Assembly (NCBI GenBank): GCA_965215565.1
Contig: CBDCDZ010000004.1
Span: 32,001-96,000 of the forward strand
Source: Trueperaceae bacterium
GTDB taxonomy: Bacteria > Deinococcota > Deinococci > Deinococcales > Trueperaceae
Length of the DNA stretch: 64,000 nt
Reading direction: 5' to 3'
In this document: piece by piece, positions 1 to 64,000 of the stretch
Position numbering within the stretch: the stretch's first letter is position 1
Layout of the letters: every line of letters begins with the position of its first letter
The notes under the pieces: generated by a model
Told to the model about the DNA's origin: nothing
The model's database searches: none
The model's input: only the letters and a program-made list of their open reading frames with translations
Position numbers and translations under genes: made by a program

Positions 1-837
1 GAGCGTCGCAAACCAAATGATACTTGCTATATTTCTAAATCTAAGGGAGAAGGTAAGGGCGAAGAGAAACGAGCCGCCCTCTCACTCCTGAGTGCTTGGG
101 CACTCAAGAACGAACTGGTTTTAGCGCAGTTAGCCCTTGAAGAACACGCCAACGAACTTAGCCTCATTCCTGAGCTATTGGGCTTACTCGGTCTAGAAGG
201 AGCAAGCGTTAGCATCGACGCAGCAGGCTGCCATAAAGAGGTTGCTACGCAGATTGTAGAGCAAGGCGGCAACTACGTACTCTCGCTCAAGGCGAATCAG
301 GGCGTGCTTTTTGACGAAGTCAACTGGCTTTTCGAGTATCAGTTAGCTGAAGCTGTTGAAATGGACAAAAGCGAGACCTTTGACGTCGCTCACGAACGTC
401 AAAAAACGCGTACCTGTTGGTTGATGAACGACCTGAGCTACTTCGAACAAGCAGCTTACAACTTGAACGGCTGGAAGCAGCTCAGCGCTGTCATCGTCGT
501 TGAGAACCAGGTACTTCGGCAGGGCAAGCCCTCTACCAAGCGGCCTTTCTTCCTCACCCCACACAGCTTTAGCGCTGAAAAGGCGCTTACTAGAGTCAGA
601 GCGCACTGGTCGATTGAAAACCAGCAGCACTACCCGCTTGACGTTCTCTTCCGTGAAGATGCTTCGCGTACCCGAAAGGGCTTTGCCGCTCAGAACTTAG
701 CTGCGCTTAGACGTCTCGCACTCAACCTACTCAACCTCGACACCCAAACGCCCCGCTCTAAAAGACGCAAGCGCTTCAAGGCACTTCTCGGTGACCGTTA
801 TCTCCTTGAACTACTCGGGCTCACTGAGGTTGCCTAA
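1..837 (+). mobile_element. ISAs1-family transposase, 5'-incomplete; probable right end TGCGTTTGCCCT at about 838-849
   Basis: Frame is open from base 1. Motifs LLSAWA, LVLAQ, NELSLIPELL, VSIDAAGC, YVLSLKANQ and RAHWSIENQQHYPLDVLFRED are typical of ISAs1 DDE transposases. Confidence 0.9.
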
Positions 838-1018
838 TGCGTTTGCCCTAGCGATGGTGAGCATATCCAACTCAGCACCGAAAGGAACGGGTGTGCTGGA
901 GTGTTGTGCAACAGACGCGCGCATTTCACGCAGAAGATTAAGAAAAGTGGCGAGCCTTCGGAGCTGTAGGCATGTTGAGCGCGTTGCTGCCTTGCCAGAA
1001 GGGTGTAATACTCGGCGT

Positions 1019-2332
1019 ATGCTCACGGATGAGATCACTTTCGCCCCCGCCGCCACCCTCGCTAGGGCGATAAGGCTCAAGGACCTCTCCTCCGTAGAGG
1101 TGGTCGAGGTCTACCTCAAGCGAATCGAGGTGGTGAATCCTAGCCTCAACGCCGTCGTGCAGCTCGCCGCGGAAGCCGCCCTGAGCAACGCGCGGCTGGC
1201 CGACGAAGCCCTCGCGCGAGGAGATACGACCGGCCCTTTGCACGGCGTCCCTTTTACCGTTAAAGACTGGCTCGAGACGAAGGGAGTGGTATGCACCGCG
1301 GGCGAAGAGAGGCACCGAAGGTACGTTCCGAAGCATGACGCCACCGCCGTGGCGCGGCTGCGCGAGGCCGGCGGCATCTTCCTCGGCAAGACCAACATTA
1401 CCGTCAACAACCCCGTCTACGGTCGCACCAATAACCCCTACAATCTGGCGTACACGCCAGCGGGCAGCAGCAGCGGCGAGGCGGCTATCATCGCGGCGGG
1501 CGGCTCACCTCTGGGGTTGGGCAGCGACTCGGGCGGGAGCATCCGCCAGCCCGCTCACAACTGCGGCGTCGCGGGGTTCAAGCCGAGCACGGGCAGGGTC
1601 CCCCTCACAGGGCATCTGCCGCGCATCAACCCCATGAGCGACCCCCGCACGACGATTGGACCGGTGGCGCGCTACGTAGAAGACCTGGCGCTCGCGCTGC
1701 CCGTCATCAGCGGCGTGGACTGGCAGGACGCCAGCGTCGTTCCCGTGCCGCTTGGCCACTGGCAGGACGTCGGGGTAGAGCGCCTGCGCGTGGCCTTCTA
1801 CACGAGACACGCGCACGCCGAGCCGACCCCGGAGACGGACGAGGTGGTGAGAAGGGCGGCGCGAGCCCTCGCCCGGTTAGGGCTCGAGATCGAGGAGGCG
1901 CGGCCCGAGCGGGTCGAGGAAGCGTACGCGATCACCCGCGCCTATTGGCAGCGGCCCGAGTCGGAATCGTGGGACGCGTGGGTACCCGACGGTGAGGCGA
2001 AGCTGAGTGGCGAGGAGGTCGAGCGGCACCTGTTCGAGTGGGACCGGTTCCGGCGCAGCCTCGTCCGCTTCATGGCGCACTACGACGTCATCTTGACGCC
2101 TGTCGCCGAAAAACCTGCCGTGCCCCACGGCGAGCCGGAAGGCGGCATCCCTTACACGCTGCCCTACAGCCTCACGGGCTACCCTTGCGCGGTGGTGCGC
2201 GGCGGCAGCTCGCCCGAGGGGCTGCCGATCGGGGTGCAGGTCGTGGCGAAGCCGTGGCGGGATGACGTGGCGCTCGCGGTCGCGCACCGTCTCGAGCAGG
2301 CTCTGGGGGGATACCGAAAGCCTGCGATCTAG
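1019..2332 (+). CDS. Amidase-signature family amidase
   Basis: GPLHGVPFTVKD, PAGSSSGE, GSDSGGSIRQPA and GLPIGVQVVA. Start moved to ATG 1019 because the upstream extension overlaps the IS. Confidence 0.92.
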   Translation: MLTDEITFAPAATLARAIRLKDLSSVEVVEVYLKRIEVVNPSLNAVVQLAAEAALSNARLADEALARGDTTGPLHGVPFTVKDWLETKGVVCTAGEERHRRYVPKHDATAVARLREAGGIFLGKTNITVNNPVYGRTNNPYNLAYTPAGSSSGEAAIIAAGGSPLGLGSDSGGSIRQPAHNCGVAGFKPSTGRVPLTGHLPRINPMSDPRTTIGPVARYVEDLALALPVISGVDWQDASVVPVPLGHWQDVGVERLRVAFYTRHAHAEPTPETDEVVRRAARALARLGLEIEEARPERVEEAYAITRAYWQRPESESWDAWVPDGEAKLSGEEVERHLFEWDRFRRSLVRFMAHYDVILTPVAEKPAVPHGEPEGGIPYTLPYSLTGYPCAVVRGGSSPEGLPIGVQVVAKPWRDDVALAVAHRLEQALGGYRKPAI

Positions 2333-2499
2333 AGGCGCGCTTGTTACGCCTACGCCCTGGGCTATCGGTCTTGTCATCACTTTACTTACCCGAGTATGAG
2401 GTCGATTGCGTGCCTGAATAGGTCGTCGCTGCTGAAGTGCTGTGCGACGAACGCGCGCAACTCACGCAGAAAGCCTCGCCAGGCTCGCATCTCTTGCCT

Positions 2500-2952
2500 C
2501 TAACGTTTGCGTCCCTTGTCACGAGCGCTTGAGCTTAACCCAGCTCGCCTCGCGGAAGCACTGAATAGATTCCCAAAAGTGCGCGCGTCAAGCTCTGAAT
2601 TTTGCCGGTGCCTCAAACCGTTTGCACACGCCACCTCAACACGCCTAAGCAGCTCGAGGAACGTCGCCGCTGCCAAGACGAGGCGACGCACGTCGTCGTC
2701 ACGCCGCGCTTCATCCCGGTAGCGGAACTGCGAGGTCCAGGCTCGGGCGAGGGCTTGCGCGTCGTTCGCTTCGAGCGCCGCTGCGCCTCGCCCGGTCAAG
2801 AAATTGAGGTCGAAGTGTGCCTCGACCCAGGGGCGGTGACTGCTCTCAAAGGCTGCCAGGGCGTTTTTCAACGCACGCCGGCGGCAACGGCAACGCTCGA
2901 TGTCATTTAGGTAACCTGTGAAGCTACGTGTGAGGTTTTCTACGAGTTTCAT
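2500..2952 (-). CDS. Hypothetical protein, divergent from the ArsR regulator
   Basis: 150-aa ORF with an AAGGAGG RBS upstream of the ATG; no motif recognised. Confidence 0.55.
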   Translation of the reverse strand: MKLVENLTRSFTGYLNDIERCRCRRRALKNALAAFESSHRPWVEAHFDLNFLTGRGAAALEANDAQALARAWTSQFRYRDEARRDDDVRRLVLAAATFLELLRRVEVACANGLRHRQNSELDARTFGNLFSASARRAGLSSSARDKGRKR

Positions 2953-3048
2953 CTTGTGCCTCCTTAAAAGAGGCTACAGTGAGGAGCTAGGCGGTCGTTT
3001 CCACCGCCATCGAAGCGTCTAATGACGTTTCCGCCCTAGAATGAGAAC

Positions 3049-3729
3049 ATGGAGCAAACACCAGACATAGCCTCAGCCGCGGCGCTCATAGGTGACCCAG
3101 CGCGCGCTCGGATGCTGCTGTCCTTGATGGGTGGCCGGGTTCGCCCCGCTTCGGAGTTGGCGCGCCTCGCCCACGTCTCCCCTCAGACAGCTAGTTCTCA
3201 CCTCGCCAAACTGCAACGAGGGGGCCTGCTGGCAGTTGAGCGTCATGGACGCTACCGCTACTACCGTCTCGCCGGACCCGACGTAGCTAACGTGGTCGAA
3301 TCTTTACAGAACCTAACTACCGTCCCCCCTGACGACCAGAAGGGTAGCTCTGACGAACCTCTACTCTTTGCCCGCACTTGTTATGACCATCTTGCTGGCA
3401 AGGTGGCTGTCGCTCTTGCCGACGCCTTGCTGGTGGGTGGTCTCCTCGAGCTAGGGACGGGCCGCTACTACGTCACATCTACCGGGGAGCGGGCTTTTAC
3501 CGAACTTGACGTTGACTTATGTGCGCTCAACCAGCAGCGGCGTCCTCTGGCTAGGCCGTGTCTGGATTGGACGGAGCGGCGCTATCATGTGGCGGGCGCG
3601 CTCGGGGCGGCGCTAAGCGCGCGGCTCCTGCAACGCAAGTGGCTGGTGCGGCTGGAGGGGACCCGTGCGGTTCACCTGACACCGGGCGGTCTCGCAGGCT
3701 TAAAAGAGGTGTTTGGCGTCAGGCTCTAA
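3049..3729 (+). CDS. ArsR/SmtB-family transcriptional regulator with C-terminal extension
   Basis: IGDPARARML..ASELAR..SPQTASSHLAKL HTH plus ARTCYDHLAG and RPCLDWTERR. TAGAAT at 3037-3042 lies 6 nt before the ATG (leaderless-type). Confidence 0.9.
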   Translation: MEQTPDIASAAALIGDPARARMLLSLMGGRVRPASELARLAHVSPQTASSHLAKLQRGGLLAVERHGRYRYYRLAGPDVANVVESLQNLTTVPPDDQKGSSDEPLLFARTCYDHLAGKVAVALADALLVGGLLELGTGRYYVTSTGERAFTELDVDLCALNQQRRPLARPCLDWTERRYHVAGALGAALSARLLQRKWLVRLEGTRAVHLTPGGLAGLKEVFGVRL

Positions 3730-3837
3730 CTGCAAGGTGGACGCCGTACTTATCCCTCATTTGCAGCCTTGATCTCGAGAACTTCGACTCGGCAATGCTA
3801 CGCGTGAGTTGCGCGCATCTCTCGCACAACCTTTGAG

Positions 3838-5184
3838 TGGCGTTGGCCTATCACCTTGGACAAAGTTAGTAGAACGTAGACTTTGACAAGGAGATGAATG
3901 ATGGCAGAAGGAAAAAGAGTAGTCAGACAGTATCCGGTAGAGTTTAAGATCGACGCGGTGGAACTTGTTGAGAAAAAGGGCTATCCAGTCGAGCTGGACG
4001 AACGGCGGTATCACCGAGGCGGCGAGAAGTCTGGGCATTTCCGAGTCGAACATCCACAAGTGGCGTAAGCAGTACCGGGGAGGGCGCTTAGTGATGGGGC
4101 ATAAACGGGCACAGCCCACGGCTGATGAAGCCGAGTTGCGGCGTCTACGCTCGGAGGTGAAGCCCTAAAGGATTTCCTTCGGTCACGGCTCGAGACGGAG
4201 TTGGCGATTGTAAAAAAGGCTGCCATCTACTTTGCGAAACACACGACCTAAATTGCGCTTTCGTCGAAGCGCACCAGGGCGAGTTCTCCGTCTCCATGCT
4301 GTGCGAGGTCTTGGGCGTGACTAGGAGCAGCTACTACCACTGGCGGGCTCGTCAGCACCGAGAGCCAAGCGAGCGCGAGCGAAAGAACGCCGAGCTGTTG
4401 GCGAAGATCAAGGCGGTGTTCGAGAAGAACAAGGGACGCTATGGCAGCCCCCGTGTCCACGCCGAATTGAAGAAACAACACGTTGCCTGTTCCCTGGGAT
4501 GAGTCAAAAGGCTGATGCGGCGTGAAGGGCTCTACGCTGTGAGTCACAAGAAACACCGTTCCAAACATGAGCGCTGCGAGCTTGAGACCCAGAACCTTTT
4601 GCTAGAACAGCCGCGTCCGAGCGCTATCAATCAGGTCTGGCACGTGGATATCACGTATATTCCTACTGCTGAGGGCTGGCTTTACTTGGCGGGCGTCATG
4701 GACGGTTTCTCGAAGCGCATCGTCGGTTATGCGATGGCAGACAACATGAAAACTGACCTCGTGCTGCAAGCCCTGCGCTCAGCCACGACCCGGCGCAAAC
4801 CTCCGCCCGGTCTGATCCATCATAGCGATAGGGGTTCTCAATACACCTCCTATGCCTACCAGCGCGAACTCGAAACGCACAAGATGCTGCCAAGCTTTAC
4901 AGGTAAGGGGGCGTGCTTCGACAACGCTGCGATCGAGAGCTTCTGGTCTACGCTCAAACGCGAACTTGTCTATCCCATTGAGCGCTTTGCTACGCGCGAT
5001 GACGCCCGAGTTGCCGTGTTCGAATATATCGAGGTCTATATACAACCGTGAGCGGCTGCACAGCTCGCTCGGCTACGAGACGCCGGATACTTTCGAACTA
5101 TCTCAACAGAAAAAAGAGAATCAGGAGGTGAGCCTAGCCGCGTAGCTGTATACTTCGAGTGTCCAAGGTTCTAAGCCAAGCCCA
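3838..5184 (+). mobile_element. IS3-family element, inactivated (orfA from 3901, orfB to 5145)
   Basis: Imperfect TIRs TGGCGTTGGCCTATCACCTTGGACA (3838-3862) and TGTCCAAGGTTCTAAGCCAAGCCCA (5160-5184). Integrase motifs WHVDITY, HHSDRGSQY and DNAAIESFW. Two short insertions in orfA, TGA at 4500-4502 and a frameshift near 5040. Confidence 0.93.
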
Positions 5185-5518
5185 GTTCAGACCAAGCAGC
5201 GAGCGGACCGGCTCTGGCAGCACCTCATTCCGCGCCTGACACTGCAACCTCAGCCGGGCTGATCACTCGTCAGCCGAAACGGTAGCGTAACGTTTCAGCG
5301 TCACGCTAAACTATGCGAGCGAAATTCGGTGGAAGCGTGTTTTATTGTGCGGGTCGTGCGGAGCGGTGAAGGGTTAGAGATTACCTTTCAAAATGTCCGT
5401 CCGTACCAGACAGATTTCGGAGCTTACCTCTTGGGAAGAGTTGCAGAGACTTATAGAAGCTATCTGCAATGAGATTTCTAATAAATAGATGAATAGCCTC
5501 TATTCAACGCACTCAAAA

Positions 5519-5550
5519 AAAGCGCGTGCCGCAGCCTGGGCACGCGCTTT
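5519..5550. terminator. GC-rich hairpin, probable intrinsic terminator (U-tract on - strand)
   Basis: AAAGCGCGTGCC-N8-GGCACGCGCTTT preceded by an A-run. Confidence 0.6.
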
Positions 5551-5872
5551 CTAGTGAATTCATGACGAAGCGGCTTGCTAAGCGTAACGGTAGCAGAACG
5601 GCGCTTTGAGACAATGTGGGTTGGAGGTTAGAACTCATGAGGCGCTCAGCGCGAGGCCGCGCTGTAACGCTCTATGACGCCTCAACCCGTCCACTACTGC
5701 TATCTCAGCAAGTCGCTACAGGAGGTGATTTAGAAAGGCTAAGTGCGATACCTCGTTATGAGGTGTCTTTTCATAAAACACCTTTGTAAAGAAGGTGACG
5801 TTTCGCTCGAGCGTCCCCTAAAACGCTCGCGCACCCTGTACAACATACAGGGCAAAGTATATAGGAGTTTCG

Positions 5873-8128
5873 ATGAAACAACGTATGAAGTTTTCCACAA
5901 AAGCCTTGACCCTCGGCTTGGGTCTGCTCGCGCTGCTGATTTTGGCGGCGTGCAGTCAAGAGTCCGAAGAGGACATGACCGTTCGCGTGATGGCGGTTCC
6001 GGCTACAGTCACCGACGTGACCCTAGAGGTCACCGACAGCAACGGCGTAACCAACACCTACCCTGCGGTGAAAAACGCCGAAGGCGTCGCCGAAGTGACC
6101 GTCCCGAGCGTGCCTCTAGGCTCAGCGACGCTCGTCGCTAAGGGCTCGAACGCGGACGGCGTGGTGCTCTATAAGGGCACGCAAGACATCAGCGTCATCG
6201 CGGATATGCCTGTGGTGTCTTTGCTTATGTCGCGTCTGAGCAGCACGCTAAACGCCACCGCGCTCAGCAGCGAAGCGATGGACGCCGCTGAGATCGTCAC
6301 TGCGACGGTGGGCGGAGCGATGCAGCGCCTCATTATGGACAACAAGAATAGCGCGTCGGGCACGCTCGTCGGCGTTGCGACGGGCAGCAACCTCACGGTC
6401 TCGGCGCAGAGCAAACTTGCGGACGGCACCGTGGTGCGTACGGGTTCGACAAGCGGCGTCACTGTGGGCGAAGCGGGTGGCAGCACGACGGTCGTGCTCA
6501 ACGCTGTTCCTGCTGACACCCAACCCCCTGAAGTCTCCGCGATCAACTTGCCCGCAGATGCCCCTAAAGTCGGTGTGCCTTTTACCGTCATTGTTGATGC
6601 CACCGATCCTGATGGCGACCTCGACACGATCACTTTAGACTGGGGCGACGGTAGCGACCCGGCGAGCGCAGACGCGAGCAGCGGTAGCGCCAGCTTTACG
6701 TATACCTACAGCGCACCAGGGACCGTCACAATTTCGGCCACGGCGTTTGACGAAGAGAGCAGCAACAGCTTGGCTGAGAGCGTTACCGTCACCGTCGAGA
6801 GTGCCGATTCTATTGGTGATGATGACAGCGACGTGCCCGTCGAAATCGACGTGGGCGACGAGTTGGGCCAAGTTGACCTCACCGTTACAAACGTGCCAGC
6901 GGACACGGACCGCGTCCAAGCAGCCATTAGCTCTGACGCGCTTACAGGGACCTTTACCGCCGAACTCACGCCTACAGCGGCAGGCTGGTTTGGCAAGCTC
7001 GAGCTGCCGCGAAACGCCCAGTATAGTGTCGTCATCACGACCAATCCAGGCGAAAGTGACACGGACAGCACCACGGCGAGCTTCACCCTTGGCGGCGACG
7101 CGACCACCGACGTCACGCTCGACTTCGGCGCTTCTGACGGTGGGGCGGGCGGCGGTGGCGACGACAACAACGCTCCCACCGTGAGCGCAGGCGGTAACGC
7201 GGCTATCACGTTGCCGACCAACACCTACACCCTAAATGGCAGTGCGAGCGACGACGGCTTACCGGCGGGCAGCACGCTGACGACGACCTGGAGCGGTCCT
7301 GCAAGCGTCACCTTCAACGATGCGAGCAGCCTAAGCGCGACCGCGACCTTCTCGGGCGCAGGCACCTACACCCTCACCTTGAGCGCCACTGACGGCGCGG
7401 AAACCTCCAACGACAGCGTCGTCATTACTGTCAACCCCGAAACGGTCAGCAACCAAGCGCCCTCGGTGGACGCAGGCGATAACGATACGATTACGCTGCC
7501 AGGTACGGCTACGCTCGACGGCGACGTGAGCGATGACGACGGCGACGACGTGACGGCCCTCTGGAGCCAGCAGAGCGGCCCTGGTACCGTCAGCTTCGGT
7601 GACGCTGCCGCCGTAGACACCACCGCGAGCTTCTCGGCGGCGGGGACGTATGTGCTCGAGCTGAGCGCCGACGACGGCACCTCGAGTGTAAGCGACACGG
7701 TTCAGATCGCCGTCAACCCTGAGCCTGCCAGCGCCACGCTCGCTATCGCGCCGGTTAGCGATACGTGTGACGGCGTCGCCCTCGGTGACGACTGCGAGAT
7801 CACCATTGCGCTGCAGAACTACGAGGGCATCTTCATCGGCTTCCAGTTCGACTTCGACTTCGCGAATGGCACGTATGAGGTCGTCTCGAGCGACTCCAAA
7901 GCGAGCGGTATCGCCGCGACCTTCGGCACCTCTTCGGCAAGCTCGACCGCCGTACTCGCAACGGACTTCCCAACTACCGAGATTACAGGTAGCGGCGAGA
8001 TTTACACGCTCGCTGTCACGAAAGTGGCCGCTGGTTCCGATACCTTCACGACCAGTGAGGTGCTGCTGAGCGGTGCTGGGAACACACCTGTTCCGAACGT
8101 AGCAGGCGGTTCGCTGGATCTAGACTAA
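5873..8128 (+). CDS. Lipoprotein with Ig/PKD-like repeats and a C-terminal cohesin-like domain
   Basis: AGGAG RBS; lipobox LAAC; PKD motifs (LDWGDGS, YTYSAPGT, two NxAPxVxAG..GTYxLxLSAxDG repeats). The C-terminal GDDCEITIAL..GFQFDFDF..ITGSGEIYTL resembles a cohesin. Confidence 0.85.
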   Translation: MKQRMKFSTKALTLGLGLLALLILAACSQESEEDMTVRVMAVPATVTDVTLEVTDSNGVTNTYPAVKNAEGVAEVTVPSVPLGSATLVAKGSNADGVVLYKGTQDISVIADMPVVSLLMSRLSSTLNATALSSEAMDAAEIVTATVGGAMQRLIMDNKNSASGTLVGVATGSNLTVSAQSKLADGTVVRTGSTSGVTVGEAGGSTTVVLNAVPADTQPPEVSAINLPADAPKVGVPFTVIVDATDPDGDLDTITLDWGDGSDPASADASSGSASFTYTYSAPGTVTISATAFDEESSNSLAESVTVTVESADSIGDDDSDVPVEIDVGDELGQVDLTVTNVPADTDRVQAAISSDALTGTFTAELTPTAAGWFGKLELPRNAQYSVVITTNPGESDTDSTTASFTLGGDATTDVTLDFGASDGGAGGGGDDNNAPTVSAGGNAAITLPTNTYTLNGSASDDGLPAGSTLTTTWSGPASVTFNDASSLSATATFSGAGTYTLTLSATDGAETSNDSVVITVNPETVSNQAPSVDAGDNDTITLPGTATLDGDVSDDDGDDVTALWSQQSGPGTVSFGDAAAVDTTASFSAAGTYVLELSADDGTSSVSDTVQIAVNPEPASATLAIAPVSDTCDGVALGDDCEITIALQNYEGIFIGFQFDFDFANGTYEVVSSDSKASGIAATFGTSSASSTAVLATDFPTTEITGSGEIYTLAVTKVAAGSDTFTTSEVLLSGAGNTPVPNVAGGSLDLD

Positions 8129-8134
8129 CGCGTT

Positions 8135-8158
8135 TGAGAGGGAGCACGCTCCCTCTCA
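8135..8158. other. Intergenic hairpin inside the lipoprotein operon
   Basis: TGAGAGGGAGC-AC-GCTCCCTCTCA, no U-tract on the + strand. Confidence 0.6.
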
Positions 8159-8194
8159 CGCTATGCAAAAAACCAAACCGAACAACTCACCCAT

Positions 8195-9083
8195 AAAGGA
8201 AGGCCATGAACCGACACCTACTATTTATCCTAAGTATGAGCCTGCTCGTCTTGCTGGCTGCGTGTGGCCGGGGCGGACCAAGGGGCGACTACCTCGCGGT
8301 AGCGTTCGAGGTGCCCGCAAATACCGTCGCTTTAGAAGCCGACATCAGCTATGACCCCGAGCAGCTCGAACTCCTAGGCGCAGCTTCGGCGCACAAGGGC
8401 GTGCTGGCTGCCGCAGGCACCGATAGAGGCCAGCTCAAGCTCAACGCCGTGGCGACTGACCTCACACCTAAAGGCCGTGACTTCGCCTTGGTCTCCTTCA
8501 AGATCAAGCAACCTGGCGCTAAACCCGAAGTCAAACTCCTACGCGCTTACAACGCTCAAAAAGAAGAACTAGACACGCCGCGCTCAAGTATGAGACGCAC
8601 CGAGCGCGACTTAGCAGCGGACTACGACCCCGAAGCGCAAGCGCAGCGCACGCTCAACCCCCAAGCCGATAGCAGCGACCTCGACTTGCAAGCGAGCTTT
8701 GCAGATTACCCGCTGGGCGACCTCGACCAGAGCAGCGCGGTCAACGTCTTTGACGTGATCGACGTGATCGCGGTGTCGCTTGGTAGCGCGAGCAGCGCCA
8801 CCGACTACCAACTCTACGTAGGGGACTTAACGGCGAACGGCGCTGTTGACCTCTTCGACGTGATCAGCGTGGTGGAGAAGTCGGTGAACGTGAACGCACC
8901 GGCGAGCCTGGTGGTGCGTCCTGATGTCTTAGAACTAGCGACAGGCGAGAGCGGGCTGATTCTAGTTGGCAACGCGGGCAACTTGCCTCTAAACGCGACG
9001 CTCAGCAGCAGCACGGACGCGGCTATCAGCAAGCTGAATAACGAAGTAGCTGGGCAGACTGCCGCCTATGAGGTGGTGGCGGG
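8195..9083 (+). repeat. 889-bp direct repeat, copy 1 (RBS plus 5' end of lipoprotein gene)
   Basis: Matches 14134-15022 at offset 5939. I saw no difference by eye, and the translated and antisense ORFs are identical. Confidence 0.95.
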
Positions 9084-12000
9084 GTCAAAGAGCGGACCCA
9101 TAGTCGTCGAGGGCGCAGGTAAGAAGAGCGTCGGCTTGCTCGTTGACGGCGATACCTCTGGACCCACTCCCGGCACGGTACTTTACCGCGTCAACGCCAA
9201 CGGCTCAATCCCCCTCTCCGCCGCTGACGGCAGCAGCCCCGACTGGGAACCCGACGCTTCTTATGTAACGGATATTGGAAGCACGAGCACGAACACAAAC
9301 GGCTCGAATACTACCGATCTCGGGCCTGCGCCAGCCGCGATTTTCAACTCGGAGCGGTGGGACGCAGCGGCTGCGCCGGAGATGACCTACGCTTTCCCCG
9401 ACATCCCGATGAGCGAAATTGAGGTCAAGCTGTACCTCTCGGAGACCTTTAGCGGCGCGTCTAGCGTCGGCGCTCGCATCTTCGATGTCGCGGTTGAAGG
9501 AACTGTACCAACGGTCTTTGACAACATCGACCAGTACGACTTAGCAGGCGAGCAGCTCAACACGCCCGTCGTTCTCTCTTATACGACATTCGTGAGCGAC
9601 GGCACGCTGAATTTAGAATTCATCCACATCGAGGAAAACCCGGCGGTCAAAGGGATCGAAGTGCTCGTCGCCGGGCCGCAAACGGGTCAGCTCGGCGCGT
9701 CGCCGACGAGCCTTGAGTTTGGGTCTGTCGTCACGGGCGAGAGTAAGACGCAGAGTGTCACGCTCACCAACTTTGGCGGCGCGGGCGACCCCAATATCAA
9801 GGTCTCAGGCGTATCGGTCAGCGGAGACTTCTCCGACGACTTCGGTAGCTCGGTTACCCTTGCACCGGGTAACACGACCTCGTTTGACGTCACCTTCAGC
9901 CCTGACTCGGCGGGCAGCCAGAGTGCTCAGCTAGAGATTACCCACAACGCGCCGAACACACCCTCACCCATCGTCATCGACCTCTCGGGTGAAGGCGTAA
10001 CGGACGCCGTGCCGACCGAGCCCGCTTTCGGCACGAGCACGCTCTCCGGCGCGAGCCCTATCGCCCCGACCTCCTTGCAGTTCGGACCCGACGGACGCCT
10101 CTACGTGTCCGGTCGCTTCGGTGAAATCTACATCTACACTGTCGAAAGGGACGGCGCGAACGACTATCAAGTCACAGCAACCGAGACGCTACAACAGGTC
10201 AAGAACATCAAGAACCACGACGACGACGGCTCGCTCAACACCAACAATAACAGCCGCCAGGTGACCGGCCTCTACATCGCGGGCACAGCAGACAGCCCGG
10301 TTCTCTACGTCTCTTCTAGCGACCCCCGCGTCGGCGCGGGTGGCGGCGGGCAGGACAAAAACTTAGACACCAACTCGGGTGTTATCTCGAGGTTGACTAA
10401 GACGAACTCCGGCTGGGATCACGTGCAACTCGTGCGCGGCCTGCCCCGCTCCGAGGAGAACCACGCGACGAACGGGATGCAGCTCGACACGGTGAACAAC
10501 ACCCTTTACGTCGCGCAAGGGGGTCACGCGAACGCGGGTGCGCCTTCAAACAACTTCGCGTTTACCACCGAATACGCGCTCTCAGCGGCGGTCTTGAGCG
10601 TCGACCTGGACGCGATTGATGACTTGTCAACCAAAACCGATAGCGAGGGGCAGAAATACAAGTACAACCTGCCGACTTTAGACGACCCGACCCGCAGCAA
10701 CAGCGGCGGCGAAGATGTGAACGACCCCTTCGGCGGTAACGACGGCTTGAACCAAGCCAAGCTCGTGCCCGGCGGCCCCGTGCAGATTTATGCGCCCGGC
10801 TTCCGCAACCTCTACGACATCGTCATCACCCAAAACGGGCGCATGTACGGCGTGGACAACGGCGCGAACTCGAGCTGGGGCGGCTTCCCCGAGTACGAGG
10901 AGTCGTTCGACTGTACGAACAACTACCTTTCGGGCGAGCCCGGCTCGACCGGCCCCGGTCCGAACCCCAGCAATTATCCGAGCGGAATCACCCTTTTGCC
11001 CGGCAGCGACGGCCAAGTGGACGGCAAGGTCAACAACAAAAACGGCCTGCACTTCATCCGCCCCTTGAACGGCGAGCCCTACTACGGCGGTCACCCTACG
11101 CCGATTCGCGGCAACCCCGCCGGAGCCGGTCTCTGGTTTAACGGGACGTGGTATGAACCGGGCAACGGTAATCTACCTGAAGACTGGCCGCCCGTGCCGG
11201 AGGGTTACGCTAACCCTACCGAGTGCGACTTCCAAAACTCCGGCGTAGACGACACGAGCATCGCCAACTACGGTCCCTCGACCAACGGCGTGACCGAGTA
11301 CACCGCCAGCAACTTCGGCGGCGCGATGCAAGGCGACATCTTGTCGGTAGGCTATACCGGCAGCGGCGTGATTTTCCGCGCAATTCTCAACGCCGCAGGC
11401 GACGAAGTCGAGACCTGCACCGACATCTTGCCGAGCAACTGTAACGTCAAGCTGGCAGAAGGCTTCGGTAAGAACACGCTCGACATCGCCGCGCAAGGCG
11501 ACGACGGAATTTTTGGCGGCACGATCTGGGTTGCGAACATCGGCGGCGGCATCAGCGTGCTCGAGCCTGTTGACTACGACGGCAGCGGCACGGGCGGCGG
11601 CTCCGGTGGTGGCACTATCGCCCCCAACTGCCAGACCATCGCCGCGCAGAATCCCAACGGCGACGAGGACAATGACGGCTACAGCAACTCTGACGAAGCC
11701 GACAACGGCACCAACCCCTGTAACCCTGCCTCGCTCCCTAGCGATAACGACAACGACGACCTCTCCGACTTAAACGACGCAGACGACGATAACGACGGTA
11801 TTGACGACGTAAACGACCCTTTCGCGCTCGACGCGGACAACGGCACGTCCATAGACTTAGACGTTGAGCTGACCTTCGAAGGGCAGCAAGACGGTGGCTA
11901 CAGCGGCTTGGGTTTCACGGGCTGGATGACGGACGGCAGCACGGACTACCTAGAGCAGTTCGACCCCGAATTCATCCTAGCGGGCGGCGCGACGGGTATC

Positions 12001-14070
12001 TTCGGCGTCGAGAAGGTGACTGACGGTGACGCATACCAAAACGTCAATGACCAGGAAAACGCCTTCCAATTCGGCGTGGACGTGGACGACCAAAGTGGCG
12101 TCTTCACCATCGAGAGCCAGATTAACGGCCCCTTCTTCGACGGTCAGACAAGGCAAGACTTCCAGTCGCAAGGCGTTCAGATCGGCACAGGCACGCAGAG
12201 CGACTACCTCAAGCTCGTCTTGAACGGTAATAGCTTCCAGGTACTGACCGAGACAAACAATGGAACTGTCGCGAACACCTACCCCGTGAGCGGTGCGCTC
12301 AACGTGAGCGCGATTCAGCTCTACTTGGTCGTAGACCCGGCGGCGGGCACGGTGCAGCCGCAAATTGCGCTCAACGACAGCAACGTACAGAACTTGGGCA
12401 GCCCCGTACAGCTTTCCGGTAATTTGCTAGATGTCGTACAAGGCACCTACACGGTTCAGGGCAAAGCCTCCGGCTTAGCGGTCGGCGTCATCTCGACCTC
12501 GACGGGTCCAGGACCAGAGTTCTCCGCGAACTGGCAGTACTTCAAGGTCACTAAGACGCCTATGAGCGCGGCGAATCCAGCAGCGACCTTTGCGGTCAAC
12601 GAAGGCAGCAACAACTTCAACACCTCGACCTACGGCGCAAACTCGTTTGTGCTTACCAATACAGGCGACGTCAACATTCAAGAGGTGGTCATCGACACCA
12701 CCTCTGCCCTCTTTCCCGACTTGGTCTTCGACCCTATCGGCACGGGCGGCGACGCGGTGGCGAAGTGTCTCGATGTCAACTCGGAGTCAGGAGGCGACGG
12801 TAACGTCGGTCTCACTACGTCCGCGCCGGGGGGCTCCTCCTCGTCGTGCACGGACGGCTTTAGCAGCCCCAACTCTGACGGCGGCTGGCACGTTTTGACG
12901 CTCACCTTTGACGACTTCGAGCCGGGGGAGAGCGTCGGCTTCTCCCTCGACATGGACCCGACCAGCACGCAGGGGATGAATTCGCCTGGCGCGAACCACT
13001 CGGGGAGCGTGGCGGGGCTCGAGCTAACAGGCAGCACCGTCGATGTGACCTTCAGTAACGGCGCAGTTAAAGAGGGCGCACTCTTCGGCGACGGCTCGAA
13101 CTCTGGGGCAAAAACGTTCTTCAAACCGAGTAACCCGTCTGCGCCGAGCCTAAACGCTTCGTTCTCTAACAAAACAACGGTGAGCACAGCGTCTCAGACG
13201 ATTTCAGTATCCGGTGCTCCCTCGGGCGCAAGCGTCCAACTCTTGCAGGTCGAAGGTGGGCTCTTCAAACAGATTGGCGTGCCGCTTGTAGGTCTCGAGT
13301 CCTTCGAAGCGCATCACGCGGTCAATGTGAATTACCTCTCGGGCTCGAGCAACAACGTCACACTTACCAATATCGAAGAACCCGGCGGACCTGAACTTGA
13401 CCCCAATAATGGCACGGACTACAGCGTCGAAGACATCGGCCTCAACCACTTCGTCGCGCTCGTGCAAACAGGCGAAAACGAAGGCGTGCTCACCGAGGTT
13501 CAAGTCGTGCGCTATGAGCCGAACAGCGCTGTGACGTTCGACCCTGTGCGCATCAATGCGGGCGGCGCGAAGTACACCGACGCTAATGGCAACGTCTTCG
13601 AGGCGGACAGCACAAGCTCGCCTAACTACGGCGTCAACGGTAGCAAGTACGCCGTTGGTGGCGCACCCAAAATCGCCAACACAAATGACGATGTTCTCTA
13701 CCGCTCAGAGCGTTACGGCGGTAAAGGGAGTGCACCTGCGCTCGGGTACACCATCCCCGTCCCCGACGGCACCTACACCGTCACGCTGCACTTCGCTGAA
13801 ATCTTCCTAGGGGTGAGCAGCAGCGGCGCGTGCCCCTGTGAAGGCAAGCGCGTGTTCGATGTTCTTGCCGAAGGTTCAGCGGAGCTAAGTAACTACGACA
13901 TCTTCGCTACTGCCGACATCGCCAACGGCAACCCGGCAGGTAACGGACAGCTCTACGCCCTCACCGAAACCTTTGATGTAAATGTAACGGACGGCGTCTT
14001 GAACCTGAGCTTCGACCCAAGCGCGGACAACGCGAAGGTCTCGGCGCTCGAGGTCGTACAAGCACCCTAA
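8206..14070 (+). CDS. 1954-aa lipoprotein: cohesin-like, dockerin, malectin, ASH/Ig, sugar-dehydrogenase-like beta-propeller, Ca-binding DxDxDG repeats, C-terminal malectin
   Basis: Lipobox LAAC; ISYDPEQLEL..FALVSFKIK; GDLDQSSAVNVFD..GDLTANGAVDLFD; VLYRVNA..ERW..LYLSE..RIFDVAVEG; PTSLQFGPDGRLYV..YAPGFRNLYD; DNDNDD/DDDNDGIDD; RINAGG..LHFAEI..RVFDV. Confidence 0.88.
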   Translation: MNRHLLFILSMSLLVLLAACGRGGPRGDYLAVAFEVPANTVALEADISYDPEQLELLGAASAHKGVLAAAGTDRGQLKLNAVATDLTPKGRDFALVSFKIKQPGAKPEVKLLRAYNAQKEELDTPRSSMRRTERDLAADYDPEAQAQRTLNPQADSSDLDLQASFADYPLGDLDQSSAVNVFDVIDVIAVSLGSASSATDYQLYVGDLTANGAVDLFDVISVVEKSVNVNAPASLVVRPDVLELATGESGLILVGNAGNLPLNATLSSSTDAAISKLNNEVAGQTAAYEVVAGSKSGPIVVEGAGKKSVGLLVDGDTSGPTPGTVLYRVNANGSIPLSAADGSSPDWEPDASYVTDIGSTSTNTNGSNTTDLGPAPAAIFNSERWDAAAAPEMTYAFPDIPMSEIEVKLYLSETFSGASSVGARIFDVAVEGTVPTVFDNIDQYDLAGEQLNTPVVLSYTTFVSDGTLNLEFIHIEENPAVKGIEVLVAGPQTGQLGASPTSLEFGSVVTGESKTQSVTLTNFGGAGDPNIKVSGVSVSGDFSDDFGSSVTLAPGNTTSFDVTFSPDSAGSQSAQLEITHNAPNTPSPIVIDLSGEGVTDAVPTEPAFGTSTLSGASPIAPTSLQFGPDGRLYVSGRFGEIYIYTVERDGANDYQVTATETLQQVKNIKNHDDDGSLNTNNNSRQVTGLYIAGTADSPVLYVSSSDPRVGAGGGGQDKNLDTNSGVISRLTKTNSGWDHVQLVRGLPRSEENHATNGMQLDTVNNTLYVAQGGHANAGAPSNNFAFTTEYALSAAVLSVDLDAIDDLSTKTDSEGQKYKYNLPTLDDPTRSNSGGEDVNDPFGGNDGLNQAKLVPGGPVQIYAPGFRNLYDIVITQNGRMYGVDNGANSSWGGFPEYEESFDCTNNYLSGEPGSTGPGPNPSNYPSGITLLPGSDGQVDGKVNNKNGLHFIRPLNGEPYYGGHPTPIRGNPAGAGLWFNGTWYEPGNGNLPEDWPPVPEGYANPTECDFQNSGVDDTSIANYGPSTNGVTEYTASNFGGAMQGDILSVGYTGSGVIFRAILNAAGDEVETCTDILPSNCNVKLAEGFGKNTLDIAAQGDDGIFGGTIWVANIGGGISVLEPVDYDGSGTGGGSGGGTIAPNCQTIAAQNPNGDEDNDGYSNSDEADNGTNPCNPASLPSDNDNDDLSDLNDADDDNDGIDDVNDPFALDADNGTSIDLDVELTFEGQQDGGYSGLGFTGWMTDGSTDYLEQFDPEFILAGGATGIFGVEKVTDGDAYQNVNDQENAFQFGVDVDDQSGVFTIESQINGPFFDGQTRQDFQSQGVQIGTGTQSDYLKLVLNGNSFQVLTETNNGTVANTYPVSGALNVSAIQLYLVVDPAAGTVQPQIALNDSNVQNLGSPVQLSGNLLDVVQGTYTVQGKASGLAVGVISTSTGPGPEFSANWQYFKVTKTPMSAANPAATFAVNEGSNNFNTSTYGANSFVLTNTGDVNIQEVVIDTTSALFPDLVFDPIGTGGDAVAKCLDVNSESGGDGNVGLTTSAPGGSSSSCTDGFSSPNSDGGWHVLTLTFDDFEPGESVGFSLDMDPTSTQGMNSPGANHSGSVAGLELTGSTVDVTFSNGAVKEGALFGDGSNSGAKTFFKPSNPSAPSLNASFSNKTTVSTASQTISVSGAPSGASVQLLQVEGGLFKQIGVPLVGLESFEAHHAVNVNYLSGSSNNVTLTNIEEPGGPELDPNNGTDYSVEDIGLNHFVALVQTGENEGVLTEVQVVRYEPNSAVTFDPVRINAGGAKYTDANGNVFEADSTSSPNYGVNGSKYAVGGAPKIANTNDDVLYRSERYGGKGSAPALGYTIPVPDGTYTVTLHFAEIFLGVSSSGACPCEGKRVFDVLAEGSAELSNYDIFATADIANGNPAGNGQLYALTETFDVNVTDGVLNLSFDPSADNAKVSALEVVQAP

Positions 14071-14133
14071 ACCTTATCTCAGACCGAGGGGTGCCGCGTG
14101 CACTCCTCAGAAACCCAACGACCTAACTCTTGA

Positions 14134-15022
14134 AAAGGAAGGCCATGAACCGACACCTACTATTTATCCTAAGTATGAGCCTGCTCGTCTTGCTGGCTGC
14201 GTGTGGCCGGGGCGGACCAAGGGGCGACTACCTCGCGGTAGCGTTCGAGGTGCCCGCAAATACCGTCGCTTTAGAAGCCGACATCAGCTATGACCCCGAG
14301 CAGCTCGAACTCCTAGGCGCAGCTTCGGCGCACAAGGGCGTGCTGGCTGCCGCAGGCACCGATAGAGGCCAGCTCAAGCTCAACGCCGTGGCGACTGACC
14401 TCACACCTAAAGGCCGTGACTTCGCCTTGGTCTCCTTCAAGATCAAGCAACCTGGCGCTAAACCCGAAGTCAAACTCCTACGCGCTTACAACGCTCAAAA
14501 AGAAGAACTAGACACGCCGCGCTCAAGTATGAGACGCACCGAGCGCGACTTAGCAGCGGACTACGACCCCGAAGCGCAAGCGCAGCGCACGCTCAACCCC
14601 CAAGCCGATAGCAGCGACCTCGACTTGCAAGCGAGCTTTGCAGATTACCCGCTGGGCGACCTCGACCAGAGCAGCGCGGTCAACGTCTTTGACGTGATCG
14701 ACGTGATCGCGGTGTCGCTTGGTAGCGCGAGCAGCGCCACCGACTACCAACTCTACGTAGGGGACTTAACGGCGAACGGCGCTGTTGACCTCTTCGACGT
14801 GATCAGCGTGGTGGAGAAGTCGGTGAACGTGAACGCACCGGCGAGCCTGGTGGTGCGTCCTGATGTCTTAGAACTAGCGACAGGCGAGAGCGGGCTGATT
14901 CTAGTTGGCAACGCGGGCAACTTGCCTCTAAACGCGACGCTCAGCAGCAGCACGGACGCGGCTATCAGCAAGCTGAATAACGAAGTAGCTGGGCAGACTG
15001 CCGCCTATGAGGTGGTGGCGGG
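14134..15022 (+). repeat. 889-bp direct repeat, copy 2
   Basis: Same sequence as 8195-9083; diverges after GTGGTGGCGGG. Confidence 0.95.
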
Positions 15023-17915
15023 AACCAACGATGGAACCGTCACGGTAGAGGGTGCGGGTAAGAAAACTATCGCACTTTTTGTGGGCGAGCCAACGGACAT
15101 CCCCGCAATCACTCTTACCACTCCAGCGGACGGCGCAACCCTCTCGGGCGAGAGCGTGGACGTCTTCTGGGACATCACGCTCAAAGAGTCCGATGATCAC
15201 GTTCACGTCTATGTGGACGGCGAAAAGAGAGAGGGCTCGGTTGACTATAAAAACCCCTACACGCTCGACTTTGCGGATAAGAATATCGAACCGGGTCAGC
15301 ATGTGCTCGAGGTGCGCGTCTCAGATAAAGACCACAACGAATACACCAACCCAGCCGCCTCGGACAGCATTACCTTCACGCTCCAAGCGCCTACGTCGGT
15401 CAGCGACGTGCTCTACCGCGTGAACGCGGGCGGCCCTCAACTTGCTGCCAGCGATGATGGTCCAGACTGGGGTGCAGACACCGGTCAGTTCGGTAACGCG
15501 GGCAACAGCCCCTACCTCGTCGCCCATAGCACCGGTAGCTCGACCTATAATGGCAACTCGGGCAGCGCACATCCTGGCGCAATCGACACGTCCGACGCCA
15601 GCATCCCGACTGGTACGCCCACCGTGATATTTAATACCGAGCGCTACGATACAAGCGCAGCGCCGGAGATGCAGTGGGAATTTCCCGTCACCGCTGGAAC
15701 AACCATTGAGGTGCGCCTCTACTTCGCCGAACTCTTCAGCGGAGTGGACGCCGCCGGTGAGCGCGTCTTCGACGTCGAGGTTGAAGGAAGCGTCCCCTCC
15801 GTTTTCGGTGACATCGATCCTTTTGCTGTCGCCGGAGCTAAAGGTGCCTTTATACGCTCGCATACGCTTACGGTGACGGACGGAACTTTGGACATCGACT
15901 TCTTGCACGGCGTTGAAAACCCCGCCATCAAGGGCATTGAAATCATCGCCAGTAACGGCACTAGCAACGTGCCGCCGCAAGTCGATTCTATCGCTAACAT
16001 AACGAGCGCCGAAGGAGACGCGGCGAGCGACTACGACATCAGCATTGCAGCGACTGACCCGGACGGCCCTGGAAACCTCGAGTACAGCGCCACCGGACTG
16101 CCACCCGGCGTCGAGGTCGAGATGACGAACGGTCAACTCTTCGGGACGATTGCTGCGGGGGCCGCCGACAACAGCCCCTACGACGTGACGGTCAGCGTCA
16201 GCGACGGTGCGGACACCACGAGCGTCAACTTCACCTGGACGGTGACGGCGGAAACAGGTGGCGGCAACCCGTCCGCGACAATCAAGGTCACTTCGAATGC
16301 CGGTCTCTTCGCGAGCACCTTCGGCAACGACTCGTTCCAAATCAGCAACACGGGCGACAGCGACATCGAGCGCATCACCATCGACTCGAGCAGCACGTTC
16401 TTACCCGACGTCGTCTTCGACCCGGTGGGCAAAGCGGGCGACAGCGGCGCGAAGTGCCTCACAGCGGGTACAACGGGCAACACCGCCGCTCAGGTCGGTC
16501 TTATCTATCCGGCGAACGGCGGAAGCGACGCCGCTGACTGCGTCGATCCCTTCGATCAGCCTCATAACGGTACAAACGACGAGGAAGGCTACGACAAGCT
16601 CGACCTCATCTTTACGAACGGCGACGGCTTTAACCCCGGCGAGTCCTTCGCCTTCGGCGTGGACATGGACCCCACCAGCATCAAGGGCGACCAGAGCACG
16701 GGTGATGCGGGCTCCATATCCGGTTTTGAGCTGGTCGGTGCAACCGTGACGGTTGAATTTGCGGACGGTACGCTAACCTCGAGCCTCTGGGAAGACGGCA
16801 GTCTAGGCGGTTCGCAAGTGGTCGTCCAGCCCGGTGCGCCTACTGCGCCAAGTATCAGCGTGAGCGGTGTGTCGGCTCCCACTACAGTCACCGATGCAAA
16901 CCAGACCATCACCATCAGCGGTCCTGCGGACGCCACCGTCGCGCTGTTACGCGCTGACGCCCGTCTCTACATCGACGCAGGTGCACCAGGGGGCGGCACA
17001 GGCCATGACGTTGACCCCTTCGAAGCCAACGAAGTGCTCGCCAAAGAGGTCTACACCACGACGCTTGACGGCAGTGGTAGCGGCAGTATCAACGTCACGC
17101 TGACTCAAACCTCTTCGCTTAATGCTGGGCCCGACGCTGGAATCAACCACTTCATCGCGGTAGTCGAAGGGTCAGGAGAGCAGACCAGTCTGACCTCGAA
17201 CGTGATCGTTTTGGGCTACGCGCCAGATGACGGCGGTAATAGTGGCGGCGGGACAGGCTCGAGCGGCGCGTTTATTGAGCAAAACGGCCTCGTCGTCACC
17301 GAGATGGAATCCACCTCTAGCTTGCCTGGTAGTTGGAAGTCCGCCACTACCTATTCCGCCAGCACCTCGCCTGACATCAGTAATCTGGGCAGCGCGACGG
17401 GTGGAGACTTCATCGTTTGGCAGGGCGGACAGTTTTTGGGTAGTCCCGGCAATGGCTCGATTAGCTATCCAGTCAAGATCAATGCGCCGGGTACGTATAG
17501 GTTTCAGTGGCGTAGTCAGGTTGGTAACGGCTCAAACTCAACAGAGCACAACGACACCTGGCTTAAAATCGAGGCGGACAGCTTCTATGGTCAGAAGAAT
17601 TCAGGTATCGTCTGCCCGAAGGGTTACACTTCCGCCGAGAACGACTGCACCGGCAGCGTCCCCGAAGGTGGTGGTGGCGGCGGCTGGTTTAAGATTTATT
17701 CCAGTGGCACGGCGAACTGGACGTGGTCGACGAATACGAGCGACAACGACGCGCACCAAATCTTCGCTCGCTTCGACCAGGCAGGGGTATACAACATCCT
17801 CATTTCGGCTCGCTCTTCTTCGCATGTGATTGACCGCATGGTGCTCTACAATAGCTCCGTAAGTACGAGTGCAGCAACGAACATCAACAACCCCGAGTCA
17901 CCCCGCGAACAGTAA
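14145..17915 (+). CDS. About 1256-aa lipoprotein: cohesin-like, dockerin, Ig, malectin, He_PIG-like Ig and C-terminal beta-sandwich
   Basis: N-terminus is the same as 8206..14070 (true start ATG 14145 after AAGGAAGG). VLYRVNAGG..LYFAELF..RVFDVEVEG malectin; YSATGLPPG Ig. The STFGNDSF..DMDPTS domain is shared with the upstream paralog. Confidence 0.88.
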   Translation: MNRHLLFILSMSLLVLLAACGRGGPRGDYLAVAFEVPANTVALEADISYDPEQLELLGAASAHKGVLAAAGTDRGQLKLNAVATDLTPKGRDFALVSFKIKQPGAKPEVKLLRAYNAQKEELDTPRSSMRRTERDLAADYDPEAQAQRTLNPQADSSDLDLQASFADYPLGDLDQSSAVNVFDVIDVIAVSLGSASSATDYQLYVGDLTANGAVDLFDVISVVEKSVNVNAPASLVVRPDVLELATGESGLILVGNAGNLPLNATLSSSTDAAISKLNNEVAGQTAAYEVVAGTNDGTVTVEGAGKKTIALFVGEPTDIPAITLTTPADGATLSGESVDVFWDITLKESDDHVHVYVDGEKREGSVDYKNPYTLDFADKNIEPGQHVLEVRVSDKDHNEYTNPAASDSITFTLQAPTSVSDVLYRVNAGGPQLAASDDGPDWGADTGQFGNAGNSPYLVAHSTGSSTYNGNSGSAHPGAIDTSDASIPTGTPTVIFNTERYDTSAAPEMQWEFPVTAGTTIEVRLYFAELFSGVDAAGERVFDVEVEGSVPSVFGDIDPFAVAGAKGAFIRSHTLTVTDGTLDIDFLHGVENPAIKGIEIIASNGTSNVPPQVDSIANITSAEGDAASDYDISIAATDPDGPGNLEYSATGLPPGVEVEMTNGQLFGTIAAGAADNSPYDVTVSVSDGADTTSVNFTWTVTAETGGGNPSATIKVTSNAGLFASTFGNDSFQISNTGDSDIERITIDSSSTFLPDVVFDPVGKAGDSGAKCLTAGTTGNTAAQVGLIYPANGGSDAADCVDPFDQPHNGTNDEEGYDKLDLIFTNGDGFNPGESFAFGVDMDPTSIKGDQSTGDAGSISGFELVGATVTVEFADGTLTSSLWEDGSLGGSQVVVQPGAPTAPSISVSGVSAPTTVTDANQTITISGPADATVALLRADARLYIDAGAPGGGTGHDVDPFEANEVLAKEVYTTTLDGSGSGSINVTLTQTSSLNAGPDAGINHFIAVVEGSGEQTSLTSNVIVLGYAPDDGGNSGGGTGSSGAFIEQNGLVVTEMESTSSLPGSWKSATTYSASTSPDISNLGSATGGDFIVWQGGQFLGSPGNGSISYPVKINAPGTYRFQWRSQVGNGSNSTEHNDTWLKIEADSFYGQKNSGIVCPKGYTSAENDCTGSVPEGGGGGGWFKIYSSGTANWTWSTNTSDNDAHQIFARFDQAGVYNILISARSSSHVIDRMVLYNSSVSTSAATNINNPESPREQ

Positions 17916-17933
17916 AACGCCCCATAAACTCTT

Positions 17934-17968
17934 ACCTCTCTCCCCGTAAGGAGAGAGGTGTCTTTTTG
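17934..17968 (+). terminator. Intrinsic terminator of the lipoprotein operon
   Basis: ACCTCTCTCC-ccgtaa-GGAGAGAGGT followed by gtcttttt. Confidence 0.8.
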
Positions 17969-18329
17969 TACGCGGATGCAGGCTGTGACCTCTGCGCGTG
18001 AAGCGACTTTAGCAAACTATAGCAAGTATCATTTGGTTTGAGCCAGTCTCACATTAGAGAACTTGAGCGAACACGCGCATTCTTAAATGATGCTTGCGCT
18101 ATTCCAATTCAGTACTTCTGTGAACTGCTTTATTACACCAAACTGAAAGATTCACGTCACGTTCAATAGCTCACCGAGTTGCGAGATACCGAAGTGCCAC
18201 CAAGGGAAGTTAGTCATGAGTTCTGAGCGCTCTTTGTTGTTGGTGAATTGCTCGAGCGCTTGTCTGTGTCGAAGCGCCCGACAACTCGCAGAAGAGTTGT
18301 TTGGACAGTTCTGAAACCCTGAGCGAAGG

Positions 18330-18552
18330 GTGGCACCACCTCGCGGCGACCTATGACGGCAAGAGCCTGCGCGTCTACAAGAGCCTGCGCGTCTACGTCG
18401 ACGGAGAATTGAGCGGCGAGCGTGAGGTAGAGCCCACCGGCATTTCCTAGTGCGCCTTCGAGCTCTTTATCGGTACCGATTAGTATGCTCCTGAGCCTCT
18501 CTATACGGAGGGCGTCATTGACGAATTGCGGATTTACGACCAGGTGCCGAGC
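18330..18552 (+). pseudogene. LamG/ConA-like domain remnant
   Basis: WHHLAATYDGKSLRVY(KSLRVY)VDGEL..FIGTD*..GVIDELRIYDQ, with stops, a frameshift and an 18-nt tandem duplication. Confidence 0.8.
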
Positions 18553-18569
18553 CTCGGCGCTCAGGACGG

Positions 18570-18900
18570 TTTGGGAAGGGGACCAATCACCAGCGGCGTC
18601 TCCCTAGACGGGCGCTACGGCCTCATTATCTGCCGCGACTCGTCGTAGCTGTCAGTCGTCAACACGCAGAGTCTCTCCGCCGTTGAAAGCGTCAAATTCC
18701 CGGCGGGCAGCAGCCCGCTCACCGGCACCTTCGCCTATAGCGGAGCGGGCGAGACCTTCTTCGTCCCGCTACCGGGGCGGGACGCCGTAGCCGCGGTGAA
18801 GGTGCCGACCTTTGAGACAGAGCTCATCCCGGTCGGCGCGCGCCCCATGAGCGCGGTGTATTCCGAGGCGCCGCTGCCCGACCGGCAGACAAGCTTCGCG
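18570..18900 (+). pseudogene. YVTN/YncE-like beta-propeller remnant
   Basis: SLDGRYGLIICRDSS*LSVVNTQSL..GRDAVAAVKVPTFETELIPVGARPM with an in-frame stop. Confidence 0.55.
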
Positions 18901-19013
18901 CCGCGAGGGGTGGCGCTAGCAGCAGGTCGCACTTTTCCCGCGGGCTGTCCTGACCGCTGCTGTGGTCCTCTTTGAGACAACCGTAGATCGAGAGAGTCTT
19001 GTGTCGCCAAGGC

Positions 19014-19043
19014 AACGCGAGAGTTGCGCGCAACTCTCGCGTT
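19014..19043. repeat. Perfect 30-bp palindrome, REP-like
   Basis: AACGCGAGAGTTGCG|CGCAACTCTCGCGTT; related partial copies near 915, 2451 and 3801. Confidence 0.75.
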
Positions 19044-19220
19044 AGAGCTTATGCAAACTTCGGCCCGTAGTCATGCATAAGAATTTTGCGAATCCGAGGT
19101 AGGAAGCGATTAAAGAACTAGATACCTCACTGCAACTTATTCGATATAAACCGCCAATGATCGAAAGTGGAATTTATCCCATATCGTGAGCGGTCCCGAT
19201 CAAACAGGACTTAGTTTTCT

Positions 19221-20657
19221 CTAGCCCCTTAGAAGTTCTGCTAGATAGCGCGTCACGCCCAAGGCGAGGCTCGGAAAGATGCCAATGAGCAGGGTGCCTA
19301 AGACGCTCAGACTGAGCGAAATGACGTAGCTCGGTCGGTTGGGTAGACTCACCTTGACCTCGGGCTCTTTGAGGTACATCTCCACAACAGGCACAAGGTA
19401 GTAGTAGAGCGCTAGCGCGAAGTTTATTGCCGCGATGACAACGAGCCATACGAGCCCGTCCGAGAGCGTCGCTTCTAAAAGTAGCACCTTGCCCGCAAAA
19501 CCCGCTAGAGGTGGAACACCTGCGAGTGACAGCAACGATAGCGTGAGTGCAGCAGCGGCAAAGGGGGAGCGCTGCCCAAGCCCTCTCAGTCCATTGATGT
19601 GGTCGGTGCCGGTCAAGCGCTCTAACTGCGCCACCACCACGAACGCCCCCAAGTTCATAAAAAGGTACGCCGCTAAGTAGTAGCCCGTCGCGTCGAAGGC
19701 ACTCTCAACTCGCCCGGCAACGGCTACCGCCATCAGCACGTAGCCCGCTTGAGCGATGCTCGAGTACGCTAAGAGCTTCTTGAGCCGTGTCTGCCGCAAC
19801 GCTGCGAAATTCCCCAGGGTCATGGTTAGAGCCGCGAAAATAGCAACAGTGAGAGGCCACGCCGCCATACCATCTGGTAGAGCTAAGAGCAAAAAGCGCA
19901 GAAAGGCTGCGAATCCAGCGATCTTCGGTACGACGGAAAGAAAGCCCGCCACAGGCGCGGTCGTACCGCTGTACACATCAGGAGCCCAAAAGTGAAAAGG
20001 CACAATGGTGATTTCGAAGGCGTAGCCAATTAGGATCATGCCGAAGGCGACGGCAACCCAAAGCCTATCCGCACTACCTAAAGCCTGCCCAATAGTGCGC
20101 AGTTCCAAACTCCCCGTCAGCCCGTAGAGAAAGGTCAAGCCGTAGGCCATGACTGCCAATGCGACAGCGGCGTAGATGAAGTACTTGATGGTCGCCTCGT
20201 TCGTGCGGCGGTCTTTGCGGATGAGCGTCACAAGGATGTAGGACGCTAAGCTAAGCATCTGGAAGAAGAGGACGATGAGCCCCAGGTCGAGAGCTGAGCT
20301 AACCAGCATCGCTCCCAGGGTCGAGAAGAGCAGCGCAATGGCGGCGTGCCCCTCTTTGCCCGTATCGCGAAAATGTCCGTTGATGGCTAAAAGCGATAGG
20401 AACGAACCTAGTAAGATGAGCAACTTGAAAACGTTGCCGAAGCCGTCAAGTGCGTAGGTTTCACAGAAGACCGTCTGAGATTCCCAGGGAAGCATCCGCA
20501 CCGTAAACGCCATGGCTATTAAAAGCCCAAACGCCGCCACCCATACCGGGAGTTGCTGCCAACGTCCCTTTGCTAAGCCGGCGACGGGCACGAGCACCAA
20601 GCCTAACCCCGCTACGATAAGCTCGGGGATAATCGCCCACAGTTGAACGCAGCTCAC
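19221..20657 (-). CDS. nuoN: NuoN-like antiporter-type membrane subunit
   Basis: EATIKYF, VPFHFWAPDVY, KKLLAYSSIAQAGY and SLAGVPPLAGFAGK. Confidence 0.9.
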   Translation of the reverse strand: MSCVQLWAIIPELIVAGLGLVLVPVAGLAKGRWQQLPVWVAAFGLLIAMAFTVRMLPWESQTVFCETYALDGFGNVFKLLILLGSFLSLLAINGHFRDTGKEGHAAIALLFSTLGAMLVSSALDLGLIVLFFQMLSLASYILVTLIRKDRRTNEATIKYFIYAAVALAVMAYGLTFLYGLTGSLELRTIGQALGSADRLWVAVAFGMILIGYAFEITIVPFHFWAPDVYSGTTAPVAGFLSVVPKIAGFAAFLRFLLLALPDGMAAWPLTVAIFAALTMTLGNFAALRQTRLKKLLAYSSIAQAGYVLMAVAVAGRVESAFDATGYYLAAYLFMNLGAFVVVAQLERLTGTDHINGLRGLGQRSPFAAAALTLSLLSLAGVPPLAGFAGKVLLLEATLSDGLVWLVVIAAINFALALYYYLVPVVEMYLKEPEVKVSLPNRPSYVISLSLSVLGTLLIGIFPSLALGVTRYLAELLRG

Positions 20658-20658
20658 G

Positions 20659-22149
20659 CTAATCGCCCAGTTGCGCTAGGAACGCCGTCGCCCGCTCGAT
20701 GACGGCGAGAAACGGTCCCGGCACGATGCCGATGGCGAGCGAGAGGGCGGCTAAGGGGATGATGGAACTCGCCTCGAGCGGCTCCAACTCCCCCACCTCC
20801 GGCATATCTTCAGGCGGCTGTCCCATCAGCAAGAGGTTTAAGACCTTCAAATAGAGCCCCGTTGTGACGATGAGCCCAAACAAGGCGAGCACCGCCAACC
20901 ACGGGCTCACCGCGAGCGTCGCGCCTAAAACTTGAAACTCCGCGACGAAGCCTGACAGAGCAGGCAACCCGAGCGAGCCGAACGCCAAGAGCCCCAACAG
21001 TCCGCTGTAAAGAGGTGCACGTCCTAAGAGCCCGCCGAACCGCGCCATCTCCCGCGTGCCGGTGTGATGCTGGAGTACGCCCGCGAGAAAGAACATCCCG
21101 CCCGTCAAGAGCCCGTGGCTGACCATCTGCAAGACCGCACCATTGAGGGCGAGTTGCTTCACGCCTGTGTCAGAAGAGAGCCCCCATACCGCTACACCTA
21201 ACATCACGTAGCCCATGTGATTGACCGACGTATAGGCGATGAGCCGCTTGAGGTCGCGCTGCGGCAAAGCGGCGAGCGCACCGTAGACGAGTGACACGAG
21301 CGCCAAGACCATCAAGAGCCAAGCGTACTCTTGCACTACTCCCGGCAGCGTCGGGATGAGCACACGCAAGAGACCATACGCGCCCATCTTGAGCTGAATC
21401 CCGGCTAGCATCACGCTCCCCTCGGTAGGCGCTTCGACGTGGGCGTCAGGGAGCCAGTTGTGTAGAGGCACGGTGGGTAGCTTGACGCCGAAACCGAGGA
21501 GCAACCCTAAGAGCACCCAGAAGCCCGCCGCCTGCCCTACAAAAGGTTGCGCGGCTGTAATCGCTGATAGCGAAAAGCTGCGCGTCCCTACCGAATCGCC
21601 CGTCGCGAGGTAGAGCGCCAAGAAGCTCAGCAACATCGCCAAACTGCCTGCACGGGTATAGAGAAAGAACTTCAAGGCGGCGTAGCGGCGGTTCTCGCCG
21701 CCCCAGATGCCGACGATAAAGTACATCGGCACGAGCCCGACCTCGAAGAAGAGGTAGAAGAGCAGGAGGTCTTGCGCAGCGAAGAGTCCTAAAAGACCCG
21801 TCGCCATCAGCAAAAACAAGAAGGCGTGCTCTTTCGCCCGTTCGCGTTTGGGGAGGACGTAGAGCATCGAGAGGCTGAGTAAAAGTGCGGTCAGGACGAT
21901 GAGGGGCAGTGAAAGCCCGTCCACCGCCACGTCGTAGCTCGAGCCAATACTAGGAATCCAATCCGCGACGGTGCGCCACTGCAAGCGTGAACCTGTCGGA
22001 TCATAGCCGCCCCATAAAATGAGCGTAAAGAGCAGCGTGAGAAGCGAGCCTGCGAGGGCAGCGTAACGGATGAGCTTGGCTTGCGCGTTCGGTATAACCA
22101 GCAGGGCGAGCCCCACGGCAAGCGGTAAAAAGATCGTAATACTTAACAT
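20659..22149 (-). CDS. nuoM: NuoM-like antiporter-type membrane subunit
   Basis: FFEVGLVPMY, AALKFFLYT, KLPTVPLHNWLPDAHVEAPT, LKMGAYG and GFVAEF. Confidence 0.93.
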   Translation of the reverse strand: MLSITIFLPLAVGLALLVIPNAQAKLIRYAALAGSLLTLLFTLILWGGYDPTGSRLQWRTVADWIPSIGSSYDVAVDGLSLPLIVLTALLLSLSMLYVLPKRERAKEHAFLFLLMATGLLGLFAAQDLLLFYLFFEVGLVPMYFIVGIWGGENRRYAALKFFLYTRAGSLAMLLSFLALYLATGDSVGTRSFSLSAITAAQPFVGQAAGFWVLLGLLLGFGVKLPTVPLHNWLPDAHVEAPTEGSVMLAGIQLKMGAYGLLRVLIPTLPGVVQEYAWLLMVLALVSLVYGALAALPQRDLKRLIAYTSVNHMGYVMLGVAVWGLSSDTGVKQLALNGAVLQMVSHGLLTGGMFFLAGVLQHHTGTREMARFGGLLGRAPLYSGLLGLLAFGSLGLPALSGFVAEFQVLGATLAVSPWLAVLALFGLIVTTGLYLKVLNLLLMGQPPEDMPEVGELEPLEASSIIPLAALSLAIGIVPGPFLAVIERATAFLAQLGD

Positions 22150-22168
22150 AGAACTCCTAACACAGCGT

Positions 22169-24112
22169 TCAGAACCATAAAAGCGCCCCGGCGAGGATGA
22201 CTGCGCCTGTCCAGATAAAGAGGATCAAGGTGTAAATGTAGAGCTTGCCACTCTGCGCCGCGCGTAAGTACTCGCTCGAGCGCCCTAACAGGCGGGCGAA
22301 GGCGTCGCCCCCTCTTGAGAAACCGACACGTTCCGCTTGGTCGGTGCGGTTGGCTAAGTTGAGTGTTAGTGTCGCCCCTGCCCGAGCGCTCTTGTCGAAG
22401 ATTGTCTCGAGCCCGTCCAACGCTCGCCCGCTACGTTGAGCCGTATCAGCAAGGTGGCGTACAGCAATGTCGAACCCCTGCTCGGCAGCATCAACCGCTG
22501 AAGCGATTCGCTCAGCAGCGAGAGCGGGAGCCCGCGTCACCCGCTCTAATCCTTCTGCGAGCGAAACAGGACCCGTCCCAAAGGTCGGCACGGGTCCAGC
22601 CTGCCATACGCGCCACGCGCCTAGCATCAACCCCGCGAAGCTCGCCGCAACCGCCCAAAGCGTCCAAGCGGCGGACACGTGCGGCGCACCTTCAAAGGGC
22701 AAAAAGGCTTCTAACCGCCCCGAAAGCGCCCATCCCAGTCCAAGCGCAAAAAGTGCCGTCGTGAGCATCCCTGCCTTCATGCGCCAGCCGACCTCTTCCG
22801 CAGTAACCTCATAGGTGTCCTGAGTCGTATCCCGCCACGCCGCAAACGACGCCATCCCCGCGCGGCTGATGTAGACGCCCGCTAGAAAGATGAGGAACAC
22901 GAGCAGTGCGCCGAGGAAGGGGCTAGCAGAAGCAGCTTGAGCTAAAATTGCCTCTTCACTCCAAAAAGCTGAAAAGGGGGGTAAACCCGCCAGCGTGAGC
23001 GCCGCCGCGCCGAACGCGAAGGTCGTATAGGGCAACTGCCGAAACAAGCCGCCCATCTTGCGTAAGTCGTAGCTGCCGACCGCGTGCCCTACCGCGCCTG
23101 CTGCCAGAAAGAGTGTCGCCTTAAATGCCGCGTGCGTGGTGAGGTGAAAGGCTGCGGCGGTTGCGCCGCTCACGCCCAGCGCCAGCATCATCTCACCGAG
23201 TTGCGAGACCGTAGACCACGCCAAAACGCGCTTGAGGTCGGTCTCAGTGGTGGCGATAAGGGCGGCGATGAGGGCGGTGAGCACCCCTACTATTAGGATG
23301 ACGGTGAGTGCCCCCGGCGCAGCCTCGAAAAGCGGGAAGAGCCGGAGCAAGAGGTACACGCCCGCTGCAACCATCGTCGCAGAGTGAATGAGCGCCGAGA
23401 CGGGCGTCGGTCCCGCCATTGCGTCAGGGAGCCAGGCGGTAAGGGGAAGTTGGGCGCTTTTACCGAGTGCGCCTAGCAGCAAGAGGAGGGCGGTAGCGGT
23501 TAAAAAGCTGTCGGGAAGGGTCCCCACCGCACCTAGAATCGCGCCGATGTCGGTGGTGCCTAGCTCGAGCAATAGCCACAACCACCCGAGCAAGAGCCCC
23601 AAGTCTCCTATCCGCGTCATCAAAAACGCCTTACGCGCCGCCTTGCGGGAGTCCTCTTTGCTGTACCAAAAGCCGATGAGCCCATACGACGCCAGCCCGA
23701 CCCCCTCCCACGCGGCGAAGAGCAGCACAAGCGAACCGCTCAGCACGAGCGTCAGCATCGTGCCGACGAAAAAGGATAAGAGGGCAAAGAAGCGAGGTTT
23801 GCTCTTCTCTTCAGCCATATAGCCCACCACGTACACGCCAACGAGAAAACTCACGCTCGAGACCACGAGCGCCAAGAGGTATGAGAGCGGGTCTAGGGTT
23901 AAACCGGCGGTGAGGGTGAAGGAGCCGGTCTCGAGCCATGTACCACTCACGCTCAACCTTTGTCCAGTCAAAATGAGGATGAGTAGAAGGCTCAAGCCAC
24001 TTGCACCCGCGCTTAGCCACGCACCTTTCGTGGGGAGCTTAGAGCCGAAGAACAGGATGACGAACGCTGCAAAGAGAGGTGCAAACGGCACGGCAAAGAG
24101 AAGCACGCTCAT
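22169..24112 (-). CDS. nuoL: NuoL-like antiporter-type membrane subunit with a long C-terminal amphipathic helix
   Basis: WEGVGLASYGLIGFW, KSAQLPLTAWLPDAMAGPTPVSALIHSATMV and QSGKLYIY. Start ATG 24112 overlaps the nuoK stop (ATGA). Confidence 0.93.
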   Translation of the reverse strand: MSVLLFAVPFAPLFAAFVILFFGSKLPTKGAWLSAGASGLSLLLILILTGQRLSVSGTWLETGSFTLTAGLTLDPLSYLLALVVSSVSFLVGVYVVGYMAEEKSKPRFFALLSFFVGTMLTLVLSGSLVLLFAAWEGVGLASYGLIGFWYSKEDSRKAARKAFLMTRIGDLGLLLGWLWLLLELGTTDIGAILGAVGTLPDSFLTATALLLLLGALGKSAQLPLTAWLPDAMAGPTPVSALIHSATMVAAGVYLLLRLFPLFEAAPGALTVILIVGVLTALIAALIATTETDLKRVLAWSTVSQLGEMMLALGVSGATAAAFHLTTHAAFKATLFLAAGAVGHAVGSYDLRKMGGLFRQLPYTTFAFGAAALTLAGLPPFSAFWSEEAILAQAASASPFLGALLVFLIFLAGVYISRAGMASFAAWRDTTQDTYEVTAEEVGWRMKAGMLTTALFALGLGWALSGRLEAFLPFEGAPHVSAAWTLWAVAASFAGLMLGAWRVWQAGPVPTFGTGPVSLAEGLERVTRAPALAAERIASAVDAAEQGFDIAVRHLADTAQRSGRALDGLETIFDKSARAGATLTLNLANRTDQAERVGFSRGGDAFARLLGRSSEYLRAAQSGKLYIYTLILFIWTGAVILAGALLWF

Positions 24113-24420
24113 CCTTTCAGCTCCGTGAACTGGTCCACTTGCTGCGTACCCTGGTTGCGGTAGAGCAGCATCATGATGGCGAGTCCGATTGCCATCTCGA
24201 CCGCGCCCAGCGTCACGATGATGATGAGGAAAATTTGCGCCGAGTAGTCGCCGGGCTGCACGAAGCGCCAAAACGCGACGATGTTGAGCCCGATGGCGTT
24301 AAGCAAAACTTCGATGCCCATGAGGATCATCACCGCCGAGCGTTGCGCGACGACGGCGTAGATGCCGATGCCGAAGAGGATGGCGGCGACAACTAAAAAG
24401 GCGCTGAGGGGGATGATCAT
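24109..24420 (-). CDS. nuoK: NuoK-like subunit
   Basis: GIEVLLNA and GAVEMAIGLA retain both conserved glutamates. Confidence 0.92.
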   Translation of the reverse strand: MIIPLSAFLVVAAILFGIGIYAVVAQRSAVMILMGIEVLLNAIGLNIVAFWRFVQPGDYSAQIFLIIIVTLGAVEMAIGLAIMMLLYRNQGTQQVDQFTELKG

Positions 24421-25307
24421 TCGGAGACCTCTTTACTCGAGCTTTCTGCTCCCATCAAAGGGACTAACCTGTCATCCTCAAGCTCCGTAGGGTTTTCATC
24501 CAGCCCCACATACGCCTCGCGGTTTTTAGGTGAGGGGTGGCAGTCAGGTCGGGCGATATAAACCGCGCCGAAGATGCCCACTAGAATAAGCAACCCTGCC
24601 CCTTCGAACGCCATCATGTACTTACCCATCAATAAGCTACCGATTTCGCGTGCCGAGTCGGGGTTGGGCGTCGCATCTACAACAGGCCAAGCGGGGCGGA
24701 AAAGGAGAAGTCCGACGAGCAACACTGACACCGCGATGCCCAATGCGGCGGCGTAAGGACGCACCGGCGTGACCATCGACATATCCATATCCCCGTGGTC
24801 CATGTCGCCGTGATCCATCTCGCTATGGTCCATCTCCCCGTCGTCCATATCATTGTGCGCATCTTCGTTTTCACTATCACTACCACTACTTTCGGCATGA
24901 CTCATCTCATGATGTTGATGTTCATCTTGTTCCTGGTCTTCACCGAGCGACTTCACCTCCTCTGCTTGGACCTCTTCTTTATCTTTAGGCAGTAACCCCA
25001 AACTGAAGAACTTCTCAACAAGAGGCAAATCCATCCCCGCCATCATGTCCCCGCCGGGGTCGTGCGAGAAGAGCGCCATGAAGAGGATCATCACCAGCAT
25101 CCCGCCGATGTACATCATCACTTGGAGGAGCCCTAAGAGGTCCGCCGATAAGAGGATGAAGAGCCCCGACACGCCGATAAAGGAGCCCATCAGGAAGATG
25201 CCACTCCTATACATGCTCATCGTCGTCGCCATGCCGAGTGCACCCAGAATCGCGATGAGCGACAACAGGGTGAAGGCTAAAATCTGTGCAAGAGGTCCTA
25301 AAATCAT
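24417..25307 (-). CDS. nuoJ: NuoJ-like subunit with a large acidic His/Met-rich insertion
   Basis: LQVMMYIGGMLVMILF (TM3) and IGSLLMGKYMMAFEGAGLLILVGIFGA. Insert EHQHHEMSH..MDHSEMDHGDMDHGDMDMSM. Confidence 0.88.
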   Translation of the reverse strand: MILGPLAQILAFTLLSLIAILGALGMATTMSMYRSGIFLMGSFIGVSGLFILLSADLLGLLQVMMYIGGMLVMILFMALFSHDPGGDMMAGMDLPLVEKFFSLGLLPKDKEEVQAEEVKSLGEDQEQDEHQHHEMSHAESSGSDSENEDAHNDMDDGEMDHSEMDHGDMDHGDMDMSMVTPVRPYAAALGIAVSVLLVGLLLFRPAWPVVDATPNPDSAREIGSLLMGKYMMAFEGAGLLILVGIFGAVYIARPDCHPSPKNREAYVGLDENPTELEDDRLVPLMGAESSSKEVSE

Positions 25308-25320
25308 GCTTTCGTCTCCA

Positions 25321-26220
25321 TCATTGCCCTACCCCTAAAAGAATGAGCGCCCCGACGATGAGCACGTTGACCAAGCCGACGGGCGTCAGAATGCGCCAGG
25401 AGAGCTTGAGCATCTGCGCGGTAGAAAGAGGTTGCACACGCCGCCCGAGCCAGAGCATGAACGCCATCAGGCCAAACGTTTTGAGGAGCATCCACACAGG
25501 TGCGGGGAGCCACGGTCCGTGCCAGCCGCCCAGGTAGAGCACCGCGCCCATCGCCGCGACGACGAAGAGCAGCCCCGCCAAAGAGAGCCGCCATATAAAC
25601 GCCTGCCAGCCGCCGACGACGCCTAAGACGCCGTAGTTAAGGTGGCTCGAGAACGGCTCTAAAAAGGGCGCACGGTACGCCTGCATGAGCCCTGTGATGA
25701 CGTAGAGCGCAAAGCCGATAGGCTGCACGACGATGTACCAGATACCTGCTTGATTTTCCACGATAGTGTTCAGCGAGAGCGACCGCGCCATCATGATCGC
25801 GCCCACATACGCGAGCCCGAGCGGGATGACGTAGGAAACGAGCTGCGCGGTGATGCGGTAGTACACGTCCACCGCGTCCCGCACGTTCGCGCCCCAGCCT
25901 GCGATGGCGACACCCAGCACGACGAAGTCCACCACGACGATGAAGTAGAACGCACCGACGCCTATATCCTCCGCGACGAGGTTCGGACCGAACGGGATGA
26001 TGATCGCGGCGGCAGCGACGCCGAACAGCGCCGAGACTGCGCCCGCCGGGTAAAGCCAGCGGTCTTCGCGTAAGAGTTTGATGTCTCTCTCAGCCGGGGG
26101 CGCAGCAGCAGGACCGACCTCTTGCGCGGGGCGGAGCATGACGCGCTCCAAGACCATCGTAAGGACTGCGCCGATAGCGAGGACGCTGAAGGTGAAGAGC
26201 GTGCCCGTCAGTACGCCCAT
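25321..26220 (-). CDS. nuoH: NuoH-like subunit, divergent
   Basis: 8-TM pattern; AQLVSYVIPLGL, SLSLNTIVENQ, VLYLGGW and QMLKLSWRILTP. Start set to ATG 26220. Confidence 0.85.
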   Translation of the reverse strand: MGVLTGTLFTFSVLAIGAVLTMVLERVMLRPAQEVGPAAAPPAERDIKLLREDRWLYPAGAVSALFGVAAAAIIIPFGPNLVAEDIGVGAFYFIVVVDFVVLGVAIAGWGANVRDAVDVYYRITAQLVSYVIPLGLAYVGAIMMARSLSLNTIVENQAGIWYIVVQPIGFALYVITGLMQAYRAPFLEPFSSHLNYGVLGVVGGWQAFIWRLSLAGLLFVVAAMGAVLYLGGWHGPWLPAPVWMLLKTFGLMAFMLWLGRRVQPLSTAQMLKLSWRILTPVGLVNVLIVGALILLGVGQ

Positions 26221-26239
26221 GATTCTACTTCCACAGTAG

Positions 26240-26557
26240 CTACTCCCACTCGAGCCCCCCCATCCCCCAAGCGTAGGCAATGCCAGCTGAGAGAATCGCG
26301 ATAAAGACGAACATGTCCAAAAATGCCGTTAAGCCTTCCTCGGCAAAGACTACCGCCCAGGGATACATGAAGATCATCTCCATATCGAAGGACAGAAAGA
26401 TGAGCGCGTAGATGACGTAGCCGAAGCGGTACGACCCCCACGCGCTAGGCGCTTTAATCAAAGTTGCTTTAGGTCGCCAATAGGCTGCACCTAGAAGTGC
26501 CAAACCAACCACGACCAGTGCGACCAAGCCGACCACGGCGTAACTGCTTAGAATCAT
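26240..26557 (-). CDS. nuoA: NuoA-like subunit, divergent
   Basis: YALIFLSFDMEMIFMYPWAVVF..YAWGMGGLEWE. Confidence 0.88.
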   Translation of the reverse strand: MILSSYAVVGLVALVVVGLALLGAAYWRPKATLIKAPSAWGSYRFGYVIYALIFLSFDMEMIFMYPWAVVFAEEGLTAFLDMFVFIAILSAGIAYAWGMGGLEWE

Positions 26558-26716
26558 CTGAATCCCCTCGAGTCTCAGAACGCGATAAGTACACCTATAT
26601 TTCCCACCCCAGGTGGGGTGGAACCCGCTTCGTTATACCGATTAGGATTTCCGCACGTCAAGTGTCGTAGCTTGCAGTTTTCGTGGCTCGAGCCCCTCAT
26701 ACGTGTGGACTCGACC

Positions 26717-26956
26717 TCACTGCAAATCGCGCCTCAAGGACTCGTACTGCTCCTTGTCTATTTCGCCCTTGGCGTAGCGGCGCTTGGCGACCTCGAGCGC
26801 GTCTATTTGCTCGACGCTTCCCCCATGACTCTGCGGAAACATTAGCCTGACGAGCCACACCACTAAAAGGGCGACCAGAACGAGGAATACGAGCGACCCG
26901 AGCCACCCGAAGCCCATCCAGCCATCCATCATGCCTGTGCCGTTCATCATGTTCAT
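26717..26956 (-). CDS. SHOCT-domain membrane protein with Met-rich N-terminus
   Basis: MNMMNGTGMMDGWMG, one TM and ALEVAKRRYAKGEIDKEQY; AAGGAGG RBS. Confidence 0.88.
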   Translation of the reverse strand: MNMMNGTGMMDGWMGFGWLGSLVFLVLVALLVVWLVRLMFPQSHGGSVEQIDALEVAKRRYAKGEIDKEQYESLRRDLQ

Positions 26957-26977
26957 ACCGAACCTCCTTTACGACGT

Positions 26978-27010
26978 AAAGTACAGGGTCAATGTTCAGC
27001 TTGAATAAAG
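26978..27010 (-). promoter_or_regulatory. Putative OmpR-family tandem box plus -10 (copy 1)
   Basis: Minus strand CTTTATT-caag-CTGAACA-N9-TACTTT; same geometry as three other island promoters. Confidence 0.65.
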
Positions 27011-27011
27011 C

Positions 27012-28163
27012 TCAAGCGTCGCGGGTGGGCAACGTGAACCAGAAGCAGCTTCCCTCACCTGGGGTGCTCTCCGCCCCGATGCGCCCCCCTTGCCGCTGTA
27101 CGTAATGCTTAGCAATCGTCAAGCCGATGCCGCTATTGCTGCCGCCACGTGCTTTATCGGCGCGGTAGAACCGGGTAAAGAGGTGCGGCAAATCTTGCGC
27201 AGCAATACCCTCGCCCGTGTCTGTCACCTTAAAACACACCCCTTTATGCTCCAACGTCGCGCTGAGGCGCACCTCACCCCCGGATGGCGTGTGGCGCAAG
27301 GCGTTGTCGATGAGGTTCGCCAGCACTTGAGCGCTACGTGTCGGGTCGGCACGTACCGTGAGCGCGTCGGGGACATTTTGCGTCGTCAACGTCACCCCCT
27401 TCTGGTCAAACTGCGGGCGAAAGGCGGCTCTCTGTTGCTCGAGGAGACTTCCAACTTGAACCTCGTGCACATTCAACTCGTCCTGTCCACTTTCGACTTT
27501 AGAGAGTAGGGAAATATCCCCGACTAGCCGTTCTAAACGGTTCACCTGTTTCTGGCAGGCGGCTAAGGTCTCAGCGTCCGCTTCGAAGAGCCCGTCCTCC
27601 AAACCTTCCAAGTAGCCGTGCAAGCTGCTCAGTGGCGTCTTGAACTCGTGCGCGACGTTGTTGAGGAGTTCGACGCGGCGCTGCTCGGTCTGTTCCAAGG
27701 AGCCCGCCATCTCGTTGAACGCGCCCGCTAGCGCCCCGATTTCACCCGGATAGTTCGTGCTGAGCCGCTCGTGATACCGCCCCGAGGCGACGCGGCTACT
27801 GGCAGTTTTCATCTTGCGTAGAGGCGAGACGATGAACCAAGTGACGATGAGGCTGACCACGCCCGCGATGATGACCGAGCCGATGATGCCCCAGCGCATC
27901 GCCTGTTCAGCGGCTTCGCGGTAGGAGCGGCGCAAATCGGTCTCCATCGCCACAATTTCAGGGCGTGAGGTGTCGGTCAGCGTGCCGAGTTGCGCCATCA
28001 TGGTCTCGATGTGTTGCTCGAACAAAAGCGGCGCGAACGCCTCGCTCGCCAAGAAAAAGGTCAGGCAGCAAGTCGCGACGACCAAGAGGTAGGAGATGAG
28101 CAATCGCCCGTAGAGGTCGAGGTCGCGCCACTTCAAGCCCCTTATGAAACTAGGTCCTCTCAC
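27012..28163 (-). CDS. HAMP-domain sensor histidine kinase
   Basis: Two TMs, HAMP, H-box VAHEFKTPL, NLIDNALRHT, DTGEGI and GIGLTI. Confidence 0.95.
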   Translation of the reverse strand: MRGPSFIRGLKWRDLDLYGRLLISYLLVVATCCLTFFLASEAFAPLLFEQHIETMMAQLGTLTDTSRPEIVAMETDLRRSYREAAEQAMRWGIIGSVIIAGVVSLIVTWFIVSPLRKMKTASSRVASGRYHERLSTNYPGEIGALAGAFNEMAGSLEQTEQRRVELLNNVAHEFKTPLSSLHGYLEGLEDGLFEADAETLAACQKQVNRLERLVGDISLLSKVESGQDELNVHEVQVGSLLEQQRAAFRPQFDQKGVTLTTQNVPDALTVRADPTRSAQVLANLIDNALRHTPSGGEVRLSATLEHKGVCFKVTDTGEGIAAQDLPHLFTRFYRADKARGGSNSGIGLTIAKHYVQRQGGRIGAESTPGEGSCFWFTLPTRDA

Positions 28164-28864
28164 GGTGTGTCCTCGCTGAATTTATAGCCTACGCCGCGCA
28201 CGGTGAGCAAGTAGGTCGGGCGGTTGGGGCTCTGCTCGAGCTTCTGCCGCAAGTTCGAGACGTGCACGTCCACCACGCGGTCCACGCCTAAAAAATTCTC
28301 ACCCCACACGCGGCTCAAGAGGTCGTTGCGGCGAAAGACGCGCCCCGGCTGCGAAGCGAGCGTCACCAAGAGGTCAAATTCTAAGGTGGTCAGCTCGAGC
28401 GGGTTTCCGTCTAAACGCGCAGTGCGTTTGTCTAGGTCGACTTCTAACGCACCTTGTCGAATGGTCTGACGCACGTCCGCCGACGCTTCACCCCGCCGTA
28501 ACACCGCCTGCACACGGGCGACGAGTTCGCGCGGGGAGAAGGGTTTGGGCACGTAGTCGTCCACACCCGCCGCGAAGCCCGCCAATCGGTCCGGCTCTTC
28601 TCCTTTGGCGGTGAGCATGATGACCGGCGTGGGACGCTCTAAACGCAACCTCTTGAGAAATTCCAACCCGTCCAGATGCGGCAACATCCAGTCCAACACG
28701 ACGAGGCGCGGAGAGAGGGTGAGGGCTTTCTCGAGCCCACTTACCCCATCGGTTGCCACCTCGACGGCGTAACCTTCGCGTCCTAAGTAAGCTTGGACAA
28801 TTTTAACGATGTCGGGGTCATCCTCGACAATGAGGATAGGTGCGGCCTTATTCAAAGGGCTCAT
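28160..28864 (-). CDS. OmpR/PhoB-family response regulator
   Basis: IVEDD, LDWMLP, KPFSPREL, VDVHVSNLRQK and TVRGVGYKF. Confidence 0.96.
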   Translation of the reverse strand: MSPLNKAAPILIVEDDPDIVKIVQAYLGREGYAVEVATDGVSGLEKALTLSPRLVVLDWMLPHLDGLEFLKRLRLERPTPVIMLTAKGEEPDRLAGFAAGVDDYVPKPFSPRELVARVQAVLRRGEASADVRQTIRQGALEVDLDKRTARLDGNPLELTTLEFDLLVTLASQPGRVFRRNDLLSRVWGENFLGVDRVVDVHVSNLRQKLEQSPNRPTYLLTVRGVGYKFSEDTP

Positions 28865-29439
28865 CCCTCTATTATTGCCCTAAACTGCTGCCAGCGGCGT
28901 TGGAGTTGTTCTCTCAAGAGGTAGAGGATAAGCAGTGCGTCTAGCGTCAGCTCGAAGACGAAGAACTGCCGTCCGAAGTGCGCAGGGTCCCAGTAGGAAA
29001 TGGGGCTCGAGAAGCGAAGCGACCAGTCGAAGGGAAAGAGCAACAAGGGTCCGTCGCTATTGTGTGTGAGGATGTCGATGAGAGTATGCAAGGCGGCAGC
29101 CGCGAAAAACCAGAAGAGCCAACGCTGGACGGTGTTCTGAGTATGACGGTAGCGCCAGAGGAGCGCGAGCCCTACACCTAAAATGATCGGCGCGTGCAGG
29201 AAGTTGTGCGGGATGATCCAGTAAGGGCTGGTGTAGAAGAGCGTCTCCGCCATCCACTCGTGCGCCTCGCTCAAGTTTTCGCCTTGCAGCCACGTGTAGA
29301 GCGTCGTGCCCGACATTAGAAGGTAAATGGGAATATCGGGCACAACCGAACCGACCAAAACCGCCCAGAGCGGTAGCTCAATCTTGCGCTGCCGCTTAGC
29401 GAGCGCCGCTGTGATGATGAGGTGAGAGGGCGTGGTCAT
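28861..29439 (-). CDS. Membrane metal-dependent hydrolase-like protein (YdjM-like)
   Basis: MTTPSH, GSVVPD, HNFLH and LHTLIDILTH His motifs with TM segments. Confidence 0.7.
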   Translation of the reverse strand: MTTPSHLIITAALAKRQRKIELPLWAVLVGSVVPDIPIYLLMSGTTLYTWLQGENLSEAHEWMAETLFYTSPYWIIPHNFLHAPIILGVGLALLWRYRHTQNTVQRWLFWFFAAAALHTLIDILTHNSDGPLLLFPFDWSLRFSSPISYWDPAHFGRQFFVFELTLDALLILYLLREQLQRRWQQFRAIIEG

Positions 29440-29451
29440 AGGAGGATGAGG

Positions 29452-29988
29452 CTAGTGGTTGTCGATACCCTCAAACGCCTCCAAGAACGCCCGCATCTCG
29501 GTTTCATTCACCTCTTCGAAGGTCTGCTTGCGCTGCCAGGCGGTAAGGGCATAAGGGGTTTCTAGATCTTGGCGCGGCGCGATAACGGTGCGGCGGTAGC
29601 CCTGGGCGACCTCCTCGAGCCGCTCGATATTGGCTAAATTCTCCTCGTGCGTGCCCATCTTGTACCAAAGGATGACGCCGCCGTCCTCCATGTTGTGCAG
29701 CAAAACCTCGTCCGGGACGACGTAGTCGTAAGAGCCCCAGTCAGCCAAATAGCCGACGTGCCAGCCCGAGGTGGGTGGGTTGCTGTTGTAGGCGGGATGG
29801 TCAGCCGAAGTGTCGGCGATGTGCGTGTTGCCCTGGTCGGCGAAGCGTTCACCAGGCAAGTCGGCGCTTTGCACTCGGTTCATCACGATGAAGCCGACGA
29901 TTAAGAGCACGACACCTCCTGTGATGAGTCCCATGATGAGGTTGAGTCGGTTGTTTGCTGAATTGCGCCTCGTTTGTCTTGTTGCCAT
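29452..29988 (-). CDS. DUF3105-family membrane-anchored protein
   Basis: YNSNPPTSGWH, LLHNMEDGGVILWY and ALTAW. Confidence 0.85.
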   Translation of the reverse strand: MATRQTRRNSANNRLNLIMGLITGGVVLLIVGFIVMNRVQSADLPGERFADQGNTHIADTSADHPAYNSNPPTSGWHVGYLADWGSYDYVVPDEVLLHNMEDGGVILWYKMGTHEENLANIERLEEVAQGYRRTVIAPRQDLETPYALTAWQRKQTFEEVNETEMRAFLEAFEGIDNH

Positions 29989-30072
29989 AAGGGTCCTTCC
30001 TCTTTCGGTGTACGCTGCCTAAACTGTTTAGAAGCAAGGGTGAAGCGTGTCACGTACGCTCTGAAGTATCTC

Positions 30073-30105
30073 AGCGTAGCAGCGGAGTGTAAAGCCCTTA
30101 TAAAG
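30073..30105 (-). promoter_or_regulatory. Putative OmpR-family tandem box plus -10 (copy 2), upstream of the DUF3105-hydrolase-RR-HK operon
   Basis: Minus strand CTTTATA-aggg-CTTTACA-N9-TACGCT. Confidence 0.65.
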
Positions 30106-30171
30106 CTCGAGAGTTTCTGCCCGTTGAGGTGTAGGAGCAGGTATAGTTCTTTTAGAGAGGGAGGTGGGTCG

Positions 30172-33100
30172 TTGGGAGTTGAGGTGCAAGCAAGTGATAA
30201 ATCAGCCCACCGCGTTCTAGCCTATTGGCACGCGAGCCTCGCCGACGCCACCCTGCCGACCTTAGACCCACAAGGAGGGGAAAGTGTCCCATTGGCAGAC
30301 ATAGCGAAAGGCGTGTTACCCAGCGAGGTCACCTCCAAGCTCCGAGGCGCAGAAACCGCAGGAGTGCAAGCTGAGCAAGCGCTGAGCGTTAATATTATCC
30401 CCTTCGTGGCTCGAAAAGCGCAGCGAGGTCGTGCGAGGAGGGATAGGTTCGTCTGTCCTCTCATCATTCCAGCAGAAGTGAACGCTGACGGAGTGCTCCA
30501 GCCACCCTCCGAAGAGGCGCTGCCCTGGATGCCTCGGACCTGGCTCGAGCCCGTTGCCACGAGTGACGTTGTGCTAGGTAATGTGAACGCTTTAGAAGCG
30601 TACCTGACGACACACCTCTTGACCTTGCCGGAGGACACTGGCGAAGCGTGGAAGGCGCTTCTCCTCTACGCTCAGAAGATGTTGGGGTACGTGTCAAAAG
30701 ATACTTGGCGCGCGGCGCTCGAAGACCTCGACTATAAGTTGCTGGACGACGCCTTCATCGTCCAAGAGGGTGAGGTGAAGAGTTTTGGGAGGAATATCAG
30801 CTTGGTTTACGAGCAGCTCGCGAAACGTCGTGAGCTTCCTGGGCTGGTCCAGACCTATACCCGAGCGGCTCCTACCGAACCCGAGCCCCATCTGAAGCCG
30901 GAGGCGTGGCGAGAGCCCGCAAAGCGTCACCTGGGCAGCTTCGGTAATAAAACTGCCTTGTCGCCTTCGCAGCGAGAGTCGCTCCTCCACGCCTTGCAGA
31001 TGCGCTACGCCGAGGTACTCGCCGTGAGCGGTCCACCTGGCACAGGTAAAACCACCCTGATACAGAGCGTTGTTGCGTCCGCGTGGGTAGCGGCGGCGCT
31101 GGAGGAACGAGCCGCGCCCGTCATCGTCGTCACCTCTACTAACAATCAAGCGGTCACGAACGTGCTGGACAGCTTTGCTAAAGCGCGGCAGGTGAAGCGC
31201 TGGCTCCCCGAGCCTGTGACAGGGTTCGGTCTCTACCTCATCAATCAGGGCAACAAACAAAAAGACGCTTTGAGGCGGGGCATCCCGGTTGTCGACAAAA
31301 AGGGTAAAGGGTTCCCTCAGAGCCTCGAGCACGCCGGCTTCTTCCACCCAGCCAAAGCGCATTTCCTGAGCGAGTGTTCGCACTTCTTCGGCAAGGAAGT
31401 GCGAACACTCAGCCAAGCAACTGACCTGCTCCACGCGCAACTTAAATCTTTAGCTGACCGCTTGAATAATGGGGTGGACTGCGCCTACACCCTCGCCAAC
31501 CTTAGAGCCCGCGTAAAGGACTACGGCGAGGGGGCGGGAAAAGACGATCTAAGCGAGCTTGTGAGGGAAGCGCACGCTGCATTTGAGCAGCGTCAGGCGG
31601 AAGTAGAGAGGTTAGAGGGGGTCAAAACGCGGTGGATACAGTACGTCGCCAACGAATCTATCTTCTACAGCCTCTTTCCCGTAAACCTTCTCCTGAGAGA
31701 AAAAAGAATGCGGAAGCGTCAACTCTTCTGGCGCACGCATCTGTTGGAGCGCAGCGAAAGTGACGACCCCAGCGCTGATTTAGAAAAGATGCTCGTTCAG
31801 ATAAGAGCAGAGGCTCTAAAAGCTCAGCAGCAGTTGGAGGAAGCCGAGCGTCTGCTTAGTGCGCTGAGGCGAGCGGAGCAGAACTGGAGGGCGTGGTGCG
31901 ATGAGGTAGGCGCTAACATAGATGTTGGCTCGGACGTTAATTTAGATATTGCGCAGCTTTATATGCTCGAGACAACTGACGGAAAAACAAACGGTGCATG
32001 TCTGCACAACTGGCTAGACACACGCCTACGCTTCGACCTCTTCAACTTGGCGACGCACCTCTTCGAAAGTCGCTGGCTGAGAGAGGTCGAAGAGAGTGAC
32101 CTCTTAGAACCTGACCACAAACCCAGCCGAGCGCGGGGCGCACAGGAGGAGAAGTGGCGGCGTTACGCTATGCTCACCCCTTGCTTTGTGACGACGATAT
32201 ATACAGGACCTGGCTTCTTCGACTACTACACTGGTGAGGCGAGGGCGCTGTTCAACTTTATCGACCTGCTTATTGTAGATGAGGCGGGGCAGGTCGCCCC
32301 CGAAGTGTCGGGGGGCATGATGGCGCTGGCAAAAAAGGCGCTGATCATAGGCGACAGCAAACAGTTAGAGCCCGTTTGGAGCATCGAGGAGAAGGTCGAC
32401 CGGGCGAACTTGAAAAGGCACTGCCTGGCGGATAATGACGAGCGTTTTGAAGCACTAAAAAAGGCGGGTTTTTTGGCGAGTTCTGGGTCCGTAATGCAGC
32501 TCGCGCAGTGCACATCAAAGTATCAGGAACACTCGGTAATAACTCGCGAAAGGGGCATGTTCCTAGCCGAGCATTACCGCTGCGCCCCCAAAATTATCGC
32601 CTACTGTGATGAGTTAGCTTACGCGGGCAAGCTGCGCCCTAAGCGCGACGTGAAGTTGCACCCCTGGACACACTTGGGTTATGTCCATGTCAAAGGGGAG
32701 TCTTTACAAACGGCGGGACGTAGTCGCTACAACAAGCGTGAGGCGAAGACGCTAGTTACGTGGCTCTCCGAAAACCGTGACGCACTCTTAGCACACTACC
32801 AAAAGAACAACTTAAGCGATGTGGTGAGCGTGATTACACCCTTTAAGGCGCAGGCTAGAACTATTATAGAAGCGTTAGCGGAGAACGGCTTAGCGCTCGA
32901 AAAGGTAGGAACAGTTCACACCCTTCAAGGCGCAGAACGACCTTTCGTCCTCTTCTCGCCTGTTTACACCAGCCGCTTTGAAGGAACACCTTTTTTTGAC
33001 CGAGGTGTGAACATGCTCAACGTCGCCGTGTCGCGGGCGCAAGACAGCTTTTTCGTCTTCGGCGACATGGACATCTTCGACCCTGCATTGCAGAGCCCGT

Positions 33101-33669
33101 CGGGGTTCCTAGCGCGTCACCTCTTCGCGGACCGCGCTCATGAGATAAGCAAGGCGACATTGCCAGAGCGCACCTCGGCGGAAGTTGCAGAGACAGTTAC
33201 GCCCGTTCGAGATTTGGAAACGCATAGGGCTGTACTTTCGAAAGCCCTCAAGCAGGTAGAGAAGGCGTTGGTCATCGTGTCACCCTTTTTAGGGCAGTCG
33301 GCTGTTGACGCAGACGCCATTTGCGTCAAGTTAAGCGCTGCAAAAGCGCGCGGCGCTGAAGTGACCATCTACGTAGACGACGGCTTCACCGAAAACCTCG
33401 AAAAAGGCTCCGCCAAACGTGCTGCCGCCGTGCTGCAGAGGAGCGGCGCGACGCTCAAGGTGTGCCACAACATCCACTCGAAGATTATTTGTATAGATGA
33501 GCGGGTGTTCGTCGAGGGCTCGTTTAACTGGCTCTCCGCAAGTCGCCAGGAAAAGTACGCCCGCTACGACTACTCGCTTATCTACGTGGGCGCGTCAGTA
33601 GCCCAGTTCATCAAGGAGACTCTGCAAGACCTCGAGCAAAGAGTTGTCAAGGTGCTGCGAAGCCGCTAA
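30172..33669 (+). CDS. SF1 (DNA2/NAM7/Upf1-like) helicase with C-terminal PLD-like nuclease domain
   Basis: SGPPGTGKTT, STNNQAV, IVDEAGQ, GDSKQLEP, EHYRC, GTVHTLQGAE and NVAVSRA; C-terminal HSKIICID (HxKxxxxD) plus GSFNW. Start uncertain (TTG 30172 after GGAGG). Confidence 0.9.
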   Translation: MGVEVQASDKSAHRVLAYWHASLADATLPTLDPQGGESVPLADIAKGVLPSEVTSKLRGAETAGVQAEQALSVNIIPFVARKAQRGRARRDRFVCPLIIPAEVNADGVLQPPSEEALPWMPRTWLEPVATSDVVLGNVNALEAYLTTHLLTLPEDTGEAWKALLLYAQKMLGYVSKDTWRAALEDLDYKLLDDAFIVQEGEVKSFGRNISLVYEQLAKRRELPGLVQTYTRAAPTEPEPHLKPEAWREPAKRHLGSFGNKTALSPSQRESLLHALQMRYAEVLAVSGPPGTGKTTLIQSVVASAWVAAALEERAAPVIVVTSTNNQAVTNVLDSFAKARQVKRWLPEPVTGFGLYLINQGNKQKDALRRGIPVVDKKGKGFPQSLEHAGFFHPAKAHFLSECSHFFGKEVRTLSQATDLLHAQLKSLADRLNNGVDCAYTLANLRARVKDYGEGAGKDDLSELVREAHAAFEQRQAEVERLEGVKTRWIQYVANESIFYSLFPVNLLLREKRMRKRQLFWRTHLLERSESDDPSADLEKMLVQIRAEALKAQQQLEEAERLLSALRRAEQNWRAWCDEVGANIDVGSDVNLDIAQLYMLETTDGKTNGACLHNWLDTRLRFDLFNLATHLFESRWLREVEESDLLEPDHKPSRARGAQEEKWRRYAMLTPCFVTTIYTGPGFFDYYTGEARALFNFIDLLIVDEAGQVAPEVSGGMMALAKKALIIGDSKQLEPVWSIEEKVDRANLKRHCLADNDERFEALKKAGFLASSGSVMQLAQCTSKYQEHSVITRERGMFLAEHYRCAPKIIAYCDELAYAGKLRPKRDVKLHPWTHLGYVHVKGESLQTAGRSRYNKREAKTLVTWLSENRDALLAHYQKNNLSDVVSVITPFKAQARTIIEALAENGLALEKVGTVHTLQGAERPFVLFSPVYTSRFEGTPFFDRGVNMLNVAVSRAQDSFFVFGDMDIFDPALQSPSGFLARHLFADRAHEISKATLPERTSAEVAETVTPVRDLETHRAVLSKALKQVEKALVIVSPFLGQSAVDADAICVKLSAAKARGAEVTIYVDDGFTENLEKGSAKRAAAVLQRSGATLKVCHNIHSKIICIDERVFVEGSFNWLSASRQEKYARYDYSLIYVGASVAQFIKETLQDLEQRVVKVLRSR

Positions 33670-33704
33670 GCTGGTTTACTGCTACCTCTTTGCCTAAATA
33701 GTTC

Positions 33705-34124
33705 CTACTCACCAAGGTCACCCGGCTGCATTGCACGCTGCTGCGGATCCCACCACCTTTTGACGTAACTGATGACCGCGTCAACCTCTTCGTCCGTCCA
33801 ATCCGCCGCCACCGCTGGCATCCCCATCCCGCCGTAGCGAATCTGATTGATGAGGTAGCCGTCATCGTGATGCCACGAATGGGCGCTGCCGTCGAGACCG
33901 GGTGCGCCTATTTGCATGTTGCCCTGACCGTTTGCGCCGTGACAGCTCGCGCAGTTCGCGGCGTACTTCTGCTCGCCAAGCTCGAGCACCTCCGCGCTCA
34001 CAGTCTGCGCCTGCACCGGGCGGTTTTGCAGCACGCGGAAGCCGATGAGCGAGCCAACACCTACGATAATGAGTAGCGTCACGCCGACCGGAAAACGGGA
34101 TTTCTTACGTTTGTTTCTTGTCAT
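33705..34124 (-). CDS. Membrane-anchored monoheme cytochrome c
   Basis: N-terminal TM, CASCH, APGLDGSAHSWHH and GMPA. Confidence 0.9.
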   Translation of the reverse strand: MTRNKRKKSRFPVGVTLLIIVGVGSLIGFRVLQNRPVQAQTVSAEVLELGEQKYAANCASCHGANGQGNMQIGAPGLDGSAHSWHHDDGYLINQIRYGGMGMPAVAADWTDEEVDAVISYVKRWWDPQQRAMQPGDLGE

Positions 34125-34173
34125 AATGTCCTTTCGTTAAACGCCCTCGTTTCTGAGAACAAAGGCGAACCAT

Positions 34174-35117
34174 TCACTCCTGCGCTAAACTTGTGACGTA
34201 CGCAACGACGCTGTCCAACTCGTCCGCGCTGAGCAGGCTGCCAAAGCCGGGCATCATGCCGCGCCCGTACTGGACGGTGCTCCGCACCATCTCGGTGTTC
34301 GCGATGCGCTGACTGCCCGCGAGCCTCGGACCTGCGCCCCCTTGCGCGTTTGCTCCGTGACAGCTCGCGCAGTTCGCCGCAAACAAGGACGCGCCGCTCG
34401 AGACCGTCGTCGCTTGCACAGGGTTTTGCATGGGGTCTTGCGCCGTGTTTTGCGTTCCCTCTTGAGCAGTTGCGGGTGGGCGTGTTGCGGTGGAGGACGT
34501 CCGGTTTACCTCGGGCAGCGGCGTCTGTGCCAGCGCCTCAGGCGCTTCACCCTGCTGCCGCGCTTCGGCTTGGGCAATGAGGCTCGGCACACGCCCCGCC
34601 TGTTCGGGTCCGCCCGCCACCTCGACGTAGCGCTGCCACGTGCGGATCGCCTGACTGTCATCGCCTAGTGAGAAGTAAGCGTTGCCTAAGAAGAGGAGCG
34701 TGTCTAAGTCGTTCGGCGCGAGGATGGTAGCGCGGTTTAGGGCGATGACGGCGCGTTCGGCGTCCCCCGCGAAGAAAAGGGCTTGACCGACGCGGCTCAG
34801 GGCTCGAGGGTTCTCCGCCTCCAACTTTGTTATCACCTCGCTGTAGAGATTCGCGGCGCGGTTGCGCTCCTCCAAGTTCCAAAAGGCGTCGGCGAGCGCC
34901 ATCAGGTTCGCTTCGCTGCGCTCGGTCTCCACGGCTGCGCTGAGCGGCGCTAGGGTGCGGGCGTTCTCAGCGAACGTCCTCGCCGTTTCATCCCCTTCAC
35001 TCGTCGAATTCAAAAAGCTCTCGAACGCAGTTGCCGACCCTTCCATGTCGCCCAGGTAGTAGAGCACTTCGCCCAGGGTGTAGCGGGCTTCGCTGTCTTT
35101 GGGGTCGCTTTGTAAGG
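34174..35117 (-). pseudogene. 5'-truncated TPR + cytochrome c protein (CycH/CcmI-like)
   Basis: TPR helices and C-terminal CASCH..GMMPGF. TPR-like sequence continues upstream of 35067 (LQSDPKDSEARYTLGEV) up to the ccmF junction; no signal or anchor. Confidence 0.75.
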
Positions 35118-35414
35118 CTCCAAGATGGAACCGTCTAACGCCGCCCAGAGCGTGACGACCTTGACCCAGGTGGGAGAAGCGGTGCTCGAGGTATTCGCCA
35201 CGTACCCCACGCCGAAGTCATCTGTAAGGAGAGCAAGCTCCAAGAGCGCCATCGCCACAGTAAGCGCGAGTGCGACGGCTACCGCGCTTAGCCGCGCCGA
35301 GGCCACGAGGTTTGCGTCGCGCCGCCACGTGCCGATCACGCCCGCGAAGACGCCGTATACGCTCATGCCGAGCGCTAGGAGAACTGACGCAGTTCCGAGA
35401 GGTTCGAGAATCAT
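35118..35414 (-). pseudogene. ccmF: Heme lyase CcmF N-terminal fragment
   Basis: LLTDDFGVGYVANTSS..KVVTLWAALDGSIL matches the CcmF N-terminus; similarity stops after about 98 codons. Confidence 0.85.
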
Positions 35415-35420
35415 AGGGGC

Positions 35421-35453
35421 AGCGTAGTGATGAAATGTTAAATGCGAATAAAG
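35421..35453 (-). promoter_or_regulatory. Putative OmpR-family tandem box plus -10 (copy 3); leaderless ccmF promoter
   Basis: Minus strand CTTTATT-cgca-TTTAACA-N9-TACGCT-N6-ATG. Confidence 0.7.
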
Positions 35454-35659
35454 TGACTTCGTTCACAACCCGATTAGGCGCGTAGAGCAGGAACCTCCAC
35501 TCCCTCGAAAGTGTGCAGTTCTCCACTGGTCTGCCATATGCGCCTCCGTTTGGCTTCTTAGACTTGATGGTTGCCTTGGCTGCGTTCAGACGCGGCGTTT
35601 TGACAGCAGTTATGCGAGTCCACATAAGTTATGCGCAGTTGTTATAAAGACAGCTACAT

Positions 35660-35692
35660 CTTTACGTAAACGAAACATTTCAATACTAAGCT
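35660..35692 (+). promoter_or_regulatory. Putative OmpR-family tandem box plus -10 (copy 4)
   Basis: CTTTACG-taaa-CGAAACA-N9-TAAGCT upstream of the AAGGAG RBS of the second SHOCT gene. Confidence 0.65.
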
Positions 35693-35717
35693 CGGTTTAG
35701 AGAAAGGAGCCAACATC

Positions 35718-35984
35718 ATGATGGGTAATGGTATGGAATTCGGTATGGGCTTTGGGGGCTTGTGGATGCTCCTCTTACTGATTTTAGCGGTTGTTTTGAT
35801 CGTCTGGCTAGTTCGGTCGGCGGGATCACGGCATACGAGCGCGTCACAAAGCCAAAGTGCAGAGCGTGAGAGCGCGGTAGAGGTTGCCGAGCGGCGCTAC
35901 GCCAGTGGCGAGATCAGCCAGGAAGCGTTGCCCGAGATGGGCAGCCTGAACCGCGAGTCGCCTGGCGCAACATCGTCAATGTGA
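35718..35984 (+). CDS. SHOCT-domain membrane protein, C-terminus apparently replaced by a deletion fusion
   Basis: MMGNGMEFGMG, TM and AVEVAERRYASGEISQE, then an unrelated tail. Confidence 0.75.
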   Translation: MMGNGMEFGMGFGGLWMLLLLILAVVLIVWLVRSAGSRHTSASQSQSAERESAVEVAERRYASGEISQEALPEMGSLNRESPGATSSM

Positions 35985-36109
35985 GAGCGAACTCGAGCGC
36001 CGACATCCTCATCCCCTTTACCGACTACTCCGGCAAAACTGTGTTTCACTGCCACATCTTGGAGCACGAGGACCAAGGCATGATGAGCGTCGTGGATGTT
36101 GCGAGCTAA
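35927..36109 (+). pseudogene. Multicopper oxidase C-terminal fragment
   Basis: Reads VARDGQPEPRVAWRNIVNV..GKTVFHCHILEHEDQGMMSVVDVAS*, containing the HCHxxxHxxxGM copper signature. Not in the ORF track because it has no start. Confidence 0.9.
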
Positions 36110-36166
36110 CATCGTCAGTTATCTGCGTTTGTAATATCTCCATTTGACGCGGCTTTACCATTGGGA

Positions 36167-36191
36167 TAATATACCCCCTATGGGTATATTA
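36167..36191. promoter_or_regulatory. CsoR/CstR-type operator overlapping -10 and start codon
   Basis: TAATATACCC-cctat-GGGTATATTA has perfect 10-bp arms; TTGACG(36144)-N17-TAATAT-N7-ATG. Confidence 0.75.
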
Positions 36192-36743
36192 GATTTCCTC
36201 ACACAACCGTGGCCTTGGTACGTCGCCGGACCGCTCATCGGTCTGATCGTACCGGGGCTCCTCCTTTTGGGCAACAAGGACTTTGGCGTCTCTGCCAACT
36301 TGCGCCACGCCTGCGCCATCGTGCCGAACAAGATCGACTTCTTCAATTACGATTGGCGCAAAGCGGGTACGTGGAACCTCGTCTTCGCCTTGGGCGTTGT
36401 GTTGGGCGGTGTCTTGGGCGGCGTCCTACTTGCCAACCCGGAGCCCGTTCAGGTAGCAAACGCGACGCAAGCAGAGCTAGCAGAACTGGGTATCCCTGTA
36501 GATGGAAACCTCGCGCCAACATCCGTGTTCGGACTTACTAACCTCTTGACCTTGCGCGGCTGGCTCATTACGTTGGGCGGCGGCTTCCTCATCGGCTTCG
36601 GTGCACGCTACGCGGGCGGCTGCACCTCGGGTCACGCGATCAGCGGTCTAGCCAGTTTGCAGCTTCCCTCACTCGTCGCGGTGATCGGCTTTTTTATCGG
36701 CGGGCTCGTCATGACTTATCTGCTCTTTCCGCTCATCTTTTAG
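36180..36743 (+). CDS. YeeE/YedE-family sulfur-compound transporter subunit
   Basis: QPWPWYVAGPLIG, FGVSANLRHAC and GARYAGGCTSGHAISG. Confidence 0.9.
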   Translation: MGILDFLTQPWPWYVAGPLIGLIVPGLLLLGNKDFGVSANLRHACAIVPNKIDFFNYDWRKAGTWNLVFALGVVLGGVLGGVLLANPEPVQVANATQAELAELGIPVDGNLAPTSVFGLTNLLTLRGWLITLGGGFLIGFGARYAGGCTSGHAISGLASLQLPSLVAVIGFFIGGLVMTYLLFPLIF

Positions 36744-36752
36744 GAGGCTTTA

Positions 36753-37238
36753 ATGGACGCAAACATAACAGCTCAGACCACCTCAGAACACAAAAACCGC
36801 GAAGTAGCGCGCAAGGACCCCGTTACCGCCTACTTTCCTTACCTCTTCGCAGGTATATTGTTCGGCTTCGTGGCGGTGCGCTCCGAGATCATCTCCTGGT
36901 ACCGTATTCAAGAGATGTTTCGCTTCGACTCGTTCCACATGTACGGTGTGATTGGCTCGGCGGTGCTGGTTGCGGCGCTCTCGGTGTGGCTCATCAAAAG
37001 GTTCAACCTCAAAACATTTAAGGGCGAAACGATCACCTTTGCGCCCAAGGCGACACCCTATACGCGCTACATTGTCGGGGGCACCATCTTCGGGCTCGGC
37101 TGGGCGCTCACCGGCGCGTGTCCCGGTCCCATCTTGGCGCTCATTGGCGCGGGCTTGCCTGCGTTTCTCGTGGTACTTGTGGGGGCTGTTCTAGGCACGT
37201 ATGTTTATGGACGGTTAAGACGCAAGCTGCCGCATTAA
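36753..37238 (+). CDS. YeeE/YedE-family partner subunit
   Basis: ISWYRIQEMFRFDSFHMYG and GWALTGACPGP. Confidence 0.9.
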   Translation: MDANITAQTTSEHKNREVARKDPVTAYFPYLFAGILFGFVAVRSEIISWYRIQEMFRFDSFHMYGVIGSAVLVAALSVWLIKRFNLKTFKGETITFAPKATPYTRYIVGGTIFGLGWALTGACPGPILALIGAGLPAFLVVLVGAVLGTYVYGRLRRKLPH

Positions 37239-37255
37239 ACCTTTCCAGATGACTA

Positions 37256-37284
37256 AAGCCGCGCTTACTGAGCGCGGCTTTTTT
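37256..37284 (+). terminator. Intrinsic terminator
   Basis: AAAGCCGCGC-ttactga-GCGCGGCTTT followed by more T. Confidence 0.85.
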
Positions 37285-37410
37285 GTGTCTAATAGTAGGG
37301 ACGCGCACTCTGAGGGCTCGAGTTCACCTCGTCCCTTCTTCCGCGTTTGTTGAGGCTCGGTATGCCGCTTGCGCGGGTCAATCCGCTGGCCGAGCGTTCT
37401 ACGCCACGTT

Positions 37411-37576
37411 ATACCGTTTCCGGTTAATTCCTAAAGGAATTCCGAGCAGAGCGAGTTGAAAAGACTATGGATTTCGGTGAGTACGGAATCAACTCCGACT
37501 CCAACGAAGCGCGTAGCGTTTGCCGGAGGCAAAACTTCGTAACGGAGTTTATGTAGTAATCAATCGAAATCCGTAT
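37411..37576. mobile_element. 166-bp MITE-like small non-coding repeat
   Basis: Ends ATACCGTTTCCG and CGAAATCCGTAT (imperfect TIR); internal CCGAGCAGAGCGAGT. Resembles Deinococcus ATACGG..CCGTAT repeats as I recall them. Confidence 0.65.
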
Positions 37577-39318
37577 TACGCCTTTCTCTTTACCAAGTCG
37601 CGCGTTGGCTGCGCTGACGCGGTTTGGTCCGGCGTGGTCGCTGGCTGAGCGGGGCGTGCGTCAATCGCCTTTAGCGCACTCTCGAGCGACAAGTGAGCGA
37701 CCCGCTCACCAAACGTCTCATACCAGCCCGCTTTAGTCGCTAGGTCGCGCACCGGACCCTTCATCCCGGCAATGCGAACGGTGACGCCCTGTGCTGCAAG
37801 CTCTTTCATCCGTACCTCCAACGTATCGAGCGCTACCGCGTCCACGCCGTTGACCGCCGAGAAGTCCAGGATGATGTGCTTGACGTTAGGTAGATCAGTG
37901 GCGGTACCGTCTAGGAGGTTCTCCAGGTAAGCCATGTTCGCGAAGTAGAGTGCCGCGTCCACTCTAAGGATGCACACGCCTGAAAAGGTTTGCGCCTCAG
38001 GGTAGCGTTTAACGTTTCTAAAGACCTCTTTCTCGGGTAGATAGCCGAGTTCCGCCGTATGCGGATAGGCGCTGCGCCAGACGAACACCAGCAGGCTGAA
38101 GCCTACTCCGATGAGGATGCCGGTCTCGACGCCCAAAATGAGCGTGCCGACAAAGGTGACGAGGAGCGTCCAGCCGTCCACGGGTTTAAGTCTAAAGAGG
38201 TGCACGGGTTCTTTCACGTCGATGAGCCCGAAGACCGCCACCATGACAATCGCAGCTAAAACTGCGTTCGGCAGATAGTAGAAGAGCGGCGTTAGAAAGA
38301 GCAGCGTGAGGATAACGAGCAGCGCGGTGATGATAGACGCAAGCGGCGTTTTCGCGCCTGCTTGATAGTTGACCGCCGTGCGTGAGAACCCCCCGGTCAC
38401 CGGATAGGCGCGAAAGAAGCTTCCAAAGACATTAGCGAGTCCCAAGCCGACCAGCTCGCGGTTGGCGCTCACCTTGTACTTCTCTTTGCTAGCAACAGAC
38501 TTAGCAACCGCGATGGACTCTATAAAGCTGACGAAGGCAATTGTTAGAGCGGTGGGCAAGAGGGCGCGTAGGGACCCTAAGTTTAGAGCAGGCAAGGCAA
38601 AGCCGGGTAGACCTCTCGGCACGTCCCCCACGATGCTGACGCCGTAGGTGTTCAGATTGAAAAGGTAGACCGCTAACGCGCTCACCACCACAACTAGGAG
38701 CGGCGCGGGAAAGCGCTTGGCGTAGCGTTTGAAGAGGAGCAGCGTAAGGATGCTGAGCGCACCAATAGTGAAGGTAATGAGGTTCATCTCGCCGAGGTTG
38801 CGCCCCGCTTCCCACAAAGTTATAAAGACGTTCTCGCTGCGCCCGAGCTGAACGCCTAAGAGATGTTTAAGCTGGCTCAGTCCGATGATCAGCGCCGCCG
38901 CCGAGGTAAAGCCGCTAATGACCGCGTGCGATAAAAAATTGGTGATGAAGCCCGCTCGCATAAGCCCGAGGGCGAACTGTACGACGCCGACCATCAACGC
39001 GAGGAGCGCCGCTAAGGTGATGAATTCGGCGCTGCCCGGCTCGGCTATGAGCGACACGCCCGAGAGCGTGAGAAGCGAGACGATGGCGACGGGACCCACC
39101 GCGAGTTGTTTTGAGCTGCCGAAGAGCGCGTAGATGATTAAAGGAATCGTAGAGGCGTAGAGCCCTGTCACGGGCGGTAAGCCCGCTAGGAGCGCGTACG
39201 CCATCCCCTGCGGCACCAGCATCACCGCGACGACGAGCCCCGCCGTGAGATCGGCAGGGAGGTCGCGTTTGTCGTAGCTTTTGAGCCACCGTAAGGCGGG
39301 TAGTATGGTTTGAATCAT
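37576..39318 (-). CDS. SulP/SLC26 anion permease with STAS domain
   Basis: VPQGMAYALLAGLPPVTGLY, GGFSRTAVN and LYFAN..ILDFSAVNGVD. Confidence 0.95.
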   Translation of the reverse strand: MIQTILPALRWLKSYDKRDLPADLTAGLVVAVMLVPQGMAYALLAGLPPVTGLYASTIPLIIYALFGSSKQLAVGPVAIVSLLTLSGVSLIAEPGSAEFITLAALLALMVGVVQFALGLMRAGFITNFLSHAVISGFTSAAALIIGLSQLKHLLGVQLGRSENVFITLWEAGRNLGEMNLITFTIGALSILTLLLFKRYAKRFPAPLLVVVVSALAVYLFNLNTYGVSIVGDVPRGLPGFALPALNLGSLRALLPTALTIAFVSFIESIAVAKSVASKEKYKVSANRELVGLGLANVFGSFFRAYPVTGGFSRTAVNYQAGAKTPLASIITALLVILTLLFLTPLFYYLPNAVLAAIVMVAVFGLIDVKEPVHLFRLKPVDGWTLLVTFVGTLILGVETGILIGVGFSLLVFVWRSAYPHTAELGYLPEKEVFRNVKRYPEAQTFSGVCILRVDAALYFANMAYLENLLDGTATDLPNVKHIILDFSAVNGVDAVALDTLEVRMKELAAQGVTVRIAGMKGPVRDLATKAGWYETFGERVAHLSLESALKAIDARPAQPATTPDQTASAQPTRDLVKRKA

Positions 39319-39326
39319 TCTACTTA

Positions 39327-40748
39327 TTACACCTGAGCAGGCTCTTGAACACCTTCGGAGATGGGTTTATCCGCATCTTTCCAGGCAGCAAAGCTACCCT
39401 CTAGCTCGAGGAGGTTGTCAAAGCCCGCTTCCCGCAACGCGCTCGCCACGACTGCATTTCTCGCTCCGCTCTGACAATGCGTCACGATAGGACGGTCCTG
39501 GGGTAACTCATTCAGGTTCCACATCACGCGACCGGCGTGAAGTTGATGGGCGTCAGGAATATGTCCACTCGCGTACTCACTGGCCGTGCGCACGTCGAGG
39601 ACAAAGGCGTTATCCATTCCCTCTAATTCGTCCGGGGAAACGCTTTTAACCTCTTCACGTTCCAGTCCCTCTAGCGACGTGACGTAACCCTTCACGTTGT
39701 CAATCCCGACGTAGCTGAGTTTGCCCCGTAGATGGTTCGCTTGCTCTCTATCAGTGGCGAGTAGGGCGATGTCTCGAGTATTTTTTTCAGGGTCGATGAC
39801 ATACGAGGCGAAGGTGGCAAAGCTCTTACCCGCAGTGATGTTGACAGCCCCTTTGATTGCGTCTTTCTTAAAGGTGTCAGCGGCGCGGGTGTCGATGAAG
39901 AGGAGGTTGTCACCGATGCGTGAAGCGACGTCTTCGGGATTAACGTGTTTCAAGTCGTCTCGCTCCCCCAGGAGTGCCGGACCCTCCTTGTTCTGCCGCT
40001 TCATCCGGTTAAAGTATTTAGGCGCGTCGGGTTGACCTTCTAAAAGCGCCTCTACGAAACCTCCCTCGTCGTCATTCTTTACAAAGGTTGCCCACCAGGA
40101 GAAGGTGTGCTCGTAGCCGACTGTCGTACTCGCCACTGCGCCTAGCGACTTGCCGCAGGCGCTCCCAGCGCCGTGACCGGGCCACACTTGCACGTAATCG
40201 GGCAAGCTCATAAAGGTAGTTTTCAAGCTATGAAAGAGCCGCTTAGCTCCCTCAAAGCGACTGTCCGTGCTGAACGTCGCTTCGTCTAAGAGGTCGGGGC
40301 GACCTACATCGCTGGCAAACACGAAGTCGCCTGTTAGAAAGAAACCGGGCTCATCCGCCTGTGCGCCGTCCGTGACTAAAAACGAGAGGTGTTCGGGCGT
40401 GTGACCGGGGGTGTGGACCGCTTCTAAGGTGACATTACCTAACGTAATTTTGTCGCCGTCATAGAGTTCAGTGTTGCCGAACATGTATTTCCAGTCGGCG
40501 TCGCCCTCGTCGGAGAGGTAAAGCGTCGCCCCGGTTGCGCTGCTAAGTTCGCGCGAACCCGAGAGGAAGTCCGCGTGGATGTGAGTCTCGGTGACTGCGA
40601 CGATCTTCATATTGTTAGCTTCAGCCTCGTCCAGGTAGACCTGAACATCGCGGCGCGGGTCGATCACGACAGCTTCCCCTGTTTGCTGACAGCCGATGAG
40701 GTAACTCCCTTGAGCTAGGTCTTCGTCGTAAAAGTGTTTGAAGTACAT
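39327..40748 (-). CDS. MBL-fold persulfide dioxygenase-rhodanese fusion (CstB-like)
   Basis: THIHADFLSG, HTPGHTPEH, PGHGAGSACG and two rhodanese domains, the last with CQSGAR. Confidence 0.9.
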   Translation of the reverse strand: MYFKHFYDEDLAQGSYLIGCQQTGEAVVIDPRRDVQVYLDEAEANNMKIVAVTETHIHADFLSGSRELSSATGATLYLSDEGDADWKYMFGNTELYDGDKITLGNVTLEAVHTPGHTPEHLSFLVTDGAQADEPGFFLTGDFVFASDVGRPDLLDEATFSTDSRFEGAKRLFHSLKTTFMSLPDYVQVWPGHGAGSACGKSLGAVASTTVGYEHTFSWWATFVKNDDEGGFVEALLEGQPDAPKYFNRMKRQNKEGPALLGERDDLKHVNPEDVASRIGDNLLFIDTRAADTFKKDAIKGAVNITAGKSFATFASYVIDPEKNTRDIALLATDREQANHLRGKLSYVGIDNVKGYVTSLEGLEREEVKSVSPDELEGMDNAFVLDVRTASEYASGHIPDAHQLHAGRVMWNLNELPQDRPIVTHCQSGARNAVVASALREAGFDNLLELEGSFAAWKDADKPISEGVQEPAQV

Positions 40749-40803
40749 AGTGTGCTTTCCTTTCGGTGTGTTCTAGTTCAGCCTATCTTCTATCTTTATC
40801 TTA

Positions 40804-40820
40804 ATACCCCGTCAGGGTAT
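40804..40820. promoter_or_regulatory. Second CsoR/CstR-type operator
   Basis: ATACCC-cgtca-GGGTAT, the same 6-5-6 core as at 36171-36187. Confidence 0.7.
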
Positions 40821-40995
40821 AAAGCAAGAATAAAAACATCTCAGATATATTAAAATGTAATAGCAGGTGAGCGTATGCAGATGGGTTCGCGCCTTTTACA
40901 TTCAATTTAAGGGCGAGTTGCAACCCTTACGCGCTCGCAGACTTGGGAAACTGGACAACGAAACGGAAAATAATGTAGCAGAGGAAGGAGGTTGC

Positions 40996-41946
40996 GTGCC
41001 GAACCAAGACGCGAAACCCAACACCCTGAAAGCTGAACATCTACTCACCTTCTGTGAGGTCGCTAAGCACGGCAGCGTGAGTGGCGCGGCTGCGCGGTTG
41101 GGGCTGAGTCAACCGGCGGTGAGTCGCCAACTCGCCAGCCTCCAGAGCAGCGTGGGTCGGCCGCTCTACGCGCGCACCTCTTACGGGGTGCATCTCACCC
41201 AGGCAGGACGCGACTTGCTCCCTTATGCGTGCAGCGTAGCGGGTGCACTCCAGCGTACCCGCGACTACGTATATGGCAGCGAGGACGAAAGCCCGCTCAC
41301 CTTGCGCCTCGGCTTGAGCCACCACCTCGTGACGCGCTACACGGGGTCGATACTTAGGGCCGCTAGAACGTACACACAGGAGACGGGGCCGCTGCACGTG
41401 CACCTCGTCGAAGGGTACTCTGCGCAGCTTACCGAGCAAGTCTTAAATCAGCAGCTTAGCGCGGCGCTCGTCTTGGGTGCACCGCAGGAGGTACCCGAAA
41501 CGCTCTACAGCCGCCGTCTCGGTGAAGACGACATCTGTTTGCTGACTCTGCCCGACGACCCGGTCGCCGAACAAGCCTCCGTACCGCTCGCTACTATCGA
41601 GGGTGAGACGCTCATCGTGTCCTCGGACGTGTCGCGCGTCTACCGAACAGTCCAGCAGGACTTAGCGGCAGCCCGCGTTCAGCCCGGTCGCGTGTTAGAG
41701 GTCAGCGGTCCGGCGGCGGTGCGCACAGCAGTGATGGCAGGTCAGGGTGTCGGGGTGACCTTGCGCTCATTTGTGAAACCCGAAGCTGAGGCGGGGTGGC
41801 TCAAATGTGTGGGTTTAGAGGAGGATGGGTTTGTCATTCAGGTGAGTTTGGTAACTTCAGACCTCAGGGCGCAAACGCTGAGGGCACGTCAGGCTTTAGA
41901 GGCGCTTCTTCCGGAAAGTCATCCTAGCGTACCGGCGCGGCGTTGA
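40996..41946 (+). CDS. LysR-family transcriptional regulator
   Basis: GSVSGAAARLGLSQPAVSRQL..LTQAG; start GTG 40996 after AGGAGG. Confidence 0.92.
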   Translation: MPNQDAKPNTLKAEHLLTFCEVAKHGSVSGAAARLGLSQPAVSRQLASLQSSVGRPLYARTSYGVHLTQAGRDLLPYACSVAGALQRTRDYVYGSEDESPLTLRLGLSHHLVTRYTGSILRAARTYTQETGPLHVHLVEGYSAQLTEQVLNQQLSAALVLGAPQEVPETLYSRRLGEDDICLLTLPDDPVAEQASVPLATIEGETLIVSSDVSRVYRTVQQDLAAARVQPGRVLEVSGPAAVRTAVMAGQGVGVTLRSFVKPEAEAGWLKCVGLEEDGFVIQVSLVTSDLRAQTLRARQALEALLPESHPSVPARR

Positions 41947-42066
41947 TAAGGACCCTGTGATACGGCTTCCGTTTAATTTTAGCTACATTTCTCAGCCTCA
42001 ATCTACTCAGAAGATAGCGAGGTGGCGAAACTTAAAGCGCTCTACTGCGTGGTTAGCTAGGGTTCT

Positions 42067-43068
42067 ATGGTCAGCGCTTTAATGGGTTTCCTAGGTCTCG
42101 CCCTACTCGTGGTAACACTCTTCGATATCGTTAAAACGACGCTGGTCTTCACGCGCACAGGCGGACCAATCACACACCGCTTGTCGCGCACGCTCTGGCG
42201 GCTCTTTCACCGCCGCGCCCTCGAGCATAAGCGCACCGCCCGCTACCTCGGTCCGAGCATCTTACTGAGCATCGTCGTCACCTGGCTGCTTCTCTCCTGG
42301 CTGAGTTGGACGCTCATCTTCATGGCGTCACCAAACGCGGTTGTGAGCGCTCAGAGCATGGAACCCGCAAGCTTCGCGCAAAGGGCTTACTTCGCAGGCT
42401 TTAGCCTCTTCACCTTGGGGATAGGCGACTACATTCCTAAGGGTACCCTGTGGCAACTTTTGAGCGTGATCAGTTCGGCGCAAGGCTTCTTCGTCATTAC
42501 GCTAGCCATCACCTTCCTGACGCCTGTAATCTCCTCGGTGACGCAGCGGCGGCAGCTCGCGAGCCAACTGACCTTTATGGGCAAACGCGCTCAAGATATT
42601 CTCGTGCACGCTTGGAACGGTGGGGCTTTTGGCACGTTGGAGAGCCGCCTCCTCTCGCTCGCGCCGCTGCTCGTGCAGCTCGTGCAGCGGCACTTCTCCT
42701 ACCCCGTGTTGCACTTCTTCGTCGAGCGTGAAAGGCGCATCTCTATCGAGCCCGCTGTTGTGGCGCTCAATGAAGCGTTACTGCTTTTGGAGGTGGCGGT
42801 GAGCCCGGACGTGGGGGTTGACTATGCGGTGCTTGACGACGTGCGGCAGGCGATCGCGGCTTATTTGGATACATTAGAGGATGAACACCTCAAAGCGGCG
42901 GACGAGGTTCCGCCTGTGCCTTCGCCGGACCGCTTGAAAGAAGCGGGCATCCCCCTTGTTGAGGGTTACAAAGCTGCACTGGTCAACCACGAGCGACGCC
43001 GCAGACTGTTAGGGGCACTCCTCGCGCATAGCGGGCGGCGCTACGAACAAGTAGTCGTTACGAAATAG
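42067..43068 (+). CDS. Two-TM/pore ion channel (Ion_trans_2-like) protein
   Basis: YFAGFSLFTLGIGDYIP pore-loop motif; HFSYPVLHFF. Confidence 0.8.
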   Translation: MVSALMGFLGLALLVVTLFDIVKTTLVFTRTGGPITHRLSRTLWRLFHRRALEHKRTARYLGPSILLSIVVTWLLLSWLSWTLIFMASPNAVVSAQSMEPASFAQRAYFAGFSLFTLGIGDYIPKGTLWQLLSVISSAQGFFVITLAITFLTPVISSVTQRRQLASQLTFMGKRAQDILVHAWNGGAFGTLESRLLSLAPLLVQLVQRHFSYPVLHFFVERERRISIEPAVVALNEALLLLEVAVSPDVGVDYAVLDDVRQAIAAYLDTLEDEHLKAADEVPPVPSPDRLKEAGIPLVEGYKAALVNHERRRRLLGALLAHSGRRYEQVVVTK

Positions 43069-43390
43069 CTTTCGGCAGGTCCTTGCGCTGCTCCTCGTTA
43101 CGGCGCATACGCGCCTCGATCACGAACGGTCCGAACGGTAGCACGGCGGCGATGAACGCAGCCGCGAACCAGGTGAAGGGCCAGCGGTTGTCGAGCATGA
43201 GATGAAAAGCAGCTATGATGTAGAGGATGAAGAGCACTCCGTGTGCCATCCCGACGACCTCGACGACCTCCGGGATGCCTGCGAGGTATTTGAGGGGCAT
43301 AGCGACACCTAAGAGCACGAGAAAGGAAACGCCTTCGGTGAGGCTGAGAAGTCGGAAACGCGCTAAAGAGTTGTATATGAACCGTGTCAT
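43058..43390 (-). CDS. DUF3817-family membrane protein
   Basis: EGVSFLVLLGVAMPLKY, GMAHGVLFILY and LPFGPF. Confidence 0.88.
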   Translation of the reverse strand: MTRFIYNSLARFRLLSLTEGVSFLVLLGVAMPLKYLAGIPEVVEVVGMAHGVLFILYIIAAFHLMLDNRWPFTWFAAAFIAAVLPFGPFVIEARMRRNEEQRKDLPKAIS

Positions 43391-43960
43391 CTCCTACAAG
43401 TTTATCGGCAGATGGCGCGAGCAAGCCAGGGACAAAACGCCCGTGCGGAGGTCGCCGAGCAGCTTTATACGGCTTTTACACGCGGAAGATATACCTGAAC
43501 GATGCCGAATAAGCCGAACATGACAACCGTGGGGTCGAGTAGCTCCGGGTTGGGACCAAAGTCGGACTCGCCCAGCTCGCTGATATAGAAGTCTTTGCCC
43601 TCTTCAGCGTTCCAGTCGCGTAAGGTTGCCCCAAATAGCTGCCGCGCGGCGCTGATGATTTGTTCGCGTGCGGCGTCTCTTTGCCCATCTTTGGCGAGCA
43701 CGTTAAGGGTGTCGCTGTCGCCACTATTCCTTCAACTCGCTCTCCGTGCTAGGTTATAGGTGTTGCTTGGGCTTCCTTGCTCTCGAGCTTCAGGGCATCC
43801 TTAGCCTTCCACTTCGTTGGGGAGAGGGTGACCCGGCGCAAAGGTAGAAATGCCTCATCAAGCTCTGCCGAGGCTACCTATTGTAGAACGACCTAATATT
43901 TTGTCGCTGGCTTGCCTCCTTTGCGCGAGGACGTACTTGGTCTAGGATGCTCAGCAAAAT

Positions 43961-44983
43961 AGACCCGTTCCCTAATAGAGGAAAAAGCTGCTAAGCTGAA
44001 GCGATGCTAGGGAAGGTAAGAGATGAACGGCAACTCAAAGCGCTGATAGGGATGTCGAAAGAGAAGTTTGCTGCTTTGGCAGCAGTGTTTGCGAAGATAT
44101 CTCAGGCTGAGCGGTAACAGGCTTATGAACAAGGACGCAAGCAGCGTAGGCCGGGCGGGGGACAGAAAGGCAAGCTGCCTAGCGCTGAGGCGAAGCTGTT
44201 TTTTGTGCTTTACTACTTCAAGAACTACCCGACGTTTGACGTGTTGGGGACGCACTTTGATGAACTAGGCCCAACGGGCCGGGCTTTGCCCGTTCTATAT
44301 GGCGCGTTCGAAAGCCTGTGAGAACGTGCATAAGCTGACGCCTTTGCTACACAAGACCTTAGCGGAGCTAGGCGTGTTGCCTGAGCGCGAGTTTGCTAAC
44401 GCTGAAGCGTTCAAAGCGGCATTAGCAGAAGCCGATATAGACCAGCTACTCGTTGATGTCACCGAGCGTCTGTGCCAGCGTCCGAGCGACGATGAGAAAC
44501 AGCGCGAGCACTATAGTGGTAAAAAAAGCGCCACACTCTGAAGAACACGCTGTTGTCGTCAGCGAGCAAAGCTATCCTTTTCGTCGGTCAGACCTTTGCA
44601 GGTAAAACGCACGACTAGACCATGTTCAAAAGCGAGTTCCCGCCTGAGCAAGCGTGGTTTGTCGGTACAGAGGTTCTACTTGACCTAGGTTACCAGGGTG
44701 TCCAGAGCGACTATCAGGGCGAGCATATCTCTATCCCTCACAAGAAACCGCGCAAGAGTAAGAAGAACCCTAACCCCCAACTGAGCCCTGAACAAAAGCG
44801 AGAAAACCGCGCCCTAGCTAAGCTCAGAGTCTTTATCGAACATGCGATAGGTGGTCTCAAGCGCTATCAAATCCTCGTTGCCCCTTACCGCAACCGTAAA
44901 GATGACTTCGAAGATGATGTGCTAGTCATTGCTGCTGGTCTATGGAACTTCTGGCTTCAATGAGACTATTGGGGAACAGGTCT
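43961..44983 (+). mobile_element. IS5-family (ISL2-like) element, inactivated
   Basis: 18-bp TIRs AGACCCGTTCCCTAATAG and CTATTGGGGAACAGGTCT (2 mismatches) with AAT on both flanks. Motifs YPTFDVLG, YSGKK at an A7 run, DLGYQG and RVFIEHAIGGLK. In-frame TAA near 44115 and a 37-nt insertion. Confidence 0.9.
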
Positions 44984-44997
44984 AATGGTGATAAACC

Positions 44998-45222
44998 ATG
45001 ACAACTTAAACCCTCACCGCAAAAATCTCCGCCATACTCGGCGAACTGCCCCCCGAGCAGCAGCGCGAAGTTCTGGAATTCGCCCGCTCTCTAAAGCCTC
45101 AACCAAGAGGTGTGAAAGGTGCGTCGTTGCTCGCTTTTTCGGGCAGCATCGAACTTGATGAGCTTGTCCAGATGCAACAAGCTATTGAAGAAGGGTGCGA
45201 GCACACAGACGTTGATGAGTGA
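44998..45222 (+). pseudogene. Antitoxin-like gene with a nonsense codon at position 4
   Basis: MTT*TLTAKISAILGELPPEQQREVLEFARSL..; overlaps the start of a PIN gene. Confidence 0.6.
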
Positions 45223-45325
45223 TAGGGTTCTGCTCGACACCAATATCATCATCGCGCTCTTTGCTGGAAACGAAGAGGTCATCCGACAACTTGCAGAAGT
45301 AGAGGAAGTGTTCGTCTTCGTGTGA
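45215..45325 (+). pseudogene. VapC/PIN toxin N-terminal fragment
   Basis: MSDRVLLDTNIIIALF, then a stop after 36 aa. Confidence 0.75.
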
Positions 45326-45489
45326 GCGCCTCTACTCGTCTTGCCGCTGTCCCGAACGCACTGCTTGATTCGAGTGAGGCGTATGGGCACAACCTTCAGG
45401 CGCTTCAGCTAGTGGTGTCCAATCCCTCACTGCTGTAAACTATCAATGTGGTTCATTTCACATCTTGGTGGACACTATAAGGAGGTAAG

Positions 45490-48177
45490 GTGAAGCGTTT
45501 TCTTTCGGTCTTGATGACACTTTCTCTGATGATCTTAGCGGCGTGCGGCGGAGGTGGTCCTGAACCCATCGTCGCACCGCCGCCTCCGAACGGCGGCGGT
45601 GCGGGCTTCTCCGGTACGACCTTTGCACCGCCAGGAGGCGACGTTGCGAATACGGTGGTCATCGCGTGCTTCCTCGAGGCGAATCTGTGCAACAGCAACT
45701 CACCTAACACGGTCGGGGTGAACGTCACGGCGAGCGGCCTGGCGGCGACGTTTTCACTTCCCATCGTCGCGCCCGGCACGTATCATATCGTGGCGCTGCG
45801 AGACGCGAACGGCAACGGGACGTTCGGCGACGCGGGCGACTATCAGGGGTACTATACGCTAGACGGTCAGAGCCCTGCGCCGCTCTCACCGCCGCTCGGC
45901 GGCTTGAACGTCCAGATGAGCGTCCTCGGCGTCGCGCCTGCGCCGCCGGAGCCGCCCAGCGGCAGCGACCTCTCGGGCACGGTCACTGCGCCGCCCGGCG
46001 GCGACGTCACGCAGACGGAGGTGATCGCGTGCTTCCTCGAGGCGGGTCAGTGCAACGTGCAGTCACCCAACACGAAGGGCGCGGTGGTGGGTGCGGCGGG
46101 TAGCTTTACCTTGCCGGGTTTAGCAGCGGGTCAGTACATCGTCGTCGCGGCTAAAGATTTAGACGGCGACAATCAGCTTACGCCGGGGGACTACATCGGT
46201 TGCTACGGTGACTATCCGAACTGTGACACTGCAACGCCGCCACAAACGGGGCTGAATATCCAGCTAGGCGTCGAGGCGGGTGCACCTCCCGGTCCTGGTA
46301 CGGGCGGCACCGGCACGATTTCTGGGACAATAGTCTTTCCGGGAACGCTCGGCGGTGCGGCGTTCGGCACTTCGGGCGCACCTATACCCCAAGCGCTGTT
46401 AGACCGAGCGGCTCAGTTCGAGGTGCGTGATACTCCTACTTTTGCGACAGGTACTGAGTTTGTCCCTGGCGAGGTCATCGTCAAGTTTAAGCCTCGAGCG
46501 GCGGAGAGGGCGCAACTCGGCGCGCTCTCGGTGCAGGGGCTCAGCGTGCAGCGGACTCAGTCGCTCGGGGTGGAGCGCACGGCGCTCTACCGGGCTGAGG
46601 GGTTGGACGCGCGGGCTACCTTAGCGTTAGTCGCTACCCTTAACGCCCGCGCCGACGTCGCTTACGCCGAGCCGAACTACTTACAGTTCATCACCAAAAC
46701 GCCCGACGACGAGTTCTACCCCTTCCAGTGGCACTACGAAGCGATGAACCTGCCCGCCGCGTGGGACACCGAAGACGGCGCGGCAGGCGGCGTCACGGTT
46801 GCGGTCATTGATACGGGCTCCGTCGCCCACCCCGATTTGCAGGGCGCGCTGCTAAGCGGCTACGACTTCGTGTCGGACCCGCTCAATAGCGCCGACGGCG
46901 ACGGCTACGATCCTGACCCTACCGATTTGGGGGGAGACTCCTCGTATCACGGCTCGCACGTCGCGGGCACGGTTGCGGCGAGTACGAATAACGGCGGCGG
47001 CGTCGCTGGCGTGAGTTGGGGCGCGAACGTCGTGAGCGTGCGGGTGCTCGGCGTGACGGGGGGCGGCTCGCTCGCCGACATCGTCAACGGTATCTTATGG
47101 GCAGCGGGCGAAAGCGTACCTGGTGTGCCGCTCAACGCGAATCCGGCGGACGTCATCAACCTGAGTTTGGGCGGCGAAGCGCCCTGCTCGAGCAGCTACC
47201 AAGACGCCTTTGACCGGGCGAGGTCGAAAGGCGTCACCGTCATTGTTGCGGCGGGCAACGAAAATACGGACGCAGGTTTCAGTCAGCCCGCGAATTGTGA
47301 CGGGGTCATCACGGTAGGCGCAACCGGACCGCTAGGGACGCGCGCGCCCTATTCGAACTACGGCGCTACCGTCGACGTGATGGCTCCGGGCGGCGATAAG
47401 ACCCTGACCTTTGAGGTTCAGGGCGAGACGTTCCCTGCTGGCGTGCTGAGCACCGTCGCTGACGGCGCAGGTGGCTACGGCTACACCTTTCAGCAAGGCA
47501 CCTCGATGGCGTCGCCGCACGTGGCTGGGCTCGTTGCGCTCATGCTCGCGCAAGAGCCGGGCCTAGACCCGGACTCGGTGCTCGCGCGGCTACAAGCGAG
47601 CGCGCTGCCCCTCTCGGGTGAGGCGTGCGGTCAGCCTGACGGCTGCGGCGCGGGGCTCGTCGACGCGGCTGGGGCGTTAGGAGGGGCGGGCTCTGCGCCG
47701 CCCGTCGACTCGCCGCCCCCGGTGGGCAGCGCGACTACCTACGTCGCCGCGCTCTACTGCCTCGCTGGATGCAGTGACTTCGACGAAAGCCTCTCGGCAA
47801 TCGAAGCCGTCTCCGCCGACACGCTCCAGGTGCCCTATCGACTCGGCAACTTGGTGGCGGGCACCTACGTGGTGGCTGCCTGGCAAAACTTAGACGGCGA
47901 CGAAGAGGTCGACGAAGGCGAACCTTTCGGGCGGCACCTCAACAACCTCACGCTCGCCCCCGGCGCGGAGCTTGACCGGGCGGACATCTACCTGCAGCCC
48001 TTCACCTTACAAGCGCAGACGCTCGGCGCGTCTGATACCCTTTCCGCCGCGGTGAACGCCACGTTAGGGCGGCGCTCCGCACAGATCTTCTCGCCGCCAG
48101 CAGACCTCTTCACGCTGCGCTACACCGTGCCGAAAGGCGCGTTAGAAGGCGCGGAACGCTCGCTTAACACCGACTGA
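45490..48177 (+). CDS. S8 (subtilisin-like) serine protease lipoprotein with a duplicated N-terminal Ig-like domain
   Basis: GGAGG RBS; lipobox LAAC; two APPGGDV..VIACFLEA..C repeats; triad VIDTG, HGSHVAGT, GTSMASPH. Confidence 0.93.
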   Translation: MKRFLSVLMTLSLMILAACGGGGPEPIVAPPPPNGGGAGFSGTTFAPPGGDVANTVVIACFLEANLCNSNSPNTVGVNVTASGLAATFSLPIVAPGTYHIVALRDANGNGTFGDAGDYQGYYTLDGQSPAPLSPPLGGLNVQMSVLGVAPAPPEPPSGSDLSGTVTAPPGGDVTQTEVIACFLEAGQCNVQSPNTKGAVVGAAGSFTLPGLAAGQYIVVAAKDLDGDNQLTPGDYIGCYGDYPNCDTATPPQTGLNIQLGVEAGAPPGPGTGGTGTISGTIVFPGTLGGAAFGTSGAPIPQALLDRAAQFEVRDTPTFATGTEFVPGEVIVKFKPRAAERAQLGALSVQGLSVQRTQSLGVERTALYRAEGLDARATLALVATLNARADVAYAEPNYLQFITKTPDDEFYPFQWHYEAMNLPAAWDTEDGAAGGVTVAVIDTGSVAHPDLQGALLSGYDFVSDPLNSADGDGYDPDPTDLGGDSSYHGSHVAGTVAASTNNGGGVAGVSWGANVVSVRVLGVTGGGSLADIVNGILWAAGESVPGVPLNANPADVINLSLGGEAPCSSSYQDAFDRARSKGVTVIVAAGNENTDAGFSQPANCDGVITVGATGPLGTRAPYSNYGATVDVMAPGGDKTLTFEVQGETFPAGVLSTVADGAGGYGYTFQQGTSMASPHVAGLVALMLAQEPGLDPDSVLARLQASALPLSGEACGQPDGCGAGLVDAAGALGGAGSAPPVDSPPPVGSATTYVAALYCLAGCSDFDESLSAIEAVSADTLQVPYRLGNLVAGTYVVAAWQNLDGDEEVDEGEPFGRHLNNLTLAPGAELDRADIYLQPFTLQAQTLGASDTLSAAVNATLGRRSAQIFSPPADLFTLRYTVPKGALEGAERSLNTD

Positions 48178-48746
48178 CCTAAAGGTCGACTTGTGAGGTC
48201 CGGGTTGAAGTGAACACTTCAGCCTGGACCTCTTCTTTAGGGTACTTCTATGACTACTATCAATTTCGCAGTATTATTGAGACAGATGGGCGCTTCTCCT
48301 GGAGGCGCGCTTTAGCCTGCGAAGCAAGGGCTTGCGCGTTAGCCACCGAAGTTACGCAAACAGTTGCGCAGTTTTCTATAGGGGAAGGTTTAGCAACGCC
48401 AAAGACCTCATTGCGCAGCGGTAGGGGAATTCCAAATGTGCATGACAGGTTTTGAAAGTCCATAGGGACGCAGTTTGCTACCTAGCAACACTGCTTTACA
48501 AGGTGAGGCTGGCTCAAACCAGATGAAATCCTGCTAGCTTTACGGCTGAGTGCGCGAAGCTTTTCCCGGAGGGTGACTTCGTTTACGAAGTCACCTGCTA
48601 TCAGAAGAATGGCGAATTGTGAAAGGTGCGTTCACCTAGCTCAAATATAGTGAGAGCGGACTATGTTACGCTAGACCTGCCTGCTGAGGCACCCGAAAAC
48701 TCGCGTTTATTCGTTTCATGGACTTTATCTCTACGCCCGCACGTTT

Positions 48747-49499
48747 ATGGAGGAGCCGTTGCCGTCGCTGGACAACTTTCGCTTATTTGACCTGCTCGAT
48801 ATTTTGATCATCGCGGTGCTCTTGTATCAGCTTTATAAACTGCTCATCGGCTCGAGGGCGTGGAACGTGCTGCGCGGCTTAGCTGCGCTTACCGGGCTCT
48901 GGTTTTTAGCGGCGCAACTCGACCTCACCGCGACGCAGTGGATGTTCGACAGGGCTGCGCCGGCTGCGTTCCTGGCAGTGGTGGTGGTGTTTCAGCCCGA
49001 GCTGCGTTCAGCGCTAGAGCGCGTGGGGCGCGGGCGCGGGGGGCGTTCGTCGAGCGGTGATCCGGTCCAGGAGATCATGTCGGCGGTGCGCGAACTCGCC
49101 ACGCAGCGGCGCGGCGCGCTCATCGCCATCGAGCGGCACACGCCCCTAGCCGAATACGGGCAGGTCGGCACGAAACTCGGCACGCCCGTTTCGTCGGCTC
49201 TCTTGCAAACTATTTTCGGCTCCAAAGGACCCTTGCACGACGGCGGCGTCATCATCAAAAACGACACCGTCACCTATGCGGGCGCGATCTTCCCCCTGTC
49301 AGACAAGCACGAGGGCTGGTCCGTCAAACACGGCACGCGCCACCGCGCCGCGATGGGGCTCTCTGAGGTCTCGGACGCCTTTACGATCGTCGTCAGCGAG
49401 GAGCGCGGCACGGTCAGCGTGGCGCGGCGCGGCGAACTGCAAGCGGACATTGCGCCAGCGGACGTCATCAAGCAGTTGCGGGAGGTCTACGGTGGCTAG
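48747..49499 (+). CDS. cdaA: Diadenylate cyclase CdaA/DacA
   Basis: Three TMs, VVFQPELRSALE, PLHDGG, GTRHRAA and VSEERG. Confidence 0.93.
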   Translation: MEEPLPSLDNFRLFDLLDILIIAVLLYQLYKLLIGSRAWNVLRGLAALTGLWFLAAQLDLTATQWMFDRAAPAAFLAVVVVFQPELRSALERVGRGRGGRSSSGDPVQEIMSAVRELATQRRGALIAIERHTPLAEYGQVGTKLGTPVSSALLQTIFGSKGPLHDGGVIIKNDTVTYAGAIFPLSDKHEGWSVKHGTRHRAAMGLSEVSDAFTIVVSEERGTVSVARRGELQADIAPADVIKQLREVYGG

Positions 49500-49601
49500 C
49501 GTCGCGGCGTCTAACGTCTGTCCAACTGCCGCTTCGGACTTGCGCGCGCCGACGTGTGAGAGGCTCACTGCGAAGAGCCGCGCTGAGGCAAGGGCGCTCA
49601 G

Positions 49602-50582
49602 GTGAGACCTTCGTTTCGCCTCGAGCCGAGACGCTGGCTGGATAAGTGGCCCTTCAAGTTGGCGGCTCTGCTGCTCGCGGTCCTGCTCTGGTTTTTCGTC
49701 CGCACCGACGAGAGCGTAACGGGGCAACGCACGCTTAACGTCCCCGTTACCGTCATAGGTCTGGATGATAGCGAGCTAGCTTCGGGTGTCCCCGAGCGCG
49801 TCGAGGTGACGCTCTACGGACCGAGCACGCGGGTGGACGCGCTGCGCCCGGAAGGGGTTGACGCCTTTCTCGATCTGCAAGACGTGTCGGGCGACTTCAA
49901 CGTACCCGTCAGCGTCTTTCCGCCGCAAGGACTGACCTCGGTGCGCGTCGCGCCCACCGAAGTGATCGGCACCGTGCAGCGCAGAACGAGCAAGCGTATA
50001 TTGGTGCGCCCCGCGCTCTACGGACCGAGGCCCACCAACGCGGTTATGCAGCCCCGTGCAACCCCGAGTGAGGTCACGGTGACGGGGCTAGGTGCGCAAG
50101 TCGAGCGCGTCCGGGCGGCGTTGGCACCCCTTACTCTGGAGCGCGACGCGGACGCGCCCGTGCGCCTCTACGCTGTAGACGCCGCCGGGCAGCCCGTCGA
50201 AGAGGTCAGGCTCGAGCCCAACCAAGCTCAGGTTCAGATAGACCGCGAGAACGTGCTCCACACCCGCCGCGCCCCCTTGGCCCTCACCCTGCCCGACGTG
50301 AGACCCCTGGAGGTCACCGCGCAGTCGCTCAGCCAACCCGACGTGCTCTTAGCCGGTCCGAAAGAGGTCTTGGACTCCCTGGAGCGCGTTCCCGCGTCGG
50401 TCAACCCTTCCTCCTCCGTGCCCCAAGCGAGAGAATATACCCAAACGCTGACGCTGCAACTCCCCGAAGGGGTGCGCGCGCTAGAAGCGCCGAGGCTCGA
50501 GCTGCAGCTCAGCCGACCGCAGAGCGAGGCGAGCACAGGGGGCGCTGAGAGTATGCCGCCTGGGTCTCAGTCGGAACCTTGA
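49602..50582 (+). CDS. cdaR: CdaR/YbbR-like regulator
   Basis: KLAALLLAVLLWFFV anchor plus YbbR-like repeats, directly after cdaA. Confidence 0.8.
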   Translation: MRPSFRLEPRRWLDKWPFKLAALLLAVLLWFFVRTDESVTGQRTLNVPVTVIGLDDSELASGVPERVEVTLYGPSTRVDALRPEGVDAFLDLQDVSGDFNVPVSVFPPQGLTSVRVAPTEVIGTVQRRTSKRILVRPALYGPRPTNAVMQPRATPSEVTVTGLGAQVERVRAALAPLTLERDADAPVRLYAVDAAGQPVEEVRLEPNQAQVQIDRENVLHTRRAPLALTLPDVRPLEVTAQSLSQPDVLLAGPKEVLDSLERVPASVNPSSSVPQAREYTQTLTLQLPEGVRALEAPRLELQLSRPQSEASTGGAESMPPGSQSEP

Positions 50583-50601
50583 TAAAGCAGAAGAAGCAAG
50601 A

Positions 50602-50731
50602 AGGGTAGTGGCGCTATTCGGAATGATGCAGAGGTTGGGGGTTGCAACCCCTTGTTCATTGCGCGGAAACGTTCATCACACAGAAACGGCGCAAGACGTA
50701 CCCGTCAGCGTTCTATCTGAACCCACTACCG
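50602..50731. repeat. MITE-like intergenic repeat with an internal palindrome (copy 1)
   Basis: AGGGTAGTGG..GGGGTTGCAACCCCTTGTTC..CCACTACC. Confidence 0.6.
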
Positions 50732-50831
50732 TAAGAAGAAAACATTCAAGCGCCTTACTTCCTGCTTCTTATCCCCCTTTGTCCGCAGCGCGCAGGAATG
50801 ACCCGCTCGCACCTGTTATAAATGGAGAACT

Positions 50832-51470
50832 ATGATCTACCCGATTCGCTACTACGGCGACCCGGTGCTGCGCAAAGTGGCTCGCCCGGTCACCTCTTTC
50901 GACGACGAGTTAGAAACCTTGAGCCGGGATATGTTGGAGACCATGTACGACGCTAACGGCGTCGGGCTCGCCGCGCCCCAGATTGGTCTCTCCAAGCGGC
51001 TCTTCGTCGCCTTGCAGATTGAACCCCTGGAGGACGAAGAACCTGACGACGCGGACGACCTCTCGACTTTATCCCCCGAGGAGAAGCGCAAGCGCTGGGG
51101 CGTCGTCGCCGAGCACGTGATGGTCAACCCGGAGATCACGCGGCGCAGCGGCGAGCAGTTCGCCCAGGACGGCTGCCTCAGCGTGCCGGGGCTTTTCGTG
51201 GGCGAGATGAGGCGCGACGAAGAGGTCACGGTGCGCTTCCAGGACGTGACGGGCGAAGCGCGTGAGCTAGCTGCAGAGGGGCACTTCGCCCACGTCATCC
51301 AGCACGAGTTAGACCACTTAGACGGCGTGCTCTTCTTCGACAGGTTGCCCGAAGAGGAACGGCGACGCTTCATGAACGAGCACCGCAAAGAACTCGCCGA
51401 GATGCAGCGCGAGGCGAAAGCGCTGCTCAAGCAGTTCAAGGACAACCCGCCGCTAGCGAGGGTGACGTGA
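50832..51470 (+). CDS. def: Peptide deformylase
   Basis: GVGLAAPQIG, DGCLSVPG and QHELDHL. Confidence 0.97.
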   Translation: MIYPIRYYGDPVLRKVARPVTSFDDELETLSRDMLETMYDANGVGLAAPQIGLSKRLFVALQIEPLEDEEPDDADDLSTLSPEEKRKRWGVVAEHVMVNPEITRRSGEQFAQDGCLSVPGLFVGEMRRDEEVTVRFQDVTGEARELAAEGHFAHVIQHELDHLDGVLFFDRLPEEERRRFMNEHRKELAEMQREAKALLKQFKDNPPLARVT

Positions 51471-52393
51471 TGCGGGTGGCGCTTTTTGGCTCACCGAGCT
51501 TTGCCCTCCCTACCCTGGAGGTGCTCCGCCAAGACCATGAACTCGCCCTAGTCGTGACCCAGCCCGACAAACCTGCGGGGCGCGGCAACAAGCTGACCTC
51601 GCCGCCTGTCGCGGAGCGCGCGAAAGAGCTGGGTGTAAGGCTCGAGCAGCCCGCTAAACTCAAGAGAAACGAGGCGTTTTTAGGGCTTATCCAGTCGCTC
51701 GACCTAGACGTCGCTATCACTGCTGCCTACGGTAAGATTCTGCCGCGGGCGCTGCTCGAGGTTCCCAAGCACGGCTTTCTGAACGTTCACGCGAGCCTCT
51801 TGCCCCACTACCGGGGCGCTGCGCCGATTCAGTGGGCGCTCATCAACGGCGAAAAGGAGACGGGTGTGAGCGTGATGCAGACTGAAGCGGGGCTCGATAC
51901 GGGTCCGGTTGGACACGTCAAGAGAATAGATATTGAGCCTCATGACACCGCCCTGACCCTCTTCGACAAGCTCTCCCTCGTAGGGTCCGAAGCGGTGAAA
52001 GAGGCGTTGGAGAAGTTAGCGAGAGGTGAGCTTCCTTGTGAGCCGCAGGATGACGAAGCGGCAACCTTCGCGCCCCTTCTAACCAAAGGCGACGGCGAAA
52101 TCCGCTGGCGCGGCGCGGCGGAAGAGGTCTACAACCGCTTTCGCGGCGTTCTCGCTTGGCCTGGTACCTGGACGACGTACGGGGGCAAGACGCTCAAAGT
52201 GCACGCCTTAGCGGTGCGAGAAGGTGAAGGCGAGGCGGGCGAAGTGCTCTCGGTGAACGCGGACGGCATCTTAGTCGCAATGGGTACGGGCGCAGTGTTG
52301 CTCAAAAAGGTGCAGCCGCCCAACAAGCCCAAGATGGACGCTTTCGACTTCGCTAACGGCTACGGCGTGAAGGCGGGGCAGTCCCTTGGCTAG
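51467..52393 (+). CDS. fmt: Methionyl-tRNA formyltransferase
   Basis: VVTQPDKPAGRG and NVHASLLPHYRGAAPIQ. Confidence 0.97.
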   Translation: MMRVALFGSPSFALPTLEVLRQDHELALVVTQPDKPAGRGNKLTSPPVAERAKELGVRLEQPAKLKRNEAFLGLIQSLDLDVAITAAYGKILPRALLEVPKHGFLNVHASLLPHYRGAAPIQWALINGEKETGVSVMQTEAGLDTGPVGHVKRIDIEPHDTALTLFDKLSLVGSEAVKEALEKLARGELPCEPQDDEAATFAPLLTKGDGEIRWRGAAEEVYNRFRGVLAWPGTWTTYGGKTLKVHALAVREGEGEAGEVLSVNADGILVAMGTGAVLLKKVQPPNKPKMDAFDFANGYGVKAGQSLG

Positions 52394-53699
52394 AGTCGCC
52401 ATCGTCGGACGCCCCAACGTGGGCAAGTCGAGCCTTTTCAACCGCTTAGTCGGGCGGCGCGAAGCCATCGTCGCGGACATGCCGGGCGTCACCAGAGACG
52501 TGAAAGAGGCGAAAGTCGAGAGCGATTTGGGCGGCGCGTTCACCCTGCTCGACACGGGCGGGCTCTGGTCCAACGACACCTGGGAAGCGCCCATCAAGCG
52601 CCGCATCGAGGCGGCGCTCCATGACGTTGACTTAGTCCTCTTCTGCGTAGACGGGCGGAGCACCCTCTCGGCTGCGGACTACGAAGTCGCTGACTGGCTC
52701 CGCACCTTAAAGAAAGAGGTCTTGCTCATCGCCACCAAGATCGACGATCCGCGCCACGAGGAGAACCCCGACGTGTTCGAACTGTACGCGCTCGGCTTCG
52801 GCGAACCTCTTTTTACCTCGGCGGAGCACGCGCGCGGCACCTACGAACTCGTCGATATGGTTTTAGAGCGTCTACCGGAGGACGATGACGAAGCCGAGTC
52901 CGAAACGGTGCGCGTCGCCATCATCGGACGCCCGAATGTGGGCAAGTCGAGCCTCTTGAACGCACTCGTCGGCGACGAGCGCGTCATCGTCGCCGACATG
53001 CCGGGGACGACGCGCGACAGCGTCGACGTGCAGTTCGACTTCGGCGGGCGACCTTTCGTTTTGGTAGACACGGCGGGCATCCGCCGCAAGCCGGAGGGAG
53101 ACGTCGAGTACTACTCCAAACTCCGCAGCGAGGAGGCGCTCTTAAAGTCCGACGTGGCGGTTTTAGTCATCGACCCCTTCGAACTCGGCGATCACGAACT
53201 GCGCCTCGCGAACCTCGCGCTCTCGGCGGGCAAGCCCGTGGTGATAGCTGTAAACAAGTGGGACCTGGTCAGCGACGAGCAACTGCGCGAGTTCGAGCGT
53301 GACGTGGCGGAAGAACTCGCGCACCTCTATTTCGCACCGAAAATCTACACGAGTGCGCTCAACGCTTACGGCTTGCACGACGTTTTAGCCGCCGTCATCC
53401 GCGTGTACGACACCGCGCGCTTCCGCGTCCAGACGAGCGAGATCAACCAGTGGTTGGAGGTCTGGACCCAGCGCCAAGCCCCGCCTAACTTCAAGGGCAA
53501 GCCCCTCAAGCTCCTCTACGGTACCCAAGCTGACATCGCGCCGCCCACCTTTGTGATCTCTGTGAACAACGAGAAGTTCATTACCCGCGCCTACGAGTCG
53601 TACCTCTTGAACCGCATCCGCGAAGATTTGGGCTTCATGGAGGTCCCGATTCGGCTCGTGTTCAAGTCGAGGGCGGGCGGCAAGAGGGTGAGGACGTGA
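52386..53699 (+). CDS. der: Ribosome biogenesis GTPase Der (EngA)
   Basis: Two GRPNVGKSS GTPase domains plus a KH-like C-terminus. Confidence 0.97.
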   Translation: MARVAIVGRPNVGKSSLFNRLVGRREAIVADMPGVTRDVKEAKVESDLGGAFTLLDTGGLWSNDTWEAPIKRRIEAALHDVDLVLFCVDGRSTLSAADYEVADWLRTLKKEVLLIATKIDDPRHEENPDVFELYALGFGEPLFTSAEHARGTYELVDMVLERLPEDDDEAESETVRVAIIGRPNVGKSSLLNALVGDERVIVADMPGTTRDSVDVQFDFGGRPFVLVDTAGIRRKPEGDVEYYSKLRSEEALLKSDVAVLVIDPFELGDHELRLANLALSAGKPVVIAVNKWDLVSDEQLREFERDVAEELAHLYFAPKIYTSALNAYGLHDVLAAVIRVYDTARFRVQTSEINQWLEVWTQRQAPPNFKGKPLKLLYGTQADIAPPTFVISVNNEKFITRAYESYLLNRIREDLGFMEVPIRLVFKSRAGGKRVRT

Positions 53700-53723
53700 A
53701 CATATCGACTTCCTCTCGTTGGT

Positions 53724-53848
53724 AGGGTAGTGGCTTGACCTGGGATGGCGCTTATGTCGAAGCAAGGGGTTGAAACCCCTTGTTCACCTCCTATTCAGTA
53801 TGCAGAGAGAGTAGGGAATGGCAGCGTTCGGTTCAGAACCATTACCCT
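53724..53848. repeat. MITE-like intergenic repeat with an internal palindrome (copy 2)
   Basis: AGGGTAGTGG..CAAGGGGTTGAAACCCCTTGTTC..CCATTACCCT. Confidence 0.6.
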
Positions 53849-53857
53849 CTCGCTGAC

Positions 53858-55672
53858 TCAGTGCTTATCAATGACCTTGTGAAGCGCGCGCTCGAGCGTA
53901 GCGCGCCCCACATCCATCACTTCGAAATTAGCGGCGGCCTCTAAGTGGATGTCGATGCGCTCCAGCGTGCCCCCGGACGGAAGCGTGAGGGTGCCGGGGT
54001 ACTGCCCGAGCGGTTCGCCGTTGTCGATGTCCACTTCGTTATCGAGGTCTTGCCACGCGATGAGTACATAGGTGCCGGGGTCCAGTATCCCAAACTGGAA
54101 GGGCACCCTCAGCTCAGCCGAGGTCAGCGCTTGTACCCTCGAGCGGTCCATATCGAAATCTGCACACGACGCTACGCAGTAGAACGCTACGACATAGGTT
54201 GTCACTGTGCCCGTCGTCGTCGGCGGAGTAGGGTTGGACACGTCGCGCCCTAACGCCGCCGCCGCATTGACGAGCCCTGCGCCGCAGCCGTCCGGTTGAG
54301 CGCAGTCCGCGCTCGAAAGAGGTTCGGCGCTCTCTTTGAGCTTCGCCAAAATCTCGTCCGGGCTGCTGTCCGGCTCGGCGGCGAGCAGCAGCGCGGCGAG
54401 CCCAGATATGTGCGGCGCAGCCATCGAGGTGCCCTGGTAGGAGCCGTAACCGTACGCGCTGTCCTGAACAATCGTACTCAGCACGCCCGCAGGCACCTTT
54501 TCTCCGTTTTGCTCGAGCACCCGACTCGCGTCACCCCCAGGAGCCATCACGTCAACCCTAGCGCCGTAGTTCGAGTAGGGTGCCCGCGTGTTCTCCGGTC
54601 CGGTCGCGCCCACCGTGATGACGCCTTCACAGCTCGCGGGCGCGTAGGACCTCGCGTTATCGTTGTCGTTGCCCGCCGCGACGACGACCGTCACGCCCTT
54701 CGCCCGCACCCTGTCGAACGCCTCCTGCTCGCTCCGCGAACAGACGCCCTGACCGCCAAGGCTGATGTTGATGACCTGCGCCGGGTTAGGGTTGACGGGC
54801 ACTCCGACAATGCGCTCGCCCGCCGCCCACAACACGCCGCTGACCATATCGGTCAGTGTGCCCGCGCCCGTCGCGCCGATGACCCGCACCGGCACGACCT
54901 TCGCGCCCCAGCTCGCCCCGGCGACACCGCTGCTATTATTCGTGCTCGCCGCGACTGTGCCCGCGACGTGCGCGCCGTGATACGAGGTGGCTCCTCCTAA
55001 GTCGGTGGGGTCCGCGTCGTAGCCGTCGCCGTCCGCGCTGTCCTCCGGGCTCGAGACGAAGTCGTACCCCCCCAGCCACACCCCCTGCAAATCGGGGTGC
55101 GCCACCTTGCCCGAGTCGATGACCGCTACTGTAACGCCGCTCCCAACACCGTCCTCGACCTCCCACGCCGCAGGCAGGTTGATCGCGTCGTAGTGCCACT
55201 GATAGGCGTAAAGGGGGTCATTCGGCGCTTTTTGAACCCTCTTGATCGTGTTAAGCTCAGCGTAAACGACGTCGGGGCGGGCGTTCAAAGCGTCGACTAG
55301 CGCCACGGTCTCCCGCGCGTCCAACCCCTCAGCCCGGTAGAGCGCCGCGCGCGGCAAGCCCACTGCCTGCGCCCGCTGCAACTCGAGTCCTTGCGCCGAA
55401 AGCGACTGAAGCTGCGCGTCCGAGGCGAACTTGACGATGACCTCACCGGGTACAAAGGCAGGGGCGGAGGCGTTCGTACTCTCCTCTATACTGCCAACCG
55501 CACCGGGGAAGATAAGCGTGCCAGAGATTGAGCCCGGCTGTGTAGTCGGCGTGCTCGGTTTTGTACCGATAGGCATATCGCTGCAGGCCAGAAGAAGTAG
55601 AGTCACTAGCGTCGGGTAGGTGCGCCGGGCGAGGCTCGAGCCCAAAACGCGCCGCAAAGAGGTGAGGATCAT
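53858..55672 (-). CDS. S8 serine protease lipoprotein, paralog of 45490..48177
   Basis: Lipobox LLAC; VIDSG, HGAHVAGT and GTSMAAPH. Start uncertain (ATG 55672 chosen). Confidence 0.92.
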   Translation of the reverse strand: MILTSLRRVLGSSLARRTYPTLVTLLLLACSDMPIGTKPSTPTTQPGSISGTLIFPGAVGSIEESTNASAPAFVPGEVIVKFASDAQLQSLSAQGLELQRAQAVGLPRAALYRAEGLDARETVALVDALNARPDVVYAELNTIKRVQKAPNDPLYAYQWHYDAINLPAAWEVEDGVGSGVTVAVIDSGKVAHPDLQGVWLGGYDFVSSPEDSADGDGYDADPTDLGGATSYHGAHVAGTVAASTNNSSGVAGASWGAKVVPVRVIGATGAGTLTDMVSGVLWAAGERIVGVPVNPNPAQVINISLGGQGVCSRSEQEAFDRVRAKGVTVVVAAGNDNDNARSYAPASCEGVITVGATGPENTRAPYSNYGARVDVMAPGGDASRVLEQNGEKVPAGVLSTIVQDSAYGYGSYQGTSMAAPHISGLAALLLAAEPDSSPDEILAKLKESAEPLSSADCAQPDGCGAGLVNAAAALGRDVSNPTPPTTTGTVTTYVVAFYCVASCADFDMDRSRVQALTSAELRVPFQFGILDPGTYVLIAWQDLDNEVDIDNGEPLGQYPGTLTLPSGGTLERIDIHLEAAANFEVMDVGRATLERALHKVIDKH

Positions 55673-55873
55673 GAAGATTAGTCTAGCGCTGCCCTCCAGG
55701 TTCCCTCTGATGAAAACTTCCCGTTGCAAAGGCGAATTATCTCACACTGGGCTAAGAAATGAACGAGCTAGACGAGGTAGTAGTCACGCTCCGCTACCCC
55801 TTCAGTCCTTGCCTACGCTTTACATCCGTTACGGCAGATACGATACGATAGAGAACGCAAAAGGAGACCCACT

Positions 55874-56969
55874 ATGACCATGCAAGAACAAAGACAACAA
55901 CTTCTCGCCCTCCGGGGGTATCTTTAACGTCGCTGGCAAAGAGGCGCGGCTAGGAGAACTCGAGCCCAGACTCAACGACCCTAACCTCTGGAACGACCCC
56001 GACGAAGCCCGCAAAGTGACGCAGGAGTCCTCGAGGCTTGGACGTATCGTCGAGAGCTACCACCGCTTAGAGAGCGACATCGAAGGCTTAGAAGAACTCT
56101 ACGAAATCGCTTCTGAAGAAGAGGTGGCGGAACTAGAGGACGAAAAAGCGTCCATTCAACAAACTCTCGACCTGCTCTACCGCGAGACGCTCTTCTCCGG
56201 TGAGCACGATGAACGCGCCGCGATTGTAACCATCACGCCAGGCGCAGGCGGCACCGAGTCCTCAGATTGGGCGGGGATGCTTTTCAGAATGTACCGCCGC
56301 TTCGCGGAGCGCCAAGGCTTCAACGTCGAACTCTTGGACGCCGTCGGCAACGACGCCGCGCCCAACGGCATTGACTACGCCCAAATTATCGTGCGCGGCG
56401 AACGCGCCTACGGGCTCCTCCAAGTCGAGTCGGGCGTCCACCGCCTGGTGAGGGTGAGCCCCTTCGACTCGCAGAACCGCCGCCACACGAGCTTCGCAGG
56501 CGTCGAGGTGATGCCTGAAATCGACGACGACATCGAGCTGAACATCGACCCGAACGACCTCCGTACGGACGTCTACCGCTCGTCGGGTCCGGGTGGACAA
56601 TCGGTCAACACCACCGACTCGGCGGTGCGCGTCGTCTACAAGGGCGGCACGCCGGACGAGATCGTCGTGACCTGTCAAGACGGCAAGAGCCAGATTAAAA
56701 ACCGCGAGAAGGCGATGACGGTCCTTCGCTCCCGCCTCTTCGAACGCGAAGAGCGCAAGAGGTTAGAAGAGCAGATGAAGGCTCGAGGTGAACAAAAAGC
56801 CATCGAGTGGGGTTCGCAAATTCGCTCGTATGTGCTCGACAAGCAGTACATCAAAGACCACCGCAGCGGTGAGACGCGCCATGACCCCAATAACGTCTTG
56901 GACGGGGATATTGAGGATTTGGTGTGGAAGGGGCTCGAGTACAACGCGCAGCAGCGCGTAGCCGCGTAA
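55874..56969 (+). CDS. prfB: Peptide chain release factor 2 with programmed +1 frameshift
   Basis: [17 protein letters not shown] then CTT TAA C at 55922-55928; the +1 frame continues [13 protein letters not shown] into the 56016 ORF; SPF and GGQ motifs. Confidence 0.96.
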
Positions 56970-57000
56970 AACTAGAGGGTAAAAGTTAAAGAGGTGTTGA

Positions 57001-57031
57001 GTTTTGCGCAGGGTGAAAACTGCGCAAACTT
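57001..57031. terminator. Hairpin after prfB
   Basis: TTTGCGCAG-ggtgaaaa-CTGCGCAAA followed by ctttatt. Confidence 0.5.
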
Positions 57032-57043
57032 TATTCTCGAGGG

Positions 57044-58141
57044 GTGAAACATACTTCTTACCTCTTAAAAATTGTTGGCGTTACTGTTGTTGCGCTTTTT
57101 CTAACCCTCACTCTTGCTCAAAATCATCCCCTGGACCCTAAAAACGCTTCTGACTACGAGGCTTACCAATCAGCTTGGTTAGGGGCAACCATTGAAGATG
57201 TTCGGGAATGGCTCGAGAGTGGGGGTAACTTAAATGCTCGAGATAAGGCAGGACGGACAGCACTCATGAATGCTGTTTCCCTTAACAAAGACTTATCCGT
57301 AATCGCTATGCTCATAGAGCAAGGTGCTGACGTAAATGCACAAGACCTACAATTTGGACGCACTGCGCTGATGTATGCCGCTGCTGCTAACGACGCCCCT
57401 GATGTAATTCGATTGCTTGCCGAAGCAGGAGCGGATGTCGATACGTCGGATGTTTTAGGGCAGGCGTCATTACACATCGCTGCTCAACATAATAGCAGAG
57501 AGGTAGTTGAAGCCCTATTGGAAGCTGGAGCAGAGGCAGATGAGCGAGATTCGGACGGGAGAACAGCGCTTCAGGTAGCAATACTCAACTTGATAAACCT
57601 CTATTCTGACCCTGAAGTAATTTCAGCCCTTATTGACGCAGGAACTGACGTGAACGCTCGAGATTTTCAAAGGGAAACCGCTTTAGGGCTTGCCGCTGCC
57701 TGGGATGAAGCAGATATCGTAGAAATGCTAATAGAGGCGGGAGCTGACGTTAATGCTAGGCTCCCGACGGGAGCAACTGCGCTAATGCTAACAAGCGACC
57801 CCAATATTATTGATATGCTCGTCCAGGCTGGCGCAGACGTAGAAGCTCGCGATAACGAGGGGATAACAGCTTTGATTTCTGCTGCTGGGCTCGCTATGGA
57901 CGAAGCTGTTATAGCGCTTATAGAAGCAGGAGCAGATGTCAACGCTCAAGGACCATTAGGAAGAACAGCTTTAATGGAGAATGTGCAAGGATATAGCCCT
58001 GACACAATCCCGGCCCTTCTCAACGCAGGAGCAGATGCGAAGTTAAGAGATATTGAGGGAAAAACTGCGCTTGACTATGCCGAAGAAGGTTTCTCAAAAG
58101 GTACGGAAGCATACAGGCAGCTCGTAAAAGCGTCACGCTAA
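57044..58141 (+). CDS. Secreted ankyrin-repeat protein
   Basis: Signal peptide plus about nine GxTAL..LIxAGADVNA repeats; visibly more AT-rich than its neighbours. Confidence 0.93.
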   Translation: MKHTSYLLKIVGVTVVALFLTLTLAQNHPLDPKNASDYEAYQSAWLGATIEDVREWLESGGNLNARDKAGRTALMNAVSLNKDLSVIAMLIEQGADVNAQDLQFGRTALMYAAAANDAPDVIRLLAEAGADVDTSDVLGQASLHIAAQHNSREVVEALLEAGAEADERDSDGRTALQVAILNLINLYSDPEVISALIDAGTDVNARDFQRETALGLAAAWDEADIVEMLIEAGADVNARLPTGATALMLTSDPNIIDMLVQAGADVEARDNEGITALISAAGLAMDEAVIALIEAGADVNAQGPLGRTALMENVQGYSPDTIPALLNAGADAKLRDIEGKTALDYAEEGFSKGTEAYRQLVKASR

Positions 58142-58157
58142 CCTCATCCCAATCGCT

Positions 58158-58943
58158 ATGACCGAACAAACCCAAAAAGAAATCCAAACCCAACTCCTCG
58201 AGCTACAATCCCAAGGAGAGGTCAAAATCCTCTACGCCTGCGAGTCGGGCAGCCGCGCTTGGGGCTTTCCATCTGAGGATAGCGATTTCGACGTGCGTTT
58301 CATCTACCTTCGCCCGGCTGACTGGTACTTGTCCATCGACTTAGAGCGTAAGCGCGACGTGATTGAAAGACCGATTAGCGACCAGTTGGATATAAGCGGA
58401 TGGGATTTGCGTAAGGCGTTGCAACTCTTTTATAAGTCGAATCCGCCGCTGCTCGAGTGGTTGGGCTCGCCGATTGTGTACCTCGAGCCCTACGCAACCG
58501 CCGAGAAGATGCGCGAACTCGCCAAGACCTTTTACTCCACCAAAGCCTGCATGTACCACTACAGGCACATGGCGGAGGGCAACTACCGCGAGTATCTAAG
58601 AGGTGAAACGGTCTGGATTAAGAAGTACTTTTACGTTTTGCGTCCGATTTTGGCGATTCGGTGGCTGGAGCGCGGTCTGGGTGTCGTGCCGACGGAGTTT
58701 GAAACGTTAGTTGCTGAGATTGTCGACGACGCACAGCTTCGCAGCGATATCAACGACCTCATTAGGCAGAAAAGAAGAGGTGCTGAGCCGGCGAGAGGTC
58801 CGAGGGTTCCCTCTATCAGCACCTTCATCGACGCGGAAATCGAACGGCTCGCAGGTCAAACGTTCGACGCTTACGCACAAAAACCCGACAAAGAGGTCTT
58901 GAGCACCTTCTTCCGCGAAACGCTCCGCGACGTTTGGGCTTAA
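58158..58943 (+). CDS. Predicted nucleotidyltransferase (YcgL/RlaP-like)
   Basis: ESGSRAWGFPSEDSDFDVRFIY, DISGWDLRKAL and KKYFYVLRP. Confidence 0.88.
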   Translation: MTEQTQKEIQTQLLELQSQGEVKILYACESGSRAWGFPSEDSDFDVRFIYLRPADWYLSIDLERKRDVIERPISDQLDISGWDLRKALQLFYKSNPPLLEWLGSPIVYLEPYATAEKMRELAKTFYSTKACMYHYRHMAEGNYREYLRGETVWIKKYFYVLRPILAIRWLERGLGVVPTEFETLVAEIVDDAQLRSDINDLIRQKRRGAEPARGPRVPSISTFIDAEIERLAGQTFDAYAQKPDKEVLSTFFRETLRDVWA

Positions 58944-60301
58944 CGCTCATCCTCCAACAAATTCGGCTCATCCGACGCCAACTCCTCCTCAATCTGCGCG
59001 TCGAGCTGCGTATCCACCGACACGTCCGCCTGCGCCCCCTCTTTAACGGCGCTGAGCGAACGAGGCTCAGGCTTGGGCTCTGACCTCTTCTCCACCTCGG
59101 GCGAGGCGGCTTCTTCTAAGCCCTTAAAGTTGGGGACTTGCTGCAAGCGAACGTTCGTAATCGGCTCGGGCATCAAGACATCCGCCTCGTCTAGCGCGGC
59201 TTTTACCAGACGCACCGCTTCGCTGCGCACCTTGTAAAAATCCGCGTCGCGCTGGTCCACCCAACCGAAGAACTTGACGATCACGTTGAAGTCGCCGAGT
59301 TCTTCGACTCTAGCGAAGGGCGTGGGGTCGTTCATCACGCCCGTCATCGCCCTGAGCGCTTCGATACCCAACTCCTGCACATAGGTGAGGTCCTCCTCGA
59401 CGTCCACCCCGACGGTGAAGTTGAACTGGCGGCGCGGGTTGCGCGTATAGTTGACGATGACGCCGTTGAAAATCGTGGCGTTGGGGATGCGCACGTGGTT
59501 GCCGTCCAGGGTCATCAGCACCATCTCGCGAGAGGTCAAGCGAATCACCTTTCCCTCGTAGTCCTCGAGCCTGATTAGATCGTTCACCGCAAAAGGTCGC
59601 CGCAAGCTCATCAGGATGCCCGCCAGATAGTTCTCCACGATGTCGCGAAAGGCGAAGCCGACGGCTAAGCCCGCCACGCCCGCCGTGCCGAGCACCGCCG
59701 TTACGACTGCCGTCGCGCCTAAAATATCGAGCGCGAGCAAGAGTCCGACGAGGACGATGGCGGTGCGCACAAAGTTACGCAAGAGGTTTTGCAGGAGTGG
59801 GTTGACGCCCAGGCGGTTAAAAAGGGCGTCCCAGCCGCTAATCAGCCTTGCGAGCAGCGCGAAGAGCAAGACCATGAGGAGCGCGACGACGAGCAGGGGA
59901 GAGTACGCCAGCAAGTCGGTCAAGTAGCTGCGGATACGTGTCAGGGCAGGCGCGAGCGTCTTGCGCAGGTTGGTCTCTTGCTCCAAGTTATCCACCACGT
60001 AAAAGACGCCCTCGACGCGCTCAGCGAGGCTCGCCGCACTCTCTCTATCGGCGGCGTTGCGCGTCGTACCCGAAAGCTGCACGACGCCCCCGTCCACGCT
60101 GACTTGCACCTCTTCTAAGCCGGGGATGGTCTCGTAGACCTCTCGCAGACGCTCGGCGATAGCGTCATCTGAGGGGCCGTCAACGGAGACGGTAGGCTCG
60201 GGTTCTGCCGGTGTTTCTTGCGCGGTAGAGACGCTCGAGAAAAGTAGGATAAAGCAAGCGGGCAAGAATAGAAAGCGGGTTAGCGGCACAAGACTCCTCA
60301 C
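58940..60301 (-). CDS. MscS-family mechanosensitive channel with N-terminal BON domain
   Basis: VQVSVDGGVVQLSG (BON); GLAVGFAFRDIVENYLAG and IPNATIF. Confidence 0.9.
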   Translation of the reverse strand: MRSLVPLTRFLFLPACFILLFSSVSTAQETPAEPEPTVSVDGPSDDAIAERLREVYETIPGLEEVQVSVDGGVVQLSGTTRNAADRESAASLAERVEGVFYVVDNLEQETNLRKTLAPALTRIRSYLTDLLAYSPLLVVALLMVLLFALLARLISGWDALFNRLGVNPLLQNLLRNFVRTAIVLVGLLLALDILGATAVVTAVLGTAGVAGLAVGFAFRDIVENYLAGILMSLRRPFAVNDLIRLEDYEGKVIRLTSREMVLMTLDGNHVRIPNATIFNGVIVNYTRNPRRQFNFTVGVDVEEDLTYVQELGIEALRAMTGVMNDPTPFARVEELGDFNVIVKFFGWVDQRDADFYKVRSEAVRLVKAALDEADVLMPEPITNVRLQQVPNFKGLEEAASPEVEKRSEPKPEPRSLSAVKEGAQADVSVDTQLDAQIEEELASDEPNLLEDER

Positions 60302-60434
60302 AAGACTTCTCGGGATTCAGGCAAAGTAGCCCTAAGATACCTCGAGTCGCCCCTACCACTCCACGCTTCTTACTTCTACTTGCCTCCTCACGGCACACCG
60401 CGAAAGCGCCTTTAGCGCGTTAGGATGGTGAGCG

Positions 60435-61067
60435 GTGAATATCCTAGCCATCGCCGACGCCACCTCACCTTTCATCCACTCGGAGAGTTTCCCCAAGAAC
60501 TTACCGCCTTTCGACTTGGTGCTCTCCGCTGGCGATATGCCTGGTCACGTGTTGGAGTTCATCGCGACGAAAACGACGGTGCAACCCATCTACGTCTTGG
60601 GCAATCACGCCGACGGCTACCTCAAAAACCCCGACTTTTACGGCTCTCACCTCCCCGGCGGCTGCATCAATGTTCACCGCGATATCGTCGAAATAAACGG
60701 CGTCTTGATTGCAGGCTTTGAAGGAAGCGCCCGCTACCGCCCCGGACCGCATCAGTACACCGAGTGGCAGATGGCGTACTTCGTGAACCGGATGACGCCG
60801 CAGCTACTATGGAACCGCTACCGCTATGGACGAGCGGTGGATATTTTGCTCACGCACGCGCCGCCCAAGGGTCCGCACGAGGGCAAGGACTATCCGCACC
60901 GGGGCATTCCTGCCTTTAACCGCTTTGTAGAGCGCTGGAAGCCGACACTGCATGTGCACGGGCACGTTCACCTCAACGGCATCAATGAGTCTAGAGAATA
61001 CATGACCGAATCGGGTGTACGGGTAGTCAATGCGTACGAATTTACGATGATCGAGATCGACTTGTAA
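60435..61067 (+). CDS. Calcineurin-like metallophosphoesterase
   Basis: IAD, AGD, GNH, THAPP and HGHVH. Confidence 0.88.
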   Translation: MNILAIADATSPFIHSESFPKNLPPFDLVLSAGDMPGHVLEFIATKTTVQPIYVLGNHADGYLKNPDFYGSHLPGGCINVHRDIVEINGVLIAGFEGSARYRPGPHQYTEWQMAYFVNRMTPQLLWNRYRYGRAVDILLTHAPPKGPHEGKDYPHRGIPAFNRFVERWKPTLHVHGHVHLNGINESREYMTESGVRVVNAYEFTMIEIDL

Positions 61068-61246
61068 AGGTAGCTGTAAGGCGCAAGATGTACATGTGTC
61101 TACTCAACGAGGTACACCCATACCTGTTCATCTGTATAACTTCCTATGTTTATCCCGCCAAATCCTTCACAAAAGCTTTCTCTGACGTGCACCTTACACA
61201 TTCTCATGAATTCCGTTCTATCCTAAAGTCAGGAGAGGAGGTGCTC

Positions 61247-62155
61247 ATGAGCTACCTCGCGCAACGACGCGCACAACGAGAGGCTGAAAGGGTTCGCTCG
61301 AGAGCCTTCTGGCACAAGGTCTTAGACAGCTTGCGCGGCGTCGACAGCGACCTCTTACCCTTTAGCGCCGTGCAGAACCTCCACCCCAACGCCGAAAGCT
61401 ACGGCGGCACCAAAGCCATCCCCGTCGATCAGATTGTCGGCTCAGTCGACCGCTACCGCGACTTCGATCACTACTTTTTACCGAAAGTCAGCCACACCAT
61501 CGACCGCTGGGCGGGCATCCGTCAGGCGGGCCTAGAGGGCAAAGAACTCCCGCCAATCCAGGTCTATAAAGTCGGCGAGGTCTACTTCGTCAAGGACGGA
61601 CACCACCGCGTCTCGGTGGCGCGAAACGCCGGGCAGAAGTACATCGACGCGGAGATCATCGAACTGAGCGTCACCGTGCCGCCCGACTCCACGGACAGCA
61701 TCAAAGACCTCATCATCAAAGGCGAGTACGCGGGCTTTTTAGAGCAGACCAGGCTTAACCGGCTCAAACCCGATCACGAACGTATCCTCTTCACCGTGCC
61801 GGGGCGCTACGACATCCTGATAGGGCACATCAACACGCGCAAGTACTACTTAGGGCGCAACCTCCAGCGCGATGTGTCGTGGGAAGAGGCGGTCTGCTCC
61901 TGGCACGACAGGCTCTACGCGCGCGTCGTGGAGCAGATTCGCAAGTACGACGTGCTGAAACGCTTTCCAGGGCGGACCGAGGCGGACCTCTACCTCTGGA
62001 TCATGGACCACCGCTACAACCTCACGCAGCAGTTCGGCTCGGACGTCGGCTCGGAAGAGGCGACGAGGAACTTCGCGGACAACTTCGCGCCCGACTTCGC
62101 CACGCGCGCTTGGCAGCGCTTCGTGCGGAAGTGGCGTGGGCGGGTGCCTGACTGA
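61247..62155 (+). CDS. ParB-like/DUF4032-type protein
   Basis: QIVGSVDRYRDFD, YFVKDGHHRVSVA and FPGRTEADLYLWI; ATG 61247 after GGAGG. Confidence 0.75.
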   Translation: MSYLAQRRAQREAERVRSRAFWHKVLDSLRGVDSDLLPFSAVQNLHPNAESYGGTKAIPVDQIVGSVDRYRDFDHYFLPKVSHTIDRWAGIRQAGLEGKELPPIQVYKVGEVYFVKDGHHRVSVARNAGQKYIDAEIIELSVTVPPDSTDSIKDLIIKGEYAGFLEQTRLNRLKPDHERILFTVPGRYDILIGHINTRKYYLGRNLQRDVSWEEAVCSWHDRLYARVVEQIRKYDVLKRFPGRTEADLYLWIMDHRYNLTQQFGSDVGSEEATRNFADNFAPDFATRAWQRFVRKWRGRVPD

Positions 62156-62160
62156 AAGAC

Positions 62161-62307
62161 AGCAATGAGTAATCCCCTTTCGGGGACGAACGGTGAGGAG
62201 CGAGCAATGAGTAAAACCCTTTAGACTCGTTGCTCGTTGCTTTCAACTCATTGCTTTTAGCGCATCGCTGTCTTAGTTCTACAGCTACCACGCTCTACGC
62301 TCTACGC
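62161..62307. repeat. Heptamer tandem/inverted repeat cluster carrying a 21-nt insertion
   Basis: AGCAATG-type heptamers, inverse CTCGTTG/CTCATTG heptamers and CTCTACG x2. Confidence 0.65.
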
Positions 62308-62317
62308 ATGATAAGAC

Positions 62318-63340
62318 GTGGGTATGATTCAGAGCGATTATTTGACCGAACGCGGGGCGCGAATTGCTGAGGGAAGGGTCTCGAGCTTCTCAGACCTCAG
62401 GGATGAAGTTCACGCCCTTACGCAAAGCGCAGGGCTCGTTCCCCTCCTCAACACGACACCGCTTCGCCTCACCGGAACAGACCGTTTAGACTTCTTACAT
62501 GGACAAGTCAGCAATAGCGTCAAAGGTCTAAAAGCTGGCGAGAGCAACACCTCTTTGATGCTCAACGTCAAGGGGCACGCCCTCGCGCAGATGCGCGTGT
62601 ACCGCCGTGAGGATGACCTCTTCGTGGGGGTTGAGGGCGGCGCAGGTGAGTTTGTTCAGCGTGAGCTGAAAGCGCACATCATCTTCGATCAGGTGGAACT
62701 CGAGAATCTGTCTGACACCATCACCTCTTTCACATTACAAGGTGCGAGGGCTCAAGAGGTTCTGACCAACATTTTTGAAACCGAGTTGCCGAGTGAGGGA
62801 GTTTTTATCCAGCCTGCATTTGAAAGTGCCAAAGTCCTCGTCAGCCCCTCAAAACGGAGCGCGGCGGGTGGCTTTGACCTGCACGTGTTGAGTAGGGACG
62901 CGCAGACATTGTTTGAAAAGCTCGAGCAAGCGGGTATGGTGCCCGCAGGTGAAGACGCTTTAGAAGCCGTGCGCGTGGCAGCCGGCATCGCCTCGGCGTG
63001 GGGTGAAGGTGGCGAAGGGGCGCTGCCACAAGAGGTTGGCTTAGAGCACGCCGTGTCGTACCGCAAAGGCTGCTACTTAGGTCAAGAGATCATGGCGCGA
63101 ATCGAGGCGCGGGGCAAGCTGCGCAAAGGCTTGAGAGGGTTGACGTTAAGTGCGCTTCCCAGGAATGGCGCAAAAGACCTCTTGCTGAACGGAAAAAAAA
63201 TTGGGCGGCTCGGGACGGTTGTGGAGCATCCAGATTTAGGCGTGATCGGTCTGGCGAGTGTGCGTAGGGAGTTGGAAGCGGGGCGAGAGGTTGAGGTGGA
63301 CGAAGTGACCGCGACAATTACAGATTTACCTTTTATCTGA
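62318..63340 (+). CDS. ygfZ: YgfZ/GcvT-family folate-binding protein
   Basis: GTDRLDFLHGQVSN and KGCYLGQE. Confidence 0.9.
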   Translation: MGMIQSDYLTERGARIAEGRVSSFSDLRDEVHALTQSAGLVPLLNTTPLRLTGTDRLDFLHGQVSNSVKGLKAGESNTSLMLNVKGHALAQMRVYRREDDLFVGVEGGAGEFVQRELKAHIIFDQVELENLSDTITSFTLQGARAQEVLTNIFETELPSEGVFIQPAFESAKVLVSPSKRSAAGGFDLHVLSRDAQTLFEKLEQAGMVPAGEDALEAVRVAAGIASAWGEGGEGALPQEVGLEHAVSYRKGCYLGQEIMARIEARGKLRKGLRGLTLSALPRNGAKDLLLNGKKIGRLGTVVEHPDLGVIGLASVRRELEAGREVEVDEVTATITDLPFI

Positions 63341-63379
63341 ACCGATGCTCCCTACGAGACGAAGTCGGGTGAGGATTCT

Positions 63380-64000
63380 CTACTGCGCAGGCACCGCCCT
63401 CTCCCGCGCCCACGCCCTAAGCTCAGCGAGCGTTTCGGCGTAGGTTTGAGAGAGGGGGCGCGTGGACGCTATCTCACTGAGGAGCGTCTGCGCCGAGAGG
63501 TCCGTTCCTTCCGAGAACGCCGTGTAGAGCCCCGCGACAATCGCTCCTTCGATCTCCGCACCGCTAAACCCCGCCGTGCACTCCGCGAGCTTACCTAAAT
63601 CGAAAACGCGCGGGTCACGCCCCCTCTTAGAGAGGTGAAGCGCTAAAATCTCCCGCCGCGCCGCTGCGTCGGGCAGGTCCACGAAGAAAATCTCGTCGAA
63701 GCGCCCCTTGCGCACCAGCTCGGGAGGTAGCTTAGTGATGTCGTTTGCGGTGGCCACGACGAATACCTCACCGCGCCGCTCCTGTAGCCAAGCCAAGAAG
63801 CTCCCCAACACGCGCCCCGACGCGCCCCCGTCCATGTCGCTAGCGGGCGCGAACGCCTTCTCGATCTCGTCGATCCAGAGGACGACGGGCGACATCTTCT
63901 CCGCCGTTTTCGTCGCCCTCTCCAAGTTCTTCTCGGTTTCGCCGATATACTTGTCGTACATTTTGGCGGGGTCCATCTTGAGGAGCGGCAAGCCCCACGC
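63380..64000 (-). CDS. AAA+ ATPase (Ycf46-like), 5' end outside the window
   Basis: [16 protein letters not shown] and [20 protein letters not shown]. Confidence 0.9.

Follow-up and report, generated by a model that had tools for sequence, protein, structure and literature searches.

A seven-gene complex I membrane-arm cassette in a Trueperaceae genome as a candidate stand-alone Cu(I) exporter

Seven tightly packed minus-strand genes at positions 19221–26557 of a 64,000 nt stretch of Trueperaceae DNA (the window) are homologues of nuoA-H-J-K-L-M-N, with no B, C, D, E, F, G or I among them. We propose that this cassette encodes a stand-alone complex that uses the proton motive force to export Cu(I) and perhaps Ag(I), a reading that is based on sequence features and to which we give an even chance.

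Results

The seven products matched the Pfam families Oxidored_q4, NADHdh, Oxidored_q3, Oxidored_q2 and, three times, Proton_antipo_M (NuoL also Proton_antipo_N), and none had a Pfam match to a cofactor-binding family. The intergenic gaps are 19 nt (A–H), 13 nt (H–J), 19 nt (L–M) and 1 nt (M–N), with 4 nt overlaps at J–K and K–L. A preliminary description of this DNA had reported seven coupled and intact genes with the same A–H and H–J gaps; these gaps were confirmed from the sequence, and all seven reading frames are open. The nuoH start is an ATG, the longest reading beginning from a TTG at 26280, and the nuoL ATG overlaps the nuoK stop, the longest reading beginning at 24271. Approximately 45 nt upstream of the nuoA start lies a promoter-like element followed by a hairpin, the stem of which is kept in the sister species despite a 6 nt loop insertion; a consensus promoter scan did not flag the element.

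Table 1. Features of the cassette and its surroundings in the window
Feature	Position	Strand	Length or extent	Basis
nuoN-like gene	19221..20657	-	478 aa	TIGR01770, 336.5 bits (cut-off 332.6)
nuoM-like gene	20659..22149	-	496 aa	TIGR01972, 495.7 bits (cut-off 263.8)
nuoL-like gene with C-terminal extension	22169..24112	-	647 aa	Pfam PF00361, PF00662
nuoK-like gene	24109..24420	-	103 aa	Pfam PF00420
nuoJ-like gene	24417..25307	-	296 aa	Pfam PF00499, in two stretches
NuoJ TM3–4 loop insertion	24774..25061	-	~residues 83–178	His/Met/Asp-rich, Cys-free
nuoH-like gene	25321..26220	-	299 aa	Pfam PF00146, 131.8 bits
nuoA-like gene	26240..26557	-	105 aa	Pfam PF00507, E 2.5e-20
Promoter-like TTGACG-18-TATAAC, then GC-rich hairpin	26601..26661	-		Read from sequence
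SHOCT-domain small membrane protein, Met-rich N-terminus	26717..26956	-		Pfam PF09851, E 2.3e-7
HAMP/HisKA histidine kinase	27012..28163	-		Pfam
OmpR-type regulator	28160..28864	-		Pfam
YdjM-like membrane protein	28861..29439	-		Pfam
DUF3105 protein	29452..29988	-		Pfam
c-type cytochrome	33705..34124	-		Pfam (cytochrome pair: PF13442, PF00034)
Second c-type cytochrome, with TPR repeats	34174..35067	-		Pfam (cytochrome pair: PF13442, PF00034)
Second SHOCT-like small ORF	35718..35984	+		Clusters with SHOCT ORFs
Multicopper-oxidase C-terminal fragment	35870..36106	+	79 codons	Cu-oxidase_2, E 2.4e-10
Transposase/integrase fragments	178-837, 4515-5051, 44622-44963			Pfam

The cassette was compared with 29 related loci, the neighbours of which were tabulated. 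The gene order was the same in 29/29, as far as the contigs reach (three loci are interrupted by contig ends). The loci span at least eight phyla; three plasmids carry the cassette, and its sources include soil, freshwater and biofilm MAGs and Methylobacterium plasmids. The possibility, raised in the preliminary description, that the closest homologues sit in complete nuo operons is contradicted by the lack of B, C, D and I between the genes at all 29 loci. Within 10 kb, matches to housekeeping B, C, D, E, F or I were found at none of the loci except L033, where the cassette lies directly behind a separate housekeeping nuo operon upstream of it. With its seven-gene order recurring across phyla and plasmids, the cassette is not a local deletion.

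In the NuoM tree, 24 island rows formed one group apart from eight canonical rows (support 94/91; 200/200 bootstrap trees), separating island NuoM from the hosts' own NuoM. The path length within the island group was 0.69 from the window to Chloroflexaceae, compared with 3.6–4.25 for canonical NuoM across phyla. Cassette identity between phyla is 50–72%, whereas the subunits of the hosts' own complex I have diverged much further. On these sequences, the cassette appears to be a horizontally spread seven-gene unit.

The subunits that face the Q-module in complex I are altered in specific places. Alignments, among them one to E. coli NuoH (7nyh_H), showed deletion of the TM1–2 loop motif and replacement of E157, D213, E216, E218, E220, E228 and Y229 (E. 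coli numbering), with loss of the TM5–6 acidic residues; R209, P211 and F212 are kept. The AF2 model of NuoH (pLDDT 79.6, pTM 0.85) had E. coli NuoH as its best PDB match (7z7v_H, TM 0.87), and its lowest-confidence regions are exactly the TM1–2 and TM5–6 loops; the fold is retained, as modelled. NuoA has an 11-residue deletion in the TM1–2 loop relative to housekeeping NuoA, and the Pfam matches are limited to profile positions 62–297 (NuoH) and 32–99 (NuoA). A, H and J miss all NCBIfam equivalog cut-offs (best NuoA score 58.8 bits against 163; NuoH 128.5 against 399; NuoJ 69.7 against 174), whereas K, L, M and N each pass one (NuoK, NF004320, 81.6 bits against 57; NuoL, TIGR01974, 440.7 against 407.5; NuoM and NuoN, Table 1); NuoL also matched NF005141 over profile positions 4–605 of 615. 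Because the lost loops are specifically those that contact the Q-module, the stand-alone membrane complex suggested in the preliminary description becomes more plausible. That description had allowed for cognate nuoBCDI genes elsewhere; the only NuoD of the genome lies 2.6 Mb from the cassette within a complete housekeeping nuoA-N operon, the NuoH of which is only 29% identical to island NuoH, and no second B/C/D/I set was found in the genome.

The antiporter-like subunits differ in how far they keep the canonical charged residues. NuoM retains the Glu/Lys/Lys/Glu set, matching E144, K234, K265 and E407 of E. coli NuoM (7p61_M). NuoL retains the TM5 Glu, TM7 Lys and TM8 His, and its TM12 Lys is replaced by an acidic residue (25 Glu and one Asp in 26 rows; also seen against 6hum_F and 8e9g_L). 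In NuoN, the TM5 Glu is changed to Gln and the TM7 Lys to Glu in 26/26 rows, as confirmed against NdhB (6hum_B), and the TM8 and TM12 Lys are retained.

Every full-length NuoJ analysed carries an insertion of 44–207 residues in which His, Met and Asp abound, with conserved ends and a variable middle containing 'MDH'-type repeats; no Cys occurs in any insert from an intact NuoJ frame. The insertion was assigned to the TM3–4 loop from the canonical topology of ND6, as given in the available part of PMC9699679. NuoJ TM3 is Met-rich, and family-specific conserved Met columns number six in NuoA, six in NuoH, 17 in NuoJ and three in NuoK, compared with none in NuoL and two each in NuoM and NuoN. This corresponds to 32/196 family-specific columns in A/H/J/K versus 4/200 in L/M/N (odds ratio 9.6; Fisher p 3e-7, which overstates the enrichment because the rows are related and the columns non-independent). 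Hydrophobic stretches hold 24/31 family-specific Met; those at 59, 61 and 64 flank the NuoA TM2 acidic pair, and NuoK has additional conserved Met beside both canonical TM Glu, which are retained. At the sequence level, the His/Met-rich NuoJ loop and the Met of A/H/J/K constitute a putative soft-metal signature.

The SHOCT gene lies immediately upstream of the cassette on the same strand, and SHOCT genes recur beside the cassette at other loci. The two-component system genes share this strand, with 4 nt overlaps, and their matches to the heavy-metal NCBIfam subfamilies TIGR01386 and TIGR01387 fall below the cut-offs; kinase/regulator pairs also adjoin the cassette in L017, L020/21, L026, L045, L047, L049 and L051. 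The YdjM-like and DUF3105 genes are collinear with the two-component genes, an order retained in the sister species (L045). The multicopper-oxidase fragment covers Cu-oxidase_2 profile positions 88–134 of 137, and together with the overlapping SHOCT-like ORF it is a copper-gene remnant. Thus, the SHOCT, two-component, DUF3105 and cytochrome c neighbours of the preliminary description were recovered with Pfam, and the broken genes nearby are real (the multicopper-oxidase and transposase/integrase fragments), but the multicopper oxidase is a fragment only and the reported ccmF was not found in the window, either with Pfam (ORFs ≥60 aa and stop-to-stop frames of the gaps) or by tblastn with CcmF-like neighbours of the related loci.

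Copper or heavy-metal families, one or more per locus, occur in the available flanks of 18/29 loci, a raw count uncorrected for how often any 20 kb stretch contains such a family; the available flanks of the other 11/29 held no metal genes. The families include DUF305, DUF326, HMA, HMBD, YHS, a CsoR-type repressor, CopC/CopD, CopA/CopB, P-type ATPase and CusB/CusA-type proteins. In L040 the order is copA-copB, cassette, cusCBA-like, and plasmid pBAL398.3 has DUF305 immediately upstream of the cassette, as well as CusA/CzcA and metal repressors. The NuoJ insertion, the methionine lining and these neighbours strengthen the link to copper that had been suggested from the island genes.

Discussion

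The arrangement is less novel than the preliminary description implied. It was described in 2012 as 'NDH-1 partial 2' in Salinispora (PMC3314556), and in 2021 a seven-gene nuo-like cassette was reported within, and co-upregulated with, a copper-resistance operon of Marinobacter atlanticus (PMC8233155). The available portions of this literature give the arrangement without biochemistry, and we found no transport or binding data in them.

We propose an assembly of the seven proteins that mirrors the membrane arm of complex I and lacks a redox module. As in Mrp antiporters, protons would enter through the canonical NuoM and through L and N. Their influx would power the export of a soft metal ion, the route of which, lined by thioethers and carboxylates, would run through NuoA/H/J/K and the NuoN/NuoK/NuoJ junction. 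The NuoJ loop would face the cytoplasm, at the docking place of the peripheral arm in complex I, and would collect the metal; in the window, metal stress may switch on the cassette through the neighbouring SHOCT protein and two-component system. In the cytoplasm, Cys sites usually deal with Cu(I), and loops with Met and His but no Cys are found more typically in periplasmic proteins; the predicted cytoplasmic side of the NuoJ loop may therefore be wrong.

A Mrp-type Na+ or K+/H+ antiporter for salt or pH homeostasis, in which copper plays no direct part, is unlikely, though every component common to Mrp and complex I (L, M/N, K and J) is present in the architecture. The NuoN TM7 Glu could suit a hard cation equally, and a Na_H_Exchanger gene lies downstream of the cassette in L035. 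Papers on Salinispora, Streptomyces and Kocuria, in the parts available, report enrichment of the partial operon in marine isolates and tie the actinomycete copies to marine/saline habitats rather than copper (PMC3314556, PMC6676996, PMC6002675, PMC8622039). However, the conserved Met and the His/Met-rich loop would be unexpected for Na+ or K+, and the copper and heavy-metal neighbours, the soil, freshwater, biofilm and plasmid sources and the co-expression with cop genes in Marinobacter (PMC8233155) also speak against it. The authors of the Marinobacter study propose, in the text available, that energy derives from copper redox reactions (PMC8233155), and an ion pump or energy converter driven by a non-canonical partner, such as copper redox chemistry in the periplasm through the neighbouring c-type cytochromes or multicopper oxidase, would accommodate the two cytochromes of the island, the cytochrome c gene 3' of nuoN in eight related loci and the OYE-type flavoprotein gene 5' of nuoA in four. 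The 29 loci share no conserved partner gene, the commonest flank families occurring in at most eight, and with the quinone-site loops lost and no cofactor-binding matches in the seven proteins we regard this as decidedly unlikely.

It is very improbable that the cassette serves the host NuoBCDI-EFG as an alternative membrane arm on which to dock, giving a second isoform of complex I under copper or other stress. The altered elements are the Q-module contacts (the NuoH TM1–2 and TM5–6, NuoA TM1–2 and NuoJ TM3–4 loops), the genome has no second B/C/D/I set, and a cassette so much better conserved than the hosts' complex I would need to match a wide variety of peripheral arms across phyla. NuoD is nonetheless present in 26/27 cassette-bearing genomes, so gene content leaves room for use of the host arm; the NuoH fold with R209, P211 and F212 and the position of the L033 cassette fit such docking, and cyanobacteria, which swap NdhD/NdhF paralogues, offer a precedent. 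Decay of a transferred or deleted operon into a non-functional remnant is hardly credible for the window, where all seven genes are open, given a gene order retained over at least eight phyla and hundreds of conserved columns, including the 196 and 200 that are family-specific. It would account for the fragmented island genes, for the sister species, with its frameshift in nuoA and four stops in nuoH, and for the 8/29 loci with at least one cassette gene in pieces; this breakage reflects either decay or assembly error, and shows that the cassette is dispensable.

In Mrp, according to the available part of PMC7419157, the bound cation is found where the NuoJ-like domain and the NuoK homologue meet the TM5 Glu of the antiporter-like subunit next to them. 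The NuoN/NuoK/NuoJ junction of the proposed exporter would correspond to this point of cation/proton coupling, and the TM5 and TM7 changes of the cassette NuoN fall at this Mrp-type coupling point.

Organization of the cassette and its surroundings

The preliminary description of this locus reported seven tightly packed, open membrane-arm genes in the order A-H-J-K-L-M-N with no peripheral-arm genes among them, an arrangement that was confirmed by ORF prediction, spacer lengths and Pfam assignments. From nuoA to nuoN, the genes are separated by 19 nt, 13 nt, two successive 4-nt overlaps, 19 nt and 1 nt. Pfam searches of the ORFs in the window revealed no genes of the Q-module (the NuoB/C/D/I part that docks on the membrane arm) between or beside the seven, and no additional gene inside the cassette. 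Chance ORFs were rejected as an explanation, as Pfam assigned each gene to its own complex I family.

Genes of the cassette (window positions) and number of family-specific methionine columns in each subunit
Gene	Position	Strand	Reading frame	Assignment	Family-specific Met columns
nuoA-like	26240-26557	-	open	Pfam complex I family	6
nuoH-like	25321-26220	-	open	Pfam complex I family	6
nuoJ-like	24417-25307	-	open	Pfam complex I family	17
nuoK-like	24109-24420	-	open	Pfam complex I family	3
nuoL-like	22169-24112	-	open	Pfam complex I family	0
nuoM-like	20659-22149	-	open	Pfam complex I family	2
nuoN-like	19221-20657	-	open	Pfam complex I family	2

The SHOCT, two-component system, DUF3105 and cytochrome c neighbours named in the preliminary description were all recovered by Pfam. 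The region upstream of the cassette is occupied by a nearly gapless run of same-strand genes, which code for a DUF3105 protein, a YdjM-like membrane protein, a regulator of the OmpR type, a histidine kinase and a membrane protein with a SHOCT domain. Two c-type cytochromes and a second SHOCT-like ORF lie farther out in the island, which also contains transposase and integrase fragments. The multicopper oxidase gene that had been listed alongside these neighbours is present only as a remnant, the last ~48 codons within a 79-codon open frame, and the reported ccmF was not found in the window, either by Pfam on ORFs and gap frames or by tblastn.

At 26601-26661, in the presumed nuoA leader, a promoter-like TTGACG-18-TATAAC precedes a GC-rich hairpin, the stem of which is retained in the sister species despite a 6-nt loop insertion. 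Scans for consensus promoters and terminators performed no better than shuffles, and alignment of the DNA upstream of nuoA with that of a Trueperaceae copy did not reveal a common motif. Three very large proteins of secreted type (751, 1954 and 1261 aa), which contain PKD, Ig-like and malectin domains, are encoded on the opposite strand immediately downstream of the cassette (5873-17915). A gene that diverges from the one for DUF3105 (29974-33669) encodes a 1231-aa protein that combines a superfamily-1 helicase (AAA_11/AAA_12) with a C-terminal PLD-like nuclease domain. The region 36144-41946 is a sulfur-handling block comprising a SulP/STAS permease, a metallo-beta-lactamase-rhodanese fusion, a LysR regulator and a YeeE/YedE-type Sulf_transp gene, the last broken into two ORFs (36144-36743 and 36753-37238).

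The host, a member of the Deinococcota with a 4.49 Mb genome, carries a complete housekeeping nuoA-N operon at 2.68 Mb of contig C4, which contains the only NuoD of the genome. The housekeeping and island NuoH proteins share 29% identity, and the nearest copies of the cassette by NuoM are found in Trueperaceae MAGs.

Conservation as a unit and distribution

When one genome per species was scanned for the pattern, 74 candidate stretches were obtained, 29 of which encode a relative (NuoH identity 50-72%). The carriers belong to the Leptolyngbyales, Trueperaceae, Chloroflexaceae and Chloroflexia, Actinomycetota, Alphaproteobacteria and Acetobacteraceae, Rhodanobacteraceae, Ignavibacteriota and Bacteroidota, and include a deltaproteobacterium and a Deinococcus plasmid; Deinococcus marmoris and D. 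saxicola have two copies each. The cassette was also identified on three plasmids: Methylobacterium fujisawaense NZ_CP155007.1, M. aquaticum NZ_AP014705.1 and pBAL398.3 of Rhodopseudomonas sp. BAL398.

As far as the contigs reach, gene order is A-H-J-K-L-M-N in 29/29 loci, three of which (L016, L019 and L023) are cut by contig ends, so that the closest homologues do not sit in complete nuo operons. Homologues of the host-operon B/C/D/E/F/I genes were absent within 10 kb by tblastn in 28 of the 29. The exception is L033, from a Bacteroidota MAG, where a separate housekeeping operon ends just upstream of the cassette. At this locus, the housekeeping nuo G-H-I-J-K-L-M-N genes occupy 109-8914 and the cassette follows immediately on the same strand (9693-16788).

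A maximum-likelihood tree of NuoM was built with canonical rows from the same hosts or phyla as the island rows, leaving out rows with <85% coverage or internal stops. The 24 island rows were split from the 8 canonical rows by a single branch (support 94/91; 200/200 bootstrap trees), and between-phyla distances were several-fold shorter inside the island group. The conserved order across 29 loci and the separate NuoM group led us to reject a recent deletion from a full operon as the origin of the cassette. NuoD is encoded elsewhere in 26 of 27 cassette genomes, and the one exception (G323) carries no weight because it is a 2.7-Mb MAG of uncertain completeness.

The sister species (G206) shows the same eleven-gene layout at ~90% DNA identity. 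In the sister locus (L045, 9729-10951), nuoA is frameshifted into two frames and nuoH contains four stops, reflecting either decay or assembly error; nuoK-N are open and 95-99% identical to the window. At least one cassette gene is in pieces in 8/29 loci (L022, L026, L033, L037, L038, L041, L043 and L044), and these breaks represent either decay or indel errors of assembly.

The cassette is rare. At E <= 1e-30, NuoH had only 18 matches among 1.84 billion protein representatives. The cassette was present in 10 of 301 Deinococcota genomes, including the window's own and one broken copy, and was absent from one unpublished genome of that set (G251). None was found in 399 scored genomes (400 sampled) of other Gammaproteobacteria or in 400 sampled genomes of other Actinomycetota; seven actinobacterial matches of 32-37% identity represent a more distant type. 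Short NuoH-like proteins of 308-318 aa and 35-43% identity (P0006, P0007, P0009, P0010, P0017, P0018 and P0024) are in an intermediate state, with the TM1-2 loop motif and the TM5-6 acidic residues partly lost, and may belong to sister clades of arm-only cassettes.

Erosion of the Q-module interface

The island NuoH keeps the NuoH/ND1 fold. Its AF2 model (pLDDT 79.6, pTM 0.85) matched only NuoH/ND1/NdhA chains among its top 50 PDB matches, the best being E. coli 7z7v_H (TMq 0.87). In NuoH, quinone binding or coupling involves the TM1-2 loop motif, E157 (E. coli numbering) and the conserved acidic residues in the loop between TM5 and TM6. Residues 1-52 of the island protein do not align with E. 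coli NuoH 1-78, which spans TM1 and the TM1-2 loop, and the Gln/Arg/Gly-Pro-Asn loop motif of housekeeping NuoH rows is deleted. E157 is replaced by Val, D213 by Leu, E216 by Phe, E218 by Ser, and E228 and Y229 by Gly; the E220 position is likewise substituted, whilst R209, P211 and F212 are retained. NuoA has a TM1-2 loop that is shortened by 11 residues and lacks the canonical motif, but it retains the Asp/Glu pair of TM2.

Against the NCBIfam equivalog models, NuoA, NuoH and NuoJ score far under all cut-offs (58.8 vs 163 for NuoA, 69.7 vs 174 for NuoJ, and at most 128.5 bits vs at least 305 for NuoH), and one model is passed by each of K, L, M and N. The cut-offs of TIGR NDH-1 subfamilies are exceeded by L, M and N, and the NCBIfam Mrp models score far below theirs. 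Both canonical Glu residues are retained in NuoK, and NuoM is fully canonical, with E. coli E144, K234, K265 and E407 all matched. NuoL retains its C-terminal extension and is canonical except at the TM12 Lys, which is Glu in 25 and Asp in 1 of 26 rows. In NuoN, the TM5 Glu is Gln and the TM7 Lys is Glu in 26/26 rows, with the Lys residues of TM8 and TM12 retained.

Methionine lining and the NuoJ insertion

In every full-length copy of NuoJ that was read, the TM3-4 loop is extended by an insertion of 44-207 residues. The ends of the insertion are conserved and rich in Met; its middle is variable, rich in His, Met and Asp, and contains 'MDH'-type repeats. Cys is absent from the inserts of intact frames. 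In solved complex I, the homologous ND6 TMH3-4 loop is located at the hinge on which the peripheral arm is seated (PMC9699679), and from this homology we infer that the insertion would occupy the docking face vacated by that arm.

Methionine is also concentrated in the proximal subunits. A column was counted as family-specific for Met when this residue made up >=80% of the island set but <30% of the canonical set; 17-29 island and 8-9 canonical rows were compared for each subunit (see the table). To allow for the greater divergence of the proximal subunits, all family-specific conserved columns were counted by residue. Met was the commonest residue in those of A/H/J/K (32/196) and rare in those of L/M/N (4/200), an odds ratio of 9.6 for which the Fisher p of 3e-7 is only a guide because columns and rows are not independent. 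With the NuoA start codon left out, 24 of 31 family-specific Met residues fall in hydrophobic stretches, and many adjoin the conserved carboxylates of NuoA and NuoK or run along TM3 of NuoJ. These Met and His features point to a soft metal as the probable substrate, rather than Na+ or K+.

Metal-related gene neighbourhood

Pfam was applied to the flank ORFs of the 29 loci, using one representative per cluster. At least one copper or heavy-metal family was found in the flanks of 18/29 loci, a raw count with no random-locus background. The families comprise DUF305, DUF326, HMA, HMBD, YHS, a CsoR-type repressor, CopC-CopD, multicopper oxidase with CopB, an HMA-bearing P-type ATPase, and CusB with a CusA-like RND protein. 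No metal family was detected in the flanks of the other 11 (L018, L019, L022, L025, L030, L032, L033, L035, L036, L038 and L042), two of which are short contigs. A two-component system is encoded next to the cassette not only in the window but also in several Deinococcota copies and on pBAL398.3.

Individual loci have further features. In a Chloroflexia MAG (L022, 17714-18517), a gene of the MbnB/TglH/ChrH family (DUF692) lies directly 3' of nuoN; MbnB makes the copper-chelating peptide methanobactin. The Deinococcus plasmid (L026) carries a bacteriorhodopsin-like gene (6561-7277) at a distance of 2.4 kb upstream from the cassette, where DUF305 and two-component system genes are its neighbours. 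Six loci of Ignavibacteriota and Bacteroidota (L031, L034, L037, L041, L043 and L044) share a larger conserved block in the order RND pump, HMBD, 696-aa CcmF-like protein, YHS, SHOCT, (OYE flavoprotein), cassette, cytochrome c and 800-aa GNAT-domain protein.

Functional interpretation

The preliminary description interpreted the seven genes as a stand-alone membrane complex. That interpretation stands, and the sequences suggest a conserved arm-only unit with an eroded Q-module interface. By homology with complex I, the seven proteins would assemble as a membrane arm. It is highly probable that the cassette works without a Q-module, and we are similarly confident that it is concerned with copper or other soft metals. 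The mechanism with the best support is that of an Mrp-like exporter of Cu(I) or Ag(I), standing alone and driven by protons, to which, as a full mechanism, we would give roughly an even chance. Somewhat more tentatively, we propose that the cassette may constitute a new class of metal efflux system, in which a redox-free membrane arm of Mrp/complex I architecture, its E-channel rebuilt as a methionine-lined metal path, exports Cu(I)/Ag(I) at the expense of the proton gradient and has spread on plasmids and islands across at least eight phyla. We infer whatever goes beyond sequence features, distribution and context, including the side of the loop, the transported ion and the direction of transport.

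If this model is true, the half of complex I that pumps protons has been converted by bacteria into a machine for metal efflux, and copper export would have a sixth kind of system in addition to P-type ATPases, RND, CDF, CopCD and Cop/Pco. The complex I field would gain a small, naturally stand-alone membrane arm. It has long been asked how events at the NuoH/J/K end are transmitted to the remote antiporter-like subunits, a question that could become approachable without the peripheral arm and with the transported metal as a handle. It should be noted that PGAP labels the cassette genes of the plasmid records as ordinary Nuo subunits; under the model, this annotation inflates respiratory-chain inventories and hides a plasmid metal-resistance determinant.

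Comparison with known systems

The arrangement of the cassette is not new. From Salinispora, Penn and Jensen (2012) reported an operon of seven genes, 'NDH-1 partial 2', which encodes the membranous part, was horizontally acquired and has relatives in several phyla (PMC3314556). The partial operon of Streptomyces and Kocuria appears among 'marine adaptation genes' in later genome papers (PMC6676996, PMC6002675, PMC8622039). Bird et al. (2021) reported seven co-localised nuo-like genes within the copper-resistance operon of Marinobacter atlanticus (ACP86_11540-11570), which were more highly expressed along with that operon, and suggested that energy is obtained from copper redox chemistry (PMC8233155). 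The window cassette resembles these operons, as described in print rather than by sequence, in its seven A-H-J-K-L-M-N genes, its lack of a peripheral arm, its patchy horizontal distribution and its divergent NuoJ or NuoH, often labelled 'hypothetical'; with the Marinobacter copy it shares a copper-operon context (PMC8233155). Amongst the loci identified here, the Actinomycetota MAG copies L027 and L038 have NuoH identities of 61-65%. The relevant passages of the published accounts interpret the cassette as an adaptation to marine life or as a means of conserving energy from copper redox reactions, and contain neither residue-level analysis nor biochemistry (PMC3314556, PMC6676996, PMC6002675, PMC8622039, PMC8233155). 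In the library searched, which does not extend to ~1.7 million PubMed Central articles or to subscription journals, no paper combined copper, NuoJ and methionine-rich, and searches for copper with nuo-like or antiporter-like genes, partial nuo operons, and SHOCT with Nuo returned only the papers cited here.

Mrp (Mnh/Pha) antiporters resemble the cassette in their antiporter-like subunits, in having a homologue of NuoK and a domain like NuoJ, and in working without redox input. According to Steiner and Sazanov (2020), cation and proton are coupled at a junction formed by the NuoJ-like domain, the homologue of NuoK and the TM5 Glu of the adjacent antiporter-like subunit (PMC7419157). The NuoN changes in the cassette lie at this junction. 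We think that the cassette may work like Mrp. However, the mrpA-G gene set is not that of the cassette, whose A, H, J and K genes match complex I families: Mrp has MrpE/F/G and an MrpA with a fused NuoJ-like domain, and lacks NuoH and NuoA, whereas the cassette shows the reverse, with three antiporter-like subunits instead of two.

With the complex I membrane arm, the cassette shares seven membrane subunits in canonical order, the NuoH fold, the NuoK Glu and the NuoM charges. Unlike complex I, it has no NuoB/C/D/I/E/F/G of its own, NuoH, NuoA and NuoJ have lost their Q-site and coupling loops or carry other sequence in their place, and the proximal subunits are lined with Met; NuoN carries Gln/Glu for Glu/Lys, and NuoL a TM12 Glu.

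The NuoJ insertion presumably resembles proteins that handle Cu(I)/Ag(I) through methionine (CusA/CusF, CopA/PcoA and CopB with their Met/His repeats, and Ctr1) in being thioether-rich and Cys-free, with 'M-D-H'-type Met/His repeats. These proteins are unrelated to the cassette, and their fold and energy coupling are entirely different. Finally, the MBH/MBX/Ehr and group-4 hydrogenase-type complexes also reuse Mrp/complex I membrane modules for another purpose, but they keep NuoB/C/D/I-like subunits, whereas the cassette consists of the membrane modules without any such subunit.

Follow-up and report, generated by a model that had tools for sequence, protein, structure and literature searches.

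A lateral helix with one added module in NuoL of a head-less nuoAHJKLMN cassette from a Trueperaceae bacterium

The cassette and its nuoL gene

The window (the whole stretch of 64,000 nt that was analysed) carries on its minus strand a set of genes that code for a complex I membrane arm, in the order A-H-J-K-L-M-N that is common to the related loci. Within it, 22247-22552 codes for the lateral 'strap' helix (HL) of the pump subunit NuoL. The genes are:

19221-20657, minus strand: nuoN, 478 aa (Pfam Proton_antipo_M, 1.9e-62)
20659-22149, minus strand: nuoM, 496 aa, the sole M-type gene of the cassette (Pfam Proton_antipo_M, 1.6e-70)
22169-24112, minus strand: nuoL of the head-less cassette, 647 aa from an ATG (MSVLLF)
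24109-26557, minus strand: the nuoK-nuoJ-nuoH-nuoA block, the remainder of the cassette (Pfam set Oxidored_q2, q3, NADHdh and Oxidored_q4 for K/J/H/A)
24109-24420, minus strand: nuoK, from this Pfam set
24417-25307, minus strand: nuoJ, from Pfam and from a cassette order as in related loci
25321-26280, minus strand: nuoH, on the same grounds
26240-26557, minus strand: nuoA, on the same grounds

The start of nuoL overlaps the stop of nuoK, as it does in the orthologous loci, and the open reading frame listed up to 24271 from a TTG is over-long for this gene. The plus strand frame of 22247-22552 is full of stops; the minus strand encodes exactly the 102 residues that an earlier note had quoted as the lateral helix, NuoL aa 521-622, which bears out its placing and content. 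The protein has the domains Proton_antipo_N (PF00662, 2.7e-14) and Proton_antipo_M (PF00361, 1.5e-71), and its phmmer matches are NdhF/NuoL/Nqo12 chains (1e-88 to 1e-77). Foldseek matched the model to 8e9g_L (E 2.7e-29, TM 0.74) and to NuoL/NdhF/ND5 chains at an overall TM of 0.69-0.75; this confirms a NuoL fold and is silent on the geometry of the strap, the full-length rmsd of 15-18 A reflecting a mismatching C-terminus. The layout is that of NuoL/Nqo12/ND5, a 14-TM core followed by TM15, the lateral helix and TM16 (AF2 helices 481-505, 514-569, 577-618 and 622-646). E136 of WEGVG and K218 of GKSAQ are invariant in 22 rows, and the TM12 motif reads FWSEEAIL against FFSKDAIL in the canonical NuoL of the same genome, Glu-Glu replacing Lys-Asp; these motifs probably correspond to the sites of the TM5 Glu, TM7 Lys and TM12 Lys of the proton path.

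Neither the quinone module (nuoB, C, D, I) nor nuoE, F and G occurs with the cassette in the window or in 22 related loci, up to 10 kb on each side. A full nuoA-N operon is present elsewhere in the genome, making the cassette an additional, membrane-arm-only nuo set; it was found in two of 41 related genomes and is scattered over phyla, its carriers including the cultured Deinococcus marmoris and D. saxicola. The earlier note's count of a single nuoM holds beyond this locus: like the window, 22/22 related loci have a single M gene in their cassette, and no second nuoM was seen in any of them, one M and one N being present as far as the contigs reach. The genome has eight Proton_antipo_M genes, of which three belong to the cassette, three to the canonical operon and two are putatively Mrp-like, a label read from their paired position and lengths. 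There are eight antiporter-like genes in each of G000, G041 and G044 and 11 in G045, all in threes or pairs by position. A partner pump encoded elsewhere, which the earlier note had considered, was looked for as an orphan Proton_antipo_M gene in these four genomes, and none was present; a canonical NuoM or an MrpD-like protein may be used as the partner pump.

One added module in the lateral helix

The C-terminal part of NuoL, from TM15 to TM16, can be divided as follows:

22598-22672, minus strand: TM15, aa 481-505 (AF2 helix 481-505), aligning with TM15 of the genome's own canonical NuoL and of E. coli NuoL
22553-22597, minus strand: Pro/Gly-rich linker GPVPTFGTGPVSLAE, aa 506-520, family-specific
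22478-22552, minus strand: HL module 1, aa 521-545, ending D541..E544; aligns with the TM15-proximal canonical HL segment (MAFFT)
22403-22477, minus strand: HL module 2, aa 546-570, with G-F-D548...R552 and ending D566..E569
22325-22402, minus strand: HL module 3, aa 571-596, with I-F-D573...R577 and ending D591..E594
22247-22324, minus strand: HL module 4, aa 597-622, GFSRGGD...LR..QSG; matches the last canonical HL segment
22175-22246, minus strand: TM16 KLYIYTLILFIW..., aa 623-646 (AF2 helix 622-646)

The reading of this region as four units is upheld by a BLOSUM62 self-similarity peak at lag 25 (z=4.5, 0/2000 shuffles, best of 40 lags), which recurs in a profile of 36 equal-length homologues (z=3.7, best of 60 lags). 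As the earlier note had observed, DxxE stands at the same position in three units (D541/E544, D566/E569 and D591/E594). E544, E569 and E594 are exactly 25 residues apart and nearly invariant, and the acidic patches at the internal module boundaries read E-x-x-[L/F]-D-x-x-x-R twice, then E-x-x-G-F-x-x-x-x-D. Since 25 residues make about seven helical turns, the patches would point one way; the amphipathic phase is coherent, at -30 to -66 degrees over residues 514-590, and the face rotates in module 4. Among homologues of equal helix length, E544 is kept in 101/102, D548, R552 and E569 of module 2 in 95/102, 66/102 and 101/102, and D573, R577 and E594 of module 3 in 87/102, 57/102 and 100/102. 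Conservation is lowest, and indels are most common, in the second half of module 2, with deletions at 543-582 and most insertions in or near this module, and no conserved turn motif was seen within any module. Module 4 is the most conserved (G597 99/102, F598 100/102, D603 97/102, G622 102/102), as is, strongly, the family consensus SGKLYLYTLxLFxW of TM16. Tandem Repeats Finder saw no DNA-level repeat in the window at 22100-22700. The modules are old and diverged, so a recent repeat introduced by misassembly does not account for them.

If HL is taken to run from the Gly that follows TM15 to the one in the QSG motif, its length is 117 aa, against 80 in the genome's own canonical NuoL and 73-83 in 120 of 121 canonical-lineage NuoLs (mode 77); by coordinates, M. 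smegmatis has about 74 and T. thermophilus about 73. The claim that the helix is longer than usual thus stands, but 'about twice' was too much: the ratio is about 1.4-1.6 and the excess 37-44 residues. A hydropathy-based automatic length was discarded for the family, since it passes over TM15, which is weakly hydrophobic, and so arrives at 201 in the window, and served only for a rough view of other NuoL representatives.

The earlier note had also counted about two units in a canonical helix, and hence two extra ones here, whereas MAFFT and hhalign pair three of the window's four modules with the canonical helix. Compared with this helix of three segments, the HL of the window has in addition one module of 25 aa and a Pro/Gly linker of 14 aa. 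In MAFFT alignments with E. coli and the own canonical NuoL, canonical sequences show a 25-aa gap against homologues with a 117-aa helix, while those with a 92-aa helix align without a gap; hhalign of a family profile (22 rows) against a canonical profile (24 rows) gives the same picture of one extra module. Both methods place the canonical GFD at module 2, on D548, and phmmer aligns aa 576-643 to M. smegmatis NuoL 561-622. The spacing from D to E of the acidic patches is 21 in E. coli (D542-D563) and in P0007, a homologue of the 92-aa class, and 46 in the window, i.e., 21+25. The family members with three modules (92 aa) thus share the canonical value of 21. The linker is an insertion relative to the own canonical and E. 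coli NuoLs (MAFFT), with G506 invariant and P509 and G512 nearly so, and its residues 506-513 are non-helical in the AF2 model. Only secondary structure was used from this model of whole NuoL: HL consists of helices 514-569 and 577-618 with a break at 570-576, the first being a single helix of 56 residues that crosses the boundary of modules 1 and 2. With pLDDT <50 for residues 557-647, the model gives no strap geometry. In a profile search of the C-terminal 170 residues against PDB sequences nothing reached significance; the best hit, at E 0.04, was to a designed coiled coil.

Module number in the family and comparison with known systems

HL length in the family is quantised (92/117/142 aa), with 117 ancestral and dominant. 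Among 138 complete, distinct homologues it is 117 aa in 102 and 116-118 in 109, although identity in the HL region is 35-50%; others have 92 (seven homologues) or 142 (twelve), and 139, 160 and 168 occur once each. Where homologues differ by insertions or deletions, they do so in 25-residue steps. Modules were gained and lost at the tips of the tree (12 changes on 54 rows, with at least six gains and at least four losses), and in the locus L013 a recent gain is visible as a 75-nt tandem repeat (90% match). Gene content is the same in cassettes of the 92-, 117- and 142-aa classes, of which L012, L011 and L013 are respective examples; as module number varies (92/117/142/168 aa) while gene content is constant, the number of repeats does not track the encoded subunits.

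HL has been reported to connect the TMH7s of antiporter-like subunits, and in 2M complex I a 26-aa HL insertion accompanies an extra NuoM (PMC9040806). An insertion of this type is found here as the 25-aa gap of canonical NuoLs (MAFFT, hhalign), and the likeness in unit size drawn by the earlier note, 25 aa (about 37 A as a helix) against 26 aa (PMC9040806), is sound. The window resembles the Nitrospira-type 2M NuoL and the MrpD2/NuoL of Ca. Manganitrophaceae in having one added HL module of 25-26 residues, about one antiporter-like subunit wide. It differs from 2M complex I, as described in PMC9040806, in that a second nuoM occurs in 0/23 cassettes, in that its cluster is without any Q- or N-module, and in its polymorphic module number. 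It also resembles Complex_I_1 and Complex_I_2 of Ca. Manganitrophaceae, for which the same insertion is described in the NuoL of a cluster with a single NuoM (PMC9040806). Given such single-NuoM complexes, the insert is no reliable counter of M genes. A duplicated 26-27-aa unit was also seen in 20 of 147 other NuoL representatives; they duplicate D..vvD..vN, whereas the window family duplicates E-x-G-[L/F]-D-x-x-x-R.

Like the canonical HL (E. coli 3RKO, T. thermophilus 4HE8, M. smegmatis 8E9G), that of the window consists of TM15, an amphipathic helix, QxG and TM16, with a GFD motif and a Q[ST]G end. It differs in its 117 rather than 73-83 aa, in the extra module with its own acidic patch, in the 14-aa linker after TM15, and in being more polar (mean Eisenberg hydrophobicity about 0 to -0.15 per module against 0.20 in the own canonical HL). 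MrpA bridges a single partner, MrpD, and then runs on into an MrpB-like domain; the window NuoL, unlike it, ends after TM16, and the other subunits are of the Nuo type (A, H, J, K). The likeness to MrpA lies in a bracing amphipathic helix between TMH15 and TMH16 that joins neighbouring TMH7s in a system with no redox arm (PMC7419157). A partial nuoAHJKLMN operon described among the 'marine adaptation genes' of marine actinomycetes (PMC6676996) is likewise membrane-arm-only, in the same order and beside a full nuo operon; compared by its description only, it differs in a hypothetical gene between nuoA and nuoH. L031, a locus from an Actinomycetota MAG, belongs to the cassette family of the window. 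No paper describing this helix family was found in the literature searched.

What the longer strap may span

It is likely that the strap either holds an additional unit of pump size or follows a longer route. The reading that we put forward, tentatively, is that HL acts as a modular ruler and spans one additional pump width. The acidic patches would be docking sites for successive antiporter-like subunits, and three patches in place of two would then place a further unit of about 37 A between the contacts that the canonical helix makes on the M side and on the N side. The extra module would extend the reach of the strap by this distance, probably so as to clamp one further pump, for example the single NuoM in a second copy, or a unit of like size, and the span could be reset through module gain or loss by 75-nt steps. 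Since the cassette has no second M gene and the genome no orphan one, the place would be filled by NuoM once more (L-M-M-N). No complex is known to us whose arm carries the product of a single antiporter-like gene at two non-equivalent positions. A prediction of the complex with two copies of NuoM (alignment A3, 16 rows) scored 0.00 against a mark of 0.42, the controls not being folded, and says nothing either way on self-association. The stronger version, in which each module docks one pump through its Glu/Asp patch and NuoM is polymerised between NuoL and NuoN as far as the ruler allows (L-M-N, L-M2-N and L-M3-N for helices of 92, 117 and 142 aa), is rather improbable. Because modules change at the tips of the tree with unchanged genes, a tolerated change in strap length fits as well as a change in stoichiometry, and the poorly conserved, indel-rich second half of module 2 is unexpected for a segment docked on a conserved subunit.

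An alternative, somewhat doubtful but well within reason, is that the same three pumps L-M-N are present 1:1:1 and that the extra module is surplus strap, kinked, bulging or following a longer path on the membrane surface. Steps of 25 residues would then be kept only because other indels would rotate the amphipathic face and TM16, and repeats slip by whole units. The identical gene content of the 92-, 117- and 142-class cassettes agrees with this, as do the recent gains (at least six) and losses (at least four) with the 75-nt repeat of L013, the weak conservation of 549-580 with indels in arbitrary register, the AF2 helix break at 570-576, and the same insertion in the single-M complexes of Ca. 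Manganitrophaceae (PMC9040806). Yet exactly 117 aa are kept in 102/138 rows at 35-50% identity, the 'surplus' module has an acidic patch no less invariant than those of its neighbours (E569 101/102, D573 87/102), and some 37 A plus the linker must be placed somewhere by modules that contain no conserved turn motif. A small cytoplasmic or surface domain, in which the four modules fold back as a helical bundle or hairpins, is very unlikely. The amphipathic, Ala/Arg/Glu/Gly-rich modules with Gly at their boundaries would suit it, as would the low AF2 confidence and the fact that the sole PDB profile matches, non-significant, are designed helical-repeat or coiled-coil proteins (best E 0.04). Against it, recurrent gains and losses of single modules would flip the end of a hairpin stack and shift TM16 by one helix length, the 56-residue AF2 helix runs across from module 1 into module 2, the amphipathic phase carries on from one module to the next (partly a consequence of the 25-residue period), and module 4 and the GFD motif are homologous to an extended canonical helix.

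The head-less state of the arm offers another, unlikely, explanation, in which the strap passes NuoN and runs over NuoK/J/A to NuoH, where TM16 is anchored, and braces the proximal part that normally lies under the peripheral arm. As a helix, the excess of 37-44 residues would measure 55-66 A, which is about the length of the K/J/A/H part of the arm. The absence of nuoB, C, D, I, E, F and G from the window and related loci would leave the cytoplasmic face of the proximal arm free, the extension is family-wide and ancestral in the head-less family, and module 4 and TM16, the most conserved parts, differ from their canonical counterparts, which fits a family-specific docking site. However, MAFFT and hhalign place the added module between the canonical GFD patch and the last canonical segment, not beyond it; a docking motif that recurs suggests partners of one recurring kind, whereas K/J/A/H do not share a single repeated fold; variants by one unit would put TM16 in the wrong place; and similar helices, longer by 25/26 aa, occur in NuoL of complexes that are not head-less (PMC9040806), a duplicated unit of 26-27 aa being present also in 20/147 NuoL representatives.

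No element other than the lateral helix links the pump subunits of complex I to one another along the membrane. At present, a 26-residue insert in it is taken to mark a fourth pump subunit. In the family of the window, the insert has the form of a module that is conserved and quantised, in clusters of which none codes for a fourth pump, with natural variants one module shorter or longer. Either the product of a single pump gene enters each complex in more than one copy, a means of setting ion stoichiometry that would be new, or the rule that 26 aa equal one more pump is unsafe for annotating unusual forms of complex I. The natural series of 92, 117 and 142 aa is a ready test set for structure or mass, and a subunit count would be the first step to understanding the head-less, complex-I-like module. 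If the stronger version of the ruler is true, the pump number and ion stoichiometry of this machine would evolve by 75-nt repeats, with no gene duplication.

Place and repeat structure of the stretch

On the plus strand, 22247-22552 contains no open frame; the minus strand translates to exactly the 102 residues quoted in the earlier note, which are aa 521-622 of the NuoL of a head-less nuo cassette. None of nuoB, C, D, E, F, G and I is present in this cluster of the window.

19221-26557, minus strand: nuoA-H-J-K-L-M-N cluster (gene calls and domains)
22169-24112, minus strand: nuoL, the ORF containing the 102-residue stretch
22952-22960, minus strand: TM12-motif change, NuoL aa 385-387, usual Lys-Asp replaced by Glu-Glu
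aa 481-505, minus strand: TM15 of the cassette NuoL
aa 622-646, minus strand: TM16 of the cassette NuoL

The protein has the domains Proton_antipo_N and Proton_antipo_M and matches NdhF, NuoL and Nqo12 chains (1e-88 to 1e-77). Its AF2 model (mean pLDDT 74) is predicted to have the NuoL fold (Foldseek against 8e9g_L, E 2.7e-29, TM 0.74). Since the stretch lies between TM15 and TM16, it is the lateral helix HL, described as a brace of the complex that joins the TMH7s on the cytoplasmic side (PMC7419157). The TM12 motif reads FWSEEAIL, compared with FFSKDAIL in the canonical NuoL of the genome, and S385 and E386 are nearly invariant across 22 family rows.

The four-unit repeat proposed in the earlier note is real. 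Self-similarity of the stretch is highest at lag 25 (z=4.5, best of 40 lags, 0/2000 shuffles reaching the value), and the maximum is again at lag 25 for a profile built from 36 homologues (z=3.7, best of 60 lags). The recurrence of DxxE also holds, at 541/544, 566/569 and 591/594. Among 102 homologues with the same helix length as the window, Glu is kept at 544 (101), 569 (101) and 594 (100), Asp at 548 (95), 573 (87) and 603 (97), L or F at 547 (97) and 572 (98), and F at 598 (100), so the motif is E-x-x-[L/F]-D-x-x-x-R twice, then E-x-x-G-F-x-x-x-x-D. The three motif Glu are spaced by exactly 25 residues, or 6.9 turns, and each module thus shows the same face. Averaged over the family, the hydrophobic moment lies at 0.28-0.55. 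Its phase keeps within -30 to -66 degrees over residues 514-590, and at the GFSxGGD kink it rotates by about 90 degrees. AF2 places one helix at 514-569 and another at 577-618, but its confidence is low (pLDDT below 50) from residue 557 onward. Compared with the canonical helix the modules are more polar, and conservation is lowest in the second half of module 2. The modules are old, as the window has no DNA-level tandem repeat.

A lateral helix with one extra module

Between the Gly that follows TM15 and the Gly of the QSG motif, the two marks used for measuring, the helix has 117 residues, against 80 in the canonical NuoL (661 aa) of a complete nuoA-N operon elsewhere in the same genome. In a canonical-lineage set of 121 NuoL (this paralogue and its 120 best homologues) it spans 73-83 residues in 120, with a mode of 77; in the remaining one, P0188, the region has 123 aa, the excess coming from a Pro/Ala-rich stretch inserted right behind TM15 that is not a repeat. 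By alignment coordinates, the helix has about 74 residues in M. smegmatis and about 73 in T. thermophilus. The usual length is therefore exceeded about 1.5-fold in the window, and not about twofold as had been claimed.

Two alignments, a MAFFT one that included the NuoL of E. coli and the genome's canonical NuoL and an hhalign one of the two family profiles, resolved the excess into one 25-residue module and a Pro/Gly-rich linker of 14 residues that immediately follows TM15. The canonical helix aligns with three of the four modules, namely the TM15-proximal one, the GFD one and the last one, which ends in QxG. In E. coli, D542 is matched to D548 of the window and D563 lies one residue off E594; counted from sequence, the D-to-E spacing is 21 there, compared with 46 in the window. 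Hence the earlier interpretation of an extended helix stands for one extra module, which carries its own invariant acidic patch (E569/D573), and not for two.

Helix length and occurrence across the family

The family comprises 142 distinct sequences, 138 of them complete in the helix region.

Helix length in the 138 complete family sequences (aa: rows)
117: 102
116 or 118: 7
92: 7
142: 12
139, 160, 168: 1 each
113, 115, 124, 125 (three rows), 130: 7

Length is strictly kept and changes by whole modules. On a core-domain tree of 54 rows (four truncated rows excluded) the deep state is 117, and 12 changes were counted in total, with 92 arising at least 4 times and 142 at least 6 times, all near the tips. 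The 92-aa variants have the canonical patch spacing of 21 residues (counted in P0007). In 19 rows, indels lie anywhere within residues 512-582 in arbitrary register, and none is in module 4. The module gained in one locus (L013) is a 75-nt tandem repeat with a 90% match at the DNA level.

A search with the C-terminal 248 residues returned 34 proteins, and the matches listed for a full-length search include 120 more or less complete relatives. Scanning one genome per species gave 22 cassette loci, in Truepera, Trueperaceae, Deinococcus marmoris, D. saxicola, Chloroflexota, Alpha-, Beta- and 'Delta'-proteobacteria, Calditrichia, one cyanobacterium and one Actinomycetota MAG. D. marmoris (L020, L027) and D. 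saxicola (L021, L028) each have two copies on different contigs, and both D. marmoris NuoL cores are identical. The cassette is patchy, as only two of 41 related genomes carry it (the window's own and G002, at 100% identity), while the best named relatives of the canonical paralogue are Truepera and Trueperaceae; from this we infer that it has moved horizontally.

The order A-H-J-K-L-M-N is kept in 22/22 loci as far as contigs extend. J, K, L and M are each present in all 22, H in 21 (the contig of L015 ends before it), A in 20 (L015 and L017 cut off) and N in 21 (L018 cut off). For ORFs within up to 10 kb on either side of the 22 loci, the best match was never a subunit of canonical type, B, C, D and I included. 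Partial nuoAHJKLMN operons are described in marine actinomycetes (PMC6676996).

In NuoJ (24417-25307, minus strand) an insert with many Asp, Glu, His and Met, about 75 residues long, contains …DEHQHHEMSH…MDHSEMDHGDMDHGDMDMS… and splits the Oxidored_q3 match into two stretches; its composition is like that of metal-binding tracts. Immediately upstream of nuoA the window encodes an OmpR-type response regulator together with a HAMP histidine kinase (27012-28864, minus strand), and such a pair is near the cassette in five other loci. Among the neighbours at other loci are an HMA-domain P-type ATPase and a CsoR-type metal repressor; DUF305 immediately precedes nuoA there, and a DUF326 Cys-rich protein immediately follows nuoN. 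These neighbours hint at a link with metal stress, possibly copper. Very long ORFs stand on both sides of the window's cassette, three in all (1954, 1261 and 1231 aa).

L020:17573-20098, L020:5378-5908, L012:3232-3552, L012:13514-13957: neighbour genes of the cassette at two other loci
8206-14070, 14130-17915, plus strand: long flanking ORFs
29974-33669, plus strand: long flanking ORF

Possible meaning of the extra module

Related insertions are known. A 26-residue HL insertion is described in NuoL of the Nitrospira 2M complex I, the form with a second NuoM (PMC9040806), and was proposed to accommodate a fourth pump subunit (Chadwick et al. 2018, as cited in PMC9040806); the same source describes such insertions in Ca. 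Manganitrophaceae, in complexes without an extra NuoM. In a further set of 147 NuoL cluster representatives, 20 (among proteins P0279-P0381) have two D..vvD..vN copies in the lateral helix, spaced by 26 residues in 19 and 27 in one, so one-unit duplications are common; the duplicated unit is absent from 120 canonical-lineage (Trueperaceae-type) NuoL rows.

We read the acidic patches E544/D548, E569/D573 and E594/D603 as docking points whose pitch is that of antiporter-like subunits, and the helix would then extend across one subunit width more than usual. The simplest filler, which we favour only tentatively, would be a second copy of the single NuoM. No second M gene or orphan antiporter-like gene was found in the window's genome or in three others (G041, G044, G045); a gene pair elsewhere in the window's genome is read as putatively Mrp-like from its position and lengths. 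The main rival, to which we give only slightly less weight, is a complex that still has three pumps, with a kink or bulge in the surplus module. The unchanged gene content among the 92, 117 and 142 variants would suit this, as would the poor conservation of residues 553-568, but the invariance of the E569/D573 patch and the exact length kept speak against it.

In a further reading, which is rather unlikely, the arm has no peripheral domain and the strap continues across K/J/A towards H; the extra module, however, aligns before the canonical last segment and not after it. A folded-back bundle of modules fits poorly with recurrent single-module changes and seems very improbable. The 92, 117 and 142 variants form a natural series for testing if helix modules count pump subunits.
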